Shown here: one piece after another, positions 1 through 64,000 of the stretch | How positions within the stretch are numbered: position 1 is the stretch's first letter | How the letters are laid out: each line of letters opens with the position of its first letter | Assembly: GCA_018606645.1 (NCBI GenBank) | Contig: JAGVRI010000005.1 | Location: 50,629-114,628 of the forward strand | Length of the DNA stretch: 64,000 nucleotides | From: Chloroflexota bacterium | GTDB taxonomy: Bacteria > Chloroflexota > Anaerolineae > JAAYZQ01 | Reading direction: 5' to 3' | The notes under the pieces: generated by a model | What the model was told of the DNA's origin: nothing | Seen by the model: only the letters and a program-made list of their open reading frames with translations | The model's database searches: none | Position numbers and translations under genes: made by a program

Positions 1-577
1 TCTCAAAACTCCCCCCATAGGCATCGTTGCGGCGGTTGTACCATGGCGAAAGAAACTCGTTGATCAGATAGCCGTGGGCGCCGTGGATCTCGACCGCATC
101 AAAGCCCGCCTCACGGGCCCGCCGGGCCGCCTGCCCAAATGCTTCGACCAGCGCTTCGATCTCGGGGATGGTCAGCTCCCTCGGAACCACTCCCACATCT
201 GCGTCGGGAATGGCCGACGGGCCCACGATCTCCCCTCCCGAATGTTCGGGTCTGGCCCTGATCCCTCCGTGGTGGATCTGAAGCGCGATCTTGGCCCCAT
301 GTTCGTGGACCGCATCGGTGAGCCGCTTGAAGCCGGGGATAAAGCGATCGTCATAGATGCCAAGCTGGGTGGCTGTGCACCGCCCGCCCGGGTCCACCGA
401 GGTATACTCCACGATGATCAGACCCATCCCCCCTTCTGCGCGACGGCGGTGATAGGCAATGAGCTGATCGGTCACTTCATGATCGGTCGATCCGTAGCCG
501 GTGTCCATAGGCGGCACGACGATCCGATTGCGCAGCGTCATGCCGTTGATAGTGATCGGTTGAAACAGATGCTCCAT
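1..577 (-). CDS. NADH:flavin oxidoreductase, Old Yellow Enzyme family. Partial: start codon at 577, C-terminus runs off the window edge.
   Basis: The reverse-strand translation begins MEHLFQPITINGMTLRNR and contains the OYE signature ...FDAVEIHGAHGYLINEFLSPWYNRRNDAYGG. There is no stop before position 1. It is a paralog of the 4138-6105 and 21597-23552 genes. Confidence 0.75.
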   Translation of the reverse strand, partial: MEHLFQPITINGMTLRNRIVVPPMDTGYGSTDHEVTDQLIAYHRRRAEGGMGLIIVEYTSVDPGGRCTATQLGIYDDRFIPGFKRLTDAVHEHGAKIALQIHHGGIRARPEHSGGEIVGPSAIPDADVGVVPRELTIPEIEALVEAFGQAARRAREAGFDAVEIHGAHGYLINEFLSPWYNRRNDAYGGSFE

Positions 578-589
578 GGTAGTCTTTCC

Positions 590-1249
590 TTACTGCCCGT
601 CGGTCTGCAACCCGGGCTCAAGCCATTTCCGCCACAGGGTCTGGCTTCCGCCCACTGCCGCCGTCGCCAGGAACGCCTTGATCAGGTCCACCAGGATAAA
701 GGGACGCACCCCCAGATGCCACGCCCCGACCAGGGCATTATCGAACGACCCCAAGCGGGTCGCTTGGAGCCAACCCGCCAGCCACAGCCCTCCTCCGCTG
801 TAGATGACCGCCAGGGCCGCCAACGCTGCGGCCAGCAGGCTCATTCGATGGCCACGTAACGCCTCACTCACTCGGCCGCCGACCCACGCCGCAATGGGGA
901 ATGCCATAAGATAACCGCCCGTCGGACCCAGGAGAACGGCCAGCCCGCCGGTTCCACCGGCAAAGACCGGCAACCCCAGCGCTCCGGCGGTCAGGTAGCC
1001 TAGCTGACTGCTCAGCCCTCCTCGACTTCCCAGGGCCAGACCACTCATGAGGGCAACTAACACCTGCAAGGTGACCGGCACTGGCGAGAACGGCAGTCGG
1101 ATGGCAAATTGCGCCCCGAGCGCCGTCAGCGCCGCAAAAAAGATCGTGGGCCCTGCCTCTCGACATAGCGCCTCGATCCGATTTGAGATAGCTGCTCTTA
1201 TGTACAACGGTCCCTCCTGCAAATGTGATGATGTTCTCTTGTCCGTCAA
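590..1249 (-). CDS. bioY: BioY-family biotin transporter (ECF S-component)
   Basis: Polytopic 219-aa protein with BioY-like segments (PVPVTLQVLVALMSGLALG, GGYLMAFPIAAWVGG). It sits next to a biotin-dependent carboxylase cluster. Confidence 0.7.
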   Translation of the reverse strand: MTDKRTSSHLQEGPLYIRAAISNRIEALCREAGPTIFFAALTALGAQFAIRLPFSPVPVTLQVLVALMSGLALGSRGGLSSQLGYLTAGALGLPVFAGGTGGLAVLLGPTGGYLMAFPIAAWVGGRVSEALRGHRMSLLAAALAALAVIYSGGGLWLAGWLQATRLGSFDNALVGAWHLGVRPFILVDLIKAFLATAAVGGSQTLWRKWLEPGLQTDGQ

Positions 1250-2406
1250 CCTATCCGCTCAATAATCGTGGCGATTCCCAACCCCCCGAAACAGCACATC
1301 GTTTGCAGACCCAGCGTCCCATCCCGACGTTCCAGTTCGTGGAGAAGCGTCGTCATGATCCGCGCGCCACTCGCTCCAAGGGGATGCCCGACGGCAATGG
1401 CACCTCCGTTTACGTTGACCCGATCCATGGGAGGATCGAGTTCCCGCTGCCAGGCCAGCACCACCGAAGCAAAGGCCTCATTGATCTCGATCAGGTCGAT
1501 GTCGTTCAGGCGCATCCCGGCCCGTTTCAGAATGCCGAGGGTCGCCGGAATCGGACCGGTCAGGGCGATGACCGGATCGGAACCGACCACCAGTTGGGCG
1601 ACAATGCGAGCCCGTGGTTTGAGTCCCAACGCCTTGGCTTTCTCCAGGGACATCAACAGCAATGCAGCAGCGCCATCGGAGATGGGGCTGGAATTGCCGG
1701 CGGTGACCCGCCCATCATCCTTAAAGGCCGGTTTGAGGTTGCTCAGGGCCTCCATACTGGTGTCGGCGCGGATGGTTTCGTCGGTGTCCATGAGCCCGGT
1801 CTGCCCCTCAACAGTCACCGTCAGGGGGAGAATTTCGCGGCGAAAGCGGCCCTGAGCCGTGGCTTGGGCAGCCAGGCGGTGGCTGCGCAGGCTGTACACG
1901 TCCAGTTCCGTCCGGGTCAATCCCCATTGCTCGGCGATCATCTCGGCCGCCAGCCCCATACTGGTAATCGGGTATCGGCTCAACAGCTCTTTGGTAAACG
2001 GGCTCCCTTGTCCGTTGATCTGCCGCGTGCTGCCCATCGGCACGCGGGTCATACTCTCCACTCCACCGGCAATGACAATGTCGCACGTGCCGGTCTCGAT
2101 CAGGTTGGCAGCAAAGTGCACGGCTTGCTGCCCGGATCCGCACTGTCGGTCGACGGTGGTGGCCGGCACGGTGACCGGGAACCCGGCCAACAGCGCCGAA
2201 TTCCGGGCAATGTTCAACCCCTGATCCCCGGCCGGCAACACACACCCCATGACAATATCATCCACCATCGCCGGCTCGATCCCGGCGCGGCGGACCACTT
2301 CATTGAGTACGGCAGCGGCCAGTTCGGTCGGGTGGAAATCTTTGAGTTTGCCATTCCGCCTCCCAGAAGGAGTGCGTACGGCCTCGACAATCACCGCTTG
2401 GGGCAT
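1246..2406 (-). CDS. acetyl-CoA C-acyltransferase (thiolase)
   Basis: Thiolase motifs are present (VIVEAVRTP, VDRQCGSGQQAV, NVNGGAIAVGHPLGASGARI, CFGGLG). The start was chosen at MPQAVIVEAVRTP, which has a GGAGGG RBS. The longer ORF would begin at 2448. Confidence 0.85.
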   Translation of the reverse strand: MPQAVIVEAVRTPSGRRNGKLKDFHPTELAAAVLNEVVRRAGIEPAMVDDIVMGCVLPAGDQGLNIARNSALLAGFPVTVPATTVDRQCGSGQQAVHFAANLIETGTCDIVIAGGVESMTRVPMGSTRQINGQGSPFTKELLSRYPITSMGLAAEMIAEQWGLTRTELDVYSLRSHRLAAQATAQGRFRREILPLTVTVEGQTGLMDTDETIRADTSMEALSNLKPAFKDDGRVTAGNSSPISDGAAALLLMSLEKAKALGLKPRARIVAQLVVGSDPVIALTGPIPATLGILKRAGMRLNDIDLIEINEAFASVVLAWQRELDPPMDRVNVNGGAIAVGHPLGASGARIMTTLLHELERRDGTLGLQTMCCFGGLGIATIIERIG

Positions 2407-2425
2407 GGTCGTTTTTCCCTCCGTC

Positions 2426-4099
2426 TTATATGGCTGTGCTGGGTTCATGGCTCCCGTACACGCGGCGCAGCGCGTCGCAGATCTCGCCCAGGGTAGCGTA
2501 GGCCTTCACCGCCTCGATGGTGGCCGGAATGATGTTCTCATCCCGGCGGGCGGCCGCTTCCACGGCGGACAACGTGCGCGCCACCGCCTCCGCATCGCGG
2601 GTCGCCCGCAGCTCCCGGAGGCGTTGGACCTGGCGCCGCTCCGATTCCGGATCGACCTTGAATAGTGGGATATTCACTTTTTCGTGTTCATCCTGGTACA
2701 TGTTGAGTCCGACGATGACTTTATCCCGACTTTCGATAGCCTTCTGTCTTCGATAGGCGGCGTTGAGCAGTTCCTGTTGAAAGAACCCTTGCTCGATGCA
2801 GGCGACGGCACCGCCCATCGCTTCCACGCGTTCGATGATCTCACCCACCTCCCGTTCAATGCGGGTGGTCAGGTGCTCCAGGGCGTAAGACCCCCCCAGG
2901 GCGTCAACCAGGTTCGTTACCCCGATCTCGTGGGCGATAATCTGTTGCGTACGCAGCGCGACGGTCACCGCTTCTGGGGACGGAAGACAATAGGCCTCGT
3001 CGAAGGAAGAAGTAGCGATCGTCTGGACTCCGCCCAGGACCGCCGCCAACGCCTCGACCGTCACCCGCACAATGTTGTTGAGCGGCTGCTGCGCCACCAG
3101 GTTGCCGCCCAATGTGTAGGCCAGAATGCGCAGTTTCATCGACTCGGGATTTTGCGCACCGAACCGGGTTCGCATCAGACGCGCCCAGAACCGGCGAGCT
3201 GCCCGGAATTTGGCCACCTCTTCCAGGAAATCGATGCTGGCCGACAGGAAGGTAAAGAGCTGGGGGGCAAAATCGTCAATGCCGAGACCACGAGCCAGGG
3301 CACTTTCAATGTAGGCCAGGGCATTGGCAAAGGTGAACGCCAGTTCCTGGGACGCCGTGCTGCCGCTGTCCCGGATGTGATACCCGCTCATGGCCAGAGG
3401 CACCCACTTGGGCAGATATCTGGCGCAATACTCGATCACGTCCGTAGAGAGCTTGAGGGAGGGCCGTGGAGGAAAGATGTAGGTCCCTCGGCTGATATAC
3501 TCCTTCAACACGTCGTTCTGGATGAAAATACGGACGTTGGAGGGATCGACTCCCTGCTTTTCAAAAGCAGCCACGCAGAATGCCAGGAAGATAGGCCCGA
3601 TGGCGTTGGCCGTAGTCCGGATCTGGCGCACCTCTTCCAGGTCGATGCCCTCAAAGAGACGCTCCACATCGGCCAGGGACCCCAAGTGGACGCCGACCTT
3701 GCCTACCTCGCCCTCCACCAGCGGATGATCGGCATCGTAGCCCATTTGAGTCGGCAGGTCCAGAGCGATGGAGAAGCCCGTCTGCCCCTGAGCCAGCAGC
3801 ATCCGGTAGCGCTCATTGGCCTCTTCGGCCGAGCCAAAGCCCGAGTATTGCCCCATGATCCAGAAATCACGACGGTACATGGCCGGGCTGATGCCACGGG
3901 TGAACGGATAGAAACCCGGATAGCCAAGGTCTTGCTGGAAATCAAACCCCTGCTCCTCAAGGCTGGCCGGCGTGTACACCGCCTCCAACGGCAGTCCAGA
4001 ATCGGTGGTAAAGGTCTCTCGTCGCTGTGGCTCTTGAGCAAGAGCCTGTTCATATTGCCGGCGCATATCCTGGTCCACCTGATCGTCATGATGCTTCAT
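2426..4099 (-). CDS. methylmalonyl-CoA mutase family, catalytic (N-terminal, substrate-binding) subunit, with no fused B12-binding domain
   Basis: 557 aa with typical MCM/ICM TIM-barrel motifs (RIFIQNDVLKEYISRGTYIFPP, FTFANALAYIE). It ends before a cobalamin-binding domain would begin. Confidence 0.85.
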   Translation of the reverse strand: MKHHDDQVDQDMRRQYEQALAQEPQRRETFTTDSGLPLEAVYTPASLEEQGFDFQQDLGYPGFYPFTRGISPAMYRRDFWIMGQYSGFGSAEEANERYRMLLAQGQTGFSIALDLPTQMGYDADHPLVEGEVGKVGVHLGSLADVERLFEGIDLEEVRQIRTTANAIGPIFLAFCVAAFEKQGVDPSNVRIFIQNDVLKEYISRGTYIFPPRPSLKLSTDVIEYCARYLPKWVPLAMSGYHIRDSGSTASQELAFTFANALAYIESALARGLGIDDFAPQLFTFLSASIDFLEEVAKFRAARRFWARLMRTRFGAQNPESMKLRILAYTLGGNLVAQQPLNNIVRVTVEALAAVLGGVQTIATSSFDEAYCLPSPEAVTVALRTQQIIAHEIGVTNLVDALGGSYALEHLTTRIEREVGEIIERVEAMGGAVACIEQGFFQQELLNAAYRRQKAIESRDKVIVGLNMYQDEHEKVNIPLFKVDPESERRQVQRLRELRATRDAEAVARTLSAVEAAARRDENIIPATIEAVKAYATLGEICDALRRVYGSHEPSTAI

Positions 4100-4137
4100 C
4101 GCAGAACACCTTCAAAACTCCAGAACACCAGTCCGGA

Positions 4138-6105
4138 CTAGATCTCACGGCCAATTTTGGCTCCTTGGTAGATGGCATCAATGGCAAAGCCGGGTTGCGT
4201 GCAATCCCCAATTTCATGCATCTCAACGTCCAGTTTCTTGATCTCCTGGGCCAGGTCTCGATTCGGTCTGGCACCAACTGCCAGCACCACCGTGTCCACC
4301 GGGCCCAACGATGCCTTCCATGTCAGATCCAGGCCGGGTTCCTGGCGGGTGAGCAGGACCTGATGATCTTGGATCGCCTCCACTTTGGTCGAGGTCAGGA
4401 TTCTCACTCCCGCTTTGTCCAGGCGCTCCAGCAGAAAATGTTTGGCGTCCGGCAACATGTCAGGACACACAGCGTCCAGCATCTCGACGATGATTACCTT
4501 CTTGCCTCGCTCGCTCAAAAAGTCAGCCGTCTCTGCCCCGCACGAACCACCACCAACTACCACAACCCGTTTCCCTGTTTCTACCTTTCCGCTCAATACA
4601 TCATCCGATGTCACCACGTACTCCTGATCCGCTCCCGGAATGGGTGGGATGATAGGGCTTGCTCCGGTGGCCACAATGACCACATCAGGCTTGAGCGCGG
4701 CGACATCGTCTGCGGTGATGGTGCGTCCCATCTCAATCCGGGCGCCATGTTTGACCGCCTGATCGCGCAAATGCTCCACGACCTTGTAGAAATGCTGTTT
4801 GCACGGGACCTGAGACCCCAGATACCAACGTCCACCCAGGCGATCCTGCCTTTCGTATACGGTCACTTCATGCCCCCGCAATGAAGCCACCCGCGCCGCC
4901 TCCAGTCCGGCTGGTCCACCCCCGATCACCATGACTTTCTTGACCTTCTCGGCTGGCGTGATCGGGAACTCGCCTTCCCGCCCCGCCTCAGCATTGACCA
5001 GACAGATGGTATGGCGAACCTTGCGGTTGGGGTCATGGCAGCCCTTGTTGCAACTGATGCAGGGCATGATGTCATCGAGTCGTCCCTCTGCGGCTTTACG
5101 AGGCCATTCTGGATCGGCGATCAACGCCCGGCCCAGGTTGATGACATCGGCCTGGCCGTTCTGGAGGATCCGTTCGGCATGCTCGGGATCGGTGATGCGG
5201 CCGGCCACCATCACCGGCACGTCCACTTCGGCTTTGATCGCCTCCGCATAGGGCACACTGTGGCCCGGCTCCGAGTAATAGTTGGACACAGTCCAGTAGT
5301 ACGGAGCAATCCCCCGCGAGACGCTGATGGCCGCCGAACCTGCCTCCACCAGCATCCTGGCAATGACCTTCATATCCTCAAGGGTCAGGCCTCCCTCGAC
5401 CAGTTCGCTCCCGATAATCCGACACCACACCGGGACGCCGTCGCCGACTTGGGCCTTCACCCGCCGGAGCAGTTCCAAGGGAAACTTCATCCGACCATTC
5501 AGGTCGCCGCCGTACTCATCGCTCCGCTTGTTGGAAAAGGGCGACATGAACTGACATGGGAGATAGCCGTGGGCGTAGTGAAGCTCAATGGCATCAAAGC
5601 CGGCTTCGATGCAACGGCGCGCCGTCTGGGCATAGGCTTCGATGATCTGCTGGATCTCGGCGACCGATAGCTCCTTGGGTTCGTCGCTGTATTTCCCCCC
5701 TCTGGGGATCGGCGACGGCGCGAGTGGTTGTTGCCCTTCAATCGCCGCCCGAGTGGTCTGACGCCCGGCATGGTGCAGTTGAGCCGCGATCTTGGCGCCA
5801 TGGGCTTTCACTGCCTCCACCAGGCGCCTGTATCCAGGAATCAAACTGTCGTCATAGAGTCCTAGCTGACCCACCCCAAAGCGGGCCTGAGGATGCTGGA
5901 CGTAGATCGAACCGACAATCAACAGGCCGGCTCCCCCTTTGGCGCGCGCCTCCATAAAGTCGATCTGAGGCTGGGTCACGGTGCCCCGCTCATCTGACAT
6001 ATAGTTCGCCATCGGAGCCAGCGCAATCCGATTGTGCAATTCCATCGGCCCGATCTGGATCGGGCTGAACAAATGCTCAAATGCTTTACTCACACGTGCC
6101 TCCAA
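4138..6105 (-). CDS. 2,4-dienoyl-CoA reductase-like flavoprotein (OYE TIM-barrel plus C-terminal FAD/NAD(P)-binding domain)
   Basis: 655 aa. The N-terminal OYE signature is FDAIELHYAHGYLPCQF. The C-terminal half has Rossmann motifs (VMVIGGGPAGLEAAR, VVVVGGGSCGAE). Confidence 0.85.
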   Translation of the reverse strand: MEARVSKAFEHLFSPIQIGPMELHNRIALAPMANYMSDERGTVTQPQIDFMEARAKGGAGLLIVGSIYVQHPQARFGVGQLGLYDDSLIPGYRRLVEAVKAHGAKIAAQLHHAGRQTTRAAIEGQQPLAPSPIPRGGKYSDEPKELSVAEIQQIIEAYAQTARRCIEAGFDAIELHYAHGYLPCQFMSPFSNKRSDEYGGDLNGRMKFPLELLRRVKAQVGDGVPVWCRIIGSELVEGGLTLEDMKVIARMLVEAGSAAISVSRGIAPYYWTVSNYYSEPGHSVPYAEAIKAEVDVPVMVAGRITDPEHAERILQNGQADVINLGRALIADPEWPRKAAEGRLDDIMPCISCNKGCHDPNRKVRHTICLVNAEAGREGEFPITPAEKVKKVMVIGGGPAGLEAARVASLRGHEVTVYERQDRLGGRWYLGSQVPCKQHFYKVVEHLRDQAVKHGARIEMGRTITADDVAALKPDVVIVATGASPIIPPIPGADQEYVVTSDDVLSGKVETGKRVVVVGGGSCGAETADFLSERGKKVIIVEMLDAVCPDMLPDAKHFLLERLDKAGVRILTSTKVEAIQDHQVLLTRQEPGLDLTWKASLGPVDTVVLAVGARPNRDLAQEIKKLDVEMHEIGDCTQPGFAIDAIYQGAKIGREI

Positions 6106-6172
6106 AAAGTGATAGTTGCGAAATGGAAACAGCGGCTGGCATGGGGGAGATGGCCCACACGTCGAAATGGCC

Positions 6173-6925
6173 TCATTGGGTCAACCACCCGCCATCCACC
6201 ACCAATGTGTGTCCGGTTACGTAATCTGCGTCATCGCTGCACAAAAAGATAACCGCGCCGACCAGGTCCTCGGGAGTGCCGGCGCGTCCCATCGGGATTT
6301 TGGCCCTGACCCTTGCCTCGAAGGCTTCGGCGCTGGGAAAGTACCCTTCCGTCAGAGGGGTCCTGATCAGGCCAGGCGCGATGGCATTCATATTCACATG
6401 ATAAGGCGCCAGCTCGGCCGAAGCCGCAGCCGTCAACATCCTGACCCCCGCCTTGGAGATGGCATAAGGTACCTCCGATCGTCCAGCGACGAAGGAAGAG
6501 GTCGAAGCCACATTCACGATCTTGCCGCGTCCCTGCTTCACCATGACGCGCGCGACAAACTGGCTGCAAAAAAAGACCGCTTTGAGGTTGATGTCGATGA
6601 TCCGGTCCCAGACTTCCTCCGTCGTTTCCAAAAATGGGGTGGGGAGCGCGATGCCAGCGTTGTTGACGAGAATGTCAATCCTCCCGAATTCCTGCAGCGT
6701 GCGCTCCACCATCCGCGCCAGATCGGAAAGCACCGAAACATCCACCTGAAGCCCCAGCGACCTGCGGCCCATTCTTTGGATCTCGGCGGCCGTCTCGATC
6801 GCCTTGTCCTCTTGGATGTCGGCCACGACGACGTGCGCCCCCTCGCCGGCCAGGCCCAGAGCCAGGGCGCGGCCGATCCCCTGGGCGGCTCCGGTCACGA
6901 TCGCGATTCGATCCTCAAGCTTCAT
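6173..6925 (-). CDS. SDR-family oxidoreductase (3-oxoacyl-ACP reductase-like)
   Basis: TGAAQGIGRA glycine motif, NNAG motif and a YxxxK catalytic pair. 250 aa. Confidence 0.85.
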   Translation of the reverse strand: MKLEDRIAIVTGAAQGIGRALALGLAGEGAHVVVADIQEDKAIETAAEIQRMGRRSLGLQVDVSVLSDLARMVERTLQEFGRIDILVNNAGIALPTPFLETTEEVWDRIIDINLKAVFFCSQFVARVMVKQGRGKIVNVASTSSFVAGRSEVPYAISKAGVRMLTAAASAELAPYHVNMNAIAPGLIRTPLTEGYFPSAEAFEARVRAKIPMGRAGTPEDLVGAVIFLCSDDADYVTGHTLVVDGGWLTQ

Positions 6926-6961
6926 TGAACACCTCGATATTCCGCATGCTGAACGGCAAGT

Positions 6962-7624
6962 CTATGCATAGCGCAACCGCCGTTCGAGCAGGGCAACGCC
7001 TTTGGAAGAAAGCCAGACGATGCACACATAGATCAGGGCCACCGTGGTATAGAACTCAAAGGGCCGCCAGGTCATCGTCGTCTGCACCTGCGCCGTGCGC
7101 ATCAGTTCCATCACGCCGAGCAGGGAGACCAACGAGGAGTCCTTGATGGCTCCCACCCACATGTTGCCGACCGGAGGGATAATGATCCGGATCGCCTGGG
7201 GCAGGATCACATACCGATAGGTCTGGGCAGTGGTCAATCCGATCGTCATCGCTGCTTCGGTCTGGCCCCGACCAATAGCCTGAATCCCCGAGCGAAAGAT
7301 CTCGGCCAGATATCCCCCGTACTGGGTCGACAGGCAGATTGCGGCGGCCAGAGTCGGCTCAAAATCGACTCCCGTCGCCATGGCGATGCCAAAATAGAGC
7401 CAGATCAGGTACACCATTTGCGGGATGCCGCGAAAGAAGTTGATGTAGAGGGCCGCCGGCACGCTCAGGAAGCGATACCTGGAGATGCGCAGTAGGGCGA
7501 TAAACAGGCCGATCAAACAGCCGAAGGAGAGCGCCAACACCGCCAGCATAAATGTATACCGCAACGAGGCCAACAGCACGTTCCACACTCGCAAGACCGG
7601 ACCAAAATCAGGGATATAGGGCAT
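6962..7624 (-). CDS. polar amino acid ABC transporter permease
   Basis: His/Glu/Gln/Arg/opine-family permease with the EAA-like loop (TQTEAAMTIGLTTAQTYRYVILPQA). Confidence 0.8.
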   Translation of the reverse strand: MPYIPDFGPVLRVWNVLLASLRYTFMLAVLALSFGCLIGLFIALLRISRYRFLSVPAALYINFFRGIPQMVYLIWLYFGIAMATGVDFEPTLAAAICLSTQYGGYLAEIFRSGIQAIGRGQTEAAMTIGLTTAQTYRYVILPQAIRIIIPPVGNMWVGAIKDSSLVSLLGVMELMRTAQVQTTMTWRPFEFYTTVALIYVCIVWLSSKGVALLERRLRYA

Positions 7625-7645
7625 CGCCGAGCCTCCTGTTCACCT

Positions 7646-8308
7646 CTAGCCAACCTTCAATCTTCGCTCAAGAACCTGGTTGCCGTAGAAAAAGACAAAG
7701 GTCAGGATGATATACAAAACGGCCGCCGTGGTATAGAACTCAAATGGCCGGAAATAGTCATTGGAATTCAGATACGCCGTGCGCATGATCTCCACCACGC
7801 CGATGACCGAGAGCAGGGAGGAATCCTTGACCATGGCGATCCACATATTCCCGATGGAGGGGAGGACAATGCGGATGGCCTGGGGCAGGATCACGTGCCG
7901 GTATGACTGCGTGGAGGTCAAGCCGATCGCCATCGCTGCTTCCCTCTGGCCACGGTCAATCGCTTGAATGCCCGACCGATAGATCTCGGCCAGGAACCCC
8001 GCATACTGGGTCCCCAGGGAAATGACCCCGGCGACGAACGGCCGAAAGTTCACATTGAGCAACATTGCCAGGCCATAGTACACCCAGAAGATGAGCACGT
8101 ACTGCGGCGCACCCTGGAAAAAGTTGATGTAGCCCTGGGCCGGCGTGTTCAAAATGCGCGATTTCGAAATGCGCATCAGAGCAATGATCAACCCCAGGAT
8201 GAGCGCAACGACCATCGCCACGGCAGACACGGACAGGGTCATCCGCACCGCCAGCAGGAATTCATCCATGTTATCCAAGACGACCTTTAAATCCAGCTTA
8301 TACCCCAT
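7646..8308 (-). CDS. polar amino acid ABC transporter permease
   Basis: Paralog of the previous permease (GQREAAMAIGLTSTQSYRHVILPQA). The start was trimmed to MGYKLDL, since the longer ORF to 8428 has no homologous N-terminus. Confidence 0.75.
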   Translation of the reverse strand: MGYKLDLKVVLDNMDEFLLAVRMTLSVSAVAMVVALILGLIIALMRISKSRILNTPAQGYINFFQGAPQYVLIFWVYYGLAMLLNVNFRPFVAGVISLGTQYAGFLAEIYRSGIQAIDRGQREAAMAIGLTSTQSYRHVILPQAIRIVLPSIGNMWIAMVKDSSLLSVIGVVEIMRTAYLNSNDYFRPFEFYTTAAVLYIILTFVFFYGNQVLERRLKVG

Positions 8309-8466
8309 CGGAACTCGCTTCGCTCCATCCCCAATACAAATGTGAGAACCACACCAGGTTGATGTCGGTGTTAGAGGCCTGGCTTTCCACCACGACCTGG
8401 GAAAGCCAAGCCTCCCCCAGGCGTCCAAGCGATTGACTACCGCCGACGAATCATGGTGCGTACGGC

Positions 8467-9366
8467 CTATTCCCAGGTGACCTCACCTCTCAGGGTCGGG
8501 CCGACGATCTTGTCATACAGGGCCGGCAGAGTGCCCCGATCCCAGTACCAGGCGAGCCAGGAATCCAGGTAGTGTAGGAAGCTATGCTCGCTCTTGCGCA
8601 CCGGGATGCAACCCCACTCTCGGGCGAGAAGGCCTTTGCTCTCATCGGGATAGCCGAGCACCTTGGTCTTTGGATGTTTGGCCGCAAAGGGCATTGCCAG
8701 GTACAATTCAATGACACAGCCATCGGCCCGGCCGGCCTCCACCTCCAGCATTACTTCCGGCACATTCAATGGCACGATCTCGGCCTGAGGGAATGCATCC
8801 CGGGCTCGGTACTCGGCCGAAGCTCCGATCTGGGCGGTGATCTTTTTGCCGGGCTTGTTTAGTTCCCGCCAATCGGTGGCCGTCTCGTCTGCTCGCACCA
8901 ACAGCCACTGGTCATAGGGCACATACCCTCTGGTGAATTCAAAGGTGAGCAGTCGGGAAGGTTTGTTCACAATCCCAACGAGGGCCGTGTCATATTTACC
9001 GGCGGCCACACCCGGCAGGATCGCCTCCCACTCGACATCCACCAGGTCGAGCTGCACCTCCAGGTCCTGGGCGAGCATCTTCATGATCTCAACGTCGTAG
9101 CCGGCCGGCTCGTTAGTCTGCGGGTCCCGGTACATCTCCGGCGGAAACTTGAGCGTGGTGGCGATGGTGATCTTGCCCCGTTTCCGGATCTGCTCAATGA
9201 TGTCCCCAAAGGCCCCCGCTGCTGCTTTGACCTCCGCCGCAGGGGCAGCAGCGCCCTCTGTTTCGGCCTTGGGTTTGCAGCCAGCCACCAGCCCTGCCGC
9301 CGCTGTCAGACCTACAGCCACCCCGGCCGTCTTGAGAAAATTCCTTCGATCAAGCTGTTCGTCCAT
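8467..9366 (-). CDS. amino acid ABC transporter substrate-binding lipoprotein
   Basis: Tat/lipoprotein-type N-terminus (RRNFLKTAGVAVGLTAAAGLVAGC) followed by a family-3 SBP fold. No ATPase gene is adjacent. Confidence 0.8.
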   Translation of the reverse strand: MDEQLDRRNFLKTAGVAVGLTAAAGLVAGCKPKAETEGAAAPAAEVKAAAGAFGDIIEQIRKRGKITIATTLKFPPEMYRDPQTNEPAGYDVEIMKMLAQDLEVQLDLVDVEWEAILPGVAAGKYDTALVGIVNKPSRLLTFEFTRGYVPYDQWLLVRADETATDWRELNKPGKKITAQIGASAEYRARDAFPQAEIVPLNVPEVMLEVEAGRADGCVIELYLAMPFAAKHPKTKVLGYPDESKGLLAREWGCIPVRKSEHSFLHYLDSWLAWYWDRGTLPALYDKIVGPTLRGEVTWE

Positions 9367-9619
9367 CGAAAATCCCCCTCCTCATGTTTCAAGATTGATA
9401 CCACTGAAAGATCCTTGAATCCTACTGTGAGACGATGCGTAGCGGCCTCTGCGTGGTCCCTGTTTACCTCACCTCCTTCCTGGAACTACCCCCTGACGCT
9501 TCTCTGATGGCAGTGGCCCCCAGGTCCTGCGATTGTGCCGCAGCGTCGATCCTCTACTGGCTGGAGAATTGAGGCGCGTCAAGGGAGCCAGAATCCCATC
9601 GCTCGGCTCTGTCCGTGTC

Positions 9620-9982
9620 CTACTCCAGCTCTCGGTCGGAGCCGGGCAAGAACGCCGGCCCGTTCATCACCAGATAGGCCATGTGCCCATCAAACACATA
9701 GGGCACGCTGCGGGGGATGAACACCAGGTCCCCGGCCCTGACCTTGAACGGTGCCCCATCGCCTACCTGGAATTCACCATCCCCCTCGATGATATAGTAC
9801 ACCCGGTCACTCAGGTCACAGACCATCTTTTTGTGATGACCCCAGATTTTGACCCAGGTGACACTGATATCCTGGCTGTGTTGGGCGCGGTTCACGGCCG
9901 TCTTCATCACCAGTGGGTACCCTTCTTCTCGGATTTCCGGAATATCCTCCAGCCGAATCAGCATTTTGTTCTCCTTGACCAA
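9620..9982 (-). CDS. cupin-domain protein
   Basis: 120 aa with a two-motif cupin beta-barrel pattern (VYYIIEGDGEF ... GDLVFIPRSVPY). Confidence 0.55.
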   Translation of the reverse strand: MVKENKMLIRLEDIPEIREEGYPLVMKTAVNRAQHSQDISVTWVKIWGHHKKMVCDLSDRVYYIIEGDGEFQVGDGAPFKVRAGDLVFIPRSVPYVFDGHMAYLVMNGPAFLPGSDRELE

Positions 9983-9987
9983 ACGAA

Positions 9988-10602
9988 TCAGTTCCCTGCC
10001 AGAGGTTCTACTTCCATGATCACATGGTCCATTCGGACTGTCTGTCCCACAGCCGCCCGGATTTTCTTAACAATCCCCTCCCGGGGTGCCCGGATCACAT
10101 TCCGGGTCTTCATCGCTTCCAGGATGGCTACCCCGTCACCCGCTTTGACATTTTGGCCTTCTTGGACCAGGAATTCGACCAGCACCCCGGTCATAGGGCT
10201 GGTCACGGCACCAGCGCCGGCCTCCTCACGGCCTGGAACTCTGGGCCCGCCGAGAGTTGTCGCCGATATGGCCCGATCCTCTGGACGCCGTCGGTCCTCC
10301 CGCCTCAGCCCTTGCGGAATCCGCTCGCCGCTCACCCGGACCTCGTACCGATTCCCCTCGACGATCACCGTGTAGCCGTCTTCCCCAGGCTCCACCAGGA
10401 CCTCGTACGACCTGGGGCCGATCAACAACGAGAACAAGGATTCGCCAATGCGCTCCAGATGGGCGTCCCGTGGCTGATCGTTCACCATCACTCGGCCGTT
10501 TTGCTCGATGCGGATTCGATATTCCTCTCCGGCAAGAGTTGTAACATAGTTCACCGATCTCACGTCTCCTGTCATGTCTCTCACCCCATGGCTGCGGTCC
10601 AC
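9988..10602 (-). CDS. biotin carboxyl carrier protein (biotinyl domain)
   Basis: The C-terminus has the biotinylation motif (GDGVAILEAMKTRNVIRAP). The N-terminus has YRIRIE/YEVRV beta-hairpin repeats typical of small BCCPs. The true start may be the internal ATG at 10575. Confidence 0.8.
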   Translation of the reverse strand: MDRSHGVRDMTGDVRSVNYVTTLAGEEYRIRIEQNGRVMVNDQPRDAHLERIGESLFSLLIGPRSYEVLVEPGEDGYTVIVEGNRYEVRVSGERIPQGLRREDRRRPEDRAISATTLGGPRVPGREEAGAGAVTSPMTGVLVEFLVQEGQNVKAGDGVAILEAMKTRNVIRAPREGIVKKIRAAVGQTVRMDHVIMEVEPLAGN

Positions 10603-10611
10603 TTCTCATCA

Positions 10612-13600
10612 CTAACCGGGGATGATCCCACAGCGTCGTTCAATTCTCTTGGCCTCTCTGAGGCTGTAGAATTCGAGGCGGGCAATTAACTCATCCCGCA
10701 GTTGGGTGGCCGGAATGATCGCCTCAAAGAAGAACTCGCTGGCCATTGCGTAGGGATCGATATTGTCCTCATACTCGTCTTGCTTCGCCTGAATGAACGC
10801 CGGACGCTCCTCGGGCGGCAATTCCATGATCTTGTTATAGTAAATGGCGTTGATGGCTGCGGCTGGCCCCATGAGGGCCGGCTTGGCCGTGGGCAGAGCA
10901 ATGACCGCATCGGGGTTAATGGGAGCGCCAGACATGGCCAGGTATCCGCCTCCATAGGCCTTGCGCACGATGACACAGATGCGGGGCACCGTGGATTCCG
11001 AGACGGCGTAGAGGAATTTGGCGCCGTGGCGGATAATACCCTGTCGCTCCACCTGAGTGCCGATCATAAAGCCGGCAATATCATTCAGGAACAGCAGCGG
11101 GATGTTGAAGGCGTTGCAGATCCAGATAAAACGGGCGGCCTTGTCGGCCGAATCGGGAAAGATGACCCCCGCTTTGATCAACGACTGATTGGCGAGGATG
11201 CCCACCGAACGACCTCCCAGCCGGGCCAACCCGGTGATCATCTCCGGCGCAAACAGCTTCTTGTACTCCCACCAACTGCCTTCGTCAATGATCGCCTCAA
11301 TGAACTCATACATGTCAAACGGGATGCTCTCCCGGCTGGGGACGATCTCTTCGATCGGCCGGCCGGGCGCCGGGTCCCGGGGTTCGACCATCGGCGGCTT
11401 CTCCCGCCAGTTTTGGGGAAAATAGGAGAGGTATTTGAGGGCCGCATCCATCGCTTCCTTGTCATCAGCGACGAGCATGTCCCCCAGCCCGCTGACCTCG
11501 CAGTGCATCCGCGCGCCGCCCATCTCCTCCATCGTCACCTTTTCGCCGATGGCCATTTCGGCCATGCGCGGCGATCCCATATACACCGTGGCATTCTTGT
11601 CCACCATGATGGTCACGTCGCACAGCGCCGGAACATACGCCGATCCAGCGGGGGAGGGACCAAAGAGGATGCAGATCTGAGGGATGCGTCCGGAGAAGAT
11701 GATCTGGTTATAGAAGATATTGCCCCACGCATCCCGTCCTGCGTAGCAGTGGTGCTGGTCGTCAATGCGTGCTCCGGCGGAATCAATGAGATAGAGCAAC
11801 GGGATGCCCAGTTCGTCCGCCTTGCGCTGCATATAGGTCATCTTCTTGTAGCCAATCCGTCCCCAGGTCCCTGCCTTGACCGTCATGTCGTTGGCGATAA
11901 TGGCTACCTTCCGCCCCTCGATGGTGCCCAGACCGACGATCATTGCGTCGGCCGGCAGTCCCTCAGCGTAGCGGGCGAACAGCCCATCCTCTACAAAGGA
12001 GCCAGGATCCAACATGTATTCAATACGGTCCCGCACAAACATCTTGTTCTGTTCCGCGAGTTGTTTGTGGTACTTTTCCGGGCCGCCTTTATAGAGCGTC
12101 TCCATCCGCTGCAGAAGCTCCAGATGCTGAGGCGGTGGATTTTGGGATTGAGTCAGCGGCTTTTTTCTCGGCTCGGGACGCTCCTGGGGTTGGGCGGGCT
12201 GGATCTTTTCCATCCGTTCACCCTTCCTTTCACCGGCGGGGGATGGACCGGCCAGAACTTGTTGATGATGGACCAGCGTGGCAGTGAGAGCTGCGACTTC
12301 TTCCAGTTCTTTGCTTTCTACTCGGCTCAGCACAAAACTATCAAGAAACGAGGTATCATATACCCCTTGGACAAAGGACGGGGTCTCCATCACCTGCTGG
12401 TGGAACGGGATCGAGGTGGGGATGCCGACGATGACATATTCCCGCAACGCCCGACGCATCCGTCGGATGGCCTCCTCACGGCTATCTCCCCAGGCAATCA
12501 GCTTGGCCAGCAACGAGTCATAGTGGGGAGACACTTCGCAGCCCTCGTACAGGCCGCTGTCCACCCGAATTCCCGGACCACCGGGCTGGACCAAGGTCGT
12601 GATCCGGCCACTATGCGGAATGAAATCGTGAAAGGGGTCTTCGGCTGTGATCCGGCATTCGATGGCCCACCCCCGTGGCTGGATATCCGCTTGCTCGTAA
12701 CGCAACGGCTCCCCCGCCGCAATGCGGAGTTGTTCGACGACAATGTCCACCCCGGTCACACATTCTGTCACCGGGTGCTCTACCTGGAGCCGGGCGTTCA
12801 TCTCCAGGAAGTAGAAATTGCCCTCCTGATCCAGCAAGAACTCGACGGTCCCGGCGTTGACATACCCCGCGATCAATGCCGCACGCACCGCAATCTCTCC
12901 CATCCGGCTCCGTAGCTCGCTGTCTACGGTGGGGGAGGGGCATTCCTCGATCAGCTTCTGATGCCGTCGCTGGACCGAGCACTCCCGTTCCCCCAGGTAG
13001 ATGGCGTTGCCATGTCGGTCCACCAGAATCTGGACCTCGACATGATGGGGTTTCTGGATCGCTTTTTCCAGATAGACCCGGTCATCGCCAAAGGCGCTCA
13101 ATGCCTCGCCGCGAGCAGCGCCCAAGGTGCGGAGCAGCTCATCCTGGTTTTGAACCAGGCGCATGCCCCTGCCGCCTCCCCCGGCTGCGGCCTTGATAAA
13201 GAGCGGAAATCCGATACGATCGGCTTCGCTGACCAGTTCCTCATCACTCAGGTCTCGTTCCGTGCCGGGAACAATCGGCACTCCCGCCCGCTGCATGAGC
13301 TGCCGCGCCTTTACCTTGTCCCCCAGAGCGGCCATGGCCTGGGCGGGAGGGCCGATGAACACAATTCCTGCCTCCTCGCAGGCGGCAGCAAATTGGGGAT
13401 TCTCGGCCAGGAACCCATAGCCGGGATGAATGGCCTCCGCCCCGCTCTGGCGGGCGACCTCGATCAGCCGCTCGATGCGCAGATAACTCTCTCGAGCAGG
13501 GGCTGGACCGATATGGTAGCTCTCGTCGGCGTAACGGACGTGGAGCGCCGCCCGATCGGCGTCCGAATAGACCGCGACCGTCTGGACGCCCAACTCCCGG

Positions 13601-13674
13601 CAAGCCCGCATGACGCGGACCGCGATTTCACCCCGATTGGCAATCAGCACTTTTTTGAACATCCGATATCCCAT
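10612..13674 (-). CDS. acyl-CoA carboxylase with biotin carboxylase (ATP-grasp) fused to a PccB/AccD-type carboxyltransferase; no BCCP domain
   Basis: One 1020-aa ORF. Residues 1-450 are a biotin carboxylase (KVLIANRGEIAVRVMRACRELG, ATP-grasp). After a Pro/Gln-rich linker comes a carboxyltransferase (MFVRDRIEYMLDPGSFVE, MGGARMHCEVSGLGD). Confidence 0.85.
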   Translation of the reverse strand: MGYRMFKKVLIANRGEIAVRVMRACRELGVQTVAVYSDADRAALHVRYADESYHIGPAPARESYLRIERLIEVARQSGAEAIHPGYGFLAENPQFAAACEEAGIVFIGPPAQAMAALGDKVKARQLMQRAGVPIVPGTERDLSDEELVSEADRIGFPLFIKAAAGGGGRGMRLVQNQDELLRTLGAARGEALSAFGDDRVYLEKAIQKPHHVEVQILVDRHGNAIYLGERECSVQRRHQKLIEECPSPTVDSELRSRMGEIAVRAALIAGYVNAGTVEFLLDQEGNFYFLEMNARLQVEHPVTECVTGVDIVVEQLRIAAGEPLRYEQADIQPRGWAIECRITAEDPFHDFIPHSGRITTLVQPGGPGIRVDSGLYEGCEVSPHYDSLLAKLIAWGDSREEAIRRMRRALREYVIVGIPTSIPFHQQVMETPSFVQGVYDTSFLDSFVLSRVESKELEEVAALTATLVHHQQVLAGPSPAGERKGERMEKIQPAQPQERPEPRKKPLTQSQNPPPQHLELLQRMETLYKGGPEKYHKQLAEQNKMFVRDRIEYMLDPGSFVEDGLFARYAEGLPADAMIVGLGTIEGRKVAIIANDMTVKAGTWGRIGYKKMTYMQRKADELGIPLLYLIDSAGARIDDQHHCYAGRDAWGNIFYNQIIFSGRIPQICILFGPSPAGSAYVPALCDVTIMVDKNATVYMGSPRMAEMAIGEKVTMEEMGGARMHCEVSGLGDMLVADDKEAMDAALKYLSYFPQNWREKPPMVEPRDPAPGRPIEEIVPSRESIPFDMYEFIEAIIDEGSWWEYKKLFAPEMITGLARLGGRSVGILANQSLIKAGVIFPDSADKAARFIWICNAFNIPLLFLNDIAGFMIGTQVERQGIIRHGAKFLYAVSESTVPRICVIVRKAYGGGYLAMSGAPINPDAVIALPTAKPALMGPAAAINAIYYNKIMELPPEERPAFIQAKQDEYEDNIDPYAMASEFFFEAIIPATQLRDELIARLEFYSLREAKRIERRCGIIPG

Positions 13675-13685
13675 CGTAAAAGAGT

Positions 13686-14012
13686 CTATCCCTCATCAGG
13701 GACAGGAATTTCCATACGCAACAGGGCGGTGGACATGGACTTGCCTGTCTGGTCGAAAAGCAAGGTGCGGGTGGCTCCCCCTCCCAAGGCATTGCGCAAC
13801 ACGATCTCCAGAGCATGGACCTTGGGGAGCGGATAGATCTCCACCGCCCCTTTCACCATATCGCCAAAATGGGCCTTGATCCGTTCGGGCGTCACCTCGC
13901 GGCGGATCAGTTCATACGCCTTCTCATCAAAGGCAAGCAAGCCGATGTTGCACACGTCCCCCTTGTCTCCAGAACGTGCATACGCCAGTTCACGAAGTTG
14001 TTTGGTGGCCAT
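13686..14012 (-). CDS. small AtuA-associated protein (DUF4387-like), probable C-terminal partner of the DUF1446 protein
   Basis: 108 aa with an ARSGDKGD...NIG motif reminiscent of the C-terminal domain of AtuA-family proteins. Homology was recalled from memory, not searched. Confidence 0.45.
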   Translation of the reverse strand: MATKQLRELAYARSGDKGDVCNIGLLAFDEKAYELIRREVTPERIKAHFGDMVKGAVEIYPLPKVHALEIVLRNALGGGATRTLLFDQTGKSMSTALLRMEIPVPDEG

Positions 14013-14024
14013 TGATGTCGCTCC

Positions 14025-14465
14025 TTAATTGGCAGGTCGCTTACTCATCCATAGCTTGTAGATGCACACGACCACCGGTTGGCCGTGTTGATTGACGATC
14101 CGGTAGTCGAATCCGACAACGCCGGTGCCATCCTCCCGCTCTTTCTTTTCCACTGCCTCCATCTCCAGGTGCACCGTATCGCCGATAAAGACAGGCGCGA
14201 TGAACCGCACCCGATCCAGACCGTACAGAGCCAGGACTGTTTCCCGTTTGGCCGGTACCAGCCCGGTGGAGATGGACAGCACCAGCGCACCATGAGCGAT
14301 CCGCCGCCCGAAGGAGGTCTGAGCGGCGTACTCCTGGTCCGTATGGATCGAGTGCCAGTCGCCGCTGAGATAGGCAAAGTTCACCACATCCGCTTCGGTG
14401 ATGGTCCGTCCTTTTGTCACCCACTTCTGGCCGATCTCAATCTCGTCAAAGTATCGGTCTGGCAT
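14025..14465 (-). CDS. MaoC-like (R)-specific enoyl-CoA hydratase / hot-dog dehydratase
   Basis: 146-aa hot-dog fold (NFAYLSGDWHSIHTDQEYA ... RIAHGAL). Confidence 0.8.
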   Translation of the reverse strand: MPDRYFDEIEIGQKWVTKGRTITEADVVNFAYLSGDWHSIHTDQEYAAQTSFGRRIAHGALVLSISTGLVPAKRETVLALYGLDRVRFIAPVFIGDTVHLEMEAVEKKEREDGTGVVGFDYRIVNQHGQPVVVCIYKLWMSKRPAN

Positions 14466-14474
14466 GATTGCCTC

Positions 14475-15257
14475 CTATCCCCAGTTTGGTTTGCGCTTGT
14501 TGAGAAATGCATCCACCCCTTCGGCCACATCATCGCCCAGCATATAGACCACCCGGATGTTGCGCGCGAATTCGAGCGCTTCGTCATAGCCCATATCCGC
14601 CGTGGCGTAAAAGAGCCGCTTGCCCAACGCGATCGCAGCCGGCCCTTTTTCGGCCAGACTGGTTGCCAGTTCCATCGCCTCGTTCGACAGCGCATCGCGG
14701 GGCACCACCCGATTCACCAGACCGATCCGCAAGGCCTCTTCGGCATCGAGGATTCGGCCGGTCAAGGCCATCTCTAACGCCATCCGCTCGCCAACCACAC
14801 GGCGGAGCGCCGGCAAGATGATCATCGGAAAGAGGCCGATCCGGATCTCGGTGGTGCCCAACTTTGCATCATCGGCGGCAATGGCCATGTCACACAGGGC
14901 GACCAGACCGCACCCTCCGGCCAGGGCATACCCCTGCACCGCAGCGATGACCGGCGCGCGCATCGCCGGCACCAGGCGAAACAGCTCGATCCACGGTTCG
15001 GCGGCCTGCCAGTGGTCAAAGGCCGGAAGTTTCAGTTCCTCAGCAAACTCTTTCAGGTCTCCACCGGCTGAAAAATGGTCCCCTGCCCCCGAGATGACCA
15101 CGGCGCGCACCTCAGGGTCGGCATCTACGCCCCGCAGCGTCGAGGTCAGGGCATGGACCATCGCATAGTTCATCGCGTTCCGCTTTTCCGGGTGGCAAAG
15201 GGTCAAGCGTACGACGCGGCCGATCCTTTCCTGAAGGACCAGAGATTCTCCGCTCAT
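14475..15257 (-). CDS. enoyl-CoA hydratase/isomerase (crotonase family)
   Basis: Crotonase motifs (LTLCHPEKRNAM, ISGAGDHFSAGGDLKE, AAVQGYALAGGCGLVALCDMAIA). The start was trimmed to MSGESLV, directly after the upstream gene's stop. Confidence 0.85.
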   Translation of the reverse strand: MSGESLVLQERIGRVVRLTLCHPEKRNAMNYAMVHALTSTLRGVDADPEVRAVVISGAGDHFSAGGDLKEFAEELKLPAFDHWQAAEPWIELFRLVPAMRAPVIAAVQGYALAGGCGLVALCDMAIAADDAKLGTTEIRIGLFPMIILPALRRVVGERMALEMALTGRILDAEEALRIGLVNRVVPRDALSNEAMELATSLAEKGPAAIALGKRLFYATADMGYDEALEFARNIRVVYMLGDDVAEGVDAFLNKRKPNWG

Positions 15258-15259
15258 GA

Positions 15260-16624
15260 TTACACTTCTTCCACCACTACCTTGATCTGGATGGCATCGC
15301 GGGGGATGAGCGTCGGCCACAGAGAGATCACCGGACGCACCGGGAACGGGACGCCGAACGCGGTGCCAATCCCTCCCAAGGTCCATAGGTGGGTGGCCTC
15401 TCGGCGAACCAGGTCGGCCTCCTCAGGAGTGCGGAGCTTGGCGGCGATGCGCAGTCCGACTTCGTTCAGTTCCCCCGTAGGCCGGGGAGCGGTCCGTCCG
15501 TGCAAGGCATTCACGCCGACATAATCAAAGCGGATCTCGATCGGCTCCACTTTGATCCGGTGCTTCAGCCGCATGCGCACAATCTCTTCCGCCCGCTGTG
15601 CTTTTTCCAGCGCGTCGGGCCAGGAGAAGAGAAGGAGCCCCTCGGCGATATAGCCATCCCGATACCCGATGCAGAGCTTCAAGGTATCAGGTCGGGGCTT
15701 CCCCCGAAAGCCTTTCACCCGGACTCGGTTCTCACCCACCTCTTCCACCGTAACGTCACTCAGATCGGCGATGCCGTCCGGCATGTAGTAGTTGTACGGA
15801 TCGAGGACTTCGTACAACAGTTGTTCTTTGACGGTCCACTGATTGACGATCCCGCCGGTATCCGGCGCCTTGGTAATGATCGCCTCCGGGACCTCGTTCA
15901 CCTCGGCAATGGGGAAGCCGATCTTCCAGGCATCCTTCGCCTCGCGCCACTGGTTCGACCCTCCCCCCGTGCAAAAGCAGGCACATTCCAGGAGATGGCC
16001 GATGACGATGCCTCCCCCGATCTTGTCCCAGTAGCCATCTTCAAAGCGCCAGCCAAATTCGTGCATCAACGCCGCCACAAAAGGCGCACCATCGGAGATG
16101 CGGCCGGCGATGATATACTTGGCCCCGGATTGCAGCGCCTCCAGAATGCCGTCCGACCCGATGTAGGCGTTGGCTGCCACAATGTCCTGGCGGATGCGAT
16201 CGAGCCCTTCTTCCCCTGTATCCATGTTGACAAAGGGCACCCCCTCAGCCGCTAACCGGTCCAACTGGTCGAACACGTCATCGCCGCTGATGGTCGCCAC
16301 CTTCAGCCCCTTGAACCCCATCTTGCGGGCCAATTCAATGACCTGACGGCCTCCTTCCTCCGGATTGGCTCCCCCGGCATTGGTGATCATGGTGATGCCC
16401 TTCTCATAGGTAATGGGCAACAACGCTTCTGTCCAGGGGATCAGGTCGGGGATATAGCCATGTTTGGGGTTCTTGCTCTTGTAGCGCTGCAGAATGGCCA
16501 GTGTCAACTCGGCCAGGTGGTCCAGGCCAAGATAGTCAATGTCCCCTTTGGCCGCCACATCGATGGCCGGATCGAGCATGTCGCCCCAGTAGGCCGAACC
16601 ATTTCCTAAACGTACGGTCTTCAT
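15260..16624 (-). CDS. AtuA-like acyclic terpene utilisation family protein (DUF1446)
   Basis: 454 aa. The N-terminus (RLGNGSAYWGD ... DIDYLGLDHLAELTL) matches the DUF1446/AtuA family. Confidence 0.7.
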   Translation of the reverse strand: MKTVRLGNGSAYWGDMLDPAIDVAAKGDIDYLGLDHLAELTLAILQRYKSKNPKHGYIPDLIPWTEALLPITYEKGITMITNAGGANPEEGGRQVIELARKMGFKGLKVATISGDDVFDQLDRLAAEGVPFVNMDTGEEGLDRIRQDIVAANAYIGSDGILEALQSGAKYIIAGRISDGAPFVAALMHEFGWRFEDGYWDKIGGGIVIGHLLECACFCTGGGSNQWREAKDAWKIGFPIAEVNEVPEAIITKAPDTGGIVNQWTVKEQLLYEVLDPYNYYMPDGIADLSDVTVEEVGENRVRVKGFRGKPRPDTLKLCIGYRDGYIAEGLLLFSWPDALEKAQRAEEIVRMRLKHRIKVEPIEIRFDYVGVNALHGRTAPRPTGELNEVGLRIAAKLRTPEEADLVRREATHLWTLGGIGTAFGVPFPVRPVISLWPTLIPRDAIQIKVVVEEV

Positions 16625-16666
16625 CCACCTCTCCTCAGATACGATGATCTAGGTCCTTTGCGTGTA

Positions 16667-17860
16667 TCAAGCGTCCACATGTACGATGGTTGCTTCCCCT
16701 TCGCCGATGCCGCCGCAGATGGCCACCAATCCCCATCCCCCGCCTCGCTTGTGCAAGGCATAGATTAGAGTCATAACCAGGCGCGCTGCGGTAGCCCCGG
16801 TCGGGTGACCGATGGCAATGGCGCCGCCGTTGACGTTGGTCTTGTCCCGAATGGCGGCCACCTTGGCCGGGTCCCCATCGCCCAGGATATAGGTAGACAC
16901 CAGCGGCATAGCAGCAAAGGCTTCATTGATCTCGATCAGGTCCATCTGATCAATGGTCATGCCGACCTGTTTCAAGGCCTTCTGGGCGGCGACCGCCGGA
17001 ATGCTGGCTAGCTTGTCCGGGTGTCCCGCCGCCATCGCCCAGGTTTTGATCGTGGCCAGCGGTTTGATGCCCCGTCGTTCGGCTTCGCCCCGGGTGGCGA
17101 GGACAAGCGCCGCAGCGCCGGTGTTCAGCCCCGGCGCATTGCCGGCCGTCACGGTCGGGCTCCCATACACCGTGGGAAGCTTGGCCAGCTTTTCCAGGGA
17201 GGTATCGGGGCGCACGCTTTCATCTTTGTCAAAAAGGATCGGCGGACCCTTGCGCTGCGGGACCTCGACCGGCATGATCTCGGACTGGAAAAAGCCCGCT
17301 TCCTGAGCAGCCAGACAGCGTTGATGGCTGCGCAGCGCCCAGAGGTCCTGCTCCTCCCGGCCAATGTTGTAGGCCACGGCCTCTTCACCGGCCTGCACGG
17401 CTCGGGCTTTGCCGGTGTACGGACAACTGATCACCAGTTGATCTTTGAGCACAATATCGCCCAATCGGTTCCCCCACCGCGCCGCGTGCAGGAAATAGGG
17501 CACCAGGCTCATGTTTTCGGTGCCGCCCGCGACGACCACTTGAGCGTCGCCAAGACGCAGAGACCGGGAAACCACGTTGATGGCAGTCAAGGATGAGCAA
17601 CATGCTCGATCGACGGTAAAGGCCAACGCCGTATCCGGCAGGCCGGCGCGCAGCGCCACCTGTCGGGCAATGGAGCGGTCAGAACCGGGCAAATTGACCC
17701 CCATTGCCAGCTCATCCACCTCTTCTGGCCGAATGTTGGCGCGGCGCAGGGCCTCCGCCACCACCATACCGCCCAGCTCTGGAAGCGTAAAATCTTTGAG
17801 GGTCCCCCCAAAGGCGCCAAAGGGAGTGCGAACCGCAGACAATACCACCACCTCGTTCAT
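16667..17860 (-). CDS. acetyl-CoA acetyltransferase (thiolase II)
   Basis: Thiolase motifs (VVLSAVRTPFG, VDRACCSSL, NVNGGAIAIGHPTGATAARL, CGGIGEG). Confidence 0.85.
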   Translation of the reverse strand: MNEVVVLSAVRTPFGAFGGTLKDFTLPELGGMVVAEALRRANIRPEEVDELAMGVNLPGSDRSIARQVALRAGLPDTALAFTVDRACCSSLTAINVVSRSLRLGDAQVVVAGGTENMSLVPYFLHAARWGNRLGDIVLKDQLVISCPYTGKARAVQAGEEAVAYNIGREEQDLWALRSHQRCLAAQEAGFFQSEIMPVEVPQRKGPPILFDKDESVRPDTSLEKLAKLPTVYGSPTVTAGNAPGLNTGAAALVLATRGEAERRGIKPLATIKTWAMAAGHPDKLASIPAVAAQKALKQVGMTIDQMDLIEINEAFAAMPLVSTYILGDGDPAKVAAIRDKTNVNGGAIAIGHPTGATAARLVMTLIYALHKRGGGWGLVAICGGIGEGEATIVHVDA

Positions 17861-17905
17861 ACGATCCTCCTATATCTCAGTCGCGTAGCATTGGCCCAGT
17901 CCAGC

Positions 17906-19138
17906 TTAGAGCACCCCAGCTTGCCTGAGGTCCTGGATCTGGGCCGGCGTGTAGCCCAATAGTTCCTGCAGAATTTCCTCCGTATGCTCCCCTAGACGTG
18001 GGGCAGGCCGGGCAATGGCCGTCATCTGGTTGGACATTTTGATCGGCGGACCCACCAGTTCCACCCGTCCGGCCACCGGATCATCCACTGCGACGAACGC
18101 CCGGCGCGCCCGGGCATGGGGGCATTCAAAAATCTCTTTTGCATTCTGAACTGGCCCCACGGGTAGCCCATGCTTCAGTAACCTGTCCACAACCTCCTGG
18201 GTCGTGTGGCTGGCAAACCAGCCCTCGACGATCGGCTTCAGAAACCCCTCCCGCATGTTCCTGGCCCGAGCTGGACCGGAATCGGTCTCACCCTCGATCC
18301 CGATGAGATCGGGACGTTCGATGGCTTCGCAGAAACGAGCCCAATCTCGTTCGGTGGGCACGACGATCGCGATCCAGCCATCCTGCGTCTGGAATGGACC
18401 CCACGGGGCGATGAACGGCTCCACCCCTCGCTCCAGGACCCGGCCGGTCAGAGAATAGGCAGTAAGCGATCGTTCAGCCAGTGAGAGGATGGCATCGTAC
18501 ATCGATACATCGATATATTGTCCCTTGCCGGTCTTGGTGCGCTCATACAGGGCAAACATGATGCCCTGCACCGCCAGTGCCCCTGAATAGAGGTCGCCCA
18601 GGGCAATCCCCAGCCAGGTGGGAGGACCACCGGCCTGGCCACAAGTGTACATCAACCCGCCCATGGCCTGGGCCACAATGTCATACGAGGGCCGGTCGGC
18701 ATAGATCCCTCTTAACTCTGGCATCGTGCCAAAACCACTGATGGAAACGTAGATCAACCCTGGGTTCAGGGGGGCCAGATCGCGATACCCTAACCCCAGT
18801 TTATCGGTCGCGCCGGGGCGCAGGTTATCCACGACCACATCAGAATTCCGGACCAGTTCTTTGTAAATCTCCTTGCCCTTGGGATCCTCCAGATTCAGGG
18901 TGATGCTGCGCTTGTTGCGGTTGAAGCGCATGAAATAGCCGCTGACCCGCTCCCCTGCTTCATTCTTGATCATGGGAGCCCCCTCGCGGGCCGAATCGCC
19001 GGATTTCGGCCTCTCCACTTTGATCACATCGGCCCCGCGGTCGGCCAGAGTCATGGTGCAATACGGACCTGCGACCTGTACTTCGTTGGCAATCACACGA
19101 ATACCAGCTAGAGGACCTTTCTGCTCGGTGAATGTCAT
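17906..19138 (-). CDS. CoA-transferase family III (CaiB/BaiF/Frc-like)
   Basis: N-terminus GIRVIANEVQVAGPYCTMTLADRGADVIKVERP plus the conserved Asp region. 410 aa. Confidence 0.85.
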   Translation of the reverse strand: MTFTEQKGPLAGIRVIANEVQVAGPYCTMTLADRGADVIKVERPKSGDSAREGAPMIKNEAGERVSGYFMRFNRNKRSITLNLEDPKGKEIYKELVRNSDVVVDNLRPGATDKLGLGYRDLAPLNPGLIYVSISGFGTMPELRGIYADRPSYDIVAQAMGGLMYTCGQAGGPPTWLGIALGDLYSGALAVQGIMFALYERTKTGKGQYIDVSMYDAILSLAERSLTAYSLTGRVLERGVEPFIAPWGPFQTQDGWIAIVVPTERDWARFCEAIERPDLIGIEGETDSGPARARNMREGFLKPIVEGWFASHTTQEVVDRLLKHGLPVGPVQNAKEIFECPHARARRAFVAVDDPVAGRVELVGPPIKMSNQMTAIARPAPRLGEHTEEILQELLGYTPAQIQDLRQAGVL

Positions 19139-19198
19139 CTTTCCTCCTCATCGAGTGATGTGTTTACAAATCGATCTGATTCCAAACTGTCCTTTTCC

Positions 19199-19960
19199 CT
19201 ACATCGCCGTCAGACCGCCGTCCACCGGCAGCGTAACTCCGGTGATGTAGGAGGACTCATCGGAAGCCAGGAATAGCGCCGCACGGGCGATCTCCTCGGG
19301 CTCTGCGACCCGGCCCATCGGAATGCGTGCCACCAATTCCTGCATCTTTTTCTCTGGATCGGGCGCGTGGTTGATAAAGCCCAGAAACATCGGGGTGCGC
19401 ACTTCGCTGGGCGCGATCCCATTCACCCGAATGTTGTATCGGGCATAATCGATCGCCATCTGCCGCGTCAGGGCCACCACGCCCCCCTTGGCTGCACTAT
19501 AAGGCGCCTGATTGGGAGATGCGACCAGCCCGCACATCGAGGCCATGTTGATCACTGACCCGCCCCCGCCGTTGATCATATGTGGAATGGCGTACTTGGA
19601 CAGCAAAAAGACACCTTTTAAATCAATTTCCATCGTCTTATCCCATACCTCTTCGGTGGCGTCCACCACCGAGGCAGGGATGGTAACCGCTGCATTGTTG
19701 ACCAGGATATCGATCCGGCCATATGCGTCAACGGTTGTCTGCACCAGCCGCTGCATATCCTCTGCGTTGGAAACATCGCTTTCGACAAAGAGGGCTTCCC
19801 CGCCATGCTGTTGGATCATGCGGACTGTCTCCTGCCCTCCCTCCGGAGCATAGTCAGCCACGACCACTCGGGCGCCCTCCTGGGCGAAGAGTAGGGCCGT
19901 GGCCCGGCCAATGCCGCTTCCTCCTCCGGTGACAATGGCTACCTTTCCTGCCAGTCTCAT
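19199..19960 (-). CDS. SDR-family oxidoreductase
   Basis: TGGGSGIGRA and NNAA motifs with a YSAAK catalytic motif. Confidence 0.85.
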   Translation of the reverse strand: MRLAGKVAIVTGGGSGIGRATALLFAQEGARVVVADYAPEGGQETVRMIQQHGGEALFVESDVSNAEDMQRLVQTTVDAYGRIDILVNNAAVTIPASVVDATEEVWDKTMEIDLKGVFLLSKYAIPHMINGGGGSVINMASMCGLVASPNQAPYSAAKGGVVALTRQMAIDYARYNIRVNGIAPSEVRTPMFLGFINHAPDPEKKMQELVARIPMGRVAEPEEIARAALFLASDESSYITGVTLPVDGGLTAM

Positions 19961-19975
19961 CTTAACCTCTTCCGG

Positions 19976-20746
19976 TCACGAGCTCCACGGTGAAGCCAGG
20001 ATCACTCCTCCGTCCACGTAGAGGATGACGCCGGTGATATAGTCGGCCTCGTCCGAGGCCAAAAAGACCACCGCATGGCCGATATCCCGAGGACTGCCAA
20101 AGCGTCGTAAGGGAATGCCGGCCCGGATCTTTTCGGCGGTTACAGGATCGGAAAGACATCCTTTGCTGCTGAGGCCGTTTTTGATCACCCCGGGCCCAAT
20201 GGCGTTCACATTGATGGAATACGGGGCCAGGTCCAGGGCCAGGGCTTTGGTGAGCATCAGAATACCCCCCTTGGAGGCGGCATAGTGAGGTTCGCCGGGG
20301 GCAGGCATTTCAGACATAATCGAGCCGATGTTGATGATCTTGCCCCCGGTTCCCCACTGGGCCATGTGCCGCGCCACCGCCTGGGAACAGAGCCACGCCC
20401 CTTTGAGATTGATGTCGAGGGTTTTGTCCCAGTCGGCCTCGCTGATCTCAAATACGGGGCGGATCAACTCGACGCCGGCATTGTTGACCAGGATATCGAT
20501 CTGCCCGGCCCACGCCAGCGTCCGCTCTACCATCTCGGTCACCGAGTCGGGATTGGACACGTCGGTGCGAACGACTAACGCCCGGCGGCCCAACTTCTGC
20601 ACTTCCTCGGCTACTGTCTGAGCCCCTTTCTCATCCAGGTCCGCCAGCACCACAGCCGCGCCTTCCTCGGCGAGACGAGTCACAATGCCCTTGCCGATGC
20701 CTCCTGCCGCGCCGGTGACGATGGCTACTTTGTCTTTGAGTCTCAT
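19976..20746 (-). CDS. SDR-family oxidoreductase
   Basis: TGAAGGIGKG and NNAG motifs with a YAASK catalytic motif. Confidence 0.85.
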   Translation of the reverse strand: MRLKDKVAIVTGAAGGIGKGIVTRLAEEGAAVVLADLDEKGAQTVAEEVQKLGRRALVVRTDVSNPDSVTEMVERTLAWAGQIDILVNNAGVELIRPVFEISEADWDKTLDINLKGAWLCSQAVARHMAQWGTGGKIINIGSIMSEMPAPGEPHYAASKGGILMLTKALALDLAPYSINVNAIGPGVIKNGLSSKGCLSDPVTAEKIRAGIPLRRFGSPRDIGHAVVFLASDEADYITGVILYVDGGVILASPWSS

Positions 20747-20759
20747 GAAATCCCTTTCT

Positions 20760-21533
20760 TCACTCCAGAGTGAATCCCCCGTCCACGACCAGGTTCACCC
20801 CGGTGATCATGGACGCTTCTTCGGAGGCCAGGAACAGAACAGCATGGGCAATGTCCTCAGGCTGGCACATCCTGCCCAGCGGAATCCGTTCGGCAAACGC
20901 TTGACGCTTCTCAAAAGCGGCCCGGTCCTGCTGAAGATGGGCCAGACGATGGCGCATCGGCTTTTCCATGGGCCCGGGGCAGACGCTGTTCACCCGGATA
21001 TTGTATCGGGCATAGTCTCGCGCCATTTGCTGCGTCAGCAAAACCAATCCTCCCTTGGACGCCCCATAAGCAGCCTCCTGGGCCATCGGTCTCAACCCGG
21101 CGATCGAGCCGGTGTTGATGATGACTCCGCCGCCGTTCTTGATCATCTCCGGGATCACATATTTTGAACAGAGAAACACACCTTTCAGATTGACATCCAG
21201 GATCTGATCCCAGTCCTCTACCTCGGTGGCGACGACGTGGGTCGCCTGAGGCAGGTCAATGCCGGCATTGTTGTGCAGGACGTCGATCCGACCATACCGT
21301 TCCACCGCCAGGCGCACCATAGCCTGCACCTCGGTCGGCTGGATAACGTTTGTCTGGATGAACAGCGCCTCGCCGCCTTCCTGGTGGATGAGTCCGGCCG
21401 TCTCCTGCCCACTCTCAGCCTCATAGTCCACGACTACTACCCTGGCCCCCTCCCGGGCCAAGAGCAGAGCCGTCGCCCGGCCGATGCCCATGCCGGCGCC
21501 GGTGATTAACGCCACCTTCCCGGTAAATCTCAC
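20760..21533 (-). CDS. SDR-family oxidoreductase
   Basis: TGAGMGIGRA and NNAG motifs with a YGASK catalytic motif. Third of three tandem paralogs. Confidence 0.85.
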   Translation of the reverse strand: MRFTGKVALITGAGMGIGRATALLLAREGARVVVVDYEAESGQETAGLIHQEGGEALFIQTNVIQPTEVQAMVRLAVERYGRIDVLHNNAGIDLPQATHVVATEVEDWDQILDVNLKGVFLCSKYVIPEMIKNGGGVIINTGSIAGLRPMAQEAAYGASKGGLVLLTQQMARDYARYNIRVNSVCPGPMEKPMRHRLAHLQQDRAAFEKRQAFAERIPLGRMCQPEDIAHAVLFLASEEASMITGVNLVVDGGFTLE

Positions 21534-21596
21534 CGGAATGCCTCCCGATCCTTCATCGGAAGCGAGTCCGCTTTCCCTCTCGTCTCGACGGAAAGG

Positions 21597-23552
21597 CTAG
21601 AGCTTGAGGGCCACCGCTGCCGCGTCATGAACCGCCTTCCGATAATCGCCGGGCGCCTGGCAATCGCCGATCAGGTAGACATCGCCCCGCCTCTCCTTCA
21701 GGGCCAGGCCCAGGCTGCTGTTCGGGGTCACGCCGACGGCAAGCACCACCGTGTCAAACCCATCAAACACATCTTCCTGCGCGTATCGCCTAACCCGGAG
21801 ACTGAGTTTACCATCCTGAGGCTCGATGGCTGTCACCAGCGTTGAAGTCAGGTACCGAAAATCCTTCTTGGCCAATTTGTCCAACAAGGCCAGCTCGGCG
21901 TCGTGGCTGATGTCCAGGAGGATGTCGTGCAACATCTCGAAGACCAACACCTTCTTGCCTTCCTGCTGCAGGATAAATTCAGCAGTCTCGATCCCCATCG
22001 AGCTTCCCCCAATGATAGCCACCGACTGTCCTACCTCCACCTTGCCCAGCAAGACATCATCGGCCGTCACCACACTGGGATGATCCAGGCCCCTGATGCT
22101 GGCCGGCAGAAGCGGCTTGCCGCCAGTCGCGACAATGACGACATCCGGGTTGCGCGCTTCAACTTCCTCCACCGTAAGCTCCCGTCCCAATTCCACCTGG
22201 ACCCCCAGCCGTTTCATCTCGTTCTCATAATAGGTCAGCCAGCGCTTCTGGTTCTCCTTGTCAGGTGGGATCATCGCCAGGTGGATTTTGCCCCCAATCC
22301 GATCGTTCTTGTCCACCAGGGTCACCGAATGACCTCGAATGGCTGCCAGGCGTGCCGCCTCCAGGCCGGCCGGGCCGGCGCCAATGACCAACACCTTCTT
22401 TGGATCGTCGGTAGGCCATAACCCCTGTTCGAACTCTTTTTCCTTGCCCACGGCGGCGTTGACCGTGCACCGCATGTCTTCGGGCCACACCGCAGCGCTT
22501 TTGGAACAGCGCAGACAGGGTCGGATTTCCTCCAACCGTCCTTCGCGCGCCTTGTTGGGCATGTCCGGATCGGCGAACAAGGGCCGGCCGATAGCGACCA
22601 GGTCTACCTTGCCCCGTGCCAGCACCTTTTCCGCAAAGATCGGGTCCTCAATCGCTCCCACGGCAATGACCGGTACATCAGGCCCGACCGCCTCCTTGAT
22701 CCCTTCGGCCAGGTAGACGTTGTAGCCTTGGGGAACGGCGGCGGGCAGAAAGCTATAGTGCCCACTGGGTGCCATCCCCGCCGAGACATGAATAACCTCA
22801 GCCCCGGCCCCAACCAGGATCTTGGCGATCTCCTTGGCATCTTCCAGGGTGTTTCCGCCATTCACATAGTCGTGTCCATTGATCCGAACCTGAAGGAGCA
22901 ACCCGTCGCCGACTACTTCCCGAATGCGGGCCAGGATCTCGCGGACGATGCGCGTTCGCCCCCATACATCACCCCCGTACTCGTCGGTGCGTTTGTTCTG
23001 GTACGGGGACAGAAACCCGGAGAGCAGGTATCCGTGAGCGCAATGGATTTCGACGCCGTCAAAGCCAGCTTCTTGAGCCCGTCGGGCGGCCTGAGCATAC
23101 TCTTCGACCAGCGCATGGATCTCTTCGACGGTGATCGCCCGGGTGGGGTCTTTGCGCACCGGATCCGGGATGCCAGAGGGGCTCAGGGTGGGCGGGCCGG
23201 CGATCATGCCGTAGCGCTGCCGGCCGGCATGATAGAGCTGGAGCGATGTCCGCACGTCATACGAATGGATAGCCTCCACCAACTTGCGGAATCCTGGTAT
23301 ATACTTGTCATCGGTGATCCGGGTCTGGTTCGGGTGGGAGCGACCACTGGGCTCGCTGACCACGGTCGCGTTCACCACAATATATCCAACTCCACCTCGA
23401 GCCCGGGCTTCGTAATAGTCGATCAACCGTTGGTGGACAAAGCCCTCAGAGCCGGGGATATAAATGGCCATCGGGGGCATGACCATCCGATTCTTCACTT
23501 CAAAGGTGCGGAATCGAAACGGCTCAAACAGATATTTGAACTCGGCGTTCAT
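21597..23552 (-). CDS. 2,4-dienoyl-CoA reductase-like flavoprotein (OYE domain plus FAD/NAD(P) domain)
   Basis: 651 aa. OYE signature (FDGVEIHCAHGYLLSGFLSPYQNKRTDEYGG) and C-terminal Rossmann motifs (VLVIGAGPAGLEAAR). Paralog of the 4138-6105 gene. Confidence 0.85.
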   Translation of the reverse strand: MNAEFKYLFEPFRFRTFEVKNRMVMPPMAIYIPGSEGFVHQRLIDYYEARARGGVGYIVVNATVVSEPSGRSHPNQTRITDDKYIPGFRKLVEAIHSYDVRTSLQLYHAGRQRYGMIAGPPTLSPSGIPDPVRKDPTRAITVEEIHALVEEYAQAARRAQEAGFDGVEIHCAHGYLLSGFLSPYQNKRTDEYGGDVWGRTRIVREILARIREVVGDGLLLQVRINGHDYVNGGNTLEDAKEIAKILVGAGAEVIHVSAGMAPSGHYSFLPAAVPQGYNVYLAEGIKEAVGPDVPVIAVGAIEDPIFAEKVLARGKVDLVAIGRPLFADPDMPNKAREGRLEEIRPCLRCSKSAAVWPEDMRCTVNAAVGKEKEFEQGLWPTDDPKKVLVIGAGPAGLEAARLAAIRGHSVTLVDKNDRIGGKIHLAMIPPDKENQKRWLTYYENEMKRLGVQVELGRELTVEEVEARNPDVVIVATGGKPLLPASIRGLDHPSVVTADDVLLGKVEVGQSVAIIGGSSMGIETAEFILQQEGKKVLVFEMLHDILLDISHDAELALLDKLAKKDFRYLTSTLVTAIEPQDGKLSLRVRRYAQEDVFDGFDTVVLAVGVTPNSSLGLALKERRGDVYLIGDCQAPGDYRKAVHDAAAVALKL

Positions 23553-23576
23553 TCAGATTCTCCATTCCAGAATGCT

Positions 23577-24350
23577 TTAATGTTTGAGTATGGCCGACAA
23601 AAACTGTCGCGTTCTTGGCTCCTGGGGATGGGTCAAGATCTGATCGCACGGCCCTTCTTCAATGATTTGACCTTCACACAGAAAGACGATCCGGGAACCG
23701 ACCTCGCGGGCAAAGCCCATCTCGTGGGTGACCACGATCATCGTCATCCCTTCTTCTGCCAGCCGTTTCATCTCAGCCAGGATACCGCCGATCAACTCCG
23801 GGTCTAATGCTGAAGTGACCTCGTCAAACAACATCAATTTGGGTTCCATCACCAGGGAACGGGCAATAGCCACCCGTTGCTTCTGACCACCGGAAAGGGT
23901 ATCTGGATAGGCGTGAAGTTTGTCCCCCAGTCCAACCCGCTCCAACTGGGCCTTGGCTCTCTGCTCTGCCTCTGCCTTGGGGATCTTGAGCGCCTGTTCT
24001 AATCCCAGCGTACAGTTCTGGAGGGCCGTAAGATGAGGGAATAGGTTGAAATGTTGGAAGACCATCCCGATGTGGGTGCGCAGATAGCGCAGGTCTTCCT
24101 GCCCACGGCCCCTCAAACGGTCTTGCCACGAGTGTTTGACGGCATAGTTTTTGCCCAGGAAGATCACCTCGCCGGAATCGGGCCACTCCAACAGGTTGAC
24201 GCACCGGAGCAAGGTGGACTTGCCCTGGCCGCTGGGGCCGATGATGACCACCACTTCCTGGCGATGCACGGTGAGGTTGATGCCTTTCAGGACCTGATGA
24301 TCGCCAAACGATTTCGTAATGTTGACCAGTTTCAGAATCTCTTCAGCCAT
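23577..24350 (-). CDS. polar amino acid ABC transporter ATP-binding protein
   Basis: Walker A (GPSGQGKST), ABC signature (LSGGQKQRVAIARSL) and Walker B (LMLFDEVTSALD). Confidence 0.9.
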   Translation of the reverse strand: MAEEILKLVNITKSFGDHQVLKGINLTVHRQEVVVIIGPSGQGKSTLLRCVNLLEWPDSGEVIFLGKNYAVKHSWQDRLRGRGQEDLRYLRTHIGMVFQHFNLFPHLTALQNCTLGLEQALKIPKAEAEQRAKAQLERVGLGDKLHAYPDTLSGGQKQRVAIARSLVMEPKLMLFDEVTSALDPELIGGILAEMKRLAEEGMTMIVVTHEMGFAREVGSRIVFLCEGQIIEEGPCDQILTHPQEPRTRQFLSAILKH

Positions 24351-24355
24351 AGTTT

Positions 24356-25030
24356 CTAGATACCCCTCGCTTGTACGTGACGTGAATAATGCCGCTCAAT
24401 CACACTTACCAGCCGGGAAAACCCAAGAACCAGCAAAAAGTAGATCACTGCCGACGCTGTATAGAACTCGAACGGACGAAAATGGAACTTGGTCAAACGG
24501 TCCGCCTGTTTCATCAGGTCCCAAACGCCTACCACTCCGACAATGGCGGCGTCTTTGAGCATGTCCACAAACAGATTCGCTGCCGACGGGATCACGACCC
24601 GCAGCGCCTGGGGCAAGACAATGAGGCGAAAGGTGGACAGATTGCTCAGACCCAGCGCTCGGGCGGCCTCGTATTGACCAAAGCCGACCGTGCCCAGACC
24701 CGTACGGTACACCTCGGCCATGTAGGCGCTATTCAGCAGCCCCAGACAGAGCACCGCCGCCGTAAAGGGCGGCAGGTTGATATCAAGCGCGATGGCCAGT
24801 CCGAAAAAGACCCACAGAATCAGAACATAGAGCGAAGTGCCCCGAAAGAATTGAATGAAGAGAAAGGCGGGCAACCAGAATACCGGCAGGCGAGAGGCAC
24901 GCAGTAAAGCAACGGGCAGCCCCAGTATCAAAGCCACTCCTAACGCCAGCAACGCCACCTCTATGGTGACCAGCGTTCCGTGCAGGAGAGGCAACCGGGC
25001 GTTCCATACAAGGTCCAGGCGGAAAGTCAT
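24356..25030 (-). CDS. polar amino acid ABC transporter permease
   Basis: Permease with EAA loop (EAARALGLSNLSTFRLIVLPQA). Confidence 0.8.
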   Translation of the reverse strand: MTFRLDLVWNARLPLLHGTLVTIEVALLALGVALILGLPVALLRASRLPVFWLPAFLFIQFFRGTSLYVLILWVFFGLAIALDINLPPFTAAVLCLGLLNSAYMAEVYRTGLGTVGFGQYEAARALGLSNLSTFRLIVLPQALRVVIPSAANLFVDMLKDAAIVGVVGVWDLMKQADRLTKFHFRPFEFYTASAVIYFLLVLGFSRLVSVIERHYSRHVQARGI

Positions 25031-25044
25031 ATGCCCGTCCTTCC

Positions 25045-25713
25045 TCAGCTCCGTCGCCAGCGGTAACGCGATTCCAGCCAGCCGGCCAGCGCGGCGAATA
25101 CCAAGGTGCTGGAGATAAAGATCACCCCGGCCGTGGAATAGAACTCGAACGGCTTGAAGGTCAACGCCGCCGAAGTACGGGCAAAATACATCAGATCGAA
25201 CACCCCAATGATCCCCACAATTGTGGCCCCCTTCAGGATCCCCACGAATTGATTCATCGTCGCCGGCAGAACCGTGCGAAACACCTGGGGCAGCACCACT
25301 TTTCGGTAAAGCTGGCTGGTGCTTAATCCGATGGACACCCCGGCCTCATACTGGCCCCGGTCCACTGCCAACAAACCGGACCGATAGATCTCGGACATAT
25401 AGGCAGCCGCGATCAGCCCCAACGCCAACACCGCTGCTTCAATGGCCTGTAACCCCAGGCCAAAGGCAACCTTGAAGCCGTAATACAACCACAACAGAAA
25501 CACGTACAACGGCAGCGATCGAAAGAACCCCACATACAACCTCGCCGGGGCCTGTATCATCGGGTTCCTGGAGTTCCGCAGCAGGGCCAGGATGAGCCCC
25601 AGTCCCATGGCCACCAGCATTGACCAGGCCGCCACATAATAGGTGATCAGCGTGGCGTTCAGAAAGTTCTGCCAGTTGCTGGTGATGATCTTCCAGTCAA
25701 ATCTGAATTCCAT
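25045..25713 (-). CDS. polar amino acid ABC transporter permease
   Basis: Paralogous permease (YEAGVSIGLSTSQLYRKVVLPQV). Confidence 0.8.
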   Translation of the reverse strand: MEFRFDWKIITSNWQNFLNATLITYYVAAWSMLVAMGLGLILALLRNSRNPMIQAPARLYVGFFRSLPLYVFLLWLYYGFKVAFGLGLQAIEAAVLALGLIAAAYMSEIYRSGLLAVDRGQYEAGVSIGLSTSQLYRKVVLPQVFRTVLPATMNQFVGILKGATIVGIIGVFDLMYFARTSAALTFKPFEFYSTAGVIFISSTLVFAALAGWLESRYRWRRS

Positions 25714-25841
25714 GTATGGACCCCATCCTGCGGACCATGGGCCTGGACATCGAGTCCGAGGGAGCGAACTGAGGAAATCATTGGATCCCGCGTCCAGCCC
25801 GCTCCCTCAGATCCCCCAGACCTGCTGTCTCAAGAATCCCG

Positions 25842-26813
25842 CTACTTGCCCCAGGCCTCCTGAATGGCCCTGACGCCAGGCAGTTCCCCAATCCAATACT
25901 TGAATCGGTTCTGCTGCCAGCCGTGAGCCGCATAGTAGCGGAACCAGGTACCCATCCACTCTTTGGTCCTGTAGTCGCCCAGTGGCACAAAGAAGGTGTT
26001 CACATCAGAAAAGAGCGAGCCACCTGGCCAGATATCCACCGTGCCCGGGTTCTCATGAAGATAGGCCGCCGCATTCCAGATGGCGATCAGGCAGGCGTCG
26101 GAGCGCCCAGCGGCCACCTCCAGCACCGTTTCCGGCCAGTTGAGCGGTTTGAATGTGGCGTTGGGGAACATCAAACGAGCCGAAGCGTCCTGGGCAGAAC
26201 CGCTCATGTTGCTAAAGGTCACCTCAGGCTTGTTCAGGTCTTCCAACTTGTCGACGGTGAAGCCCTTCCGGAGGAGTAACACCGAGTCCTCGAAGAAGGT
26301 GGGTTCGTCAATGAAAAGGACTTGCTTGGCCCGCTCCGGCGTGGTGGTGAACGCGATCCCGATCCAATCGAATTTGTCGGCCAGCAGCCCGGCAATCAAC
26401 TCCCCAAACGGCATCTCGACATATTCCAGCTTGACCCCCAGGTCCTGGGCCATCAGAGCATCAATTTCGGGCATCAACCCCTTGGGTTCGTTGGTGCTTG
26501 GATCGCGGAACTGAAGGGGCGGGAAGGTGAGGTCCACCCCTACGCGCAACACGCCATTCTTCAGGACGCGGTCAAGTCTGGGCTCAACGGCCTGGGCGGG
26601 CGGCGGTGAGGCCTGGGCCACTTTCGTCGGCGGAGTTGTCGGACCCGCCATCGCCACCGTTTCGGCCGGCGTGTTGGTCGCCGGAACCACCACCGTGGGC
26701 TCTGTGGCGCCAATGGTGCAGCCTACCGCCAATGTCCCCAGAGCGCCGGCGCTCGCGGCCAGCAGAAAATCACGGCGATTCATTTGCTTATTCATACTGC
26801 TCTCCCTCCTCAT
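25842..26813 (-). CDS. amino acid ABC transporter substrate-binding lipoprotein
   Basis: RRDFLLAASAGALGTLAVGC signal/lipobox, a Pro/Thr/Ala linker, then a family-3 SBP fold. The true start is probably the internal MNKQMNRRDFL. Confidence 0.8.
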   Translation of the reverse strand: MRRESSMNKQMNRRDFLLAASAGALGTLAVGCTIGATEPTVVVPATNTPAETVAMAGPTTPPTKVAQASPPPAQAVEPRLDRVLKNGVLRVGVDLTFPPLQFRDPSTNEPKGLMPEIDALMAQDLGVKLEYVEMPFGELIAGLLADKFDWIGIAFTTTPERAKQVLFIDEPTFFEDSVLLLRKGFTVDKLEDLNKPEVTFSNMSGSAQDASARLMFPNATFKPLNWPETVLEVAAGRSDACLIAIWNAAAYLHENPGTVDIWPGGSLFSDVNTFFVPLGDYRTKEWMGTWFRYYAAHGWQQNRFKYWIGELPGVRAIQEAWGK

Positions 26814-26938
26814 GACTGGTAGATTTCAAAGCCTTTGCCATTTCCCACAACCGACTTCTCGATCACAGCCTCACGGACATAGACCACCCCCTCTCTGAAT
26901 GAGTATACCGGTCTTATCCGACATCTATGGGCCCTTCG

Positions 26939-28099
26939 TCAGCTCTCTTTCGCCACCCGGTCGATAAAGTCGCGCATGCGGCGGATGCCTTCTTCCAGAT
27001 CTTCTAGGGACGAGGCCAGCGAGATGCGCACATAGTTTCGGGCCGTTTCCCCAAAGGCGGTACCCGGCGCGACGGCCACTCTGGCTTCTTCTAACAGCTT
27101 GAAGGCAAAGGTGCGGGAATCCATTCCGCTCCGTGAGACATCGGCCATGGTATAGAATGCGCCGTGCGGCGTCGAAGTCCACATCCCGTACTTGCGCAAC
27201 AGCCCATCCACCACATCCCGACGGTGCCGATACGCCTCTAGCATCCTGAACACGGGCTCACGCGGTCCCTTCAGGGCCGCCTCGGCACCCTTTTGCGCGA
27301 AACTTGTGGCACACGACATGTTCGCTTCCAGGATTTTATTGATGACATCCGCAAGTTCGCGGTTGGTCACCACGTAACCGACCCGATAGCCGGTCATGGC
27401 ATAGGTTTTCGAAAAGGTAAAGACTGAAATGACGTGGCCATCATCCCAGAAAGAGGCGGGAGAGACATGCTCGCCCTCAAAAACAATTTCATCGTAGCAC
27501 TCATCCGAGAGCAGGTACAGATCGTATTTCTGGCACAGTTCGACGATCCCCTCAACCACTTGCCGGGGAAAAACCGCTCCGGTCGGGTTGCAGGGAGAGT
27601 TGATGATCAGCAACTTGGTGCGCGGGGTGATATAGCGTTCCAACTCCTCTGGATCCGGGGCGAAATCGCGCTCGGCATGAAGGGGATAACGAACGACTCT
27701 GGCTGGTGAGTAGCTCAACTCCAGTTGGTAGTTAGGCCAGGCCGGATCGGGGAGCAACACCTCGTCGCCCTGCTCCAACAAAGCCAGGAGCGCTGCCGCA
27801 ATGCCACCCACTCCGCCGATGGTCACATTGATCAGCGAAGGTTCGGTTCGGATCTTGTTCACCGTGGCCAGTTTCTCCACCAGGAGTTGGCGCAGGCTCA
27901 ACAGGCCGGCCGTGGCAGTATATTTGGTGACCCCCTCTCGCACCGCTTTTACCGTCGCCTCGACGATATGCTCCGGTGTATCAAAATCCGGCTGCCCCAC
28001 CTCAAGACGGATGGCATCGGGCATGGTGAGCGCCACATTGACGATCTCCCGGATCCCGGAATGAGCGACTTCACGTGGACCTGCCGCTAATGGTTTCAT
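26939..28099 (-). CDS. pyridoxal-phosphate-dependent aminotransferase class I/II (aspartate/aromatic aminotransferase-like)
   Basis: 386 aa with the PLP-lysine region (FSKTYAMTGYRVGY) and an N-terminal AHSGIREI motif. Confidence 0.85.
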   Translation of the reverse strand: MKPLAAGPREVAHSGIREIVNVALTMPDAIRLEVGQPDFDTPEHIVEATVKAVREGVTKYTATAGLLSLRQLLVEKLATVNKIRTEPSLINVTIGGVGGIAAALLALLEQGDEVLLPDPAWPNYQLELSYSPARVVRYPLHAERDFAPDPEELERYITPRTKLLIINSPCNPTGAVFPRQVVEGIVELCQKYDLYLLSDECYDEIVFEGEHVSPASFWDDGHVISVFTFSKTYAMTGYRVGYVVTNRELADVINKILEANMSCATSFAQKGAEAALKGPREPVFRMLEAYRHRRDVVDGLLRKYGMWTSTPHGAFYTMADVSRSGMDSRTFAFKLLEEARVAVAPGTAFGETARNYVRISLASSLEDLEEGIRRMRDFIDRVAKES

Positions 28100-28111
28100 C
28101 TCGTCTCCTCC

Positions 28112-29203
28112 TTATTGCTCACAGTCGGAACGAACCAGATCCACCGTTGTGCCGAGAAAGACCAGTTCGCCTGATCGTACCACATAAAAGTCAATAATGG
28201 GATTTAACCGATCGCCGGTGGAAGAAAAGGTAATCGGCCCACTGGCACCCGGATAGTTTTGTGTCCTGGCCACCTGTTCTCGTACTGTCTCGCGATCCGA
28301 CGCGCCAGCCCTGCGCAATGCCTCAATGAGGATATTGGCTGCATCGTACGCCTCCGCCGTATAGATCGTATAGTCGGCGAGATCGGGAAAGGAGCGGGCA
28401 TATGACCGCCGGAAATCGGCCGCCGACGGATATCGTCGGACATCCGCGCAGGCGCTGGTATAGTAGGGGCCCACCACCTCGACTTCGGGCGTTTCCAGAT
28501 ATCGAGAGGGTTTCAGTCCGTCAGCGCCCAAATAGGGAGCCAGAACGCCGCCTGCTCGTAACTCATGGGCCATGGCCGATCCTTCGGCCTCAATCAAACC
28601 GAAATAGATGAGGTCGGGGCCTGCGGCCCGAACCCGCTGGACGGCATCCGGAAAGTGACGTTGGCCTCGTTGAATGCCTTCAAACAGCACGATCTCTGCT
28701 CCGTGCTTATGGGCTTCGTCAGCAAATATCTCGGCCAGCGGCTGGCCAAAGGCCGAATGGTCATGCAACACAGCGATCCGCCGGGCACCGACGAAGCGGA
28801 CGGCGCACCTGGCCGCTTCCCGGCCCTGGACTTCGTCGGAAGCCACCACCCGAAAGAAGGTATCCCATCCCTGGCGCGTCAGGTTTGGGTTCGAAGCGGC
28901 CGGGCAGATGTGCACTAGACGAGATTGGTGATAAATAGGCGCGGCTGCCTGGGCAGGGGTGCTATTGAACGGCCCGACGACGCCCAAGACCGCCGGGTCC
29001 GTACTGAATTGACGGGCAACAGCCTCGCCCCCTTCGCTGGTGCAGGCATCATCGAGAGAGACCAGTTCAATCTGAAAAGGCAGGTCCCCTCGTTCGTTAG
29101 CCTGTCTTACGGCCAGTTCCACAGCATGATCGGCCGCTATCCCGTGCACTTTCTCTTCACCCGAGAGCGGCACGGAATGTCCAATCCTGACCGTCTTTTT
29201 CAT
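28112..29203 (-). CDS. type-I periplasmic-binding-fold protein (LivJ/AmiC-like) lacking a signal peptide
   Basis: LivJ-like fold (IGHSVPLSGEEKVHGIAADHAVELAV..., GVVGPFNSTPAQAAAP). The N-terminus MKKTVRIGHSVPLSG has no hydrophobic h-region. An in-frame upstream stop rules out an N-terminal extension. Confidence 0.75.
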   Translation of the reverse strand: MKKTVRIGHSVPLSGEEKVHGIAADHAVELAVRQANERGDLPFQIELVSLDDACTSEGGEAVARQFSTDPAVLGVVGPFNSTPAQAAAPIYHQSRLVHICPAASNPNLTRQGWDTFFRVVASDEVQGREAARCAVRFVGARRIAVLHDHSAFGQPLAEIFADEAHKHGAEIVLFEGIQRGQRHFPDAVQRVRAAGPDLIYFGLIEAEGSAMAHELRAGGVLAPYLGADGLKPSRYLETPEVEVVGPYYTSACADVRRYPSAADFRRSYARSFPDLADYTIYTAEAYDAANILIEALRRAGASDRETVREQVARTQNYPGASGPITFSSTGDRLNPIIDFYVVRSGELVFLGTTVDLVRSDCEQ

Positions 29204-29250
29204 CTATCTAGCTCCTCATCCTGATTCGATCCTTCTCCAGCCAGCGGACG

Positions 29251-29718
29251 CTATGCATCCATCTGTCGGGGCAAGTCCGGAGACCCGGGTATCTCTGCGC
29301 CGTGCCCATGTTGCTGTAAGATCGCCACCAACGCATCCTCGGCAAAGCGCAGGCCGTCGTGTATCCCTTGGCGATACGGACCACTCCCCTTGGCCGCGTT
29401 ATAGGCTTGCTCTTCCCGGATACGGCGAATCAGGTCCCCTATCATGGTTGCCAAATCATCCGCCACATGCACCGCCATCTCGCCCTGCTCCAATAAGGCA
29501 GAGTCCCTTGGCGGCAATGCGCTGATTTTCTTTTCAGTCGCCAACAGAAGCGACTCCAGTTGTTCAGGATCGTAACCGACCACGTAGCGCTCCCCCACGG
29601 CGACAACCGGCACGACAAGCTCGCCAGTCAAGGCCAACAACTCGGCCCTGGCCTGAGGGTCGAGGCGGATGTTCCGCTCAACAAACGAGATGTTACGTGC
29701 GGAGAGAAACTCTCTCAA
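29251..29718 (-). CDS. glutaredoxin-like fold protein with a C-terminal domain of unknown function
   Basis: The N-terminal ~70 aa resemble a glutaredoxin/NrdH fold (REFLSARNISFVERNI ... LVVPVVAVGERYVVGYDPEQL) but have no CxxC motif. The C-terminal ~80 aa were not recognised. Confidence 0.4.
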   Translation of the reverse strand: MREFLSARNISFVERNIRLDPQARAELLALTGELVVPVVAVGERYVVGYDPEQLESLLLATEKKISALPPRDSALLEQGEMAVHVADDLATMIGDLIRRIREEQAYNAAKGSGPYRQGIHDGLRFAEDALVAILQQHGHGAEIPGSPDLPRQMDA

Positions 29719-29823
29719 CCGACAGCACTCCTGTCAAGTCGGCGTACGATAGTCGGTATTGAGCGTATACACGAGAATTTCGGGAACCGTCATTCCGTGT
29801 CCCACTTTCTAGCATCGCAGACA

Positions 29824-30861
29824 TTAACGGAGCAGCGTCATTTCGCCGCGAATTACCTGCCAGATCGTCACCCGGGCATTTTGCCGGTTGCCATCGGGTC
29901 GAAAAAGAACCGGGCCCGTCACCCCTACAAAGTCGTTCAGGCCCTTCAATTCTGCCAGCACGGCGCCTCGGTCGGGCGCTCCAGTTCGACGGATCGCCTC
30001 CAGCAAGATACAGGCCGCGTCATAGGCTTCTGGTCCAAAGATGGGGCAATCACCATACCGGCCCTGGTATCTGTTCAGAAACGTTTGGGCTTTAGGCATG
30101 GACCATGCATCCACTCCGGCATAGGTTTCGTACACTCCCTCTGCCGCTTCCCCTGCCAGCCGTGGGAATGGTGAGCCACGGCCGCCATCCGCTCCGAAAA
30201 GCTGGGCGCGGACCCCTGCCGCCCGTAAGGCACGGGTCAAGAAGGCGCTCTCGATCTCGGTTAATCCGAAATAGATCAGGTCGCATTCTACCGCCTTGAG
30301 GCGGTTCACCGTGTCTCCAAACGCTCTTTGCCCCAGCCGGATCGCTTCCACCAGGACCATTTGTGCTCCACCCTGACGGATGGTTGAGATAAATGCCTCG
30401 GCCAGAGGACATCCATAGTCAGTATTGTCATGGACCACCGCCACCCGCTGCACCTGAAGGACATCGAGAGCGTATCGGGCAGCGGCTGCTGCCTGGTCGT
30501 CATTGGTGGCACATACCCGAAAAAAGGTCTGCCATCCCTGGCGCGCCAGATCCGAATTGGTAGAAGAGGGAGTGATCTGGGCGAGCCCGCCGGCGGCATA
30601 CACTGCACCGGCTGCCCGCGACGGGCCGCTGTTTTTGTGCCCTACCACCCCTACTACCTCGCTATCTTTGATCAAAACCTGAGCCAGCTCCCGCGCCTTA
30701 TGCGGGTCTGCCTGGTCATCCAACGCCAACAGTTCTACAGGAAAGGGAACCTGGCCAGCTTCTCGGGCCTCTTCTATCGCCAGCGCCACGGCGTGCATCA
30801 TCGGGATGCCTACCACCGATTCAGGACCCGATAATGGGGCCAGGAATGCGATCTTGGCCAT
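29824..30861 (-). CDS. type-I periplasmic-binding-fold protein (LivJ/AmiC-like) lacking a signal peptide
   Basis: Paralog of the 28112-29203 gene (IAFLAPLSGPESVVGIPMMHAVALAIEEA). The start was chosen at MAKIAFL (ATG at 30861, preceded by GGAAGGGGAG). Even the longest ORF (to 30963) has no signal peptide. Confidence 0.75.
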   Translation of the reverse strand: MAKIAFLAPLSGPESVVGIPMMHAVALAIEEAREAGQVPFPVELLALDDQADPHKARELAQVLIKDSEVVGVVGHKNSGPSRAAGAVYAAGGLAQITPSSTNSDLARQGWQTFFRVCATNDDQAAAAARYALDVLQVQRVAVVHDNTDYGCPLAEAFISTIRQGGAQMVLVEAIRLGQRAFGDTVNRLKAVECDLIYFGLTEIESAFLTRALRAAGVRAQLFGADGGRGSPFPRLAGEAAEGVYETYAGVDAWSMPKAQTFLNRYQGRYGDCPIFGPEAYDAACILLEAIRRTGAPDRGAVLAELKGLNDFVGVTGPVLFRPDGNRQNARVTIWQVIRGEMTLLR

Positions 30862-30967
30862 CACTCCCCTTCCACCAACTCCGATCGTGCTAAATTCAGC
30901 CCACGCCTGTCTAAGAAAAGAGTCGGGTGGTGGCTTCGCACCAGGGAGCCACCACCCGGTCATCTAC

Positions 30968-32674
30968 CTATTTGGCGCACAGATAGGGATCGACCTTCCA
31001 GGCTTCGTTGAACACATATCCCTTGACCCACTGGCGAATGGCAATGGCCTTACCAGGCTGGACCAGCGGAACAAAGGGCCCTTTCATCTGCATATAGGCC
31101 TGGATATCGCTCCAGATCTCGGCACGTTTCTTGGGGTCCATCTCGACCGCAGCCGCGTCGCGCAGGTCTTTGATTTCTTGATCCGCCCGCTCATCGGTCC
31201 ACTGCGCCCGCAGACCGACAATCCCTTCTGGCAGGAATTCCAGATAGTCCGAGACGTCGTAATAGTCCGCGCCCCACATCCAGAAGGAGAAGCCTTCCTC
31301 GCCAGCTCGATAGCGAGCCAGCACGGTCATCAACTCGCCGGGCTTGAGGGTGACATTGATCCCTACTTCGGCCAGGTCTGCCTGCACCTTCTCGGCGATG
31401 ATATCAAAATCCACACCGCTGCGGGCAAACTTGGTGGGGTATTCCATCTCGATGTCAAAGCCGTTCGGATAACCTGCCTCGGCCAACAATTGTTTGGCCT
31501 TGTCCAGGTCTCGCTTGATGGCTCGATCGGGCCCCCAGGCGCCCATGAAGCCATAGGGTACAATGGTGGCGGGAGTGATGGCCGAACCACCCACTAGCGA
31601 CAGGATACCCTCATAGTCAATGGCGTACCGGATCGCCATGCGCACCCGTTCATCGCTCATGATGCCGTTAGTCAGGTCAGGGTTCATGTTGCATAGCAAG
31701 AAGAACATATCAGTGCCCAGGCCCTCGATCACCTTGATCTGCGGGTTAGCCTCCAGGGCCGGAACCTGATCGCCCTTGATCTCAGTGGCAATATCAATAT
31801 CCCCAGCTTCCAGGGTAAGTTTCTGGGTTGCCGCATCGGGAATATGGCGATAAATGACCCGATCAAAGAAAGCAGGCCCCCGCCAGTAGTCCGGGAACTT
31901 TTCCACGACCACCTCGGTTTCGGGCACCCAGCTCTTGAGGACAAACGGACCGGTCCCGGCCGAGTTCTGGTTCAGCCACTCCTCCGCTTTGTCGGTCTGG
32001 TCCGCATCGGGTCCGCTGGTCCCGCCATGCTCCATCACCGTCTTGCTGTCCAGGACGGCAAAGACAAAGAAGGTGGACTTGGCCAGGAAGGCCGGGTCGG
32101 GCTTTTCTTTGGTCACAACCACCGTATAGTCGTCCGGAGTGTCAATGCTGACCACCCCATCGAACAGGAAGGAGGGGTTGCCCTTGAGTCCCATCGCCCG
32201 TTCCCAGGACCATTTCACATCGGCAGCGGTCATCTCGTTGCCGCTGTGGAATTTGACCCCTTTCCTCAGTTTGAAGGTAAAGACCTTGCCATCCTCGGAG
32301 ACCGTCCAGCTCTCGGCCAGATCGGGGACGATCTCGCTCACGTTGTCGTCGGCCCAGGTGACCAGCGTATTGTACGTCGCTTTGTGAACCATGCCGGCCA
32401 CGATCTCAAAGGCCCGGCCTGGGTCCAGCGTGGTCTGGTCAAAACCGGCGCCGATGACCAACTCCTTGGGCTTGGGAGCCACTTCCTGGGGCACCACCAC
32501 GGTCTCTTTGACCACCACTTCCTGGGTCACGACCTTTTCCACGACCTGGGGAGTGCCGGCCACCACCACCGTTTCCTTGACCACCTGGGGAGTGGGCGTT
32601 GGGGCGCACCCGGCCAACGCCAGGCTCGCCAACGCAATGACAGACAAAAGTACCAGCCACTTTCTGGAAATCAT
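30968..32674 (-). CDS. ABC transporter substrate-binding lipoprotein, family 5 (oligopeptide/nickel type)
   Basis: 568 aa. Lipoprotein signal (LLSVIALASLALAGC) and a Val/Glu/Thr-rich linker, then a DppA/OppA-like fold. Confidence 0.8.
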   Translation of the reverse strand: MISRKWLVLLSVIALASLALAGCAPTPTPQVVKETVVVAGTPQVVEKVVTQEVVVKETVVVPQEVAPKPKELVIGAGFDQTTLDPGRAFEIVAGMVHKATYNTLVTWADDNVSEIVPDLAESWTVSEDGKVFTFKLRKGVKFHSGNEMTAADVKWSWERAMGLKGNPSFLFDGVVSIDTPDDYTVVVTKEKPDPAFLAKSTFFVFAVLDSKTVMEHGGTSGPDADQTDKAEEWLNQNSAGTGPFVLKSWVPETEVVVEKFPDYWRGPAFFDRVIYRHIPDAATQKLTLEAGDIDIATEIKGDQVPALEANPQIKVIEGLGTDMFFLLCNMNPDLTNGIMSDERVRMAIRYAIDYEGILSLVGGSAITPATIVPYGFMGAWGPDRAIKRDLDKAKQLLAEAGYPNGFDIEMEYPTKFARSGVDFDIIAEKVQADLAEVGINVTLKPGELMTVLARYRAGEEGFSFWMWGADYYDVSDYLEFLPEGIVGLRAQWTDERADQEIKDLRDAAAVEMDPKKRAEIWSDIQAYMQMKGPFVPLVQPGKAIAIRQWVKGYVFNEAWKVDPYLCAK

Positions 32675-33050
32675 CCTTTCCTCCCTTTAATCAAGTTTCT
32701 TTCATACGGTTTCCGGATGCACCAGCAACTAGAAGATCAACCCCGATACGATCACCCCCTTCCCAAGGATCACTCCAGAAAAAAATGAATACGCCCTCAG
32801 ATGCACTACTAACACTAACACTGCGAACGATAGCTGGATCCGGTTGGATTGCGGACGGTTTGGAGTCCAGGCACCGTAACCGAAACTGGTTCAACAAGAC
32901 AACAGTTGCCCAGGCAGCATATCCTGCATCATTCAGAATACAAAATGCTATTTTGTGTTTGCGCCATTATATCATAGCCGTCGGGGCTTGTCAAGTATGG
33001 CGCGATAAAATTTTGGGGACACCCGAACCTCCGTTTCGCACGTCATAGAT

Positions 33051-33079
33051 TTGAGACTTTGACCAAGCCATGCTACAAT
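33051..33079 (+). promoter_or_regulatory. sigma-70-type promoter (TTGAGA -17 nt- TACAAT) upstream of the methyltransferase gene
   Basis: TTGAGA at 33051-33056 and TACAAT at 33074-33079 with a 17-nt spacer, about 70 nt upstream of the ATG at 33151. Confidence 0.5.
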
Positions 33080-33150
33080 GAGGGGCGGATCGATACGGAT
33101 GGGGCAGGGAAAGGTGTTGGACAGACTCGATTGAGAAGGCTTGAGCGGGG

Positions 33151-33852
33151 ATGAATTACTTTAGTTTGGCACAGCGGGTCGCCGAGGGTTCGGTCCTGGA
33201 GCCGAAAGCCTTGGCCTGGTTTTACGGTACGCTGACCCAGGCACCTGGGGTGCGCACCATACATCAACGTTGCGTTGTGCATGTACTGGCCCAGGGGATC
33301 ACCCACGGGGTGGCGCTGGATCTGGGCACAGGGCCGGGCCTGGTGGCTGTCGAGATCGCCCAACGGCTACCGGGACTGCGCGTGATCGGTCTCGATTTGG
33401 CCGCCCCCATGGTAAAGGCGGCCCATCGGCGGGCGAAACGGATCGGGGTGGACGGTCGTGGCCTCTGGCCGCAGGCGGATGGACATTTTCTGCCCTTCGC
33501 CGATGGCAGTTTTGATCTGGTTTTCAGCACCTTTGCCCTGCACCATTGGTGTGATCCGTTGGCAGTCCTGAACGAAATGGCGCGGGTCCTGAAACCAGGG
33601 GGACGCTACTTGATTGCCGATCTGTGCCGCGAGGTCACCCTTTGGCAGCGGCTTTTTGCCTACGCCACAATTCCGGCGGTGAGTCTGCCCCTCGGCAGTT
33701 ACCGGGGCTATGGCGGCTACTATGAATCGGTGCGGGGCGGATACACACGCGAGGAGGCACGGGCGCTATTGCAGCAGTCGGCTCTGCCCCCGGGAGAGGT
33801 CAGGCTGGACTCGACCTGGTTCGTGTCGGTACTGATTATCGCTTCCGGGTGA
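33151..33852 (+). CDS. class I SAM-dependent methyltransferase
   Basis: Motif I (VALDLGTGPGLVAV) and MT type-11 features (FDLVFSTFALHHW, LKPGGRYLIAD). Confidence 0.8.
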   Translation: MNYFSLAQRVAEGSVLEPKALAWFYGTLTQAPGVRTIHQRCVVHVLAQGITHGVALDLGTGPGLVAVEIAQRLPGLRVIGLDLAAPMVKAAHRRAKRIGVDGRGLWPQADGHFLPFADGSFDLVFSTFALHHWCDPLAVLNEMARVLKPGGRYLIADLCREVTLWQRLFAYATIPAVSLPLGSYRGYGGYYESVRGGYTREEARALLQQSALPPGEVRLDSTWFVSVLIIASG

Positions 33853-33899
33853 ATTGAGATCTTGGCAGCGAGTGGTTTTGTGGTTCATAAGCGGGAGGG

Positions 33900-35297
33900 A
33901 TGGTGAGACGAACAGATTATGACGTGATCATTGTAGGGGCTGGTCCGGCCGGCATTTTTGCCGCCATGGAGATCTCTCAATCAGTGCGTTGTCGGATGTT
34001 GATGCTGGACAAGGGGCCTTCTCTGAATAAGCGCCGATGCCCGGCCCGGGAGAAGGGCCGCTGCATGAAGTGCGCCACCTGTGCCCTGGTGACCGGTTGG
34101 GGAGGGTCGGGAGCTTTCAGCGACGGGAAACTCACCCTGACCACCCAGGTAGGGGGGTTACTGGCCGAGATCCGGGGAGAAGAAGAGGCAGCACGACTGG
34201 TGCATCAGGTGGATGATATCTGGGTGCGCTTTGGAGCCGATGGAGAACCGTACAGCGGTGATCTGGACCGTATCGAAGAGATCGCCCGACGGGCCGCCCT
34301 GGCCGGACTGCGGTTGCAGCACTACCCGATCCGCCATCTGGGCACTGAGCGCAGCGGCGACATCCTGGGAGCGATGTATCTGGAATTGATCAGCCGCGGG
34401 GTCGAGGTCCGAACCGGTACCGAAGTGACTCATATCTTGCACAGCGATGGAGTAGTCATTGGCGTGGAGACGGCGAACGGCGAGCGGCTGACCAGTTCAT
34501 ATGTGGTGGTGGCTCCCGGTCGGGAGGGGGCCGATTGGCTCACTCAACTGGCCCGGGAACTGAACCTGAGCCTGAGCATCAACCCGGTTGATATTGGCGT
34601 CCGGGTGGAGCTTCCCGCTCAGGTCTTTGCCCCACTGACCGATCTGCTCTATGAACCCAAGTTCGTCTACTTTTCCTCCGCGTTCGATGACCGGGTGCGG
34701 ACCTTTTGCGTCTGCCCCTATGGTGAGGTGGTCACCGAATGGGCCGGCGACGTGATGACCGTGAACGGTCACTCCTACGCCCATCAAAAGACAGAAAATA
34801 CCAATTTTGCCGTGTTGGTCAGCAAGAACTTTACCGAACCGTTCAAGGAGCCGATCGCCTATGGTCGCTATATTGCCCGGTTGGCGAACCTGCTGTCAGG
34901 CGGGATCATCGTCCAGCGCCTGGGTGATCTGCGCGCCGGCCGGCGCACCACCGCCCAACGCCTGGAGCGATGTATCACCCGTCCTACCCTGAAAGAAGCC
35001 ACCCCTGGAGATCTGAATCTGGTATTGCCCTATCGCTACGTGGTGAACATTCTGGAGATGATCGACGCTCTGGAGAAGGTAGCCCCTGGCGTCGCTTCCA
35101 GACATACCTTACTCTACGGCGTCGAGGCCAAATTCTATTCCTCACGTCTCAAATTGACCCGGGACCTGGAGACCGAGGTGCGTAATTTGTTTGCCGCCGG
35201 CGATGGGGCCGGGGTCACCCGAGGGTTGGTCCAGGCATCTGCTTCGGGTCTGATCGTGGCTCGCGCGATTTTGGAGCGTCTCAAGGAAGCCGGTTGA
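33900..35297 (+). CDS. FAD-dependent oxidoreductase (COG2509-like uncharacterised FAD-dependent dehydrogenase)
   Basis: DYDVIIVGAGPAGIFAAMEI Rossmann motif and a Cys-rich insert (CPAREKGRCMKCATC). 465 aa. Confidence 0.65.
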   Translation: MVRRTDYDVIIVGAGPAGIFAAMEISQSVRCRMLMLDKGPSLNKRRCPAREKGRCMKCATCALVTGWGGSGAFSDGKLTLTTQVGGLLAEIRGEEEAARLVHQVDDIWVRFGADGEPYSGDLDRIEEIARRAALAGLRLQHYPIRHLGTERSGDILGAMYLELISRGVEVRTGTEVTHILHSDGVVIGVETANGERLTSSYVVVAPGREGADWLTQLARELNLSLSINPVDIGVRVELPAQVFAPLTDLLYEPKFVYFSSAFDDRVRTFCVCPYGEVVTEWAGDVMTVNGHSYAHQKTENTNFAVLVSKNFTEPFKEPIAYGRYIARLANLLSGGIIVQRLGDLRAGRRTTAQRLERCITRPTLKEATPGDLNLVLPYRYVVNILEMIDALEKVAPGVASRHTLLYGVEAKFYSSRLKLTRDLETEVRNLFAAGDGAGVTRGLVQASASGLIVARAILERLKEAG

Positions 35298-35309
35298 TCG
35301 AGGTAGGCT

Positions 35310-35867
35310 ATGCCTTTCAAGTTCCACCGACTGGAAATCCCGGACCTGATATTGATCGAGGGCCAGCGTTTCGACGACGATCGGGGGTTTTTTGCCGAAA
35401 CGTACAAGATGTCGCAGTTTGTGTCCTACGGCATTTCGTCACCCTTTGTCCAGGATAACTGGTCCCACTCCATCCGTGGGGTCCTGCGGGGATTGCACTA
35501 CCAGAAACATCCCAAAGCCCAGGGAAAGTTGGTGATGGTCCTCCGGGGTCAGATCTTTGATGTGGCGGTCGATATCCGCAAAGGTTCGCCGACCTACGGA
35601 CAATGGACCGGAGTGACCCTCAAAGCGGAAGAGTTCCGCATGTTGTACGTGCCTCCGGGATTTGCCCACGGTTTCTGTGTGCTCAGTAACGAAGCGGACG
35701 TCCTGTACAAGGTGACCGCCGAGTACAGTCCGGAGCTCGATCGGGGGATCATCTGGAACGATCCAGAGATCGGCATCCGGTGGCCGATCGCCGATCCCTT
35801 GCTCTCGATCAAGGATGCTCAACTGCCTCCATTGCGGGATGCAGACAACAACTTTCTGGTCGATTAG
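35310..35867 (+). CDS. rfbC: dTDP-4-dehydrorhamnose 3,5-epimerase (RmlC family cupin)
   Basis: Characteristic RmlC motifs (DDRGFFAETY, RGLHYQ, FDVAVDIRKGSPTYGQW, YVPPGFAHGF). Confidence 0.8.
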   Translation: MPFKFHRLEIPDLILIEGQRFDDDRGFFAETYKMSQFVSYGISSPFVQDNWSHSIRGVLRGLHYQKHPKAQGKLVMVLRGQIFDVAVDIRKGSPTYGQWTGVTLKAEEFRMLYVPPGFAHGFCVLSNEADVLYKVTAEYSPELDRGIIWNDPEIGIRWPIADPLLSIKDAQLPPLRDADNNFLVD

Positions 35868-35870
35868 GGA

Positions 35871-37184
35871 ATGCGCTATTACCTGTGGACGATTGGTTGC
35901 CAGATGAATGTCGCCGATTCGCGGCGGATCGCCGAAGAATTGGACCGCCTTGGGTTCCGGGAAACGGCTCGTCCGCAGGATGCTGACCTGATCGTGCTCA
36001 ACACGTGCGTCGTGCGTCGCAGTGCTGAGGACAAGGTACTGGGTCGCTTGACCTCCTTGCAGGGGCTCAAAAGACACAAACCAGAGGTCGGCCTGATAGT
36101 GATCGGCTGCTTTGTCCATGACATCCCGTCCCTGCGACGTCGCTATCCATGGGTGGATGCATTCGTGGAACCCTCCAACATCCCAGCGGTGGTTGAATGG
36201 GTGCGGCAGAGAATTGGAGACAAAAAGCTTGAAGGCGACTCCTTGTTCGTTCGACAGGTTCCCGTCTCGGTCGGGGTGCCGATTAGCTACGGTTGTGACC
36301 ACCGGTGTACCTATTGCATCGTCCGCCTGCGGCGCGGGACAGAGATCAGCCGTCCCATGACAGAGATCCTGGCTGAAGTCCAGGCGCTGGTCAACCGAGG
36401 TGCTAAGGAGGTCACCCTTTTGGGTCAGAACGTGGACTCGTACGGCCATGACTTGCCCCCTGTTGCATTGCCCATCCACGGGGATGGAGCCACAGAGGTG
36501 CGTTCTCCTGATCTGGCCGACCTGTTGGAGGCGGTCCACTCGATCCAGGGATTGGAGCGCATCCGCTTTCTCACTTCCCATCCGGCGGACATGTCGGATC
36601 GGCTCATTGAAACGGTGGCGCGACTCCCCAAGGTGTGCGAACATGTGGAGATACCGGTCCAATCCGGGGACGATACCGTGCTGCGACGCATGGGCCGAAA
36701 CTATACGGTCGCCCAGTATCGGGACCTGGTGCGCCGCATCCGGCAGGCAATGCCCCGGGTCGGGTTGGCGACCGATGTCATCGTCGGCTTCCCGGGCGAA
36801 ACGGAGGACCAGTTTGAGGCCACCTACCGCCTGCTGGAGGAATTGCGGTTTGACGTAGTCCATGTGGCAGCCTATTCGCCACGGCCCGGCACCCCGGCGG
36901 AGCGCCTGCCTGACGACGTGTCCCCCGAAGAAAAGGAGCGTCGTCGCCAGGCCATAGACGATCTGCAGGAACGGATCGCTGCCGAGATCAACGCCCGGTA
37001 TCTTGATCAAACGGTGGAGGTCCTGGTGGAAGGCCGGCACAAAGGCAAATGGCAGGGCCGGACGCGGACCAACAAGCTGGTTTTCTTTGAGATGGGGGAG
37101 AAGGACTGGATGGGGAAACTGGCTCGGGTCCGTATCGTCCGCGCCGGGGCCTGGTCCATGCAAGGCATCGTGGAGGAAGAATGA
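35871..37184 (+). CDS. miaB: radical-SAM methylthiotransferase of the MiaB/RimO family, with TRAM domain (MiaB-like)
   Basis: N-terminal MTTase domain (IGCQMNVADSRRIAEEL), radical SAM CxxxCxxC (CDHRCTYC) and a C-terminal TRAM domain. 437 aa. Confidence 0.75.
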   Translation: MRYYLWTIGCQMNVADSRRIAEELDRLGFRETARPQDADLIVLNTCVVRRSAEDKVLGRLTSLQGLKRHKPEVGLIVIGCFVHDIPSLRRRYPWVDAFVEPSNIPAVVEWVRQRIGDKKLEGDSLFVRQVPVSVGVPISYGCDHRCTYCIVRLRRGTEISRPMTEILAEVQALVNRGAKEVTLLGQNVDSYGHDLPPVALPIHGDGATEVRSPDLADLLEAVHSIQGLERIRFLTSHPADMSDRLIETVARLPKVCEHVEIPVQSGDDTVLRRMGRNYTVAQYRDLVRRIRQAMPRVGLATDVIVGFPGETEDQFEATYRLLEELRFDVVHVAAYSPRPGTPAERLPDDVSPEEKERRRQAIDDLQERIAAEINARYLDQTVEVLVEGRHKGKWQGRTRTNKLVFFEMGEKDWMGKLARVRIVRAGAWSMQGIVEEE

Positions 37185-37996
37185 AACGGTTGATCATCAA
37201 TGCCGATGATATGGGACTGGACATTGGAGTGGTCCGAGGCATTATTGACCTGCACCAGGCAGGGTTGATCACCAGCACCTCCTGCATGACCAACATGCCG
37301 GCCTGGCCTCTGGCCGCCGACTATTTGCGCGAACATCCAGGCCTGGGAGCTGGGGTGCACCTGGTCTTTAACTCCGGCTATCCCGTTCTGCCGAGAGAAC
37401 GGGTGCCGGCGCTGGTGGACTCGGACGGACGGTTTCTGAACGATCAGCAGATCTTGCGCAGCCTGAGGCCGGGGACCACTGCCCAACTCCGCGCCGAGTT
37501 TCGGGCCCAGGTCGAGCGCTTTATTGCTGACGTAGGCCGCCTTCCCGATCATTTGGATAACCACTGTGCCATTTCGTACGTCCGTCCTGACCGCTTCAAG
37601 GTGACTCTGGAACTGGCCAGGGAGTATGGATTGGCGATCCGTGCTCCCTTTGGCGATGATCTGGAGGAGCAGGTGGCGGTGTTGGCCCGTCATAATGACC
37701 TGCCGCCGTGGCTCATCCGCTGGCAGGGAGCGCGCTACCGGCGGCAGGTAGACCGGGCCGGGATCCGCCGCCCCCATACCTTCATCCAGCACTTTTCGAT
37801 GCCGGGGCACCGCACGGCTGAGTATCTGCTGGCGGTGCTGGATGCCTTGCGGGATGGCTGGGTCAGCGAGTTATTGATCCATCCCGGTTATGATGACGGC
37901 TGGCGGGAACAAGACCTGCGGGCGCTTTTCGATCCCCGGGTCCGGGATCGACTGCGTCAACCCGATATCGAACTGGTCCGTTTTTCCGATTTGTAG
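37181..37996 (+). CDS. ChbG/HpnK/YdjC-family carbohydrate deacetylase
   Basis: MKRLIINADDMGL N-terminus and the conserved VHLVFN motif of the YdjC family. Confidence 0.7.
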   Translation: MKRLIINADDMGLDIGVVRGIIDLHQAGLITSTSCMTNMPAWPLAADYLREHPGLGAGVHLVFNSGYPVLPRERVPALVDSDGRFLNDQQILRSLRPGTTAQLRAEFRAQVERFIADVGRLPDHLDNHCAISYVRPDRFKVTLELAREYGLAIRAPFGDDLEEQVAVLARHNDLPPWLIRWQGARYRRQVDRAGIRRPHTFIQHFSMPGHRTAEYLLAVLDALRDGWVSELLIHPGYDDGWREQDLRALFDPRVRDRLRQPDIELVRFSDL

Positions 37997-38038
37997 AGCG
38001 TCTTCAGAGTCTGAGAGAACCGGAGCAGAGGTCTGACC

Positions 38039-38272
38039 ATGGAACTCTCGTCCTTGGGTAAGATGATCGTATTGGTCGGCATCAGTTTGGTGATCGTGGG
38101 TGGGCTGTTGTGGCTGCTGGGACGCACCGGATTCCCGCTGGGTCGCCTGCCCGGCGACATCCACATCGAACGCGACGGCTTTTCCTGCTATGTCCCCCTG
38201 GTGACCATGCTTGTGTTGAGCATCGTCTTGACGATCTTGTTGAACATCATCATCCGCCTGTTGGCCCGCTGA
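38039..38272 (+). CDS. DUF2905-family small membrane protein
   Basis: 77 aa with two TM segments and the GRLPGDI motif. Its stop overlaps the queA start (TGATG). Confidence 0.6.
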   Translation: MELSSLGKMIVLVGISLVIVGGLLWLLGRTGFPLGRLPGDIHIERDGFSCYVPLVTMLVLSIVLTILLNIIIRLLAR

Positions 38273-39342
38273 TGATGAGAACCAGCGATTTTGACTATGA
38301 TCTCCCGCCGGATCGAATCGCCCAGACCCCGGTCGAGCCCCGGGATGCATCCCGGCTGATGGTGGTGCATCGGGCTACGGGTCAGATCGAGCATCGCATC
38401 TTTCGCGAGATCGGCCAGTATCTGCACCCCGGCGACTTGTTAGTCCTTAACCAGACGCGCGTCATTCCGGCGCGGCTCTTCGGTCGCAAAATCCCGACCG
38501 GCGGACGGGTGGAGTTGCTTCTTCTTTCCCGACGCGACGCGCACACGTGGGAAGCCCTGGTGCGGGGCAAAGGTCTGCGCCCGGGCGTGGAGCTGCAATT
38601 GCAAGCGGCCAGAGAACCGTCCCGCACTCCACCCCATCTGCGGGCTAAAATTGTGGCCGAAACCGGCCTGAGCGGTCGCCTGATCCGCTTTGAGCAGCCT
38701 GTCGATCCGTTACTTGACGAGTTGGGGACGATCCCGCTCCCCCCGTATATCCACCAACCGCTGGCCGATCCAGAACGGTACCAGACCGTCTATGGTCGGG
38801 TCAAGGGTTCGGTGGCCGCCTCCACTGCCGGTCTGCATTTCACCATGGAACTGTTGGATCGATTGCAGGGCATGGGGGTGGAAATCGCCTTTCTGACCCT
38901 GCACATTGGCCTGGACACCTTCCAGCCGGTGAAAGAGGAGCAGATCGAACAACACCAGATACACACCGAATGGTACGAACTGACCGAGGCGACGGCAGAA
39001 CGCGTGAACCGTGCCCGGTTGGACGGACGACGGGTGATCGCAGTGGGCACCACTGTGGTCCGTGCCCTCGAATCGGCGGCCAAGGTCCGTGGCGCAGAGA
39101 GCCATGGCGTGGAAGGACAAACCGTGTCCGCCTACGCCGGCCCGACCGACCTGTTCATCTACCCCGGTTATCAGTTCCGGGTGGTGGATGCGATGATCAC
39201 CAATTTCCACCTGCCGCGCAGCACCCTCTTGATGCTCGTTTCGGCCTTTGCCAGTCGGGAACTGATCTTTCGCGCCTATCAGGAGGCAATCCGCCTTGGC
39301 TATCGCTTCTTCTCGTTCGGGGATGCCATGCTGTTGCTATAG
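38272..39342 (+). CDS. queA: S-adenosylmethionine:tRNA ribosyltransferase-isomerase
   Basis: MMRTSDFDYDLPPDRIAQTPVEPRDASRLMV N-terminus and the ...MITNFHLPRSTLLMLVSAF C-terminal motif are typical of QueA. The start is at the ATG at 38272, not the longer ORF from 38110. Confidence 0.9.
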   Translation: MMRTSDFDYDLPPDRIAQTPVEPRDASRLMVVHRATGQIEHRIFREIGQYLHPGDLLVLNQTRVIPARLFGRKIPTGGRVELLLLSRRDAHTWEALVRGKGLRPGVELQLQAAREPSRTPPHLRAKIVAETGLSGRLIRFEQPVDPLLDELGTIPLPPYIHQPLADPERYQTVYGRVKGSVAASTAGLHFTMELLDRLQGMGVEIAFLTLHIGLDTFQPVKEEQIEQHQIHTEWYELTEATAERVNRARLDGRRVIAVGTTVVRALESAAKVRGAESHGVEGQTVSAYAGPTDLFIYPGYQFRVVDAMITNFHLPRSTLLMLVSAFASRELIFRAYQEAIRLGYRFFSFGDAMLLL

Positions 39343-39363
39343 AGCCATCTGGTGGCTCGAGCC

Positions 39364-41043
39364 TTACCGCCGGATCAGGCTGATGAGCAGGACCAGCACG
39401 GCGATGGCCGATAATACGTACGTGACCACGCCAGCTCCCTGGGTGATATAGACGGCGACGGCCGCCAGGCCCAGGGTGGCAAAGAGGATCATCCCGGTCA
39501 AGCGATGGATGGCCGTCTCGATCCGGTGGAGAGCATGCATGGCTTCGGGAGGCCAGGAAGAGCGAACGGTGAGTTCGCCGGCAGCGGCTTGGCTGAGGAC
39601 GCGATCGACCCGGACCGGCAGGGAAAAGATGAGCCGGATGGCCTTTTCCAATTCATCCAGCAGCCCACGCCAGCCCAGCCCGGCCTCCTCGGCAGCCATC
39701 TGCCGGGCAAATGGCTCAATCGCCTGCCAGGGGTCAAAATCAGGGTCCAATGTGGTGGCCATTCCAAATAGAATCGCGATGGCCCGACCCACGAAGAGCA
39801 AGTCCGTGGGCAACTGAAAGGGCATCTCGTAGAGGATGTCCCGATATTCCCGGGCCAGACTCTGCCACTCACTCATCGCCCGCTGTTGTACCTGGCGGAG
39901 GGTCAGGCCCGCGTAGCGTTCCAGGATCTCGGCTTCCACCTGTTCCAGGCGGGCCAGGTCAGCGCCTGGCAATAGCACCCCTGCCCCTTGATACGCACGG
40001 ACCATCCGGCCCGCATCCCGCGCAGCAAAGCCCAGAAGATAATCCCGCAGGTGGCGACGCACCCGCTCAGGAATGGTAGCCACCATCCCAAAATCCACAA
40101 ACACTAATCGAAAGGGAGTGGGCCGGTCGGAGGCGGGCGACAGAGGTTCGACGAACAGGTTGCCTGGGTGGGGATCGGCATGGACAAAATTGTGAATGAA
40201 TACCTGCTTCAGGTAGGTATCAAACAGTCGGCGGGCGACCTCTTTTCGGTCAATGCCGGACTGAGCCATCGCCTCAAAATCGGTGATCTTGATGCTGGCC
40301 ACATTCTCCATGATTAACACCCGGCGGGTGGATAACTCGCGATAGACCTGGGGAATGCGAACCCCGGCATCTCCGGCAAAATCCGAAGCAAAGCGCTCCG
40401 CATGGCGGCTCTCGGCGATGAAATCCAGTTCATTCCGGGTCGTGCGACTGAACTCATCAAACAGGAGGTCGAGATCCACCCGACGGCGGACAGGTCGGTA
40501 GCGTTTGAGCCAGCGAGTCGCCGTCTGGATGGCCCGAAGATCGGTTTCGACAACGCTCTCGATCTGCGGGCGCTGGACCTTGACTACTACCTCTTGTCGA
40601 GTGAGCAATTGAGCGCGGTGAACCTGCGCCAGGGAAGCAGCCGCCTCCGGGTCTGGAGAAAACCAACTGAAGATGTGATGAAGCGGTCGGCCATATTCGG
40701 CCTCAATCACCGCTTGAATGTCGGCCAGACTCTCGGCAGGAACTTCATCCTGCAAGCCGGATAGCTCTGAGGTCACCACGGTGGGCAATACATCCACCCG
40801 AACGCTCAGGAATTGTCCGAGCTTGATCAGCACCCCGCCCAATTCAGTCGCCAGGGCCCGATAGCGGCGGGCGATCCGTTGCCAGCGCAAAGCGAACGAG
40901 CGCTCCACGACCCCCCGTCCCAGCAGGTGACGCAGGAGGATCTCCCACACGATAAAATGGAGAAACACGCCGGCAAAATAGCGGACCACCCGTCGGTAAC
41001 GAGCCCGCTGGATGGTTGCCTTGGGCGCTGTTGGATGGGGCAT
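39364..41043 (-). CDS. ABC1/UbiB-family atypical protein kinase
   Basis: 559 aa with the ABC1 kinase core (HADPHPGNLFV, DFGMV) and a C-terminal TM region. Confidence 0.8.
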   Translation of the reverse strand: MPHPTAPKATIQRARYRRVVRYFAGVFLHFIVWEILLRHLLGRGVVERSFALRWQRIARRYRALATELGGVLIKLGQFLSVRVDVLPTVVTSELSGLQDEVPAESLADIQAVIEAEYGRPLHHIFSWFSPDPEAAASLAQVHRAQLLTRQEVVVKVQRPQIESVVETDLRAIQTATRWLKRYRPVRRRVDLDLLFDEFSRTTRNELDFIAESRHAERFASDFAGDAGVRIPQVYRELSTRRVLIMENVASIKITDFEAMAQSGIDRKEVARRLFDTYLKQVFIHNFVHADPHPGNLFVEPLSPASDRPTPFRLVFVDFGMVATIPERVRRHLRDYLLGFAARDAGRMVRAYQGAGVLLPGADLARLEQVEAEILERYAGLTLRQVQQRAMSEWQSLAREYRDILYEMPFQLPTDLLFVGRAIAILFGMATTLDPDFDPWQAIEPFARQMAAEEAGLGWRGLLDELEKAIRLIFSLPVRVDRVLSQAAAGELTVRSSWPPEAMHALHRIETAIHRLTGMILFATLGLAAVAVYITQGAGVVTYVLSAIAVLVLLISLIRR

Positions 41044-41092
41044 GAGTCACCGTTCTGCAGGAGTGCGCGTCATTCGGGCGGCAGTGGTCTGG

Positions 41093-41566
41093 TCATTCGG
41101 TAATGTCGGCGATCTGACCACGCACGGCGCGGATCAGGTCTTCAGTGGCCAATTCCAGGCCGGCGTCGTGCCGTCCGGCGCTGATGCTCACCCGGGGCTC
41201 CTCCAATATATGATGATCCACGTAGATCGGCACATCCGGGCGGCGCAGGCCAAGGGGAGCCACTGCGCCAATCTGATAGCCGGTGATACGCGGGACATCT
41301 GCTTCCGGCGCCATCTCCAACGTCTTCACGCCCACAATTCGGGCCAGTTTCTTCAGGCTGAGGCGCTGATCGCCCCGCACCAGAGCCAGGACATGGCGCT
41401 TGTCTGGTCGGACGACTAATAACGTTTTGACCACCTGCCGGATCGGCACCCCCCGTTCAGCGGCAGCTTCCTCCACATTCCTGGCCTTGTGGGCGTGGAG
41501 GATCGTTCTGTATGGAATCCCCAATTCATCCAGGGCGCGGATGGCATGCGTTCGGATTTTGTCCAT
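41093..41566 (-). CDS. ybaK: YbaK/ProX-type aminoacyl-tRNA deacylase (Cys-tRNA(Pro)/Ala-tRNA(Pro) editing)
   Basis: 157 aa with YbaK-domain features (VKTLLV, ITGYQIGAVAPLG, SISAGRHDAGLEL). Confidence 0.7.
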   Translation of the reverse strand: MDKIRTHAIRALDELGIPYRTILHAHKARNVEEAAAERGVPIRQVVKTLLVVRPDKRHVLALVRGDQRLSLKKLARIVGVKTLEMAPEADVPRITGYQIGAVAPLGLRRPDVPIYVDHHILEEPRVSISAGRHDAGLELATEDLIRAVRGQIADITE

Positions 41567-41593
41567 GGTACCGATTCCGAGATAAATCGTCCC

Positions 41594-44224
41594 CTATCGT
41601 TGCGCGTTGGTGTGGTTCGTCCTGGCACTCTTCTGGGCCAGGAACCGGGCCACAAAGGCCTTTTCCTCCTCCTCGGTATGGATTTCGCCATCGAGGCGTG
41701 CATCGCGCAGCGCACCAAGCACCTGGCTAAAGAGAGGCGAAGGTTTCAATCCCAGGCTCTTGAGGTATTCTCCGTCCACCACCGGTTGTACATGGCGCAA
41801 CTCCGTTTCATAGCGCCATAGTCGTTCCTGGACTCGCGGCGATGTCGTGCAAAGCCATTGGATCAAGACAGCCGAGGTGGAAAAGTGGCGAAGCAGGGCA
41901 TAGATCTCCCGGTTGGCAAGGTGAGGTTGATCCAGTTTCTCCTCCCGATCTCGCAGATCGAAAACCTGGCGAAGCAGCGTTAGATCGCTTCGGTAGATCT
42001 TCAGGCGATGGATCAACGTCTCCAATTCCGCCCGGCTTAGATGGTAGACCAGCAACGCCAAATAGAGGCCCGGCGGCGGGCGTCCGTTGCTGGTGGATGA
42101 GATCTCCCACCCGCCGCTGGCGATCGCCCGACGCAGTCGGCTAAACCGTTCCCGTGTCTCCTCCGTACAGAACAGACGGGGATGGATCTGGGTCAAAACC
42201 TTCAGGGCATCGAGTCGAAACAGGGCACGCTCGGGTTCTGGTTCGGACAGGATCAAATACAGCTCATGGCGGATCCGCTCCCCCGAGACGCGGGAAAGCA
42301 TCGGCAATGCGTTGTCAATCAACTCAGCCGTACGGGGTTCGATGACAAACCCCAGGCGCTGCTCAAAGCGGACGGCGCGCATAATCCGGGTGGGATCCTC
42401 GATGAAACTCAGGCTGTGCAGCACCCGGATCACGCCCTCCCTCAGGTCCTGCTCACCGCCGTAAAAGTCCAACAGCTCCCCGTAATGATCCGAATCCAGT
42501 CGGATGGCCAGGGTATTGATCGTAAAGTCCCGGCGATGGAGATCGGCCTTGATCGAACTCCGTTCCACTTCCGGCAAGGCAGCCGAGTGAGCATAGAACT
42601 CCATCCGGGCGGTGGCGAAATCAAGGGACGACACACCAAACTCGTCTTCGCGGCCTTCGAGAACGATCTTGGCGGTGCCAAACTGTCGGTGGCTTCGAGT
42701 GCGCGCTCCCACCCGTCGGGCCACACGCCGAGCCAGTTCGATGGCATCGCCTTCGACGACCAGGTCCATGTCCAGAGTCGGCTGACCCAGCAACAGATCG
42801 CGGACAAACCCGCCCACCACATACAACGGATACCCCATCTCCTGGGCCAGTGCGCTGGCTTGCTGGAGTAGATTCAACAGCGGACCAGGGAGAGCCTCTT
42901 CGATCTTTTGAGTAATTTCCCGCCGGCGCGAGGGCCGGTAGGGTTCTGCCGCCCATAGCTTGATCAGGTCGGTGCGGGTCACCACACCGATGATCTCGTC
43001 ATCCTGGACGACCGGTACCTGACCCACGCCATAGCGGGTCATCACCTGTTGGAGTCGCTCCAACGAATCGGTGGGCAGGACATGAATGTTCCCCTTGGTC
43101 ATGTAATGACTGACCGGCATGTGGCCCAGTCGCAAACGTGCGGCGCGGTCGATCTCGCGACGGGAGAGGATGCCCACGATCTTGCCGGCGTTATCCACCA
43201 CCGGGAACCCCTCAAATCCATAGCGGAGCATCGCCTCCATCGCCTCGTCGACCGTGGTGTCCGGCGAGAGGGTATGGACGCCGTAGGACATAATCTGAGC
43301 CACTGTCTGAGTCGGACGAATATGCTGCGCCAAGATTTCCAGGAGCTCCTGCCGAACGGTCTCCAAATCCATGTCGCGGATCAAGGCCGCAGCCGCCCGC
43401 GTGTGCCCTCCTCCTCCAAAATGACCGGCGATTTGGCCGACGTCTATGGTGTCGGTCGTCGAGCGAGCGACCATCTGCAAATACTCGCCCAGGTCCACCA
43501 ACAGGAACAGACAGGATGGATCATACAGGTCTCGGATCTTGTGGGCCAGAGTGGAAATCTCTTCCACATACCCCTCGGCCACCGCCGAGGCGATCACGAT
43601 GGTATGTCCGGCCAACTCAAACACCTCGGCGCTGTCGAGTAACGTGTTGTAGAGATTCAGTTGCTGGTCTGTGAGCGGATAGTACAAAAAATCGCTGACC
43701 ACCGCCAGATTCGCGCCATTTTCGATCAGCCACGCCGTGCAGCGCAGATCGCGGGCGGTGGTGGTGGGATAGATCAGTGAACCGGTATCTTCATAGACGC
43801 CCAACGTCAACAGAGTCGCCTCTACTGGTGTTAGTGAAATCCGGTTCTCCACGATCTGCTCCACCAGCAGGGTCACCGTGGCACCTACCGCCTCGCCGGT
43901 ATAGCTCCAATGGGGTGGTAGATCGCGGCCCAGAGGATGGTGATCGATGATCTGGACGATGGTATTCTCGGTCATGCCTTTGGGCGTGACCAACGTCTGG
44001 GTATCGACCAGCGTCACCCGCTCCACCTCCACCCGGCGCGGCAAGTCTTCATACCGGATATACGGCAGTTCATCCCAATACAGGGTCAAGAAATCCCGAA
44101 GATTGCGATTCACGCGGCGAGACAGCACCGGCTTGGCCTGGGGATAGAGTTTCCAGGCAGCCAGTTGCGAGGCCAGGCCATCGAAATCGGTGTTTTCGTG
44201 GGTCAGTATCAGATGCACCCCCAT
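41594..44224 (-). CDS. multidomain DHH/DHHA1 phosphoesterase, CBS pair and tRNA-nucleotidyltransferase/poly(A)-polymerase protein
   Basis: 876 aa. N-terminal DHH motif (LILTHENTDFDGLAS), two CBS domains (the second begins ...VSHYMTKGNIHVLPTDSLE), and a C-terminal Pol-beta NTase head (YVVGGFVRDLLLG ... DFTINTLA). Confidence 0.8.
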   Translation of the reverse strand: MGVHLILTHENTDFDGLASQLAAWKLYPQAKPVLSRRVNRNLRDFLTLYWDELPYIRYEDLPRRVEVERVTLVDTQTLVTPKGMTENTIVQIIDHHPLGRDLPPHWSYTGEAVGATVTLLVEQIVENRISLTPVEATLLTLGVYEDTGSLIYPTTTARDLRCTAWLIENGANLAVVSDFLYYPLTDQQLNLYNTLLDSAEVFELAGHTIVIASAVAEGYVEEISTLAHKIRDLYDPSCLFLLVDLGEYLQMVARSTTDTIDVGQIAGHFGGGGHTRAAAALIRDMDLETVRQELLEILAQHIRPTQTVAQIMSYGVHTLSPDTTVDEAMEAMLRYGFEGFPVVDNAGKIVGILSRREIDRAARLRLGHMPVSHYMTKGNIHVLPTDSLERLQQVMTRYGVGQVPVVQDDEIIGVVTRTDLIKLWAAEPYRPSRRREITQKIEEALPGPLLNLLQQASALAQEMGYPLYVVGGFVRDLLLGQPTLDMDLVVEGDAIELARRVARRVGARTRSHRQFGTAKIVLEGREDEFGVSSLDFATARMEFYAHSAALPEVERSSIKADLHRRDFTINTLAIRLDSDHYGELLDFYGGEQDLREGVIRVLHSLSFIEDPTRIMRAVRFEQRLGFVIEPRTAELIDNALPMLSRVSGERIRHELYLILSEPEPERALFRLDALKVLTQIHPRLFCTEETRERFSRLRRAIASGGWEISSTSNGRPPPGLYLALLVYHLSRAELETLIHRLKIYRSDLTLLRQVFDLRDREEKLDQPHLANREIYALLRHFSTSAVLIQWLCTTSPRVQERLWRYETELRHVQPVVDGEYLKSLGLKPSPLFSQVLGALRDARLDGEIHTEEEEKAFVARFLAQKSARTNHTNAQR

Positions 44225-44705
44225 GAACCCTCCAGCAATCGGATTATACCATTAAGAGCACCGGGGGGCAATCAGAGCTTGGGAAGCGTCACCGGTTGGG
44301 GGTCTCGCCATTTGATGCGTGAAGGAATGGCTCTCGCTGGCGAAAACTGACTTAACAATGGTTCTTGCCGCCGGTCCGGCAGCGTTTGGCCGAGAAGTGG
44401 CTACGGTCTGTGGCGAAGCTGGCGACCCAAGCGATTCTGGCTAGCCAGTCGCCACAAAGCCTCCTCGGCCTCCGGCTACAAACTGACTGCCTGGGCGGTC
44501 GCTCCCTCGCTCCACCCCTCCACGGCCTTCAATGGCTGGTCCAGAGGGAAAACCCCCGCGCCGCAACCGTCACAGGTGAAGTAGGCTCTTCGAACGTCGA
44601 ATTGCAGATTCCTGGGCCATTCTTTCCCCTCCCATCAGCCATTTCCCCCTATTCTACCTCACCCGACAAGTTTGGGACGCACCCGTTCGGTGTGCGACAG
44701 CCTAT

Positions 44706-44735
44706 TTGACAAATCCATACCCCGCTCGTTATAAT
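44706..44735 (+). promoter_or_regulatory. near-consensus sigma-70 promoter (TTGACA -18 nt- TATAAT) driving the downstream plus-strand glycan locus
   Basis: TTGACA at 44706-44711 and TATAAT at 44730-44735, about 40 nt upstream of the GTG at 44774. Confidence 0.6.
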
Positions 44736-44773
44736 TTGTATATCATATCTCTTCTTCACAGGGAATGGCATAG

Positions 44774-46129
44774 GTGCACAATGAAGGCGATGCCGATCTC
44801 GTGGTTCTCGGCGGCGGCCTGGCTGGTCTGACCTTCGCTTGGGAAGCGGGTCATCGTGGCCGGCAGGTTTCCATTCTGGAGTGTCAACCGCAGGTCGGCG
44901 GGTTGGCCCGGACGTTGGTCTTCAACGGCTACCGTTTCGATCTGGGCGGCCACCGTTTTGTGAGCGCCTGGCCGGAGGTCACCCAGTGGGTGCAAGAAGT
45001 GATGGCCGACGACCTGGTGTCAGTAGTTCGACGCAGCCGTATCCATTTGGGTGGACGGTATGTCGATTATCCCCTGCAGTTCCCCAATGCGTTCACTGCG
45101 TTCAGCTTCCCCCAGGCCATCCGCATCCTGGCCAGCTATCTGTACGCTTCCCTGCGACGGAACGATCAGCCCGATATCTCGTTCGAAGATTGGGTGGTGC
45201 GTCGTTTCGGGCGAGGGCTGTACGACATCTACTTCCGCCCCTACACTGAGAAGGTATGGGGCATACCCTGCGCTGAATTGTCGGCGGACTGGGCCAGTCA
45301 ACGCATCCAGTTGCCCAGCCTGACGGCTGCGGTCCGCAGCAGCCTCTTCCGCCAGCAGTCCCCTCCGGCCACTCTCGTCTCGCGTTTCCTCTACCCCACC
45401 CTGGGCATCGGCTCGTTGCCGGAACGGATCGTTGCTCAGGCCCAGGCCACTGGTCGCGTCACCCTCCATCTAAACAGTACCGTTGAACGCCTGGAGCCGG
45501 ATGGCAGGGCGTGGCGCGTCTACTACCGGCAGGATGGTCAGGAGAGTACAATCGCTGGACGGCAAGTCATCTCCACCATTCCCCTGGACACGCTCGTGCG
45601 CGCGTTGCCGCTGGGCGATGGCGTCGCCGAACTCAGCCGCGCGCTGGCCTACCGGGGAATCATTTGCGTCCTGTTAGCCGTAGACGGCCCCCGGATCAGC
45701 CAGGATACCTGGACCTACTTCCCGGATCACCGCCTGATCTTTGGTCGCATCCATGAACCAGTGAACTGGAGCCGCCTGATGGCTCCGCCGGGCAAGACCT
45801 CGCTCTGCCTGGAGATCTTTTCTTCGGAAGGCGATGGCGTCTGGCAGGAAACTGACGAGCGGTTGGTGGATTGCGCTCTGGCAGACCTGAACCGGCTGAG
45901 GTTATTGACCCCGGACCGCGTCGAGGCAGCGTGGGTGACGCGGGTGACCCATGCCTACCCTATCTACCGGGTGGGCTACGCCCGGGTCCTGCGCCAGGCG
46001 CGAGAATTGATCGCCCGCTGGCCCACGCTGCACCTGTTGGGACGCACCGGCGAGTTCGAGTACCTGAACATGGACGCGGTGATCCTTCGAGCATTGCGCC
46101 TGGCGGATCGATTGGCCGATGATCGCTGA
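44774..46129 (+). CDS. FAD-dependent oxidoreductase (amine-oxidase / protoporphyrinogen-oxidase / UDP-galactopyranose-mutase-like fold)
   Basis: DLVVLGGGLAGLTFA...ILECQPQVGGLART dinucleotide-binding motif. 451 aa. The GTG start is inferred. Confidence 0.7.
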   Translation: MHNEGDADLVVLGGGLAGLTFAWEAGHRGRQVSILECQPQVGGLARTLVFNGYRFDLGGHRFVSAWPEVTQWVQEVMADDLVSVVRRSRIHLGGRYVDYPLQFPNAFTAFSFPQAIRILASYLYASLRRNDQPDISFEDWVVRRFGRGLYDIYFRPYTEKVWGIPCAELSADWASQRIQLPSLTAAVRSSLFRQQSPPATLVSRFLYPTLGIGSLPERIVAQAQATGRVTLHLNSTVERLEPDGRAWRVYYRQDGQESTIAGRQVISTIPLDTLVRALPLGDGVAELSRALAYRGIICVLLAVDGPRISQDTWTYFPDHRLIFGRIHEPVNWSRLMAPPGKTSLCLEIFSSEGDGVWQETDERLVDCALADLNRLRLLTPDRVEAAWVTRVTHAYPIYRVGYARVLRQARELIARWPTLHLLGRTGEFEYLNMDAVILRALRLADRLADDR

Positions 46130-47570
46130 AACGCAGATCGCCCTGCGTAACTCCGGCTGGGTGCTCGCCCAGCAGGCAGCCCAGATGGTCAGCGGCCTGT
46201 TGTTTGCCATGTTGGTGGTGCGACTGATGGGGCCGGAGATGTACGGGCGTTATGCCGTCTTGACCGCCCTGCTGGTCTGGTTCTTTCTCCTCGGCGGGTT
46301 GGGCTTTAACCAGGTGATCGCCCGCTATGTGCCAGAGTATCGCCTCGCCGACGATGCAGACGGACTGGCCCGTTTCCTGGGCGGTGTGTTAGGCATCCGC
46401 CTGCTGAGCGCCGTCGGGGCTGCTGCCGTGTATCTCACCCTGACTCGACTCTGGTTGCGCGACCTGGACCCGGTGACACTGATGCTGATGGCCGGTGCGC
46501 TGTGCCTGCGCTGTATTTCCCAGTTCTTTTACTCCCTGTTTTTGGGACTTAACCGCGCCGGGCGGTGGGGCATGAATCAGGTTCTCCGCGAATGGGTGAC
46601 GCTGGGGCTCATTATCCCTGGCGTGCGCTGGCTGGGCCTGCGCGGTGCGGGCTGGGCGTTGCTGGGTACAGAGATCATAGTGTTGTTCGTAGCCCTGGTC
46701 TGGGCGCGCTCGCATCTGTGCGGCCTGCGCCTGGGTCTAAATGCGTCGGCCCATCTGCGCTTTGCACTGATCTTCTTTGCCGGCAGTGTGCTCTTGACCG
46801 CTTTTCAATACAGCGGCGAACCCCTGGTGCGCGCCCTGTCGCTCGACTACACCCAGGTGGCCTATTTCGGGCTGGCGTACAATATTTACCTGACTATTTC
46901 GGCGGCGATGGGGCAATTGACCCACTCCTTCGTGCCGTGGTGGACGGCGCTATGGACGCGGGGTCACAGCCAGGACCTCCAGGTGTGGGTTGAGCGGCTG
47001 GTCAAGTGGCTGGCCATTGGCGGCGTAGCGATGGTGATGGGCGTGTCATTCCTGGGCGAGGAGGCCGTCGTTCTGGTCTTTGGCGCGGCCTATCGCCCGG
47101 TCGCCGTCCACCTGATCCCATTGGCGCTGGCTACGGTGGCCCTGGCGTTGAGCTATGTTGCCTACACGCTGACAGCGGTGTGCGAAAGGCCCGAGGTGGC
47201 ATGGTGGGCATCGGCCCTGCGGGCGGCCAGTTTTTGGGCGCTGGGCATCCCGCTGATCGCCTGGAAGGGCAGCCTGGGTGGGTGCATCGCCGTCCTGGCG
47301 GCCGTGTCGCTGCACGCTGCCTACCTCACCATAGAGATGCGCCGGGCGGCGCTGCCATATTCACTGCGCCCTTGGGGGCTGGCGGTCGCCCTGGGCGCGA
47401 TCTTTTGGCCGCTGGGCTGGCTGCGCGTCTCATGGACCGTCCGCGCGGTGCTGTGTGGCGCCGCCCTGATCGGGTACGCCGGTCTACTCCTGGCGGTGCG
47501 ACTGGTCACACCGGTCGAGCTGCGCACCGTCTGGCAAACCGTTCGCAGAAGAGAGGAGGGAGGCGCATGA
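46119..47570 (+). CDS. polysaccharide/oligosaccharide flippase (Wzx-like, MOP superfamily)
   Basis: 483 aa with about 12-14 predicted TM helices. The N-terminus LRNSGWVLAQQAAQMVSGLLFAMLVVRLMGPEMYGRYAV is typical of Wzx/RfbX. Confidence 0.7.
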   Translation: MIAETQIALRNSGWVLAQQAAQMVSGLLFAMLVVRLMGPEMYGRYAVLTALLVWFFLLGGLGFNQVIARYVPEYRLADDADGLARFLGGVLGIRLLSAVGAAAVYLTLTRLWLRDLDPVTLMLMAGALCLRCISQFFYSLFLGLNRAGRWGMNQVLREWVTLGLIIPGVRWLGLRGAGWALLGTEIIVLFVALVWARSHLCGLRLGLNASAHLRFALIFFAGSVLLTAFQYSGEPLVRALSLDYTQVAYFGLAYNIYLTISAAMGQLTHSFVPWWTALWTRGHSQDLQVWVERLVKWLAIGGVAMVMGVSFLGEEAVVLVFGAAYRPVAVHLIPLALATVALALSYVAYTLTAVCERPEVAWWASALRAASFWALGIPLIAWKGSLGGCIAVLAAVSLHAAYLTIEMRRAALPYSLRPWGLAVALGAIFWPLGWLRVSWTVRAVLCGAALIGYAGLLLAVRLVTPVELRTVWQTVRRREEGGA

Positions 47571-48928
47571 TCGCGGCCCGTCTATATGGGAGTGTGTATC
47601 TGGCAGTTCACCTGCGCGGCCAGGCGGGGTACCCGTTCCGGCCGCTGGCGGCCATCGAACGCGATCGGGATCGTCGCGTGCGGGCGATGGTCGCCTATGC
47701 GTACCGTCTTGTGCCTTATTACCGCGAGACAATGGACCGCCTGGGCCTGCGCCCGGCCGATTTTCGCACTGCTGCTGACCTGGCCCGCCTCCCCATCCTG
47801 GAACGGGATCAGCTCCAGCGCGACCCGGAGTATTTTGTGTCCACCGCGCAACCGCTGGACCGCTACCTGCGGCTGCGCAGCGGCGGTAGCACTGGCGCGC
47901 CGCGCACCATCTACCACGACGTGCGGGCTTTGCTCCAGAATCGGGCGCACGCTGAACGGGAAAGCCCGATCATCGCCCGGTTTGTCGGCCGGCGCTGGGG
48001 CTACCGCATGGCATCTGTCGGCTCCCCGCTCAGTTCCGGACAGGAGATCGGCCGGTTTTTGGGCGCGCGATCCTTCACCCCGCCCAGCTTGAGGATTGAG
48101 CGCCAGGCCCTGTCGCTGTTCGACCCGCCCGAAGAGAATGTGCGCCGGATCAATGTGCTGCGGCCGGATATCCTGCACAGCTATGGCTCCTACCTGGAGG
48201 TCCTGTTCGGATACCTGCATGCTTCCGGTGAATCGTTTCACCGTCCGAAGCTGATCACGTACACCTCGGATGGCATGTCCGATTCGGTCAGGCGCCTGAT
48301 CGAACAGGAATTCCACATTCCGGTGCTGAGCACCTACCAGGCTATCGAGGCGCTTCGGATCGCGTTTGAGTGTGAGCAGCACCTGGGCCTGCATCTGAAC
48401 GTGGACCTGTACCCGCTGCGCATCGTGGATGAGAACGGGCGGGATCGACCGCTCGGCGAGAGCGGCGACATCGTGATCTCGAACCTGGTCAACCGCGCCA
48501 CCGTGTTGCTCAACTATCGCCTGGGCGATGTGGCCACGCTGAGGGCGGACCGGTGTCCCTGCGGCCGGTCGCTGCCATTGCTCTCCTTCCCCGAAGGACG
48601 CAGCGATGACCTGATCCAACTACCCGGAGGCGGCGTGATGCATCCTCAGGCAATCCGTATTATCTTTACCCACGAGCCCCAGGTCTGGCAGTACCAGGTC
48701 ATGCAAGAGACGGCAACCCGCTTCCGTATCGCCATCGTCGCCTCCCCCTCCTGCGATCGCGCCCAGACGAGCGTCCGGGTGCGGGAGGGATTCATCCGCA
48801 CCTTTGGATCGGAGATTCAAGTGGAGATCGAGTTTGTGGATTCGATCCCCCGCACCCGGGGCGGCAAGGTGCGTCCGGTCCTCTCGCTGTGCCAACAGTC
48901 GGCGCTCTCCGGACAAGACCATGGTTAG
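47567..48928 (+). CDS. CapK-like / coenzyme F390 synthetase-like adenylate-forming enzyme (phenylacetate-CoA ligase family)
   Basis: RSGGSTGAPRTIYHD P-loop-like AMP-binding motif and the PaaK/F390-synthetase architecture. The ATG at 47567 is preceded by GAGGAGGGAGG and overlaps the flippase stop (ATGA). The longer ORF from 47006 was rejected. Confidence 0.7.
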   Translation: MIAARLYGSVYLAVHLRGQAGYPFRPLAAIERDRDRRVRAMVAYAYRLVPYYRETMDRLGLRPADFRTAADLARLPILERDQLQRDPEYFVSTAQPLDRYLRLRSGGSTGAPRTIYHDVRALLQNRAHAERESPIIARFVGRRWGYRMASVGSPLSSGQEIGRFLGARSFTPPSLRIERQALSLFDPPEENVRRINVLRPDILHSYGSYLEVLFGYLHASGESFHRPKLITYTSDGMSDSVRRLIEQEFHIPVLSTYQAIEALRIAFECEQHLGLHLNVDLYPLRIVDENGRDRPLGESGDIVISNLVNRATVLLNYRLGDVATLRADRCPCGRSLPLLSFPEGRSDDLIQLPGGGVMHPQAIRIIFTHEPQVWQYQVMQETATRFRIAIVASPSCDRAQTSVRVREGFIRTFGSEIQVEIEFVDSIPRTRGGKVRPVLSLCQQSALSGQDHG

Positions 48929-50357
48929 GTCGTGGTCCCGTCTCTTGCGACGCGCCACCGAGGTCCTGCGCACCGAGGGTCTGCGGAGTTTTTTCTTCAA
49001 GGTGCTGGGCGAGACGGTGTACCGTCGGGTGGTGGTGGTAGAGCGCGACCTGAGCCAGCCGCCGCCCGTGGTACAGGCCCGCCTGCCGGTAAGTATCGTC
49101 CGACTCTGCGACAGCGAGATAGAAGAATATGTGGCCTTTCGACCAGAGACCGACGCCGCCGAGGTGCGCCGGCGTCTTCAGGCCGGACAGGTCTGCTGGC
49201 TGGTCCGGTATGAGGGGCGCATCGTCCACTCCTGCTGGGTGACCACTGGCCGCGCCTGGATCGAGTACCTGGGCTGGGACGTCGCATTGCCTCCGGACAC
49301 AGCCTACTCGTACGAGTCCTTTACCGCTCCCGAGTTGCGCGGACAGAACCTCGCTGTGGCGCGTTCGGTGGTGATGCAACAGGCGCTCCGCCAGGCTGGA
49401 TATCGGCGGGCGGTGGCGGTTATCATGCCGGAGAACCGGGCCGGCTTTTATCCAGCAGAAAAAGCCGGGTATCGTCGCGTTGGAGTGATGGGCTATCTGC
49501 GGATCGGCCCGTGGCGGTGGACCTTTGGCCGGGATGCCTTCTACCGGCCCATCCGCACCGACGAGCCGGCCTATTGGGATCAGGTGGCGCGGCGAAGCAG
49601 GGAGCGCCCCCCCTACCTCGACCCGTTCCTCGGCGAGCTCAAGCGGCAGGCGCACCTGGCGCTCATTCGCCGCTGGGGTGGCCTGACCGATGCCGGCTGG
49701 GTGATGAAGACGGACCTTTATGAAGAGGCGACCGGCCCCGATGCCTTTCTACCCGACCTGGAGGGAGAGCGACGGCGATTGCTGGGCATCGACCTCTCGC
49801 CGGTCATCGTCCAGGAGGCTCAGCGCCGCCATTCATCCACGGCAGCGCATTATGTGGTGGCCGATGTGCGCCGTTTGCCCCTGGCCGACCGAACGATCGC
49901 CTGCATCGTATCGCCTTCCACCTTGGACCATTTCCCCGACCCCGCCGACCTGGGCCGCAGCCTGAGCGAACTGCGCCGGGTCCTGGCGACCAGCGGCCGG
50001 CTGATCGTGACCGTGGACAATCGGCAGAACATCCTGGACCCGCTGCTGCGCCTGATCGCCCGACTGGGGCGGGCGCCCTATTACCTGGGCCGATCCTATC
50101 GCATCGGCGAGTTGGTTCGCGCGCTGGAGGCAGCGGGGTTAACGGTGCGCGACACGACCGCCATCCTTCACAATCCCCGCCTGATGGCCACGGCGGCGGT
50201 GGCGGTGGCCGACCGACTGCGCTGGCCGCAGTTCCGCAACGTGGTGCAGCGTGCCCTGATCGCAGCTCAGCGGCTGGAAGGGACGCGGTGGCAATACCTG
50301 ACCGGAAGCTTTATCGCCGCACTGGCCATCCGCAGCGCCTCGGCGGAGGAGAGGTGA
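48921..50357 (+). CDS. bifunctional GNAT-family N-acyltransferase / class I SAM-dependent methyltransferase fusion
   Basis: The N-terminal ~200 aa are GNAT-like (VRYEGRIVHSCWV ... QAGYRRAVAVIMPENRAGFYPAEKAGYRRVG). The C-terminal ~230 aa are a type-11 MTase (LLGIDLSPVIVQEA, VADVRRLPLADRTIACIVS, LATSGRLIVTV). The start at MVRSW overlaps the upstream stop. Confidence 0.65.
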   Translation: MVRSWSRLLRRATEVLRTEGLRSFFFKVLGETVYRRVVVVERDLSQPPPVVQARLPVSIVRLCDSEIEEYVAFRPETDAAEVRRRLQAGQVCWLVRYEGRIVHSCWVTTGRAWIEYLGWDVALPPDTAYSYESFTAPELRGQNLAVARSVVMQQALRQAGYRRAVAVIMPENRAGFYPAEKAGYRRVGVMGYLRIGPWRWTFGRDAFYRPIRTDEPAYWDQVARRSRERPPYLDPFLGELKRQAHLALIRRWGGLTDAGWVMKTDLYEEATGPDAFLPDLEGERRRLLGIDLSPVIVQEAQRRHSSTAAHYVVADVRRLPLADRTIACIVSPSTLDHFPDPADLGRSLSELRRVLATSGRLIVTVDNRQNILDPLLRLIARLGRAPYYLGRSYRIGELVRALEAAGLTVRDTTAILHNPRLMATAAVAVADRLRWPQFRNVVQRALIAAQRLEGTRWQYLTGSFIAALAIRSASAEER

Positions 50358-53266
50358 TCAAACTCTCGGTCATCATCCCCGTCCATAACGGCGGCGAGGA
50401 TTTTCGACGCTGTCTTGTTGCGCTGGCGGCCTCCTTCCGTCCGCCGGATGAGCTGATTGTGGTGGATGATGGCTCTAGCGATGGTTCGGGCGACGTAGCG
50501 CGACAGTTCGGCGCGCATGTTGTACGGATCGAGGGGGCGCCGCGCGGCCCCGCCTTTGCCCGCAATCGCGGCGCCGAGTGCGCCCACGGCGATCTACTGG
50601 TGTTCCTGGATGCCGACGTGGCCGTCCACCCTGACACCCTGGCGCAGATCGAGCAGTCCTGGAAGGACCACCCGGAACTGGACGCACTGTTCGCCTCGTA
50701 CGACGCCGACCCGCCGGCCCGTGGACTGGCGACGCGCTACAAGAACCTGCTCCACCATTATGTACATCAGCATGGCAGCCGGGAGGCCTCCACTTTCTGG
50801 GCCGGCTGCGGCGCCATCGACCGTCAGGTATTTGCGGCGCTAGGCGGCTTTGACGAACGCTACACTCGGCCGGCGGTTGAGGACATCGAGCTTGGCCTCC
50901 GGCTGAAACGGGCAGGATACCGCGTCGGGCTGTGCCCTGAGATCCAGGTCACGCATCTCAAACGATGGACCCTGGCCAGTCTGATCCGCACCGATATCTG
51001 CAACCGGGCCGTTCCCTGGACGCAGCTCATCCTCCAGCATGGTCACCTCCCGGATGACCTGAACCTGACCATCCGCAGTCGCTGGAGCGCGCTGGCCGCC
51101 TGGGTGGCGGCGATCGGTCTGTTCCTCGGCTTTGGCTGGCCCACGGCCTGGCTCGGTGCCCTGGCCGGCACCGTTGCCTTGATCGCGCTGAACGCTGACC
51201 TGTACCGCTTCTTCTACCAACGGGGAGGACCAGGCTTTGCGGTCGGCGCAACAGGGTTACATGCCCTCTATCTGCTGTACAGCAGTCTGGTGTTTGGCCT
51301 CATGGCGGTCGCCCACGGCCGCGCCGGCCTAGTCAAGTGTTGGCGACGGCTGGCTCCCGCCCGGCGCGCCCTGGTAGGATTGCTGGCGCTGACGCTGGTC
51401 AAGGGATGGTTGTGGAGTATCATCGTCCCGGTCTGGCTGGGCGGCGATGAAGATCAACATTTTGGTTACGTCCAGGAGTTCACCCGTCAGCGCGCCTGGC
51501 CGGTCCAGCCACCAGAGATGGTCCCCCGGGAGAGGGCATTGCTCTGGGAGTTGCTCCGCCCCGTTGCCATCTCGGTGCAACGCGAGCCGTTTGATTTCTC
51601 TCCATCCGGGCTGAGTCAAATCCAGGCGCTGAGGCGCCAACTGGACACGCCGGCGGCGCGCACTGAACTCGTGCCCACCTTCTCGATGCCCTATTTCATC
51701 CGCCAGCATCCGCCCCTGTACTATACCCTGCTGGCCCCCGTCCACCACCTGGGGGTCGAACGCAGCATTCTGGTGCGCATCGCCTGGATGCGGCTTGTTT
51801 CGGTGCTGATGGCAGTGGCGACCGTGGGCTGCGCCTATGGCGCAGCCCACACGCTCTGGCCAGATCGACCGTGGTTTCCCTGCACCGTGGCCACACTGGT
51901 GAGTTTCCATCCCCTGTTCACCTTTTACACGGCGATCATCGGCAACGCAGCGTTGGAAATGCTGGACTGGGCTGCGTTCACGTGGCTGGCCGCTATCATC
52001 GTTCGCCGCGGGATGAATGGACGACGAGGGCTGGCGCTCGGTGGGGTCATGGCCGCCGGGTTGCTGACCCGGAGCAGTTTTCTCGCCGCCTGGCTGTTGT
52101 TCCTGGTCCTAGGGGGATGGGATATCCTGCGGGCGAAAGGGCGCTTCCATTGGCAAGGGTGGGCGGCGGCGATAGGAACGCCGGTGTTGCTGGCCGGGTG
52201 GTGGTACCTGGACTTGATATCCACTGGCGGCGGCGAGATGGTCGAACTCTACCGTTCCTCGGACGCATCCGTAACGGCGGTGCCGCTACTGCCCTACTTG
52301 CGCACCTACCCCTGGCTGACCCGCTATCGGCCGCTCTTGCGCGAATGGTGGGGGGCCTTTGGCTTCCGGGATACCTACTATCCCCTTCCCATGTACGGCC
52401 TCCTGGAGTTGCTGACGGGGCTGGCCCTCGTGGGTTGGGGGTGGTTGGGTCTGCGGCTGCTGCAGCGCAAGAGGGTGAGCAGCGGCGACCGGTGGATGCT
52501 GGCCATCGGCGTCATTTCGACGGTGGGCCTGATCGCCTTTTACACGGCGCTGGACTACCGGATGGCCCAGAGCGGGAGTTGGTTCAAGATCCAAGGGCGT
52601 TACTATCTCGCACCCGTCATAGCCCAGATGGCCGCCCTGGCCGTGGGCTGGCGGGCCTGGGGGCGCCGGTGGATGGTGCTGGCGATGTGTGTAGGCATGA
52701 TCGGGCTGAACAGCTACGCCCTGGCGGGCGTGATCGCGCCGCGCTACTATGGTGAGCAGATCGTGGTGCGCTATGAGCCGACCGGGGACCCAGCGTCGCT
52801 TGTCCCCGGGTTGACCGTTTCCCGGACTTTTGAGTTGGAAGGGAAGGGCTTGTCGCGCCTGGATATCTGGTTGAGCCGGGAAAAAGAAGCCGCGCCGGAG
52901 GCAACGGTGATCGTGGTAGAAAACGGGCAGGAGGTCGTTCGCCTGTCCATCGCGGCATCGCAGATGACGGCTCCCTACCCCACTGTGCTGCGCTTCCGAC
53001 CTCAGCCAGAAGGGAGCCATCGGTACACAGTGGAGGTGCGTGGCAGTGGGACGAAAGTAGCTCGATCTGAAGACGGGCAGTTGGCGCTCAAAGCCTACTA
53101 CCAGGTTCCCCCTCTGGAGATGCTGACACGAATGACGATCATCCAGCCGGCCGGTTACACCGTCGGCCTGATCGTGGTGCTGGGCAGCCTCTACCTGTTG
53201 GGGTTGGCAGCGTGGCTCTGGGCCTTTCTGGCTGGTGGCCTCTTGCAGAGGCGATCCGATGGATAG
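50354..53266 (+). CDS. glycosyltransferase family 2 (GT-A) domain fused to a large polytopic membrane domain (GT-C/ArnT/PMT-like) with a C-terminal extracytoplasmic domain
   Basis: The GTG start overlaps the upstream stop (GTGA). The N-terminus has LSVIIPVHNGGEDFRRCL ... VVDDGSSDGS ... LVFLDADV, i.e. a GT2 DxD. More than 15 hydrophobic helices follow (residues about 230-800), then a ~150-aa soluble domain and a final TM. Confidence 0.7.
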   Translation: MIKLSVIIPVHNGGEDFRRCLVALAASFRPPDELIVVDDGSSDGSGDVARQFGAHVVRIEGAPRGPAFARNRGAECAHGDLLVFLDADVAVHPDTLAQIEQSWKDHPELDALFASYDADPPARGLATRYKNLLHHYVHQHGSREASTFWAGCGAIDRQVFAALGGFDERYTRPAVEDIELGLRLKRAGYRVGLCPEIQVTHLKRWTLASLIRTDICNRAVPWTQLILQHGHLPDDLNLTIRSRWSALAAWVAAIGLFLGFGWPTAWLGALAGTVALIALNADLYRFFYQRGGPGFAVGATGLHALYLLYSSLVFGLMAVAHGRAGLVKCWRRLAPARRALVGLLALTLVKGWLWSIIVPVWLGGDEDQHFGYVQEFTRQRAWPVQPPEMVPRERALLWELLRPVAISVQREPFDFSPSGLSQIQALRRQLDTPAARTELVPTFSMPYFIRQHPPLYYTLLAPVHHLGVERSILVRIAWMRLVSVLMAVATVGCAYGAAHTLWPDRPWFPCTVATLVSFHPLFTFYTAIIGNAALEMLDWAAFTWLAAIIVRRGMNGRRGLALGGVMAAGLLTRSSFLAAWLLFLVLGGWDILRAKGRFHWQGWAAAIGTPVLLAGWWYLDLISTGGGEMVELYRSSDASVTAVPLLPYLRTYPWLTRYRPLLREWWGAFGFRDTYYPLPMYGLLELLTGLALVGWGWLGLRLLQRKRVSSGDRWMLAIGVISTVGLIAFYTALDYRMAQSGSWFKIQGRYYLAPVIAQMAALAVGWRAWGRRWMVLAMCVGMIGLNSYALAGVIAPRYYGEQIVVRYEPTGDPASLVPGLTVSRTFELEGKGLSRLDIWLSREKEAAPEATVIVVENGQEVVRLSIAASQMTAPYPTVLRFRPQPEGSHRYTVEVRGSGTKVARSEDGQLALKAYYQVPPLEMLTRMTIIQPAGYTVGLIVVLGSLYLLGLAAWLWAFLAGGLLQRRSDG

Positions 53267-53302
53267 GGCGTGGGGGTCCCCCGGATGGACTCTCCCACGA
53301 TC

Positions 53303-53368
53303 GGTTCACTTTTCAACTGGAAACCGTTCGTTTTTCAGCCGGAAATGGTTCACTTTTCAACTTTTAAC
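53303..53368. repeat. three tandem 22-bp direct repeats (GGTTCACTTTTCAACTGGAAAC / CGTTCGTTTTTCAGCCGGAAAT / GGTTCACTTTTCAACTTTTAAC)
   Basis: The 16-nt core GGTTCACTTTTCAACT is identical at 53303-53318 and 53347-53362, and a degenerate copy sits at 53325-53340. The period is exactly 22 bp, immediately upstream of the LacI-operon promoter. Confidence 0.6.
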
Positions 53369-53389
53369 GACAATAACCACAAATGAGTC

Positions 53390-53436
53390 TTGACAAACGT
53401 TTGTCTTTGTGCTATACTGGAAGACAAACGTTTGTA
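53390..53436 (+). promoter_or_regulatory. promoter (TTGACA -17 nt- TATACT) bracketed by two LacI-type palindromic operators (GACAAACGTTTGTC at 53392-53405 and GACAAACGTTTGTA at 53423-53436)
   Basis: The first palindrome is a perfect 14 bp with a central CG and overlaps the -35. The second has 13/14 matches and lies downstream of the -10 (53413-53418). The LacI-family gene start follows 24 nt later. Confidence 0.7.
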
Positions 53437-53459
53437 TTCGCCGTGGAGAAGGGAAGCCA

Positions 53460-54458
53460 ATGGCGGTTACCATTAAGGACATCGCCCGGGTGGCCGGCGT
53501 TTCCTATGGCACCGTATCACGGGCCCTGAACGACAGCCCGCGGGTCAAACCGGAGACCAGGACTCGCATCCAACGGCTCGCTCAGGAGATGGGCTACGAA
53601 CCCAGCGCCCTGGGCCGCGGTCTGGCCACCCGACGTAGCAAGTCCCTGGGTGTGGCCGTCCTGGATATCACCGATCCCTTTATCGCTGAACTGGTGCGCG
53701 CGATCGATCGGGTGGCCCTCGACCATGGTTACAGCCTGATCCTATCCCACTGCGGCGGGGATCCTGAACGGGAGTTGGCCGCCATTCGTCTCTTACGCCA
53801 GCGGCGCGCCGATGCGATCATCGTCCCCGATCCGCGTGTCGCTGACTCACTTCTCCTTCGGGAGCCAGGTGATGCACCGGTCGTGCTGATCAACCGCCGC
53901 ACTTATCAATACTCGGTTAGTACCGATAACCAGGCCGCTGCCCGGGAGGCGGTGCGCCATCTGCTCTCCCTGGGACACACCCGCATTGCCTATATCGGAA
54001 GCCGCCTCAACCTGACTGAGAATCCAGAACGGCTGGCTGGCTACCAGCAGGCGCTGGCCGAGGCAGGCCTGGTACCGCCGGCCGAATACCTTGTTGAGGC
54101 GGACGGCTGGCCGGAGGGAGGCCAGCGGGCGATGCGCCGCCTGTTGGCGCTGCCGCACCCGCCCAGTGCCGTCTTCTGCTTCAATGACCTGACTGCCCTG
54201 GGGGCCATCGAGGCCATTCGCAGTGCCGGACTCAAGGTCCCCGAAGACCTGTCGGTGGCGGGTTTTGATGACATCTATCTGGCACGTTACAGCTCCCCGC
54301 CCCTGACTACGGTAACTCAACAGAGCGATCGGATGGCCCGTCTGGCCGTCGAGATGGCGCTGGCCCTGATTGAAGGCACCCCACTGCCGACCCAGACGAC
54401 CCTGCCGGGGCGATTGGTGGTCCGTCAATCCACAGCCCCGCCCAGAAAGGAACCATGA
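53460..54458 (+). CDS. LacI-family transcriptional regulator
   Basis: HTH (VTIKDIARVAGVSYGTVSRALN) plus a type-I periplasmic-binding-like effector domain. The start is the ATG at 53460, after a GGAGAAGGGAAG RBS-like stretch. Confidence 0.9.
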   Translation: MAVTIKDIARVAGVSYGTVSRALNDSPRVKPETRTRIQRLAQEMGYEPSALGRGLATRRSKSLGVAVLDITDPFIAELVRAIDRVALDHGYSLILSHCGGDPERELAAIRLLRQRRADAIIVPDPRVADSLLLREPGDAPVVLINRRTYQYSVSTDNQAAAREAVRHLLSLGHTRIAYIGSRLNLTENPERLAGYQQALAEAGLVPPAEYLVEADGWPEGGQRAMRRLLALPHPPSAVFCFNDLTALGAIEAIRSAGLKVPEDLSVAGFDDIYLARYSSPPLTTVTQQSDRMARLAVEMALALIEGTPLPTQTTLPGRLVVRQSTAPPRKEP

Positions 54459-55309
54459 TTCTGTTAAAGGAGTCCAAGATGCTCATTGGATGGAACGGAG
54501 AGACCTTACCGGCATTGCCTCTGGAAGAGGAGATCATCATCGCCGCGGAGGCTGGTTATGACGGACTGGAACTGTTCATTCCCAAGCTGGCGCCGTTCCT
54601 GGCGCGCCACACGCCGGATGAACTGGCGCGGCGCTTGCAGGAAAGCAGGCTTCGCCCTCTGACCTTGAACGGCATCGAGAACATCAACCTGCGCACCGCA
54701 GAAGCGTTTGCTGAGCTGAAAGCAGAGTGCCGCCGGCTGGCCGATCTGGCACAACAAATCGGCTGTCCATGCATCGTCGTCGTACCCAGTCCCCGGCCGG
54801 CCGGAATGTCATGGCCTGAGGTGCGTGACCAGACCGTCCGCGCGCTGCAAGAACTGGCCGACGTGAGCGCTCCGCAAGGCGTGCAGCTTGCCTTCGAGTT
54901 TCTGGCGCCGGCCAACTGTTCCGTGCGCACCCTGGCCGAGGCATGGGACATCGTCCAGGCCACCGGTCGGCAGGAGGTGGGGTTGGTGCTCGACACCTAC
55001 CACTTTATCGTCGGCGGTTCCCGGTGGGAGTCGCTCGATGAGATCGATATGGATCGACTGCTGATCGTGCACATCAACGATGTAGAGGACCGGCCTCTGG
55101 AAACGTTGACCGACGCCGACCGTCTGCTGCCCGGTGAGGGCATCCTGCCGTTGACCCAGCTTCTCTCTCGCCTTCAGGCGCGCGGCTATGACCGGGCGTA
55201 CTCGTTGGAAGTGATGCGACCCGCCTATCGGGAACGCGATCCGCGCGAGTACGCCCGGGCCGGGCATGAGGCGATTACGGCAGTGCTGAAACGGGCTTCT
55301 CTGGCGTGA
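54455..55309 (+). CDS. sugar phosphate isomerase/epimerase (xylose-isomerase-like TIM barrel)
   Basis: 284 aa with AP-endonuclease-2/IolE-like TIM features (EAGYDGLELF, VHINDVEDRP). ATGA overlap with the lacI-family stop. Confidence 0.75.
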   Translation: MILLKESKMLIGWNGETLPALPLEEEIIIAAEAGYDGLELFIPKLAPFLARHTPDELARRLQESRLRPLTLNGIENINLRTAEAFAELKAECRRLADLAQQIGCPCIVVVPSPRPAGMSWPEVRDQTVRALQELADVSAPQGVQLAFEFLAPANCSVRTLAEAWDIVQATGRQEVGLVLDTYHFIVGGSRWESLDEIDMDRLLIVHINDVEDRPLETLTDADRLLPGEGILPLTQLLSRLQARGYDRAYSLEVMRPAYRERDPREYARAGHEAITAVLKRASLA

Positions 55310-55487
55310 TCCAAAAGGCTGGGAGCCATGGGGGTTCTCGCTCGTTTGTCCGCATTCGGACATGGCTCGCCTGGAAGAGACGTCTGCTTTGGTGGAAAGG
55401 GGGTGAGATGCGAATCCATCGGTTTCTGGTCAAGCCCAAGGGTGGTGACCACCACCCACTTGTCTATTTCTAGGGAGGAGGTGGAAT

Positions 55488-56867
55488 ATGTCAGCGTCCA
55501 AAAAGAACGATATCAGCCGGCGTGACTTCCTGCGCCTGAGTGTGGTGGCAGCAGGGGGAAGCCTGTTGGCTACTCAGTGTCGTCCCGCCTCGCCGACCGC
55601 TCCGCCGGCGGTTGCTACCCAGTCGGCAGCTCCCTCAGCGCCAGCGGCCAAAGCCAAGGTGGTAATCGCCGCCGGGGCCGATGCCTCGACCGAGCCAATG
55701 CGCGACATGATCAATTCGGGCATGGCCGAACAGGCGTTGGGCTTTCCGGTAGAGTGGGTCGAGTTGCCGTACACCACCCTCTACGAAAAACTGGTCCAGG
55801 TTGGTTCGAGCAAGGGATCCGATTTTGACCTGTATATGATGGACGATCCCTGGGTCCCGCAGTTTGCCGGCGGCGGGTTTCTCATGAACATGACCAAGAT
55901 GGGCTATACCCCGGGACCGGGATTCATCGAAAAGACCCTCGATCTGGGTTGGTGGCCGCCCAAGACCGGTCCCCGTGTGCCAGGCATCGGCGCCGATGTC
56001 CAGCCAGAACTCTACGTCCTGCCGATCATTGGCGACTGCCAGATCTTCTTCTATCGGAAGGACCTGCTGGAGGAGGCGGGCATTGCTCCTCCAGAGACCT
56101 GGGATGACATTATCCAGATCGGAGAGAAGCTGGCCAAGCCAGAGCAAGGACTATATCTCCTGGCCGCCCGAGGCGTGCGTGGCAACCCGGTCGTCACCGA
56201 GTGGTTCCCGTACCTCTATTCTCATGGGGGCGAGATCTTTGACGAAAAATGGAATATTACCTTCCATCAGCAAGCGGGGATCGATGCCCTGCAACTCTTT
56301 GTGGACCTGCTGAAATGGGAACCGCCGGGTGTGGCGACCTACGATTCGGACGAGCAGGGAGCCTGCTACCTGCAGGGCAACTGCATCACCAACATCGAGT
56401 GGACGGGCTGGATCAGCCAGGCCGAAAACCCGGAAAAATCCAAGGTGGTCGGTTTGACCGGCTGGACCACCACGCCGAAAAAGGTGCGCAGCGCCTCCCA
56501 GATCGGCAACTGGGTGATGGGCATCGGCGCTGGCTCCAAGAACCCCGATGGAGCGCTCAAATTCCTGGACTGGTTCCTGCGGGATGACGTACAGATCGAA
56601 CTGGCCAAGCGCAAAGGGGTGCCGGTCAAGCAGGCTCCCTATCAGGACAAGGACCTCCAGGCCCAATTCCCGTGGCTGCCCACCATTCTCCACGCCCTGG
56701 AGAATTCGGTGTGGCGGCCGCGCACGCCAGAATGGCCCAAAGTGGAGGATATCCTGGGCCTGCACCTGAACATGGCCTTGACTGGACAGGAAGGAGTGCA
56801 GGAGGCCCTAAACAACGCGGCCAAAGAAGCGACCGATTACCTGAAGAGCGTCGGCTACTACAGCTAG
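55488..56867 (+). CDS. carbohydrate ABC transporter substrate-binding protein (CUT1 family) with Tat-type signal
   Basis: RRDFLRLSVVAAGGSLLATQC signal/lipobox, a family-1 SBP fold and a GGAGG RBS. Confidence 0.85.
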   Translation: MSASKKNDISRRDFLRLSVVAAGGSLLATQCRPASPTAPPAVATQSAAPSAPAAKAKVVIAAGADASTEPMRDMINSGMAEQALGFPVEWVELPYTTLYEKLVQVGSSKGSDFDLYMMDDPWVPQFAGGGFLMNMTKMGYTPGPGFIEKTLDLGWWPPKTGPRVPGIGADVQPELYVLPIIGDCQIFFYRKDLLEEAGIAPPETWDDIIQIGEKLAKPEQGLYLLAARGVRGNPVVTEWFPYLYSHGGEIFDEKWNITFHQQAGIDALQLFVDLLKWEPPGVATYDSDEQGACYLQGNCITNIEWTGWISQAENPEKSKVVGLTGWTTTPKKVRSASQIGNWVMGIGAGSKNPDGALKFLDWFLRDDVQIELAKRKGVPVKQAPYQDKDLQAQFPWLPTILHALENSVWRPRTPEWPKVEDILGLHLNMALTGQEGVQEALNNAAKEATDYLKSVGYYS

Positions 56868-56910
56868 CTACCCACCGGCCGCCCCGGAGGAAAGGGAGGA
56901 GCCAGCCGAG

Positions 56911-57957
56911 ATGATCGGCTCCTCCCTCTCCCTGGAATGGGCGCCGAGCCCGTCAGAACCATACGCTGTATCGGCAGGTTATCTCGGAGGGCAATTGATG
57001 CGCGTATCGCTTGGATCAGGAAGGCCGAGGCCATCTCGGCGCGAGCCCCCCATCAGGCCACTGTGGAGCGGCTGGGGGGCTCGCCTGGGGGAGGACCGGG
57101 CGTTGCGTTATCTCCTGCTAGCCCCCACCGTGCTGCTGTTGCTGGCGTTTACCCTCTACCCCTATCTCTACGCCCTGCGCATTAGCTTCTACGCCTTCCA
57201 ATATGGGCGGCCGACCGTGTTCATCGGCCTGACCAACTATGAGCGGATGCTCGCCGACCAGACCTTTTGGCAGTCGATGGCCCGCACGTTACTCTTTTCG
57301 CTGGTCGTCGTTCTGGTGGAACTGGTCCTTGGTCTGGTGCTGGCCCTGTTGGCGAATCGAGAGATCCGGTTCCGCGGTGCCATCCGTACGGCGCTGATGC
57401 AGCCGATGGTCCTGGCGCCAGTGGTAGTGGCGATTGTCTGGCGGCTGCTCTACAATCAGGAATCGGGCCTGCTCAACTATATTTTGGATAATATTCTTCA
57501 TCTGGGGCGAGCGAGCTGGCTGGGCGACCCCAAACTGGCTTTTTTGTCGATTGTCATCCTCGACGTCTGGCAGTGGACGCCGTTCATGTTCCTGGTGCTG
57601 CTCGCCGGTCTGCAGTCGATCCCGGTCGAGCTGTACGAGGCTGCCCATGTAGACGGCGCGACCGGTCTTCAGGTGTTGGGCTATATCACCCTGCCGCTGT
57701 TGAATCCTACTATCCTGGTCGGCCTCCTGGTGCGTACTGTGGATGCGCTGCGCATGTTCGATCAAGTGTTCTTGCTGACCCAGGGAGGACCCGGAACCAC
57801 TACCGAGTTCATCAGTCTCTTTCTCTACAAAACAGCCTTCAAATTCTCGCAAATGGGCTATGCATCGGCGTTGCTCCTGGTCCTGTTTGTCGTGACAATC
57901 GTGATTGCTTTGTTCTACATCCGGCTCCTGGGTCGGAGTGGGACGGTCGAGCGCTAG
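56911..57957 (+). CDS. carbohydrate ABC transporter permease (MalF-like)
   Basis: Six TM helices with an EAA loop (YEAAHVDGATGLQVLGYITLP). The N-terminal ~30 codons of the ORF are uncertain; the start may be the internal ATG near 56998. Confidence 0.8.
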   Translation: MIGSSLSLEWAPSPSEPYAVSAGYLGGQLMRVSLGSGRPRPSRREPPIRPLWSGWGARLGEDRALRYLLLAPTVLLLLAFTLYPYLYALRISFYAFQYGRPTVFIGLTNYERMLADQTFWQSMARTLLFSLVVVLVELVLGLVLALLANREIRFRGAIRTALMQPMVLAPVVVAIVWRLLYNQESGLLNYILDNILHLGRASWLGDPKLAFLSIVILDVWQWTPFMFLVLLAGLQSIPVELYEAAHVDGATGLQVLGYITLPLLNPTILVGLLVRTVDALRMFDQVFLLTQGGPGTTTEFISLFLYKTAFKFSQMGYASALLLVLFVVTIVIALFYIRLLGRSGTVER

Positions 57958-57970
57958 GGAGAGCAGAGGC

Positions 57971-58822
57971 ATGGCGGCGACGCGCTTTCGACTCATTCGG
58001 ATGATGCAAAACGTCCTCACCTACCTGATCCTCGGGTTAGCGGTTCTGGTAGCTCTCTTTCCTTTATACTGGATGGTAGTCTCCTCCTTCAAGACGCAGG
58101 TAGAGCTATTTTCGGTGCCACCCACCTTGCTGCCCCTGCGTCCCACCTGGGAGGGGTACGTGGACCTGTTTGTAAACCGCAAGTTTGGCCAATCGCTGCT
58201 TAACAGCTTGATCGTGGTCGGTACCAGCCTGATCGTGTCGATGGTTACCGGTTCGCTGGCGGCGTACAGCCTGAGTCGCTTCCGTTTGCCGTGGAAGCTC
58301 AACGGGATCCTGGGGTTCTGGATCCTTTCAACGCGAATGCTACCCCCGATCGTGACCATTGTGCCCCTGTTTCTGATCCTCCAGGCCCTGCATTTGGTGA
58401 ATACCTACGCCGGATTATCCCTGGTGTATGTGGTATTCAACCTGCCCTTTGTGGTGTGGATGATGCGCAGTTTTTTCCAGGAGATCCCTACTGACCTGGA
58501 GGAGGCGGGCATGGTGGACGGTGCTTCTCGCCTGGGCGCGCTGTGGCATGTAGTGCTACCTCTGGTCCGGCCAGGCCTGGCCGCAACGGCCATTTTTGTC
58601 ATCATTGATACCTACAACGAGTTCCTCTTTGCCCTGATCCTGACCTCTACGCCCGAAGTGATGACCATGCCGGTGGCCGCTGCTGCGCTGGTCGGGCGCA
58701 TCCATGTTCAATGGGGGGCCATGACCGCCGGCGGGACGGTCGCTATGTTGCCTATTTTGCTGTTTGCCTTCTTGATGCAACGCCACCTAGTGCGGGGGCT
58801 CACACTGGGAGCAGTCAAATAG
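57971..58822 (+). CDS. carbohydrate ABC transporter permease (MalG-like)
   Basis: EAA loop (LEEAGMVDGASRLGALWHVVLP). The start was chosen at MAATRF (ATG 57971). Confidence 0.8.
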   Translation: MAATRFRLIRMMQNVLTYLILGLAVLVALFPLYWMVVSSFKTQVELFSVPPTLLPLRPTWEGYVDLFVNRKFGQSLLNSLIVVGTSLIVSMVTGSLAAYSLSRFRLPWKLNGILGFWILSTRMLPPIVTIVPLFLILQALHLVNTYAGLSLVYVVFNLPFVVWMMRSFFQEIPTDLEEAGMVDGASRLGALWHVVLPLVRPGLAATAIFVIIDTYNEFLFALILTSTPEVMTMPVAAAALVGRIHVQWGAMTAGGTVAMLPILLFAFLMQRHLVRGLTLGAVK

Positions 58823-58852
58823 GTCGAAATCATCGTCTGAATAGGCTGTCTC

Positions 58853-60055
58853 ATGAAGCTCTCTTCTCGTGAACGGATGCTGGCCGCCCTGGCCTGCCAG
58901 CCGGTGGATTATCCGCCGTGCTGTTTCATGCAATTCACGGCGCTGGAGAACCGCTGCCGTGACCAGTTTGAGATGATCGATCGCTTGTTGGCCTGGGGAG
59001 TGGATGCCACCGTTCAGGTCCCACCCTGGTTGCTGACCGTACCCGGCGACACACGCGACCTGCGTGGCCTGCCAGTGCGGTTCCATCCCGAGGTCCAGGT
59101 TCGGGAGTGGCGCGAGCGGCAGCCGGGCGAGCGCTACGCCACACTGGTGAAGGAATACATTACCCCGGCAGGAACGCTGTCGGTGCGGGTGAGCCAGACT
59201 GAAGACTGGCCCTATGGCGACCACGTTCCCTTTCTCGACGATTTTATCATCCCTCGCCTTCAGAAGCCGCTGCTGACCGAGGCTGCCGATCTGGATGCAC
59301 TGCGCTATCTGCTCACTTCCCCGGATATGGAGACGGTCGAACAGTTCTGGGCAGAGACGCGCCGGGCCAAGGCCTTTGCCCTCGAGCGCGGGCTCCTGGT
59401 CTCCGGCGGGACCGGGGCGGGTGCGGACCTGGCCGCGTGGCTGTGCGGGTTACAGGAACTGGTCTACCTGGCCCACGACGCCCCGGTTTTCGTCGAAGAA
59501 CTGATGGCGCTGCTCTCAAGTTGGATCCAGGAACGAATGGAGGTCGTGCTCGACGTGGGCATTGACCTCTGGGTGCGCCGCGCCTGGTATGAGAGCAGCA
59601 ACTTCTGGTCGCCCCGGCTCTACCGCCGGTTCATCCTGCCCCACTTGAAACAAGAGGTGGATCTGGCCCATCGTCGGGGGGCCCGGTTTGGATACATCAT
59701 GACGAGCGGGGCCATGCCCCTGCTGGACCTGATTCTGGAGGCAGGCGTTGACGTACTGATCGGCGTGGACCCGGTCCAGGGTGGCATGGACCTGACGGCC
59801 CTGCGTGCCAAAACGGCGGGGCGTCTGTGTCTGTGGGGCGGGGTCAACGGTCCGCTGACCATCGAGCGAGGCACACCGGCCGAGGTCCGCGCCGCCGTCC
59901 AGGAGGCCCTGGACACGCTGGCTGCGGGCCACGGCTTTATCCTGTCGCCCGTGGATGAGGTGGACGACCCGTCCGACCACACCTGGCGCAATGTGGAAGT
60001 ATTGATCGAAGCCTGGCGGAGTTGGGTGCGGGACCATACCCCCTTCCGCCCCTGA
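58853..60055 (+). CDS. uroporphyrinogen-decarboxylase (URO-D/MtaA) family protein
   Basis: 400 aa. The C-terminal half has the URO-D-like (beta/alpha)8 signature (HDAPVFVEELMALLSSWIQERMEVV, GYIMTSGAMPLLDLILEAGVDVLIGVDP, GGVNG). The assignment is from memory of the family. Confidence 0.55.
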   Translation: MKLSSRERMLAALACQPVDYPPCCFMQFTALENRCRDQFEMIDRLLAWGVDATVQVPPWLLTVPGDTRDLRGLPVRFHPEVQVREWRERQPGERYATLVKEYITPAGTLSVRVSQTEDWPYGDHVPFLDDFIIPRLQKPLLTEAADLDALRYLLTSPDMETVEQFWAETRRAKAFALERGLLVSGGTGAGADLAAWLCGLQELVYLAHDAPVFVEELMALLSSWIQERMEVVLDVGIDLWVRRAWYESSNFWSPRLYRRFILPHLKQEVDLAHRRGARFGYIMTSGAMPLLDLILEAGVDVLIGVDPVQGGMDLTALRAKTAGRLCLWGGVNGPLTIERGTPAEVRAAVQEALDTLAAGHGFILSPVDEVDDPSDHTWRNVEVLIEAWRSWVRDHTPFRP

Positions 60056-60071
60056 GAACAAGGAGGATTTC

Positions 60072-61055
60072 ATGACCGTCCGCGTTGGGATTGTCGGGTG
60101 CGGCAATATGGGCCGGACCCATGCCACTATCCTTCAGCAAGACCCGCGGGTCACCCTGGTCGGGGTGACCGATCTGGACCCGGACCGGGCGCGGGAACTG
60201 GCCGCAGCCACGGCCAGCCGGGCCTTCCCCAGCCTGGAGGCGCTCCTGGACGCCGAGATCGAGGCCATCTACATCACCACTCCCAACACCCAACATGTGC
60301 CGGCCACGCTGGCCGCGCTGGAGCGGAACATCCATGTCTTTTGCGAGAAGCCGATGGCCACCTCCCTGGCGGAGGCCCGGCAGGTGTTGACCGCCGCTCA
60401 GGCGAGCCAGGCCGTCTATCAGGTCGGCCACAACCGGCGCTTTGCTCCCGTCTACCGCTACCTGAAACAGCAGATCGAAGCCGGGCTGGTACCCTACCTG
60501 GCGAATGCCAAACAAAACGACGGCGACTGGCTCAACCCGCCATGGATCACCGATCTATCGCTCACTGGCGGCTTTCTCTACGAGTCGAGCATCCATCTAC
60601 TGGATATGCTCCGCTGGCTGATGGGCGAGGTGGTCAGTGTGCAGGCGCGAGCCAAAGCAAACGTCTACGACGTGCTGAACGATTTTGCCATTCTGCTGAC
60701 CTTTGTCGGGGAGCGGTTTGCCGTCTTTTCCTCGTCGGCCCATGCCTCGTGGGCCTTTCCGTTCGAGCATCTGGAGATCGTGGGCGAGCACGCCTTTGTC
60801 CGCAGCGAAGAGTTGAGCCGGGTGGTCCACTCCCCGGGACTGGAACAGGAGGTGCGCATCGTGGATTACCGCCAGGTGCCGCATGCTGACCGGTGGGGCT
60901 ACCGGGAAGAAGACCGCCGCTTCATCAGCGCCTGCCTGGGCGAAGCGCCGCCAGCGGTGGATGTCCTGGAAGCCTACCGGGCCATCGAGTTGTGCGAGGC
61001 CTGCTACCTGAGTGCCGCTAACGGCGGCGTCGAGGTGCGCCTGCCATTGGTCTGA
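60072..61055 (+). CDS. Gfo/Idh/MocA-family NAD(P)-dependent oxidoreductase
   Basis: VRVGIVGCGNMGRTHA Rossmann motif and the conserved EKP motif (FCEKPMA). Confidence 0.85.
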   Translation: MTVRVGIVGCGNMGRTHATILQQDPRVTLVGVTDLDPDRARELAAATASRAFPSLEALLDAEIEAIYITTPNTQHVPATLAALERNIHVFCEKPMATSLAEARQVLTAAQASQAVYQVGHNRRFAPVYRYLKQQIEAGLVPYLANAKQNDGDWLNPPWITDLSLTGGFLYESSIHLLDMLRWLMGEVVSVQARAKANVYDVLNDFAILLTFVGERFAVFSSSAHASWAFPFEHLEIVGEHAFVRSEELSRVVHSPGLEQEVRIVDYRQVPHADRWGYREEDRRFISACLGEAPPAVDVLEAYRAIELCEACYLSAANGGVEVRLPLV

Positions 61056-61252
61056 CCCTACTACCCTGGCGGCTGCCGGTCCAAGCGCTGTTGCGTTCTC
61101 CGTTGGAATCGTGGCGGCGAGGCATTCCGGGTGACTAACTGCCGCCTGAATCGCCGCGGATTGACCAGAACCACCTGGCCTGAACCACCGTTCCTGGGAA
61201 TGCCTCGCCCCAGGCCGTACAACAACCTTCATTCTTCTTTCACAAAAAATGC

Positions 61253-61281
61253 TTGACAATCGAACATTTGTTCTGTATAAT
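61253..61281 (+). promoter_or_regulatory. SOS promoter with a LexA box (CGAACATTTGTTCT, GAAC-N4-GTTC type) inside a TTGACA -17 nt- TATAAT spacer
   Basis: TTGACA at 61253-61258, CGAACATTTGTTCT at 61261-61274 and TATAAT at 61276-61281. Confidence 0.7.
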
Positions 61282-61315
61282 AGATTTGGGCTTCCATACT
61301 GCAGGATGGGGAGAC

Positions 61316-61765
61316 GTGAGCAGAGCGCACAAGCGCCAGCGACAGCGGCAACTGGAGACGACCATAGCGGCCATCCAACGCCGTTATGGCCCCTGGGCGT
61401 TGATCCGAGGAGGCCCCCAGGCCGCCGGTTCGGCGGCCATCCCCTATATCCCCACCGGTTTCCCGGCCCTCGACCGCGCTCTGGCCATCGGCGGCCTGCC
61501 CAAAGGGCAGGTGTGCGAGCTGGTCGGACCGACCACCTCGGGCAAGACAACGCTGGCTCTCAAGTTCCTGGTCCAGGCTCAGGCGGACGAAGGGGAGGTG
61601 GGGTACGTGGACCAGGCCCTCTACTTCGACCCGGACTATGCCTATCGCTGCGGATTGGACCTGTCCCGTCTGGTGGTTGGGCGGCCGCAGGAAAGGACAC
61701 ATGTTCATCACCCTGGAGGACGAAGAGGGGCTGATCCACCTCATTGTGCGGCCCGATACCTTTGA
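61316..61765 (+). pseudogene. imuA: truncated RecA-fold ImuA-like (SOS mutagenesis cassette) gene. Homology covers about 61316-61694; the frame then runs into unrelated sequence.
   Basis: The GTG start is after GGATGGGGAGAC. The N-terminus RQRQLETTIAAIQRRYGPWALIRGG ... IPTGFPALDRALAIGGLPKGQVCELVGPTTSGKTTLALKFLVQAQADEGEVGYVDQALYFDPDYAYRCGLDLSRLVVGRPQE matches the RecA/ImuA core through the Walker A region. About 40 unrelated residues follow before a stop, whereas full-length ImuA/RecA is at least 230 aa. Confidence 0.6.
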
Positions 61766-61895
61766 GCGATACCGGGAAGTGCTGCGCGATGCGCCGTTGG
61801 TGAAGGTGGAGGGCCAACTCCAGCGACAGGGAAGCGGGGTGAGTGTGCTGGTAGCCCGCGCCTGGCGGTTATCCCCAGACCATGCGGTGGGATAA
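61701..61895 (+). pseudogene. dnaE2: C-terminal fragment (last ~65 codons) of an error-prone DnaE2-type DNA polymerase III alpha subunit
   Basis: MFITLEDEEGLIHLIVRPDTFERYREVLRDAPLVKVEGQLQRQGSGVSVLVARAWRL matches the OB-fold/C-terminal tail of DnaE/DnaE2 (consensus f.tLEDetG...v.vwp..fe.yr..l.......v.G.lqr.g.v..lva). It is in a different frame from imuA' and lacks the preceding ~1000 codons. Confidence 0.55.
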
Positions 61896-62148
61896 GGACT
61901 TGCGGATGGGGCAGAGTCTATTGACACGGCGAATATGACGGTGAACGAGAGCCGTCGGACTCACTCTATCGAGGGCAAGAGCATCCGTCACATCCAGCGC
62001 GAGACGAGACATCTCGTCAGGCTCATGATTCAAGGGGCGAGTGGCCGGGCAACGCGTGTCCGTATCAATTTGCTAACATGTAAGAGCGAGCACGTGCGAG
62101 AAGCCATAACGCTCTGTCCAATCTATTTGGTGTTGCTCAGCTTGGTGG

Positions 62149-62574
62149 CTATGGACCGGGCTTCTTCCACATGATGCGGTAGGCTGACTCAATACCGGCC
62201 GTGGGGTCGTCCATGGTTTCGAAGGATAACATCTCCCACCCTTCACTTCCTTTCTGGTTGATGTACTCATTTAGGTGTCTGCGCCGACACTCCTGGATCG
62301 ACAGGAGTTCGGCGTAATCTGCGTCTCCGAGGGACATCATATCCATTTGCTCCATCACTAGTTTTCCAAATAGGTCCTCGCTGATTGGGCATTGTAGCTC
62401 ATAATTCTGGATGTCATAGAAATAGGTCCAAGGCTGGGGAGTGGAGGTCACGCATGGAATTGCGTCAACAGGCAGCGCTGAGGGCTGGGCCTGATTGCCA
62501 AAAAACGAAGGTTGAACGTTACAGCTGCAAATGACAAACAGAATGCACACTAGAAACAAGATTCTTTTTCTCAT
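62149..62574 (-). CDS. hypothetical lipoprotein
   Basis: MRKRILFLVCILFVICSCN signal peptide with a lipobox Cys. 141 aa. GC content is about 50%, against about 63% for the window. Confidence 0.55.
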   Translation of the reverse strand: MRKRILFLVCILFVICSCNVQPSFFGNQAQPSALPVDAIPCVTSTPQPWTYFYDIQNYELQCPISEDLFGKLVMEQMDMMSLGDADYAELLSIQECRRRHLNEYINQKGSEGWEMLSFETMDDPTAGIESAYRIMWKKPGP

Positions 62575-62631
62575 ATCTCGCTATCTCCTGATGCTTGGCT
62601 GACCGGATACCTCGATTTGATTTCAGTTTTG

Positions 62632-63402
62632 TCAATGGTTGAAGCCAACACTCTCCGCAGATAAGCCAATACGACTCAGAAGCGCATTCCGAGCAGGCAT
62701 GTACTCTCGGTAATACCACGTCAGTGCCTCCTGTCCGGCTCTATCGGCCGCGGCCATATGGTCATAGAATTGGTCAGGGAACAACAGTGCACCAACCCGC
62801 TCGTGATGGTATATTATCACATTGGAAGCAACTACCTGAAATGCGAGGTGCATGCCCTCGGCCTCGTCGGGGACAGCCATTTCATCGAGCCTCTTGATTA
62901 AGGGGTCTAGTTTGTCCACGTAGGTTTGCGAGGCAATCCCAGCTTCTCCAGGAAAGCTTCCCCATATCTCGTTCGCGATCGTGGCAAACTGCTTCAGATA
63001 GGTCACAAGGGCCTGGTCCACCAGTGTCTTGCTGGGCTTGGGCGTTGGAGAAGGGGTTGGCCTGGGAGTGTCGGCCGGTTCAGTTGTGTTCGTCGGCGGG
63101 AGAGGTGTCTGCGTGGGCGTCTCAGTCGGCATTGCTGTTTCAGTTGGCGGAGGCGTGGTCGTGTTTGTAGGTTCTGGTGTAGCTGTGTCCGTTGGCATTA
63201 GGGTGGGGGTGTCTGTGGGAATGGGGGTATAAGTCGGGCGGAGTGTCGCAGCGAGTTGGGAAACCAGCCGCTCCGTGGGCTCAGCCGTCAGCGATGATCC
63301 GAAGTAGATGGCAAGTCCCACAACGGTCGCTAGCGCCATAAAAGCGACGCAGCCTACCACAAACCCTACAACACCCACAACAACGAGCATCCGTCTGTTC
63401 AT
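62632..63402 (-). CDS. membrane-anchored protein with a Pro/Thr-rich low-complexity linker and a C-terminal domain of unknown function
   Basis: The start was chosen at MNRRMLVVVGVVGFVVGCVAFMALATVV (signal anchor). It has about 75 residues of TPxPT-type repeats. The longer ORF to 63597 has a non-hydrophobic N-terminus. Confidence 0.55.
   Translation of the reverse strand: MNRRMLVVVGVVGFVVGCVAFMALATVVGLAIYFGSSLTAEPTERLVSQLAATLRPTYTPIPTDTPTLMPTDTATPEPTNTTTPPPTETAMPTETPTQTPLPPTNTTEPADTPRPTPSPTPKPSKTLVDQALVTYLKQFATIANEIWGSFPGEAGIASQTYVDKLDPLIKRLDEMAVPDEAEGMHLAFQVVASNVIIYHHERVGALLFPDQFYDHMAAADRAGQEALTWYYREYMPARNALLSRIGLSAESVGFNH
63025..63246. repeat. coding low-complexity Pro/Thr-rich repeat region (PTDTPT / PTETPT / TPPPTET units)
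   Basis: Repetitive ACN/CCN codon array inside the 62632-63402 gene. It generates the spurious Gly/Val-rich antisense ORF 63029-63232. Confidence 0.7.
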
Positions 63403-63574
63403 GTTGCCTGCTCTCCTGGTCTGGATAGTCTGGTTTTCATTTGGTTTCCATAGAGGATTAGGGTGCGACACCTGCGCGTCACCCGCGCTGCGAAGTGCGG
63501 CGGAGCGGATGAAGCGCTTGTTTAGCGTGGTGGCCCATGAAACTGGACATTTTTGAAGCCGTTTTTGCTGAACG

Positions 63575-63640
63575 TCAACAGAGGTCTTCGAGCGCAAGGC
63601 GGGCTTTGAACTCCGGTTTGAAGTTTCGCCGCTTGGCCAT
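63575..63640 (-). mobile_element. remnant of an IS-family transposase orfA (first 21 codons only: MAKRRNFKPEFKARLALEDLC followed by a stop)
   Basis: The peptide matches the canonical N-terminus of IS3-type OrfA HTH proteins (M.KRR.FS.EFK...L). It has a strong RBS (AAGGGGGAGACATA-ATG) but terminates after 21 codons, and no transposase body or inverted repeats were identified. Confidence 0.4.
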
Positions 63641-64000
63641 TATGTCTCCCCCTTTCCTGGACCCATTGTACATTGACTAGCGCACCTGTCCAGTTTTTGG
63701 GGGTCGGTACAGTAACTACATTCGTCGCTGAGCCATCTCGGTCCGGAGGCCCATGAGCAACTCTGCTTTAACCGGAAGACCTCTGCTTAACTCCCTGTCC
63801 ACAAAACCAGGGGAAGATCAGATCATGCATTGCTGCCAGCACTCAAGGAAGGTAGAAACACAGAGAACGCGAAGGCGGCAGTTCAAGATGCCCATCCAGT
63901 GCCTCTCCTAAGAACACGGTGAGGCGAAGAGTGTCGTAGGATAGTGACCAATGGTCAATAGTGCCCCTTCGCACGAACTGAGCATCACCTCTGAAGTCCA

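Follow-up and report, generated by a model that had tools for sequence, protein, structure and literature searches.

Two lyases of the AtuA family are the precedents closest to the locus described here. ThnQS, encoded in the lower thn operon of the sulfate-reducing naphthalene degraders N47 and NaphS2, acts in the anaerobic degradation of naphthalene, where it opens a tertiary alcohol, according to a review citing unpublished results. CmlAB of Raoultella planticola (PDB 9erq/9evf), the sole member of the family with a solved structure, cleaves citramalate directly into pyruvate and acetate (bioRxiv 10.64898/2026.01.16.699985). A preliminary description of the locus had instead compared it with the Pseudomonas Atu/Liu operons (the geranyl-CoA/3-methylcrotonyl-CoA carboxylase route).

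Within the window (the whole 64-kb stretch of DNA that was analysed), positions 9620-23552 hold 13 tightly packed genes on the minus strand (ORF calls and Pfam), separated by gaps of 2-63 nt. The preliminary description had recognized this compact, co-directional run and its domain content, both of which were borne out by the ORFs and Pfam, but had counted fourteen genes; the second thiolase, mutase and BioY that it had placed further downstream were also confirmed. The features, in the direction of transcription, are:

23577-28099, minus: polar amino-acid ABC transporter (ATPase, two permeases and SBP_bac_3), with a class I aminotransferase at 26939-28099 (Pfam)
21597-23552, minus: first OYE flavoprotein (OYE1), with FAD/NAD domain, FadH/BaiCD-like (Oxidored_FMN and Pyr_redox_2)
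20760-21533, 19976-20746 and 19199-19960, minus: three tandem SDR paralogues (adh_short_C2, E ~1e-68 to 1e-73)
17906-19138, minus: family-III CoA-transferase, dicarboxylate type (PF02515, E 7e-119)
16667-17860, minus: short-chain (acetoacetyl-CoA-type) thiolase, adjoining AtuA (Thiolase_N/C)
15260-16624, minus: predicted large subunit of an AtuA-type lyase, 454 aa (PF07287, E 1.4e-135)
14475-15257, minus: crotonase-family enoyl-CoA hydratase (ECH), 260 aa (ECH_1, E 5.7e-60)
14025-14465, minus: MaoC (R)-specific hydratase, single hot-dog (PF01575, E 3e-31)
13686-14012, minus: predicted small subunit of the AtuA-type lyase, 108 aa (AtuA_ferredoxin, PF23544, E 1.3e-28)
10612-13674, minus: fused biotin carboxylase–carboxyltransferase (BC-CT), 1020 aa (Pfam BC domains and Carboxyl_trans)
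9988-10602, minus: separate biotin carboxyl carrier protein, BCCP (Biotin_lipoyl at residues 133-197; EAMKT motif)
9620-9982, minus: small cupin, function unassigned (weak Cupin_2/3 matches)
6962-9366, minus: another set of amino-acid ABC transporter genes, interrupting the cluster (Pfam)
6173-6925, minus: fourth SDR (Pfam)
4138-6105, minus: second OYE flavoprotein (OYE2; Pfam)
2426-4099, minus: acyl-CoA mutase large subunit, probably of a distinct subfamily (PF01642, E 2e-192)
1246-2448, minus: second thiolase (Pfam)
590-1249, minus: BioY biotin transporter (Pfam)
1-577, minus: N-terminus of a third OYE, with its start at 577 and the rest beyond the window edge (translation)

The three tandem SDRs are 40-54% identical to one another. 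In OYE1 the 4Fe-4S motif is without its third Cys, OYE2 carries CxxCxxxCx11C, and the third OYE shares 44-46% identity with both; the dual flavoproteins reported earlier are real, but the second lies outside the 13-gene run and a third exists. Since the true start of the crotonase gene is the ATG at 15257, 2 nt past the AtuA stop codon, these two genes do not overlap. The cupin is kept at 68-79% identity in loci L003, L010 and L015. In L003, an 86%-identical relative, it is followed directly by the SDR, OYE and mutase genes, and the ABC transporter set of 6962-9366 is missing at the matching position. Because they are contiguous with the cupin in this relative, the fourth SDR, OYE2 and the mutase are part of the cluster's unit. 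The functional unit extends past 9620 and includes the SDR, second OYE, mutase, second thiolase, BioY and truncated third OYE.

Ten genes (those for the mutase, CoA-transferase, thiolase, AtuA, ECH, MaoC, small subunit, CT, BC and BCCP) form a core that recurs in five phyla (Chloroflexota, Armatimonadota, Actinomycetota, Bacillota and Atribacterota), in which its members travel together with co-varying identities. This newly recognized core probably encodes an uncharacterized acyl-CoA pathway of multiple phyla, whose foundations are the two-subunit lyase together with a biotin carboxylase and a B12 mutase that are both unusual. The thiolase and hydratases are kept beside AtuA across the loci (ECH next to AtuA in the type I loci), the mutase and CoA-transferase genes are also conserved as neighbours, and in one locus (L069) the genes are ordered as in thn. 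BioY adjoins the module again in L015, L054, L059, L066 and L073, and an adjacent aminotransferase (52-78% identity) is found in L003, L013-L015 and the Dormibacterota loci. Other recurring neighbours are E1/E2 2-oxoacid dehydrogenase, 2-oxoacid:ferredoxin oxidoreductase, M24 peptidase and the transport proteins SBP_bac_3, SBP_bac_5 and Peripla_BP_6. Such surroundings suggest substrates among the amino acids or short acids, not terpenes.

The 454-aa and 108-aa proteins are predicted to be the two subunits of one AtuA-type C–C lyase. Their earlier assignment as AtuA pieces was upheld by PF07287 and PF23544, although PF14330, the family named for the smaller one, was not in the Pfam copy searched. 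The AF2 model of the large subunit (pLDDT 91.5) had a single significant fold match in the PDB, 9evf_A, a citramalate lyase (E 7.6e-26, TM 0.76), and that of the small subunit (pLDDT 88.6) matched only 9evf_B (E 3.5e-5, TM 0.69). Identity to ThnQ of N47/NaphS2 is 52-54% for the large subunit, and the small subunit is 57-58% identical to its thn counterpart. The division of AtuA had been taken for a special feature. Fusions were looked for among the best 120 homologues of each piece and none was found: all are stand-alone proteins (103-115 aa for the small subunit, whose family already bears the NCBI name 'AtuA-related protein'), and a 'split AtuA' appears to be the normal state of this lyase. 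Likewise, the subunit genes do lie two genes apart, but having ECH and MaoC between them is the usual arrangement of loci from Chloroflexota and Armatimonadota. In most type I loci the small-subunit gene is immediately upstream of the CT gene. The two subunits co-localize with three CT lineages, i.e. MCC-type in Actinomycetota, PCC-like in Syntrophales and the window's own. What the analysis establishes is which genes are present, the families they belong to, the folds they match and how the module is conserved among phyla.

The CT half of the window's carboxylase scored 351 bits against PCC beta, 280 against MCC beta and 220 against GCC beta, with ~36% identity to enzymes of all three types alike, and is 55-87% identical to same-module CTs from other phyla. 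Judged by these comparisons, the module carboxyltransferase forms a probable third CT lineage, apart from the PCC and MCC types. The BC-CT fusion, in which BC is joined to CT and not to BCCP, is confined to the closest relatives.

The mutase retains the carboxylate-binding Tyr89/Arg207/His244 of methylmalonyl-CoA mutase (MCM), but four motifs that are invariant elsewhere are lost. It has MGQY, LAYT and ATSS at positions where MCM, HCM and a bona fide split MCM have RQY, HxQT and HTNS. Among enzymes of solved structure, 2-hydroxyisobutyryl-CoA mutase is its best relative. No B12 small subunit was found in the 64-kb window; in L031 one adjoins the mutase orthologue. We consider the enzyme to be a core module member with a remodelled active site, most probably of a distinct subfamily. 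The preliminary description had treated it as an ordinary MCM; because it is such a core member, the propionyl-CoA end-product proposed on that basis is unproven.

The interpretation that we favour, with a probability of roughly 40%, is that of a catabolic acyl-CoA pathway which bypasses a carbon that cannot be beta-oxidized and has the heterodimeric AtuA-type lyase at its centre. The inferred scheme, including its substrate, step order, carboxylation regiochemistry and use of the mutase, is as follows: (i) a short branched acid or amino-acid-derived acyl-CoA would arise after uptake by the flanking ABC systems and transamination, (ii) the variable flavoenzymes and SDRs would bring it to the enoyl-CoA level, (iii) the ATP- and biotin-dependent carboxylase (BC-CT plus BCCP) would add a free carboxylate arm, (iv) hydration by ECH and/or MaoC would give a tertiary 3-hydroxyacyl-CoA of the 3-hydroxy-3-alkylglutaryl-CoA type, the simplest candidate being HMG-CoA, (v) the lyase would cut the C–C bond beside the carbinol, so that the arm departs as a free acid (acetate) and a 3-oxoacyl-CoA is left, (vi) the latter would be split by the adjacent short-chain thiolase, (vii) the CoA-transferase would activate or recycle a (di)carboxylic acid with succinyl-CoA-type donors, and (viii) the B12 mutase would rearrange a carboxyl-bearing acyl-CoA other than ordinary methylmalonyl-CoA. 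Our best guess for the substrate is a leucine/isovalerate-like C5-C6 skeleton. The bypass logic proposed earlier (carboxyl arm, hydration, cleavage at the non-oxidizable carbon, thiolysis) is retained as the best reading, with ThnQS and CmlAB as precedents.

This bypass is suggested by the match of both subunits to their Pfam families and to CmlAB chains A and B, with the large subunit near ThnQ. Coupling of lyase and carboxylase is indicated by their co-localization across CT lineages and by the small-subunit/CT adjacency. The conserved thiolase beside AtuA and the hydratases are consistent with it: the thiolase, 60-82% identical to those at the same position in other phyla, appears acetoacetyl-CoA-like (top NCBIfam match acetyl-CoA C-acetyltransferase, 418 bits). 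The CoA-transferase resembles succinate-hydroxymethylglutarate (239 bits) and mesaconate CoA-transferases; it reached 255 bits against formyl-CoA transferase in the PDB, 338 bits (below the model's cutoff) against its top NCBIfam match, succinyl-CoA:mesaconate CoA-transferase, and one of its Asp residues aligns with a conserved Asp of the two best-matching PDB transferases. The recurring neighbours could supply acyl-CoA from amino acids. Against the scheme, the CT is not MCC/GCC-type and is slightly nearer by score to alpha-carboxylating PCC/Mmd; acyl-CoA dehydrogenase (ACAD) is missing anywhere in the 64-kb window and from most type I loci (ACAD count 3/33), which leaves the enoyl-CoA-forming step without an assigned enzyme; the scheme has no need of the mutase and MaoC, although both are core genes; and the ThnQS data are unpublished results cited in a review, while CmlAB, at ~19-20% identity, takes a free acid.

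An ethylmalonyl-CoA-like or new C4-to-C3 route is unlikely, though the best of the alternatives. Carboxylase and mutase would act consecutively on a non-standard short acyl-CoA (butyryl-CoA to ethylmalonyl-CoA to methylsuccinyl-CoA, or crotonyl-/3-hydroxybutyryl-CoA to glutaconyl-/3-hydroxyglutaryl-CoA to citramalyl-CoA), the CoA-transferase would move or remove CoA, the hydratases would interconvert mesaconyl and citramalyl species, and the lyase, acting like CmlAB, would yield pyruvate and acetate or acetyl-CoA; the outcome would be net assimilation of acetyl-CoA into pyruvate, or C5-dicarboxylate catabolism. Such a route uses each of seven core functions once and requires few dehydrogenases, consistent with the ACAD-free core. 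It accords with the retained triad, remodelled pocket and nearest solved relative of the mutase, the mutase–CoA-transferase adjacency, the mesaconate match of the CoA-transferase, a weak match of MaoC to mesaconyl-CoA hydratase and the citramalate specificity of the sole solved AtuA-family enzyme, and PDH-like E1/E2, ferredoxin oxidoreductase or HpaI-type aldolase neighbours suit a pyruvate product. However, AtuA is much nearer to ThnQ, a lyase of CoA esters (52% identity), than to CmlA (19%), the thiolase always lies beside AtuA (in thn it takes the lyase product), and the small-subunit/CT adjacency links the carboxylase with the lyase, not with the mutase: in the Dormibacterota loci the order is small subunit, CT, AtuA, with no mutase within 10 kb. 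Of the mutase and carboxylase reactions proposed, none is known.

Somewhat less probable still is a mosaic with no single pathway, in which a ThnQS-like bypass (CoA-transferase, hydratases, lyase and thiolase) would handle a branched or alicyclic dicarboxylic acid, and a PCC/MCM pair beside it would simply dispose of propionyl-CoA and regenerate succinyl-CoA for the CoA-transferase. The thn operon needs no carboxylase, the CT scores highest against PCC/Mmd, the mutase keeps the MCM triad, and BCKDH, split MCM and PCC beta are grouped in Bacillus-type islands; cyclohexanecarboxylate dehydrogenases are among the SDR matches, and the OYEs are similar to BaiCD/aryl-CoA reductase types. Yet a genuine split MCM, 51% identical to the mutase, keeps the RQY, HxQT and HTNS lost here, no methylmalonyl-CoA epimerase was found with the module, identity to genuine PCC beta is only 36%, and the ten genes co-travel over the five phyla.

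The acyclic terpene (citronellol/geraniol) or phytanate-type Atu pathway put forward earlier is very improbable: its enzyme families overlap atuABCEFG (AtuA, SDRs, CT, hydratase, BC), but the lowest CT score was that against geranyl-CoA carboxylase, the hydratase reached 149 bits against an AtuE model cutoff of 426, AtuD-type ACAD and acyl-CoA synthetase are both missing in the 64-kb window, the thiolase is short-chain, the surroundings comprise amino-acid/peptide uptake, transamination and 2-oxoacid enzymes, and genuine Atu-like clusters (L085-L089, with MCC-type CT, ACAD and AMP-ligase) look unlike the window's module.

Among known systems, the lower thn operon shares with the module two separate lyase genes, MaoC and crotonase hydratases, a CoA-transferase, a thiolase taking the lyase product and the aim of cleavage at a tertiary hydroxylated carbon; it differs in its two ACADs, lack of carboxylase and mutase, adjacent lyase genes, alicyclic dicarboxylyl-CoA substrate and strictly anaerobic hosts. 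CmlAB, whose two chains match the window proteins, removes acetate from a tertiary beta-hydroxy acid, as proposed for the module's lyase, but sits in an enterobacterial glutamate-fermentation cluster without carboxylase or thiolase. The ethylmalonyl-CoA pathway and the C5-dicarboxylyl-CoA steps of the 3-hydroxypropionate bi-cycle likewise combine a mutase for carboxylated acyl-CoA, a MaoC-type hydratase, a family-III CoA-transferase and C–C lyase chemistry on C5 acids, whereas crotonyl-CoA carboxylase/reductase, methylsuccinyl-CoA dehydrogenase and CitE-type lyase are missing from the 64-kb window, and the CoA-transferase reached only 88 bits against the mesaconyl-CoA isomerase model.

The Bacillus-type bkd-mutase-epimerase-PCC beta island of Brevibacillus laterosporus (L093) has a 2-oxoacid dehydrogenase followed by the split mutase large subunit (the 51%-identical enzyme mentioned above) and CT, an arrangement similar to that of the outer genes in the module loci of Armatimonadota and Caldilineae; its epimerase occupies the place of six module genes (CoA-transferase, thiolase, AtuA, ECH, MaoC and small subunit), its mutase keeps all MCM motifs, and the CTs are only 36% identical. 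Finally, the Pseudomonas Atu/Liu route has in common with the module the sequence of carboxylation, hydration, lyase cleavage and thiolysis and the AtuA, SDR, CT, BC and crotonase families. The locus is not assigned to that group, since its CT lineage differs, its BC is fused to CT with a separate BCCP, and it lacks ACAD; moreover, a CoA-transferase replaces the synthetase, the B12 mutase and MaoC are added as core genes, and taxa and neighbours differ. The resemblance of the module to the Pseudomonas terpene/leucine operons is confined to their logic.

The interval 9620-23552 was found to be filled by 13 minus-strand ORFs separated by gaps of 2-63 nt. Pfam searches confirmed every domain assignment made for this cluster in the preliminary description, but not the 14 genes counted there.

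Proteins encoded in the cluster, as identified with Pfam
21597-23552, minus strand: Old Yellow Enzyme-type (OYE) plus FAD/NAD reductase, designated OYE1
within 9620-23552, minus strand: three SDRs, a family-III CoA-transferase, a thiolase, a crotonase (ECH) and a MaoC protein
15260-16624, minus strand: AtuA, 454 aa (PF07287, E 1.4e-135, residues 4-450 covered), here called the large subunit
13686-14012, minus strand: AtuA_ferredoxin, a separate ferredoxin-like partner of 108 aa (PF23544, E 1.3e-28), here called the small subunit
within 9620-23552, minus strand: fusion of biotin carboxylase (BC) and carboxyltransferase (CT), 1020 aa
within 9620-23552, minus strand: biotin carrier (BCCP), a separate protein of 204 aa with an EAMKT motif
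within 9620-23552, minus strand: small cupin

The 127-nt overlap of the AtuA and crotonase genes is only apparent and represents an ORF-calling artefact, the crotonase start being the ATG at 15257, 2 bases past the AtuA stop codon. The co-directional minus-strand run extends from approx. 32674 to the left end of the window, and the plus-strand genes from 33151 on are housekeeping genes. The gene order is shared by locus L003 of an Anaerolineae MAG (86% identical), which lacks the ABC transporter behind the cupin gene; there the cupin gene is directly followed by SDR, OYE and mutase genes. This order indicates that the fourth SDR, a second OYE-FAD flavoprotein (OYE2), the mutase (2426-4099), a second thiolase and BioY are part of the cluster, and the ABC transporter at 6962-9366 is, judged from the same comparison, an insertion into it.

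A perfect sigma-70 consensus (12/12; TTGACA, 17-nt spacer, extended -10 TG, TATAAT) is located at 32966-32994 on the minus strand, approx. 290 nt upstream of the gene that opens the 32-kb minus-strand run, and a divergent 10/12 partner at 33051-33079 (plus strand) faces a methyltransferase gene. Neither a cobalamin riboswitch nor any other Rfam family was detected across the window, and a terminator scan returned no more hits than expected by chance. A plasmid origin or a close annotated relative found no support, megablast of the 14 kb query against plasmids yielding only fragments of 40-56 bp. An exact look-up of the AtuA protein gave no record, and the small subunit was present on short Logan contigs only.

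Elsewhere in the window, the segment 46000-53300 has a G+C content of 0.65 (vs approx. 0.59), with an AT skew of -0.26 at 46-48 kb, and carries polysaccharide-synthesis and glycosyltransferase genes, including one for a GT2 protein of 992 aa; the segment may have been acquired separately, as an island. Two minus-strand ORFs, 47582-48619 (345 aa) and 62632-63597 (321 aa), gave no Pfam hit at a threshold of E 1e-6; the former, which overlaps ORFs on the plus strand, is possibly not a gene.

Comparison of 89 fetched loci, with genes labelled by local blastp, revealed a ten-gene core (type I) in the order mutase, CoA-transferase, thiolase, AtuA, ECH, MaoC, small subunit, CT, BC and BCCP. This core is carried by Anaerolineae, Caldilineaceae, Armatimonadota, Nitriliruptorales, Euzebyaceae, Intrasporangium calvum, Bacillota and Atribacterota, the fetched loci of the last two phyla lacking at least one carboxylase gene. 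Among the type I loci examined, BC and CT are encoded separately except in the closest relatives of the window. Only three of the 33 type I loci have an acyl-CoA dehydrogenase (ACAD) gene; tblastn with an ACAD seed detected none in the 64 kb of the window. The redox partners vary from locus to locus, comprising OYE-FAD, luciferase-like and PNPOx-like flavoenzymes that are not homologous to one another, which suggests one redox step performed by unrelated enzymes in different lineages. PNPOx-like or luciferase-like oxidoreductases of the flavin/F420 type were seen where OYE genes are absent, in L003, L012 and L013 (between the MaoC and small-subunit genes) and in L001, L009 and L043.

The separation of the two AtuA pieces, put forward in the preliminary description as a notable feature, proved to be ordinary. 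The best 120 homologues of the large subunit all contain PF07287 only and are approx. 454 aa long, and the best 120 homologues of the small subunit are all stand-alone proteins of 103-115 aa, named "AtuA-related protein" by NCBI. Of the 51 non-type-I loci having both subunit genes, 48 carry them side by side, as do approx. nine type I loci. ECH and MaoC genes lie between them in 15 type I loci (three with an extra gene), all from Chloroflexota or Armatimonadota, and this restriction marks the separation as a lineage-typical gene order. ECH alone intervenes in a few loci, and the CT gene in five from Dormibacterota. In the latter (L043, L049, L050, L056 and L061) the arrangement is minimal: small subunit, CT and AtuA are accompanied by a divergent aminotransferase gene, and no mutase, CoA-transferase or thiolase gene occurs within 10 kb.

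AtuA proteins were without a known function for some twenty years, and lyase activity has been assigned to members of the family very recently. The AF2 model of the large subunit (pLDDT 91.5) had a single significant PDB match, 9evf_A (E 7.6e-26, TM 0.76), and that of the small subunit (pLDDT 88.6) likewise matched only 9evf_B (E 3.5e-5, TM 0.69); the PDB sequence search returned the title [quoted passage not shown]. We conclude, with moderate confidence in the lyase step, that the 454-aa and 108-aa proteins are probably the two subunits of an AtuA-type lyase. The CmlAB gene corresponds to the DUF1446 ORF flagged by the Berg laboratory in 2015, and the CmlAB structure was released in 2025. Entry 9evf was deposited as an ADP-pyruvate complex; speculatively, the ADP might occupy the place taken by the CoA nucleotide in acyl-CoA-cleaving relatives.

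The large subunit is also 52-54% identical to the product of an AtuA-like gene of Desulfobacterium N47 and NaphS2, whose loci show the labelled genes in the published order thnI, J, L, M, O, Q, S, T, U, V (checked against the table in PMC12016498; thnK, thnN and thnP were either without a seed or missed by the labelling). The ThnQS lyase data are cited as unpublished. By analogy, the chemistry common to the three cases would be the departure of a carboxylate arm from a tertiary carbinol, with the ketone staying behind, and the precedents for retro-aldol cleavage of a tertiary beta-hydroxy acid or acyl-CoA by the putative lyase come entirely from the literature.

The CT half of the fusion protein scored 351 bits with PCC beta (1vrg), 328 with the 12S transcarboxylase, 280 with MCC beta and 220 with GCC beta; for a genuine MCC-type CT (locus L088) the values were 538 vs 246. 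It is 36% identical to each of three CTs, namely a genuine Bacillus-type PCC beta, a PCC-like CT and an MCC-type CT (that of L088). Identities to the window CT are bimodal, amounting to 55-87% for the CTs of the module and 33-38% for other AtuA-adjacent CTs. On these sequence comparisons the window CT is a separate lineage, whose regiochemistry is not readable from similarity. CTs of three lineages neighbour AtuA lyases, and the genes for the small subunit and the CT lie directly next to each other; from both observations we infer that the carboxylase supplies the carboxylate arm needed by the lyase.

In the Atu and Liu systems of Pseudomonas, the alpha subunit (AtuF/LiuD) has BC fused to BCCP. 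The CT of the window is not of the MCC/GCC type (AtuC/LiuB), its BC is fused to CT and ACAD (AtuD/LiuA) is missing from the 64 kb, and the kinship with these systems that had been proposed was not borne out; what stood of the preliminary interpretation was the enzyme families and the general logic. Compared with the carboxy-enoyl-CoA hydratases AtuE/LiuC, the crotonase scored 149 bits with the gamma-carboxygeranoyl-CoA hydratase model (cutoff 426), and other models scored higher.

The best solved relative of the mutase is HcmA (495 bits), followed by MCM (386-416 bits). Tyr, Arg and His are present at MCM positions 89, 207 and 244 (GQYSGF, ISRGTYI and SGYHIR), and retention of this triad indicates that the substrate carries a carboxylate. 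In HcmA, positions 89 and 207 are occupied by Ile and Gln, and Asp117 of HcmA is replaced by Ala in the window mutase; a function as 2-hydroxyisobutyryl-CoA mutase, suggested by the best PDB match, was rejected on both grounds. All 18 type I mutases have MG[QLM]Y for RQY, [FL]A[YF]T for HxQT, G/S for Trp334 and ATSS for HTNS, i.e. the changes R87G, H328F/L, Q330Y/F, W334G/S, H364A and N366S are kept across five phyla; the subfamily includes the window protein (2426-4099, minus strand) and those of L001, L007, L009, L031, L051 and L053. HxQT and HTNS are kept in P. shermanii MCM, human MCM, HcmA and the split MCM of Brevibacillus, as is RQY in the three MCMs, HcmA having RQI. The Brevibacillus protein, 51% identical, is encoded in an island of bkd, mutase, epimerase and PCC beta genes. 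Within the window we found neither a methylmalonyl-CoA epimerase nor a B12-binding subunit; in L031 (Bacillota), a 138-aa B12-binding ORF lies between the mutase and CoA-transferase genes. The mutase is likely to have a new substrate specificity. The literature yielded no signature residues of ethylmalonyl-CoA mutase.

The CoA-transferase best matches mesaconate, formyl and succinate-hydroxymethylglutarate transferases, and its Asp aligns to an Asp conserved in the two best-matching ones. A function as an alpha-methylacyl-CoA racemase-type epimerase serving the mutase was also considered and rejected, as racemases scored 95 bits only and the transferase Asp is retained. Thiolase 1 is acetoacetyl-CoA-like. 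The preliminary description counted two flavoproteins, but there are three OYE copies: OYE3 (1-577, minus strand), a FadH-like paralogue that starts at 577 directly behind BioY and is cut off by the window edge, is 44-46% identical to OYE1 and OYE2. Both of these contain an OYE and a FAD/NAD(P) domain, as do Fe-S flavoproteins of the FadH/BaiCD type. The four-Cys 4Fe-4S motif is complete in OYE2 (4138-6105; CISCNKGC...C), and its third Cys is missing from OYE1 (residues ~346-370; CLRCSKSA...C), in which the cluster may be lost or bound otherwise.

The neighbours of type I loci include (i) class I aminotransferases, 52-78% identical to the window copy, (ii) E1/E2 2-oxoacid dehydrogenase in aerobes and 2-oxoacid:ferredoxin oxidoreductase in anaerobes, and (iii) SBP_bac_3, SBP_bac_5 and LivJ-like binding proteins, M24 peptidase, proline-racemase, OCD and BioY. 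They suggest amino acids or small organic acids as substrates, and not the terpenes originally proposed. In the window, two LivJ-like binding-protein genes that have no adjacent permease genes flank an ORF of 155 aa (29251-29718, minus strand), in which residues 2-46 match part of a glutaredoxin domain. An HpcH gene of the Armatimonadota loci was rejected as a malyl-/citramalyl-CoA lyase, being closer to HpaI/GarL-type pyruvate aldolases, with all scores below cutoff.

To our knowledge, a tertiary carbon is encountered in the catabolism of only one proteinogenic amino acid, leucine, which for this reason is our best guess for the substrate. Confidence in the substrate and in the role of the mutase is low, and a leucine route gives no function to the mutase or to MaoC. 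If the module degrades leucine or branched acids, it would supply a step missing so far from the reconstructed metabolism of abundant uncultured Chloroflexota and Armatimonadota. We consider it improbable that the core is instead a new central-carbon pathway, in which the third-lineage carboxylase and a B12 mutase of new specificity would both feed the AtuA-type lyase, turning C4 acyl-CoA and CO2 into pyruvate together with acetate or acetyl-CoA. The mutase would then act on a carboxylated, hydroxy- or alkyl-substituted acyl-CoA, e.g. converting 3-hydroxyglutaryl-CoA to citramalyl-CoA, or on an ethylmalonyl-type substrate. A C2/C4-to-C3 route of this kind would constitute a new anaplerotic pathway. 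With either route, two enzymes look like new specificities, the CT being equidistant from PCC and MCC and the mutase having a remodelled pocket, and they are candidates for new biotin and B12 chemistry.

As far as can be read from gene content and protein similarity, the conserved coupling is that of an AtuA-type lyase, the third CT lineage and the remodelled B12 mutase; our literature search found no paper describing a module that couples the three. Outside the module, AtuA-type lyases occur in Atu-like clusters with ACAD, ECH, BCCP, BC and CT (the CT being PCC-like in Syntrophales and MCC-type in Actinomycetota) and in the carboxylase-free thn operon, and the present locus places the lyase in a third, widespread genomic context. 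The leucine or branched-acid route would represent an acetate-forming alternative to HMG-CoA lyase; the C4 route, if true, would give Chloroflexota, Armatimonadota, Actinomycetota, Bacillota and Atribacterota another option besides the glyoxylate and ethylmalonyl-CoA pathways.

Follow-up and report, generated by a model that had tools for sequence, protein, structure and literature searches.

A biotin carboxylase-carboxyltransferase fusion with a stand-alone biotin carrier in an AtuA-type gene cluster of a Chloroflexota bacterium

The window, a 64,000-nucleotide stretch of a Chloroflexota contig from the Anaerolineae, carries on its minus strand a gene (10612..13674) that joins a biotin carboxylase (BC) to a carboxyltransferase (CT). 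ORF call and translation give a single uninterrupted frame of 1020 aa (an alternative start, ATG at 13662, gives MFKKVLIANRGE...), and the assignment draws on Pfam, homologues and an AF2 model as well. In particular, Pfam places Biotin_carb_N at residues 5-114 (E 4e-49), CPSase_L_D2 at 119-325 (E 1e-75), Biotin_carb_C at 339-445 (E 1e-41) and Carboxyl_trans (PF01039) at 541-1014 (E 6e-143); no Biotin_lipoyl domain (PF00364) matched at E<=0.01, and no Pfam family matched the antisense ORFs across the region. The AF2 model (mean pLDDT 88) exceeds 90 across BC and CT and drops below 50 in the linker only. The protein is a complete BC, a helix, a disordered linker and a complete CT, without a biotinyl domain. 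The carrier (BCCP) is encoded separately, in a gene starting 36 nt downstream on the same strand (9988..10575, 195 aa; PF00364 at residues 133-197 of the longer ORF 9988-10602, E 6e-18). This is the layout that a sequence-only reading had described, with one correction: that reading began the carrier at the GTG at 10602 (204 aa), and the ATG at 10575 is the likelier start because of its ribosome-binding site (GGGGTGAG) and of close homologues of 195 aa.

Around these two genes lies a catabolic string, all on the minus strand. Upstream, 11 nt from the fusion gene, comes the ferredoxin-like small subunit of AtuA (13686..14012, 108 aa; PF23544, E 1e-28), then a MaoC-type (R)-hydratase (14025..14465; PF01575, E 3e-31), a crotonase-family enoyl-CoA hydratase (14475..15257, start corrected to ATG 15257; PF00378, E 6e-60), the AtuA large subunit (15260..16624, 454 aa; PF07287 over its full length, E 1e-135), a thiolase (16667..17860; PF00108/PF02803) and a family III CoA-transferase (17906..19138; PF02515, E 7e-119), which scores 338 bits, under the cut-off, against the NCBIfam succinyl-CoA:mesaconate CoA-transferase. 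Three SDRs (19199-19960, 19976-20746, 20760-21533) and an OYE/2,4-dienoyl-CoA-reductase-like flavoenzyme (21597-23552) follow, with synteny in loci L001, L004 and L084. Downstream, a cupin-domain protein (9620..9982; PF07883) lies 5 nt from the BCCP gene and is kept in L001, L084 and L087; the distal end of the string holds a methylmalonyl-CoA-mutase (MCM)-family large subunit (2426-4099), a second thiolase (1246-2448) and a BioY biotin transporter (590-1249). Spacers between AtuA, hydratase, MaoC, AtuA small subunit, BC-CT, BCCP and cupin are of 2-36 nt. The proposed Atu/Liu-like setting is thus borne out by the split AtuA, the hydratases, thiolase, CoA-transferase and SDRs, kept in relatives; BioY is real but does not adjoin the carboxylase; it closes the string, 9 kb downstream.

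Could the fusion be an artefact, by frameshift, lost stop, chimeric assembly or read-through of adjacent genes? BC and CT genes a few bases apart are common in Bacteroidota, and on the short related contig L117 the BC half lies in two frames. However, the fused architecture recurs as a continuous ORF in 13 clusters (90%-identity clustering, 74-94% identity) from independent assemblies of four sources (ENA, JGI, NCBI and Logan), including long contigs of 568 kb, 70 kb and 33 kb. The same single ORF stands in L001, L004 and L094, with the whole gene order common to all three, and this recurrence excludes frameshift and misassembly. An artefact would call for stops or frameshifts in most independent homologues, and none were seen, nor any between the two halves here. 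The halves are bridged in frame by a linker whose 31-49 residues vary in sequence, unlike a short read-through, and the BC halves form a monophyletic group across the fused proteins. We therefore consider an artefact extremely improbable. The architecture is nevertheless rare, as had been suspected: in a first ORF check, BC and CT shared one ORF in 4 of 83 related loci (3 obtained by exact protein look-up and 80 from a scan of 185,579 species genomes), L004 being the only one of these from the scan. No description of a BC-CT fusion with a stand-alone BCCP was found in the literature searched.

The BC half is an ATP-grasp domain (12337..13674, residues 1-446) on Pfam, NCBIfam and structural grounds: it scores 656 bits against NCBIfam accC and matches solved BCs at 54% identity, with TM-scores per target of 0.95-0.97. 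A decayed or regulatory BC remnant, with the CT using another donor and acting, for example, as a decarboxylase or transcarboxylase, might be suggested by sister loci, in which the CT is able to function although the cluster has no BC. This is very unlikely, given that every BC catalytic motif is intact (GGGGRGM at residues 165-171, ECSVQRRHQK at 231-240, EMNARLQVEHPVTE at 291-304 and ECRITAEDP at 339-347), that conservation of the BC half among fused homologues is 72-94%, that its ATP-grasp fold is modelled with high confidence, and that the window holds no 5S-type gene. Beyond the BC, AF2 predicts an amphipathic helix (12253..12312, residues 455-474), a candidate BT-domain helix whose pattern E..E.AA..A.L.HH is kept among 14 aligned fused proteins. 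It is followed by a Pro/Gln/Glu/Lys-rich flexible tether (12133..12252, residues 475-514) of ~40 aa, predicted disordered (pLDDT <50 at residues 476-504), without any MKM-type motif and, in fused homologues, of 31-49 aa with zero conserved columns.

The carrier is more than a biotinyl domain. Its C-terminal part (9991..10221, residues 119-195; PF00364) carries the biotinyl Lys156 (codon 10108-10110), and L152, E153, M155 and K156 do not vary among 61 aligned sequences. The motif reads EAMKT and not EAMKM, which we counted against the reading favoured below. The N-terminal part (10327..10554, residues 8-83) is modelled as a beta-barrel of nine strands (AF2, pLDDT about 88). In PCC and MCC alpha subunits, the BT domain is the BC-CT interaction domain and docks alpha onto the beta core. 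The top Foldseek matches of the BCCP are the BT plus BCCP part of PCC alpha (6ybp_G, E 1e-11, 186-202 columns), and PF18140 (PCC_BT) matches at E 0.045 here and E 9e-8 in the homologue P0454, spanning profile positions 34-126 only. These results identify the BCCP N-terminus as the barrel of a BT domain, whose helix is absent from the BCCP and probably resides on the BC chain: Foldseek alignments to human PCC alpha reach 498 columns, beyond the BC domain, and the post-BC helix aligns with the start of BT. Thus, while the stand-alone BCCP aligns over its full length with the BT-BCCP part of a BC-BT-BCCP alpha subunit, the chain would here be broken inside BT, with the helix on BC-CT and the barrel on BCCP, and the BC shares its chain with the beta (CT) part, not with the BCCP. 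We propose that the CT halves assemble into the hexameric core usual for such enzymes, that helix 455-474 inserts into the BCCP barrel, rebuilding the BT domain and anchoring the carrier (an assembly suggested by alignment lengths and profile coordinates), and that the biotinyl domain swings on a 35-residue disordered arm between the BC and CT sites.

The CT half (10615..12132, residues 515-1020; PF01039) keeps the glycine motifs GPSPAGSAYVPA (residues 672-683) and KAYGGGY (905-911). It had been called PccB-like, a label that fails in the orthology sense: its scores to solved PCC/12S proteins are of 287-351 bits (PccB 351, 12S 329 and MmdA-type 317 at the top), against 590-716 for a true Chloroflexota PCC-type CT to solved PCC beta, and it shares 35-37% identity with such Chloroflexota CTs. 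A PccB orthologue was accordingly rejected. Comparison with PDB scores and an NJ tree place it instead in a YngE-like clade, its nearest cultured relatives being Bacillus YngE (55.5%) and actinobacterial CTs (60-63%); with the unfused CTs of sister loci its identity is 82-88%. Scores are 257-293 bits to MCC-lineage proteins and 220 to GCC beta (5ikl), slightly lower than to the alpha-carboxylating PCC/12S proteins, so that gamma-carboxylation is not favoured by sequence. Genes of this clade always have those of an enoyl-CoA hydratase and of a C-C lyase as neighbours: the hydratase is immediately upstream of CT in eight Bacillales loci, the Bacillus yng operon reads ACAD, AMP-ligase, BC, BCCP, HMG-CoA lyase, hydratase, CT, and a Carbonactinospora locus HMG-CoA lyase, alpha subunit, hydratase, CT; in the other loci, the lyase is AtuA-type.

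How the fusion arose may be read from related loci, in which the cluster order (CoA-transferase, thiolase, AtuA, enoyl-CoA hydratase, MaoC, AtuA small subunit, CT, BCCP) is conserved while the BC slot varies: fused BC, 5S/OadA-type gene with minimal BCCP (sister loci), or separate BC with minimal BCCP (more distant). The sister loci (L084/L085, L086, L095, L096, L098, L099, L107) have the same cluster and an unfused CT 81-89% identical to the fused half, with no BC in their available DNA. Of these, L084/L085, L086, L095, L098 and L107 encode a 451-aa HMGL-like plus PYC_OADA protein, with bit scores of 540 against OadA (2nx9) and 472 against transcarboxylase 5S (1rqb); L096 and L099 do not extend far enough to show this gene. 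A short BCCP of 73-81 aa is found in L084, L086, L096 and L099. This is a transcarboxylase-type version of the system, with an ATP-independent carboxyl-donor subunit of the 5S/OadA type in place of BC. In L088 and L089, the CT is 71-74% identical and a separate BC (445-450 aa) accompanies a BCCP of 70-76 aa. Fused BC halves share only 54-55% identity with these BCs; in an approximate NJ tree they are nested among Chloroflexota stand-alone BCs (62-70% identity), which belong to CT-BC-BCCP operons adjoining MCM, and the N-terminal domain of the BCCP shares 32-40% identity with BCCP N-termini of such PCC-type operons. Trees and synteny thus show a chimera of the resident cluster CT with a BC and long BCCP recruited from a Chloroflexota PCC-type CT-BC-BCCP system. 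Within the AtuA-cluster CTs, the fused and 5S-type proteins group tightly as one clade; the two variants are interleaved in this approximate NJ tree, so that it does not give the direction of the swap.

What does the enzyme carboxylate? We favour, with reasonable though not full confidence, a working ATP-, bicarbonate- and biotin-dependent acyl-CoA carboxylase of split subunit plan and chimeric origin acting on 3-methyl-2-enoyl-CoA. Its most likely role, suggested by gene context, is the carboxylation of a 3-methyl-branched enoyl-CoA before hydration and AtuA-type cleavage, which makes the branched substrate of the sequence-only reading the best-supported one. The methyl branch would be carboxylated as by 3-methylcrotonyl-CoA or geranyl-CoA carboxylase, the adjacent hydratase would hydrate the product to a tertiary alcohol, the two-subunit AtuA-type lyase would cleave it to acetate and a 3-oxoacyl-CoA, and thiolysis would follow. 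In support, the AtuA-like ThnQ/ThnS were reported to split a tertiary-alcohol acyl-CoA to a 3-oxoacyl-CoA (PMC12016498). Against it, no acyl-CoA dehydrogenase to make the 2-enoyl-CoA was found within the 23-kb string.

A less likely, though serious, alternative is a carboxylase of propionyl-CoA (or another saturated short acyl-CoA) that acts on the alpha carbon and feeds methylmalonyl-CoA to the mutase 6.5 kb downstream, clearing thiolase-released propionyl-CoA and regenerating succinyl-CoA for the CoA-transferase. The top solved CT matches quoted above would agree, as would the sole NCBIfam CT match (mmdA), the resemblance of the CoA-transferase to succinyl-CoA-dependent enzymes, and the sister set of 5S, CT and small BCCP, which is that of methylmalonyl-CoA:pyruvate transcarboxylase. 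The MCM-family large subunit, kept in all variants with long enough flanks (window, L001, L004, L084, L088, L089), would fit this enzyme too. However, true PCC-type CTs are distant from this one, a separate PCC-/12S-type set adjoins MCM in related genomes (L004 and Chloroflexota loci), and the cluster has neither a methylmalonyl-CoA epimerase nor a B12-binding small subunit. Moreover, the CT gene is tied to AtuA, the hydratase and the AtuA small subunit in every variant (the latter immediately before CT wherever upstream flank is available), and the wider CT clade adjoins hydratase and lyase, not MCM. A housekeeping acetyl-CoA carboxylase, making malonyl-CoA for fatty-acid synthesis and present in the cluster by chance, is hardly credible: the NCBIfam name of the BC half ('acetyl-CoA carboxylase biotin carboxylase subunit') and the JGI annotations of homologues would suit it, and a BioY close by points to a biotin enzyme of importance, but such names are generic for any BC and the gene is embedded at 2-36 nt spacing in a catabolic string kept across phyla. 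In addition, the BC is replaced by a 5S-type subunit in sister genomes, which makes a main malonyl-CoA source unlikely.

The favoured 3-methyl-2-enoyl-CoA carboxylase has parallels in several known systems. The Bacillus YngE/YngH/YngHB enzyme, a putative 3-methylcrotonyl-CoA carboxylase, has the same three functional parts (BC, small BCCP, single-chain CT) and a CT gene next to a hydratase and a C-C lyase, and YngE and the fused CT each lie about as far from solved PCC as from solved MCC beta subunits. The Bacillus parts are, however, separate genes, with HMG-CoA lyase in place of AtuA, a minimal BCCP of 70 aa and a BC (YngH) 52% identical to the fused one; no characterisation of YngE itself was found in the literature searched. 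In the Pseudomonas atu cluster, AtuA, a crotonase-type hydratase, SDRs and biotin carboxylase/carboxyltransferase are likewise grouped, and carboxylation of the 3-methyl branch, hydration and acetate cleavage are proposed here as with geranyl-CoA carboxylase AtuC/AtuF. AtuF is a BC-BT-BCCP single chain and AtuC a separate beta subunit of MCC/GCC lineage (PMC4673880). The window CT is distant from GCC beta, the window AtuA is split into two genes, and its cluster yielded no AtuD-type acyl-CoA dehydrogenase.

The three-gene archaeal/Chloroflexota-type carboxylase (CT, BC of about 500 aa, BCCP of 165-190 aa) supplied the BC half and the long BCCP together with its BT barrel, and its BC likewise extends into a C-terminal helix (the alignment of P0121 runs to query residue 472). 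There, however, CT, BC and BCCP are encoded by three genes in that order beside MCM, and the CT is truly PCC-type. Sister loci resemble transcarboxylase (12S, 5S, 1.3S) in their 12S-family CT, 5S-type subunit and small carrier; the window uses an ATP-dependent BC instead, and its CT shares 33% identity with the 12S/MmdA-like CT of L004. Finally, the single-chain long-chain acyl-CoA carboxylase LCC (PDB 4rcn) and eukaryotic ACC also have BC and CT on one polypeptide, BC being N-terminal, and are the sole solved chains aligning over both halves (Foldseek E 4e-77). They share only 29% identity with the fusion, have BC and CT halves in other clades, and differ by the BT and BCCP that sit between BC and CT, where the fusion has its 40-residue tether: PF00364 is present in the LCC-like proteins P0123, P0148, P0156, P0170, P0177 and P0213.

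The gene at 10612-13674 (minus strand) is an unbroken open reading frame of 1020 codons in which a complete biotin carboxylase (BC) is joined to a carboxyltransferase (CT). The Pfam domain scan places PF00289, PF02786 and PF02785 at residues 5-445 (E 1e-41 to 1e-75) and PF01039, matched over positions 4-489 of its 493-position profile, at residues 541-1014 (E 6e-143). The sequence-only reading had proposed this single frame, with no biotinyl domain and a stand-alone biotin carrier (BCCP) next to it, and the frame and the domain scan bear it out: no stop or frameshift separates the halves, Pfam detects no biotinyl/lipoyl domain (PF00364) inside the protein at E<=0.01, and the next gene on the minus strand encodes a carrier with such a domain (E 6e-18), its lysine lying within EAMKT. 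The N-terminal half exceeds the cut-offs of two NCBIfam biotin-carboxylase models, the BC catalytic motifs are intact (residues 165-171, 231-240, 291-304 and 339-347) and both glycine-rich CT motifs are found. An AlphaFold2 model built from 66 sequences (mean pLDDT 88) comprises a BC domain (residues 1-446; TM-score per target 0.95-0.97 against solved BCs), a helix (455-474), a stretch with pLDDT below 50 (476-504) and, from residue 515, a high-confidence, two-lobed carboxyltransferase of about 500 residues with the crotonase fold. In an alignment of 14 fused homologues the pattern of the helix is conserved; the segment that follows it is a flexible tether of 31-49 residues, with many Pro, Gln, Glu, Lys, Ser and Ala residues but not one conserved column. 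A degenerate biotinyl domain concealed in this linker was ruled out: its roughly 40 residues are too short, disordered and unconserved. Antisense frames of 737, 291, 280 and 221 aa gave no family matches.

The fusion is found well beyond this contig. A search of 5.8 billion proteins from ENA, JGI, NCBI and Logan returned 13 clusters with 74-94% identity, full-length coverage and the same Pfam architecture, and the single frame and its gene order are common to three homologous loci: L001 (on a 568-kb contig), L004 (from an Anaerolineales MAG) and L094. A scan of one genome per species gave 80 loci apparently spanning both halves and a first impression that such fusions are common in Flavobacteriia and Bacillales; checking the open reading frames resolved 79 of these into separate adjoining genes (BCCP-BC-CT in Bacteroidota, CT-BC-BCCP in Chloroflexota, BC-BCCP-lyase-hydratase-CT in Bacillales), L004 being the exception. 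The search for further BC-CT fusions lacking a carrier, advised by the sequence-only reading, did yield three proteins, all unrelated to the window fusion: (i), P0014 (locus L003, 10001-13572), 1020 aa long, carries CT and BC in the reverse order without a biotinyl domain, the next gene encoding a BCCP of 170 aa that shares the BT-barrel-like N-terminus (see below), its sample being the metagenome that also contains L001; (ii), P0015 (locus L002, 5662-8938), in which a BC is fused to an MmdA-like CT, is 40% identical to the window fusion, lies among genes for methylmalonyl-CoA mutase (MCM), a B12-binding subunit, MeaB and a glyoxalase-type epimerase, and has next to it a gene for a peptide of 82 aa in which the motif EELVAVLAAAIAA is OadG-like, all on one short Logan contig, so that a lost stop codon may explain this case; (iii), P0221 lacks a biotinyl domain and falls within an LCC-like clade. 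Given the 13 clusters, the single case in the scan and these unrelated fusions, the arrangement is rare and has arisen more than once. The searchable literature yielded no paper on such a fusion, and a BC fused to a CT with a free carrier is absent from the subunit plans in the reviews found. The only solved chains spanning both halves, LCC and eukaryotic ACC, both include BCCP; they carry it (together with BT, the BC-CT interaction domain of PCC/MCC alpha subunits) between BC and CT, where the window protein has 40 disordered residues. A 50%-identity library contained no representative with the fused architecture, against 13 clusters in the 90% collection, and only P0221 surfaced; the family is thus hidden under single-domain representatives, a masking to which multi-domain fusions can be subject in libraries of this kind, and no estimate of prevalence follows from it.

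The carrier gene is listed with a GTG start at 10602, probably in error. Read from the ATG at 10575, which has GGGGTGAG in front of it, its product is 195 aa long, as are its closest homologues, and 36 nt separate it from the fusion gene. The EAMKT motif has Thr where Met is usual in (A/V)MK(M); E153, M155 and K156 are invariant across 61 homologues. In an AlphaFold2 model from 61 sequences, a nine-stranded beta domain (residues 8-83, pLDDT about 88) is followed by a disordered arm (84-118) and the biotinyl domain (119-195), and Foldseek aligns the full protein over 186-202 columns with the part of PCC alpha that comprises BT and BCCP (E 1e-11). The BT domain consists of a long helix within an eight-stranded barrel and docks alpha onto beta (PMC4673880). 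Pfam PCC_BT matches the N-terminal domain of the carrier weakly (E 0.045) and that of its homologue P0454 significantly (E 9e-8), in both covering only profile positions of about 34-126, which we read as the barrel part. A candidate for the helix that the carrier lacks is the stretch 455-474 in the BC-CT chain: when Foldseek aligns the fusion with human PCC alpha, the match reaches 498 columns, some 50 past the BC domain, and the same extension is present on stand-alone BCs of the fusion's BC clade. A sequence made in silico by joining helix and barrel scored no better with PCC_BT (E 0.06) than the carrier domain had (E 0.045), so the helix assignment is a matter of structure alignment only. 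We hypothesize that helix and barrel reassemble across the two chains, which would anchor the carrier. In MCC and GCC, by comparison, the alpha subunit holds BC, BT and BCCP in one chain, whereas the BC chain of the window has neither PF00364 nor the BT barrel and its BCCP is a separate gene. Residues 453-494 of P0121, a stand-alone Chloroflexota BC, match an acyl-CoA carboxylase epsilon-subunit model weakly (E 0.014), which may be connected with the proposed helix replacing part of the BT domain. The gene pair is predicted to encode a chimeric acyl-CoA carboxylase made of two chains, one in which the tether links BC to CT and one that is a free BCCP bearing the BT barrel.

The CT, described as PccB-like, is no PccB orthologue: it scores 287-351 bits against solved PCC and 12S chains, is 35-37% identical to PCC-type CTs and lies in a separate neighbour-joining clade. 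A true Chloroflexota PCC-type CT scores 590-716 bits against the PCC group and 211-256 against MCC-lineage and GCC beta chains; the fusion CT reaches 257-293 bits with MCC-lineage chains and 220 with GCC beta, none above its PCC-group scores, and by PDB scores does not group with characterised MCC/GCC beta subunits either. NCBIfam leaves both the CT and AtuA unresolved, mmdA being the sole CT match and below cut-off. Among cultured relatives, Bacillus amyloliquefaciens YngE is 55.5% identical to it and the R. ruber CT 60%; it clusters with YngE and actinobacterial CTs to the exclusion of PCC-type CTs (neighbour-joining), and YngE has the same intermediate PDB score profile. This YngE-like clade is operational (at least 50% identity plus clustering), not a curated family. 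The parts have different affinities in our CT and BC trees, which are neighbour-joining only. The fused CT halves form one tight clade, in which they interleave, with the CTs of loci bearing a 5S/OadA-type subunit (an ATP-independent carboxyl donor), inside the CTs of AtuA clusters; the next branch holds actinobacterial CTs, then Bacillus YngE CTs, with PCC-type CTs distant. The fused BC halves are monophyletic and nested among BCs that stand alone in the MCM-adjoining CT-BC-BCCP operons of Chloroflexota (62-70% identity), and BCCPs of these operons have N-termini that share 32-40% identity with the N-terminal domain of the long BCCP. With BC and BCCP nearest PCC-type operons and CT in the AtuA-cluster clade, the fusion is a chimera: a resident CT has been joined to a BC and works with a BCCP, both recruited from the PCC-type system.

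A search with the CT half found unfused CTs 82-88% identical to it. Loci of this kind (L084/L085, L086, L095, L096, L098, L099 and L107; CT 81-89% identical) have the same cluster and, in the sequence available for each, no BC. Between MaoC and the small AtuA gene, L084/L085, L086, L095, L098 and L107 show a 451-aa gene with HMGL-like and PYC_OADA domains (8274-9629 in L084, 8252-9604 in L086), L096 and L099 being too short to show it. The protein scores 540 bits against oxaloacetate decarboxylase alpha, 472 against transcarboxylase 5S and 750 against a PycB-domain model, and the carrier is just 73-81 aa in those of the loci whose sequence covers it (L084, L086, L096 and L099). With a 5S-type gene, a CT and a short carrier, the sister loci encode the subunit set of a transcarboxylase: in 12S/5S/1.3S transcarboxylase 5S replaces BC, as it does in these loci but not in the window, where tblastn with the L084 protein found no 5S-type gene. 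A further variant, in L088 (Armatimonadota, CT 71% identical) and L089 (Anaerolineae, 74%), keeps the core of AtuA, hydratase, small AtuA gene and CT, with a separate BC of 445-450 aa, only 54-55% identical to the fused BC, and a BCCP of 70-76 aa. Since CT and catabolic partners are the same throughout, the donor module is interchangeable, and the fusion is one of three such solutions, fused BC, separate BC or 5S-type subunit, that occur in a catabolic cluster of the AtuA type conserved among Anaerolineae and their relatives. Biotin-dependent carboxylases are textbook modular enzymes, and the main value of these loci is that of a natural experiment: near-identical clusters load the same CT from a 5S-type donor that needs no ATP or from a BC, either fused or separate, so that one can ask how donor, carrier and CT recognise one another and what part the BT barrel and helix play in this. 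The two-gene carboxylase is also a compact candidate for engineering. In L004, a second set lies 3.7 kb downstream of the fused carboxylase (16817-20773) next to MCM, with a 5S-like gene, a BCCP and an MmdA/12S-like CT (806 bits to TIGR01117), and resembles the gene set of a classical transcarboxylase or decarboxylase; the sister-variant 5S gene is 66% identical to its 5S-like gene, a resemblance that suggests parallel recruitment.

The fusion belongs to a 23-kb run of genes on one strand, most of them 2-67 nt apart. In transcription order this run encodes an OYE/2,4-dienoyl-CoA-reductase-like flavoenzyme (21597-23552), three SDRs, a family III CoA-transferase, a thiolase, a large AtuA protein of 454 aa (15260-16624; PF07287, E 1e-135), an enoyl-CoA hydratase, a MaoC hydratase, the ferredoxin-like domain of AtuA as a gene of its own (108 aa, 13686-14012; PF23544, E 1e-28), the BC-CT fusion, BCCP, a cupin, an amino-acid-type ABC transporter (6962-9366), a fourth SDR, a second OYE-type enzyme (4138-6105), the large subunit of an MCM-family mutase (2426-4099), another thiolase and BioY. 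Thus the two hydratases and both AtuA genes lie directly upstream of the fusion, and the Atu-like context claimed for the carboxylase is confirmed by AtuA itself (PF07287 and PF23544, in two genes). The bioY gene exists, 9 kb from the carboxylase rather than beside it; with this and the lineage of the CT corrected, the overall interpretation of the sequence-only reading is supported. Among the long minus-strand ORFs scanned (590-32674), none matched an ACAD family (as for AtuD) or an AMP-ligase family (as for AtuH); instead, the cluster has the CoA-transferase and the OYE-type flavoenzymes. The latter, which with the four SDRs flank the cluster, are paralogues, both combining OYE and pyridine-nucleotide-disulphide-oxidoreductase parts in the 2,4-dienoyl-CoA-reductase architecture. 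The split of AtuA, with hydratase genes in between, is kept in every related locus and resembles the two "AtuA-like lyase" genes thnQ and thnS of anaerobic naphthalene degraders.

Beyond domain content, synteny and phylogeny, function is inferred here. The intermediate CT scores, shared with YngE, do not separate alpha- from gamma-carboxylation, and it is gene context that bears on the reaction. As in MCC/GCC-like systems, hydratase and lyase genes adjoin the carboxylase in the window and in YngE-clade relatives; an enoyl-CoA hydratase and a C-C lyase are in fact neighbours of the fusion-CT clade in every locus examined, the lyase being HMG-CoA lyase in the Bacillus yng operon, Bacillales loci and Carbonactinospora, and two AtuA genes elsewhere. 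Carboxylase, hydratase, lyase and thiolase together are the Liu/Atu logic for removal of a 3-methyl branch. The AtuA-like ThnQ/ThnS are reported to cleave a tertiary-alcohol acyl-CoA to a 3-oxoacyl-CoA, analogous to HMG-CoA lyase (unpublished results cited in review PMC12016498). Because these four genes are consecutive, we lean somewhat towards gamma-carboxylation of a 3-methyl-2-enoyl-CoA, after which hydratase, lyase and thiolase would act as in Liu/Atu. The main alternative is alpha-carboxylation of propionyl-CoA to feed the MCM-family mutase, which lies 6.5 kb downstream of the fusion and recurs in every cluster variant with flanks long enough to show it; that the sister loci have the subunits of a transcarboxylase would fit this alternative too. 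Propionyl-CoA is nevertheless disfavoured by the distance of the CT from true PCC CTs, by a cluster without an epimerase and by the PCC- or 12S-type sets that related genomes carry separately. Near 2426-4099 no B12-binding small subunit, MeaB or epimerase was seen, and the MCM-family protein could be a different acyl-CoA mutase. The accepted split is between alpha-carboxylating (PCC/ACC) and gamma-carboxylating (MCC/GCC) enzymes; were the YngE-like CT to gamma-carboxylate, this split would be blurred by a third lineage of CTs, and the two-subunit AtuA would prove to be the lyase long sought as a partner for such carboxylases. Combining all of this, we raise as a speculative and rather doubtful possibility an undescribed holoenzyme plan, in which BC is covalently tethered to the CT core, BT is split over two chains (helix in BC-CT, barrel in the free BCCP), the donor is naturally swappable between ATP-dependent BC and an oxaloacetate-type 5S in syntenic clusters (CT 81-89% identical) and, given gamma-carboxylation, the third lineage with its AtuA partner is included. 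The expected family chemistry is unchanged by the finding. No characterised member of the AtuA-type lyases or the YngE-like CT clade was found in the searchable literature, and the cluster offers a handle on both.

The substrate may be hinted at by the surrounding genes: a branched acid derived from an amino acid is hinted at by amino-acid-type transporters, by an aminotransferase (26939-28099) and, in L088, by a 2-oxoacid dehydrogenase, whereas the OYE enzymes and four SDRs hint at something more complex. The transporter at 6962-9366 has a binding protein and two permeases without an ATPase gene, which is present between binding protein and permeases in L001 (14657-18015) and L084; a second, complete amino-acid-type set lies at 23577-26813. 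Further along, GC content at 46001-52000 rises to about 0.65, against about 0.59 elsewhere, and the AT skew is strongly negative (-0.26 at 46-48 kb).

Follow-up and report, generated by a model that had tools for sequence, protein, structure and literature searches.

The region described here is probably the first part of a long operon that serves a member of the Anaerolineae (Chloroflexota) in taking up and breaking down peptides and amino acids and that includes genes for two cytoplasmic amino-acid-binding proteins and, between them, a glutaredoxin-like oxidoreductase predicted to contain selenocysteine; the exact roles of these proteins are ones that we infer. The three genes were recognized as co-directional minus-strand ORFs (28112-29203, 363 aa; 29251-29718, 155 aa; and 29824-30963) in the window, i.e. 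the whole 64-kb stretch of DNA that was analysed, and their products are called PBP-A, Grx-Sec and PBP-B, respectively. The features of the region are the following:

32966..32994, minus strand: promoter-like site of the sigma-70 type (TTGACA-17-TATAAT, 12/12 match, with TG), upstream of the SBP5 gene.
30968..32674, minus strand: SBP5 gene, first in the operon, for an exported peptide/nickel-type solute-binding lipoprotein (SBP_bac_5) with the N-terminus MISRKWLVLLSVIALASLALAGC.
30911..30958, minus strand: G+C-rich hairpin of 12 bp and then a U-rich run, in the gap that separates the SBP5 stop from the start of PBP-B (MFE -30.2 kcal/mol, z = -2.0).
29824..30861, minus strand: PBP-B, leaderless LivJ-fold protein (Peripla_BP_6) of 345 aa starting with MAKIAFLAPLSG; the maximal ORF extends to 30963.
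29251..29793, minus strand: Grx-Sec gene, 180 aa, with a YruB/NrdH-like glutaredoxin domain, the motif T-U-Q-E-C-C and a helical-hairpin C-terminal domain of about 60 aa.
29734..29736, minus strand: in-frame TGA, predicted to be read as selenocysteine.
29702..29716, minus strand: SECIS-like hairpin, GAGAGA-GUU-UCUCUC, which begins 18 nt past the UGA.
28112..29203, minus strand: PBP-A, leaderless LivJ-fold protein of 363 aa starting with MKKTVRIGHSVPLSG.
26939..28099, minus strand: PLP aminotransferase of class I (Ib-like subgroup), the next gene downstream of PBP-A after a gap of 12 nt.
23577..26813, minus strand: polar amino-acid ABC importer.
25842-26813, minus strand: Tat/lipoprotein SBP_bac_3 (SBP3) of this importer.
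25045-25713 and 24356-25030, minus strand: two importer ORFs whose counterparts in the related locus L001 are BPD_transp_1 permeases.
23577-24350, minus strand: importer ORF whose L001 counterpart is an ABC_tran ATPase.

We consider these genes an operon because of the complete match of the promoter-like site, which judging from its sequence is likely the operon promoter, the short intergenic gaps (12-106 nt) and the conservation of synteny in related loci. From the promoter, the order is SBP5, PBP-B, Grx-Sec, PBP-A, aminotransferase, polar amino-acid ABC importer, and then oxidoreductases and CoA enzymes. The first-pass annotation had placed the trio at the head of a large catabolic array, next to an amino-acid ABC system with its own exported binding proteins, and this is borne out by the profile matches and by the obvious lipoprotein or Tat signals on SBP5 and SBP3. 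The hairpin and U-run before PBP-B are possibly a partial terminator or attenuator. The genes further downstream include OYE-type reductases, SDRs, a CoA-transferase, AtuA and a carboxylase, which do not by themselves identify the substrate.

The middle ORF of 155 aa had been described as a thioredoxin/glutaredoxin-like protein lacking CxxC. The fold is corroborated by a Pfam glutaredoxin match (PF00462, 4.9e-07) and by Foldseek matches to cGrx1 and NrdH. This Pfam match begins at profile position 16 of 60, and the ORF is therefore N-terminally truncated. In frame upstream of it we found MTVPEILVYTLNTDYRTPT-TGA-QECC, which restores strand beta-1 and a UxxC motif, with U where CxxC has its first Cys (TPT-U-QEC). 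When U was set to C, the YruB-family score was 60.6 bits instead of 44, with the match starting at profile position 5. The TGA is present at the same site in the window and in 61 of 63 related loci from the Chloroflexota and Actinomycetota (Anaerolineae, Acidimicrobiia, Gaiellales/Thermoleophilia and Egibacteraceae/Euzebyaceae), and TAA, TAG or a Cys codon is never found there. Its context, [LF][YF][STI]LN[ST]xxRTPT-U-QECCR, is essentially invariant, and the peptide 5' of the TGA is kept in frame across phyla, with synonymous variation. In the window TGA also serves as the normal stop of 14 out of 40 genes. Finally, an exhaustive HMMER search of 1.84 billion representatives turned up no version of the two-domain family with Cys in place of Sec.

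Compared with synonymous recodings, the 45 nucleotides 3' of the UGA have more structure, with a mean z of -1.8 over 50 distinct sequences and values of -3 to -4.6 in the Acidimicrobiia; for the window's own sequence, the MFE is no better than that of the recodings (z about 0). All 24 distinct sequences of the window's clade use the rare codons AGR-GAG-TTT-CTC-TCC, which maintain the hairpin; each has a joint codon probability of about 10^-3.5. RNAalifold did not recover the hairpin across clades, because its register shifts between them, and no Rfam family matched. The truncated Pfam match, the restored TPT-U-QEC, the higher scores with C, the conserved TGA, the structured 3' RNA and the missing Cys form together lead us to conclude, on comparative grounds, that the middle gene encodes a selenoprotein, in which the downstream hairpin helps to recode the UGA at 29734-29736 as selenocysteine. 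The ORF of 155 aa is thus not a protein devoid of an active site, but the 3' part of a 180-aa UxxC selenoprotein gene. No selA, selB, selD or tRNA-Sec was found in the 64-kb window (no sel gene was seen among the ORFs scanned, and it holds no tRNA at all), and the Sec trait of the genome is presumed.

Selenocysteine-containing glutaredoxins are an experimentally verified selenoprotein family (PMC13188914). Like the Sec glutaredoxins of PF00462, such as Grx1 of Clostridium/Alkaliphilus oremlandii OhILAs, the window protein has the Grx fold with Sec in place of the first Cys of CxxC, and its glutaredoxin part is 46% identical, over 57 aligned columns, to the Cys-containing clostridial cGrx1 structures 7C10 and 7C12. 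In contrast to Grx1 of OhILAs, it has the motif TPT-U-QEC-C and an extra conserved C-terminal helical-hairpin domain. Among the curated NCBIfam models, with U filled with C, the best-scoring were YruB (TIGR02196, 60.6 bits), UXX-star (NF041212, 39.3) and NrdH (TIGR02194, 35.6), all three below the curated cut-offs of 88.55, 66 and 85.75, respectively. UXX-star family 1 has the motif UxxT (table of a review, PMC13188914), whereas the window protein combines UxxC with a second domain. This domain has an invariant G..R.G.HDGLRFA and nearly invariant Y, N and K residues. It had been called unknown, with ANTAR or GAF to be checked; comparison with Pfam, NCBIfam and the PDB returned no match, and by Pfam and NCBIfam it is neither ANTAR nor GAF. 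The family thus differs from the known Sec glutaredoxins in its two domains, its distribution over Chloroflexota and Actinomycetota, its occurrence in amino-acid/peptide operons and the lack of a Cys form in our search. It appears to be a selenoprotein family without a Cys counterpart that carries an undescribed domain, with many members from sponge-associated MAGs, and that is filed publicly as a 5'-truncated 'glutaredoxin' without active site; among 58 database homologs, all 15 sequences retrieved begin just 3' of the TGA or further in.

The two proteins that flank Grx-Sec are 41% identical over 345 aa and match Peripla_BP_6 (PF13458) with E-values of 7e-45 (PBP-A) and 1.5e-46 (PBP-B). They had been noted as paralogs with hydrophilic N-termini and no missed signal peptide upstream, and our data support this. 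An in-frame stop bars any PBP-A start upstream of the ATG at 29203, while the maximal PBP-B ORF adds merely 34 residues, which are not hydrophobic, and the gene callers of its relatives start at the ATG at 30861, giving 345 aa. Both starts are preceded by Shine-Dalgarno-like sequences (GAGGAG and GGGGAG). The LivJ model aligned from its position 24-27, which we take to be just past the 23-residue signal peptide of LivJ, to residue 2 of PBP-A and to residue 36 of the maximal PBP-B ORF. About 90 full-length homolog clusters with at least 42% identity to PBP-A all start with M-x(2-5)-[VI]-[KR]-[IL]-G and have no hydrophobic stretch, and metagenome loci with at least 37% identity and the 5' end present are also leaderless, as judged from in-frame stops in the raw DNA; clusters at 38% identity or below all have lipoprotein signals. 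On this basis PBP-A and PBP-B belong to a diversified leaderless clade and bear no export signal of any kind, and a cytoplasmic location, judged by hydrophobicity, lipobox inspection and in-frame stops, is well supported for both proteins and extends to the whole clade.

The public annotation gives 'branched-chain amino acid ABC transporter substrate-binding protein' for the PBPs and a 155-aa 'glutaredoxin' for the middle gene. Taken at face value, this would mean that the PBPs are ordinary exported binding proteins with mis-called starts, or that the TGA is a true stop, leaving a protein without active site or a pseudogene. We find this scarcely credible: dozens of independent assemblies have in-frame stops directly 5' of the PBP domains, gene calling yielded no LivHM permease in those leaderless loci that were examined, and the peptide preceding an invariable TGA is conserved in frame across phyla, so that both versions are effectively refuted. 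The annotation rather shows two systematic errors, namely selenoproteins truncated at the 5' end and leaderless PBPs called transporter components. The latter affects about ninety clusters that are leaderless, unlinked to a transporter and tied to catabolic enzymes.

In agreement with the first-pass annotation, no BPD_transp_2 or LivHMGF genes were detected among the scanned ORFs of the window, nor among the called genes of the PBP-A-homolog loci L064-L066, whereas two signal-bearing relatives lie in canonical LivHMGF operons (SBP, 2x BPD_transp_2 and 2x ABC_tran). The leaderless PBPs are found next to genes for SDR, OYE, LLM and aminotransferase proteins. In all 15 loci with enough downstream sequence, a class-I aminotransferase gene directly follows the PBP-A-type gene, and other leaderless subclades pair with SDR/OYE. 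As read from these gene contexts, the clade has left the LivHMGF transporter operons and is now encoded in cytoplasmic catabolic operons.

The AF2 model of PBP-A (pLDDT 94.6) resembles closed, liganded binding proteins, and its best listed Foldseek matches are the Leu- or Ala-bound 4N0Q, Atu2422 and LivK, with TM values up to 0.86-0.90, the range for 4N0Q. Like these periplasmic Leu/Ile/Val binders of the HAAT family and LivJ, with which they share 23-27% sequence identity, the PBPs have the PF13458 fold; of the presumed alpha-amino-acid anchors, the leaderless clade keeps most but not all. In the residue comparison with LivJ, the LivJ positions S79, A100, A101, T/S102 and D/E226 are conserved in the leaderless proteins, and Y202 is not kept. 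We take S79, A100-T/S102 and E/D226 to be the anchors of the alpha-amino and alpha-carboxylate groups, and because these backbone-anchoring residues are kept, the PBPs may still bind alpha-amino acids or close analogues. The leaderless proteins differ from LivJ-type binding proteins not only in the missing signal peptide and LivHMGF genes and in their catabolic operons, but also in the loss of Cys78, presumably the disulfide partner of Cys53 in LivJ, and in the replacement of Tyr18 by His in PBP-A (87/89 sequences of the clade) and by Val in PBP-B. In addition, Tyr150 of LivJ is Phe in PBP-A-type proteins.

A cytoplasmic LivJ-fold protein is known in Pseudomonas aeruginosa, where the amide sensor AmiC controls the antiterminator AmiR. 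The first-pass annotation drew this analogy, and the type-I fold, the lack of an export signal and the company of catabolic genes do agree with it. In such a regulatory module the PBPs would sense a ligand, sequester a regulator and thereby control the downstream catabolic genes, with the middle protein as output or redox partner. The position of the PBPs at the head of the operon, the hairpin with U-run just 5' of PBP-B, as an attenuator, and the divergently oriented genes for a GAF histidine kinase and a GerE response regulator found upstream in one related locus (L064) would fit. However, unlike AmiC, the PBPs have no AmiR/ANTAR partner beside them, and profile matches to the genes of the operon and of loci L001-L003, L065 and L066 revealed no ANTAR, AmiR or other regulator; none of the window ORFs scanned has an ANTAR domain. 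The paralogs occur in many different enzyme contexts, and in the loci with called genes no regulator recurs. The C-terminal domain of Grx-Sec, without a family in Pfam or NCBIfam, does not supply one either. By sequence and fold the PBPs group with LivJ, LivK, Atu2422 and 4N0Q, and AmiC is absent both from the 60 PDB profile-search matches listed and from the 50 Foldseek matches listed. The match to Peripla_BP_5 (PF13433), which we take to be the AmiC/urea-type model, is far below that to Peripla_BP_6 (2e-07 for PBP-A and 1.4e-11 for PBP-B), and the alpha-amino-acid anchors are partly kept, in contrast to the amide pocket of AmiC. The leaderless clade is thus far closer to LivJ/Atu2422 than to AmiC; the cytoplasmic location implied by the analogy stands, and the resemblance and the ANTAR partner do not. 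An AmiC-style antitermination switch is less likely, and the whole regulatory reading improbable, while cytoplasmic substrate-binding chaperones, the other option raised in the first-pass annotation, are viable.

The three proteins had also been viewed as one module. The arrangement PBP-Grx-PBP occurs only in a single Anaerolineae lineage, outside which Grx-Sec and a leaderless PBP are combined only in L038, L058, L066 and L089; Grx-Sec genes mostly lack a PBP gene beside them, and leaderless PBPs often occur without Grx next to them. This weakens the idea of an obligate three-protein module, and the link between Grx-Sec and the PBPs is facultative.

Within the cell the PBPs would probably capture substrates and pass them on to the pathway, with PBP-A-type proteins serving the aminotransferase encoded beside them. 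Grx-Sec would act as a selenol/thiol-disulfide oxidoreductase for amino-acid/peptide import or catabolism, with either an imported substrate that bears a disulfide or an enzyme partner as the target of reduction. A more far-reaching reading, to which we give a fairly low probability, is that the LivJ-derived cytoplasmic binders form a family of dedicated capture or hand-over partners of catabolic enzymes, in the PBP-A type of a class-I aminotransferase, and that some lineages combine them with the two-domain, Sec-only glutaredoxin for the reduction of an imported amino acid that bears a disulfide or a thiol. To our knowledge, no such intracellular relay of binding proteins and a selenoenzyme for amino-acid catabolism has been described. 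If the PBPs do pass substrates to the aminotransferase, or act as buffers for reactive amino acids, this would be a new use of the PBP fold beyond transport, chemotaxis and AmiC-type sensing, and it would give these selenoproteins a testable metabolic context.

A more drastic departure from simple binding, namely that the leaderless PBPs are enzymes, or specificity or regulatory subunits in complex with a neighbouring enzyme (aminotransferase, SDR or OYE reductase), appears quite unlikely. PBP folds have been turned into enzymes in other cases, and the strict 15/15 adjacency of PBP-A-type and aminotransferase genes, the pairing of other subclades with SDR/OYE and the nearly invariant His that replaces Tyr18 in the pocket lid would suit it, but the fold and backbone anchors are those of ordinary ligand binders, the model looks like a closed, liganded one, and no catalytic motif is evident.

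A rival reading is a thiol/disulfide function, in which Grx-Sec reduces imported cystine, disulfide-linked peptides or glutathione-type compounds and the PBPs act as a buffer for the reactive amino acid set free, which they pass to the aminotransferase. Across phyla, the most frequent neighbour of Grx-Sec is the polar amino-acid (SBP_bac_3) ABC importer (ATPase 22, permease 11 and SBP3 10 in 58 genome loci, with SDR 11), and the SBP_bac_3 family includes cystine transporters. The window SBP3 has a weak cystine-SBP match and SBP5 a GsiB-type match, but these family matches are all far below the curated cut-offs and not specific. The PBP-A orthologs beside Grx-Sec have three clade-specific conserved cysteines, C54, C100 and C133, which are absent from the Grx-less paralogs, and Grx-Sec and a leaderless PBP occur together in three separate lineages. 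Against this, the cysteines of the PBP-B orthologs are not persuasive and the remaining operon resembles branched-chain or acyl-CoA catabolism, which makes this function rather improbable. As a separate observation, M24/creatinase-type genes also recur near Grx-Sec.

The three open reading frames (ORFs) placed here by the first-pass annotation are present, all in one direction:

28112-29203, minus strand: PBP-A, a LivJ-fold protein of 363 aa
29251-29718, minus strand: middle ORF as first called, 155 aa
29824-30963, minus strand: maximal ORF of PBP-B, the second LivJ-fold protein, co-directional with PBP-A and the middle ORF

Both outer proteins match Peripla_BP_6 (7e-45 and 1.5e-46) and are 41% identical across 345 residues, and are therefore paralogs. 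The claim that both are leaderless holds, since for PBP-A the ATG at 29203 is the earliest possible start, with nothing usable upstream, and the 34 extra residues of the maximal PBP-B ORF are non-hydrophobic. In addition, the curated LivJ model aligns to the two proteins only from model position 24-27, just past the 23-residue signal peptide of LivJ, and two other binding proteins of the same operon, SBP5 (peptide/nickel type) and SBP3 (polar amino-acid type), carry plain lipoprotein or Tat signals, unlike the PBPs. In relatives, gene callers choose for PBP-B counterparts the ATG equivalent to 30861, and Shine-Dalgarno-like sequences precede the starts of both PBP genes.

The full-length PBP-A homolog clusters with at least 42% identity (about 90) are all leaderless, while those at or below 38% all have a hydrophobic segment and a lipobox. 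We checked the leaderless state in the raw DNA of 80 metagenome loci and found an in-frame stop 5' of each domain; a missed signal peptide is an artefactual reading, effectively refuted. Two signal-bearing relatives lie in canonical operons (SBP, two BPD_transp_2 and two ABC_tran genes), and in the leaderless loci that were examined, gene calling gave no BPD_transp_2-type permease. These results show a LivJ-derived, leaderless clade detached from transporters. The literature was searched for LivJ-like proteins of the cytoplasm and returned nothing relevant. Its gene neighbourhoods are as follows:

PBP-A orthologs: SBP5, PBP-B, Grx-Sec (the middle gene), PBP-A, aminotransferase
50-53% group: luciferase-like monooxygenase, PBP, small EthD-like ORF, aminotransferase, 2-oxoacid dehydrogenase or oxidoreductase, acyl-CoA mutase
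44-47% group: SDR, PBP, OYE-type reductase
PBP-B-like proteins: PBP, SDR, (M24), Grx-Sec, SBP5

A class-I aminotransferase follows the PBP-A-type gene in all 15 loci with enough downstream sequence (13 within a strict distance window, the other two explained by partial hits). The small conserved ORF of the 50-53% subclade (MSNRPIYFVRLKLDPAQEAAFNEWY..., about 110 aa; L064 8142-8471, L065 8272-8613 and comparable loci) separates the leaderless PBP gene from that of the aminotransferase, with the luciferase-like monooxygenase upstream. It has no Pfam match, and its EthD-like label comes from appearance alone. In one related locus (L003 4831-7593) both PBP genes are in fragments (320 aa and 214 aa) separated by a spurious reverse ORF, which looks like indel errors of a long-read-style contig and not real pseudogenes.

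The middle protein had been described as a 155-aa glutaredoxin-fold protein without CxxC, which was not borne out. The Pfam glutaredoxin match on this ORF begins at profile position 16 of 60, so the active-site N-terminus is absent from it, and the in-frame upstream translation reads MTVPEILVYTLNTDYRTPT-TGA-QECCRLREFL. With the TGA read as selenocysteine, a U-Q-E-C motif falls at the glutaredoxin CxxC site, and substituting C for U lifts the score against the YruB family from 44 to 60.6 bits and moves the alignment start to profile position 5. All 15 sequences retrieved, of 58 homologs in a 5.8-billion-protein database, start at MR[ED]FL, directly 3' of the TGA, or further in. We fetched 63 related loci for comparison of this site: TGA is found in the window and in 61 of the 63, never replaced by TAA, TAG or any sense codon, within the essentially invariant context [LF][YF][STI]LN[ST]xxRTPT-U-QECCR. 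The loci come from Anaerolineae, Acidimicrobiia/Spongiisociaceae, Gaiellales/Thermoleophilia and Egibacteraceae/Euzebyaceae. On this evidence the gene therefore spans 29251-29793 and encodes 180 aa, and the comparison shows it to be a predicted selenoprotein gene with UGA recoded to Sec; the true-stop reading is an artefact, effectively refuted. Reassignment of TGA under code 4 or 25 was rejected, as TGA ends 14 of the 40 confident genes in the window, which thus uses the standard code.

HMMER, run exhaustively against 1.84 billion representatives, gave no Cys form of the two-domain protein. Only one database homolog (P0201) reads through the site, and it has Gly there (TPT-G-QECC), most likely because the gene caller translated TGA as Gly under code 25 on that contig. 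Glutaredoxins with Sec are among the verified selenoprotein families (PMC13188914), and the nearest solved structure to Grx-Sec is clostridial cGrx1, with 46% identity; none of the curated NCBIfam models reaches its cut-off for the selenoprotein. Apart from the Grx-Sec gene, a scan of the window for UGA-interrupted redox motifs gave noise only, and a search for Sec machinery genes and tRNA-Sec within its 64 kb found none.

Across 50 distinct sequences, the structure downstream of the UGA has a mean z of -1.8 versus synonymous recodings. The Acidimicrobiia have a long stem-loop after the UGA whose stability far exceeds that of synonymous recodings (z down to -4.6; in L007-L021, within the 45 nt that follow the TGA, GGAGUGCU..GUUCGGG-ACUU-CCUGAAC..AGCACUCC). 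This SECIS-type element is much longer than the hairpin of the window's clade, which has 6 bp (GAGAGA-GUU-UCUCUC) and its first base 18 nt past the UGA; the RNA element was remodelled between the two groups while the peptide is almost unchanged. The free energy of the window's own hairpin is by itself not exceptional. Its R-E-F-L-S codons are AGR-GAG-TTT-CTC-TCC in 24 of 24 distinct sequences of the clade, including Arg and Phe codons (AGR, TTT) rare in these genomes, with a joint codon probability of about 10^-3.5 per sequence; the putative SECIS hairpin is supported by codon conservation and not by free energy. RNAalifold on 34 aligned sequences gave a weak, invariant hairpin with the UGA inside it, without covariation, and did not recover the downstream hairpin because its register shifts between clades; this test was replaced by those on synonymous recoding and codon usage. 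An Rfam scan of 29550-29850 returned zero families.

The C-terminal ~60 residues of Grx-Sec are predicted to form a helical hairpin with an invariant G..R.G.HDGLRFA; AF2 modelled the 155-aa part with moderate confidence only (pLDDT 65). For this domain neither NCBIfam nor Pfam gave a match, so the ANTAR or GAF domain for which a check had been suggested was not found; Foldseek gave no significant match, and a PDB profile search only YojF (1NJH), not significant at E = 0.81. In L066 (6802-7219), a Chloroflexi-type contig, a short Sec-glutaredoxin (SPR-U-QEC) and the helical domain are two adjacent genes, the latter second, which is a signature of fusion/fission; 5' of the pair lie a leaderless PBP, an SDR and an M24/creatinase-like gene, and 3' an SBP5 peptide importer. 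The family ends in a nearly invariant Asp-Ala (..MDA, ..LDA, ..WDA; 29251-29262, minus strand, alignment A1), suggesting a recognised C-terminus. What is new is that this Sec-glutaredoxin carries an additional, undescribed domain and has no Cys form and, for the binding proteins, a predicted cytoplasmic LivJ branch with conserved enzyme partners; the public names of both the PBP and the selenoprotein genes are misleading.

The PBP-A model (pLDDT 94.6) reaches TM values up to 0.86-0.90 with its best fold matches. By sequence and fold the PBPs group with SBPs for Leu, Ile, Val, Ala and GABA, among them 4N0Q, Atu2422, LivK and LivJ, and AmiC is absent from the best matches listed. Leaderless PBPs conserve the equivalents of LivJ S79, A100, A101, T/S102 and E/D226, positions that anchor the ligand in LivJ. 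At the Tyr18 position, 87 of 89 PBP-A-type sequences have His and PBP-B has Val, and the Tyr150 position is Phe in PBP-A-type sequences. The PBP-A orthologs adjoining Grx-Sec have in common the clade-specific Cys54, Cys100 and Cys133, of which Cys100 immediately precedes the PAAS ligand loop; a search for conserved pairs found no CxxC in these orthologs and only unconvincing cysteines in PBP-B. As putative glutaredoxin targets, the conserved PBP-A cysteines are a lead only.

The leaderless state would also suit the earlier proposal of AmiC-like cytoplasmic sensors. As for the regulatory part of that proposal, an AmiC-type module is less likely, as no ANTAR or other regulator was found in the operon or in L001-L003, L065 and L066, and the proteins show no affinity to AmiC in the matches listed. 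We favour instead that the PBPs are cytoplasmic binders of amino acids that would serve the adjacent catabolic enzymes, in the case of PBP-A the aminotransferase, and that Grx-Sec may be a selenol/thiol oxidoreductase whose target is either a partner enzyme or an imported substrate with a disulfide.

In 58 genome loci, the commonest neighbours of Grx-Sec are the ATPase (22), permease (11) and SBP3 (10) of polar amino-acid ABC importers and SDRs (11), and M24/creatinase-type genes recur nearby. The PBP-Grx-PBP trio is found in one Anaerolineae lineage only; Grx-Sec and a leaderless PBP also occur together in L038, L058, L066 and L089. The putative regulatory sites of the operon are:

32966-32994, minus strand: promoter-like site upstream of SBP5, perfect TTGACA-17-TATAAT, sigma-70-type, with extended-10 TG
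33051-33079, plus strand: opposing promoter match (10/12), facing a methyltransferase gene
30911-30958, minus strand: 12-bp G+C-rich hairpin CGGGUGGUGGCU...AGCCACCACCCG then ACUCUUUUCUU (U-run), in the gap that separates the SBP5 stop codon from the start of PBP-B

The two opposing matches constitute a predicted divergent promoter region. The hairpin (MFE -30.2 kcal/mol, z -2.0), which a terminator scan did not pick up, may be a partial terminator leading to excess SBP5 mRNA, or an attenuator. Past it the gaps between genes are 12-47 nt, and the downstream genes encode the polar amino-acid ABC importer, two OYE/dienoyl-CoA-reductase-like enzymes, SDRs, a family-III CoA-transferase, thiolases, AtuA, an enoyl-CoA hydratase, a fused biotin carboxylase-carboxyltransferase and a methylmalonyl-CoA-mutase-like protein. 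The fusion protein (1020 aa; 10612-13674, minus strand) adjoins a biotinyl-carrier protein (9988-10602, minus strand) and an AtuA-family protein (15260-16624, minus strand), with BioY at 590-1249; the group resembles a set of acyl-CoA carboxylase genes inside the catabolic array. The enoyl-CoA hydratase ORF (14475-15386, minus strand) shares ~125 nt with the end of the AtuA gene, and Pfam similarity in it begins at residue 57; its true start is probably further downstream than listed.
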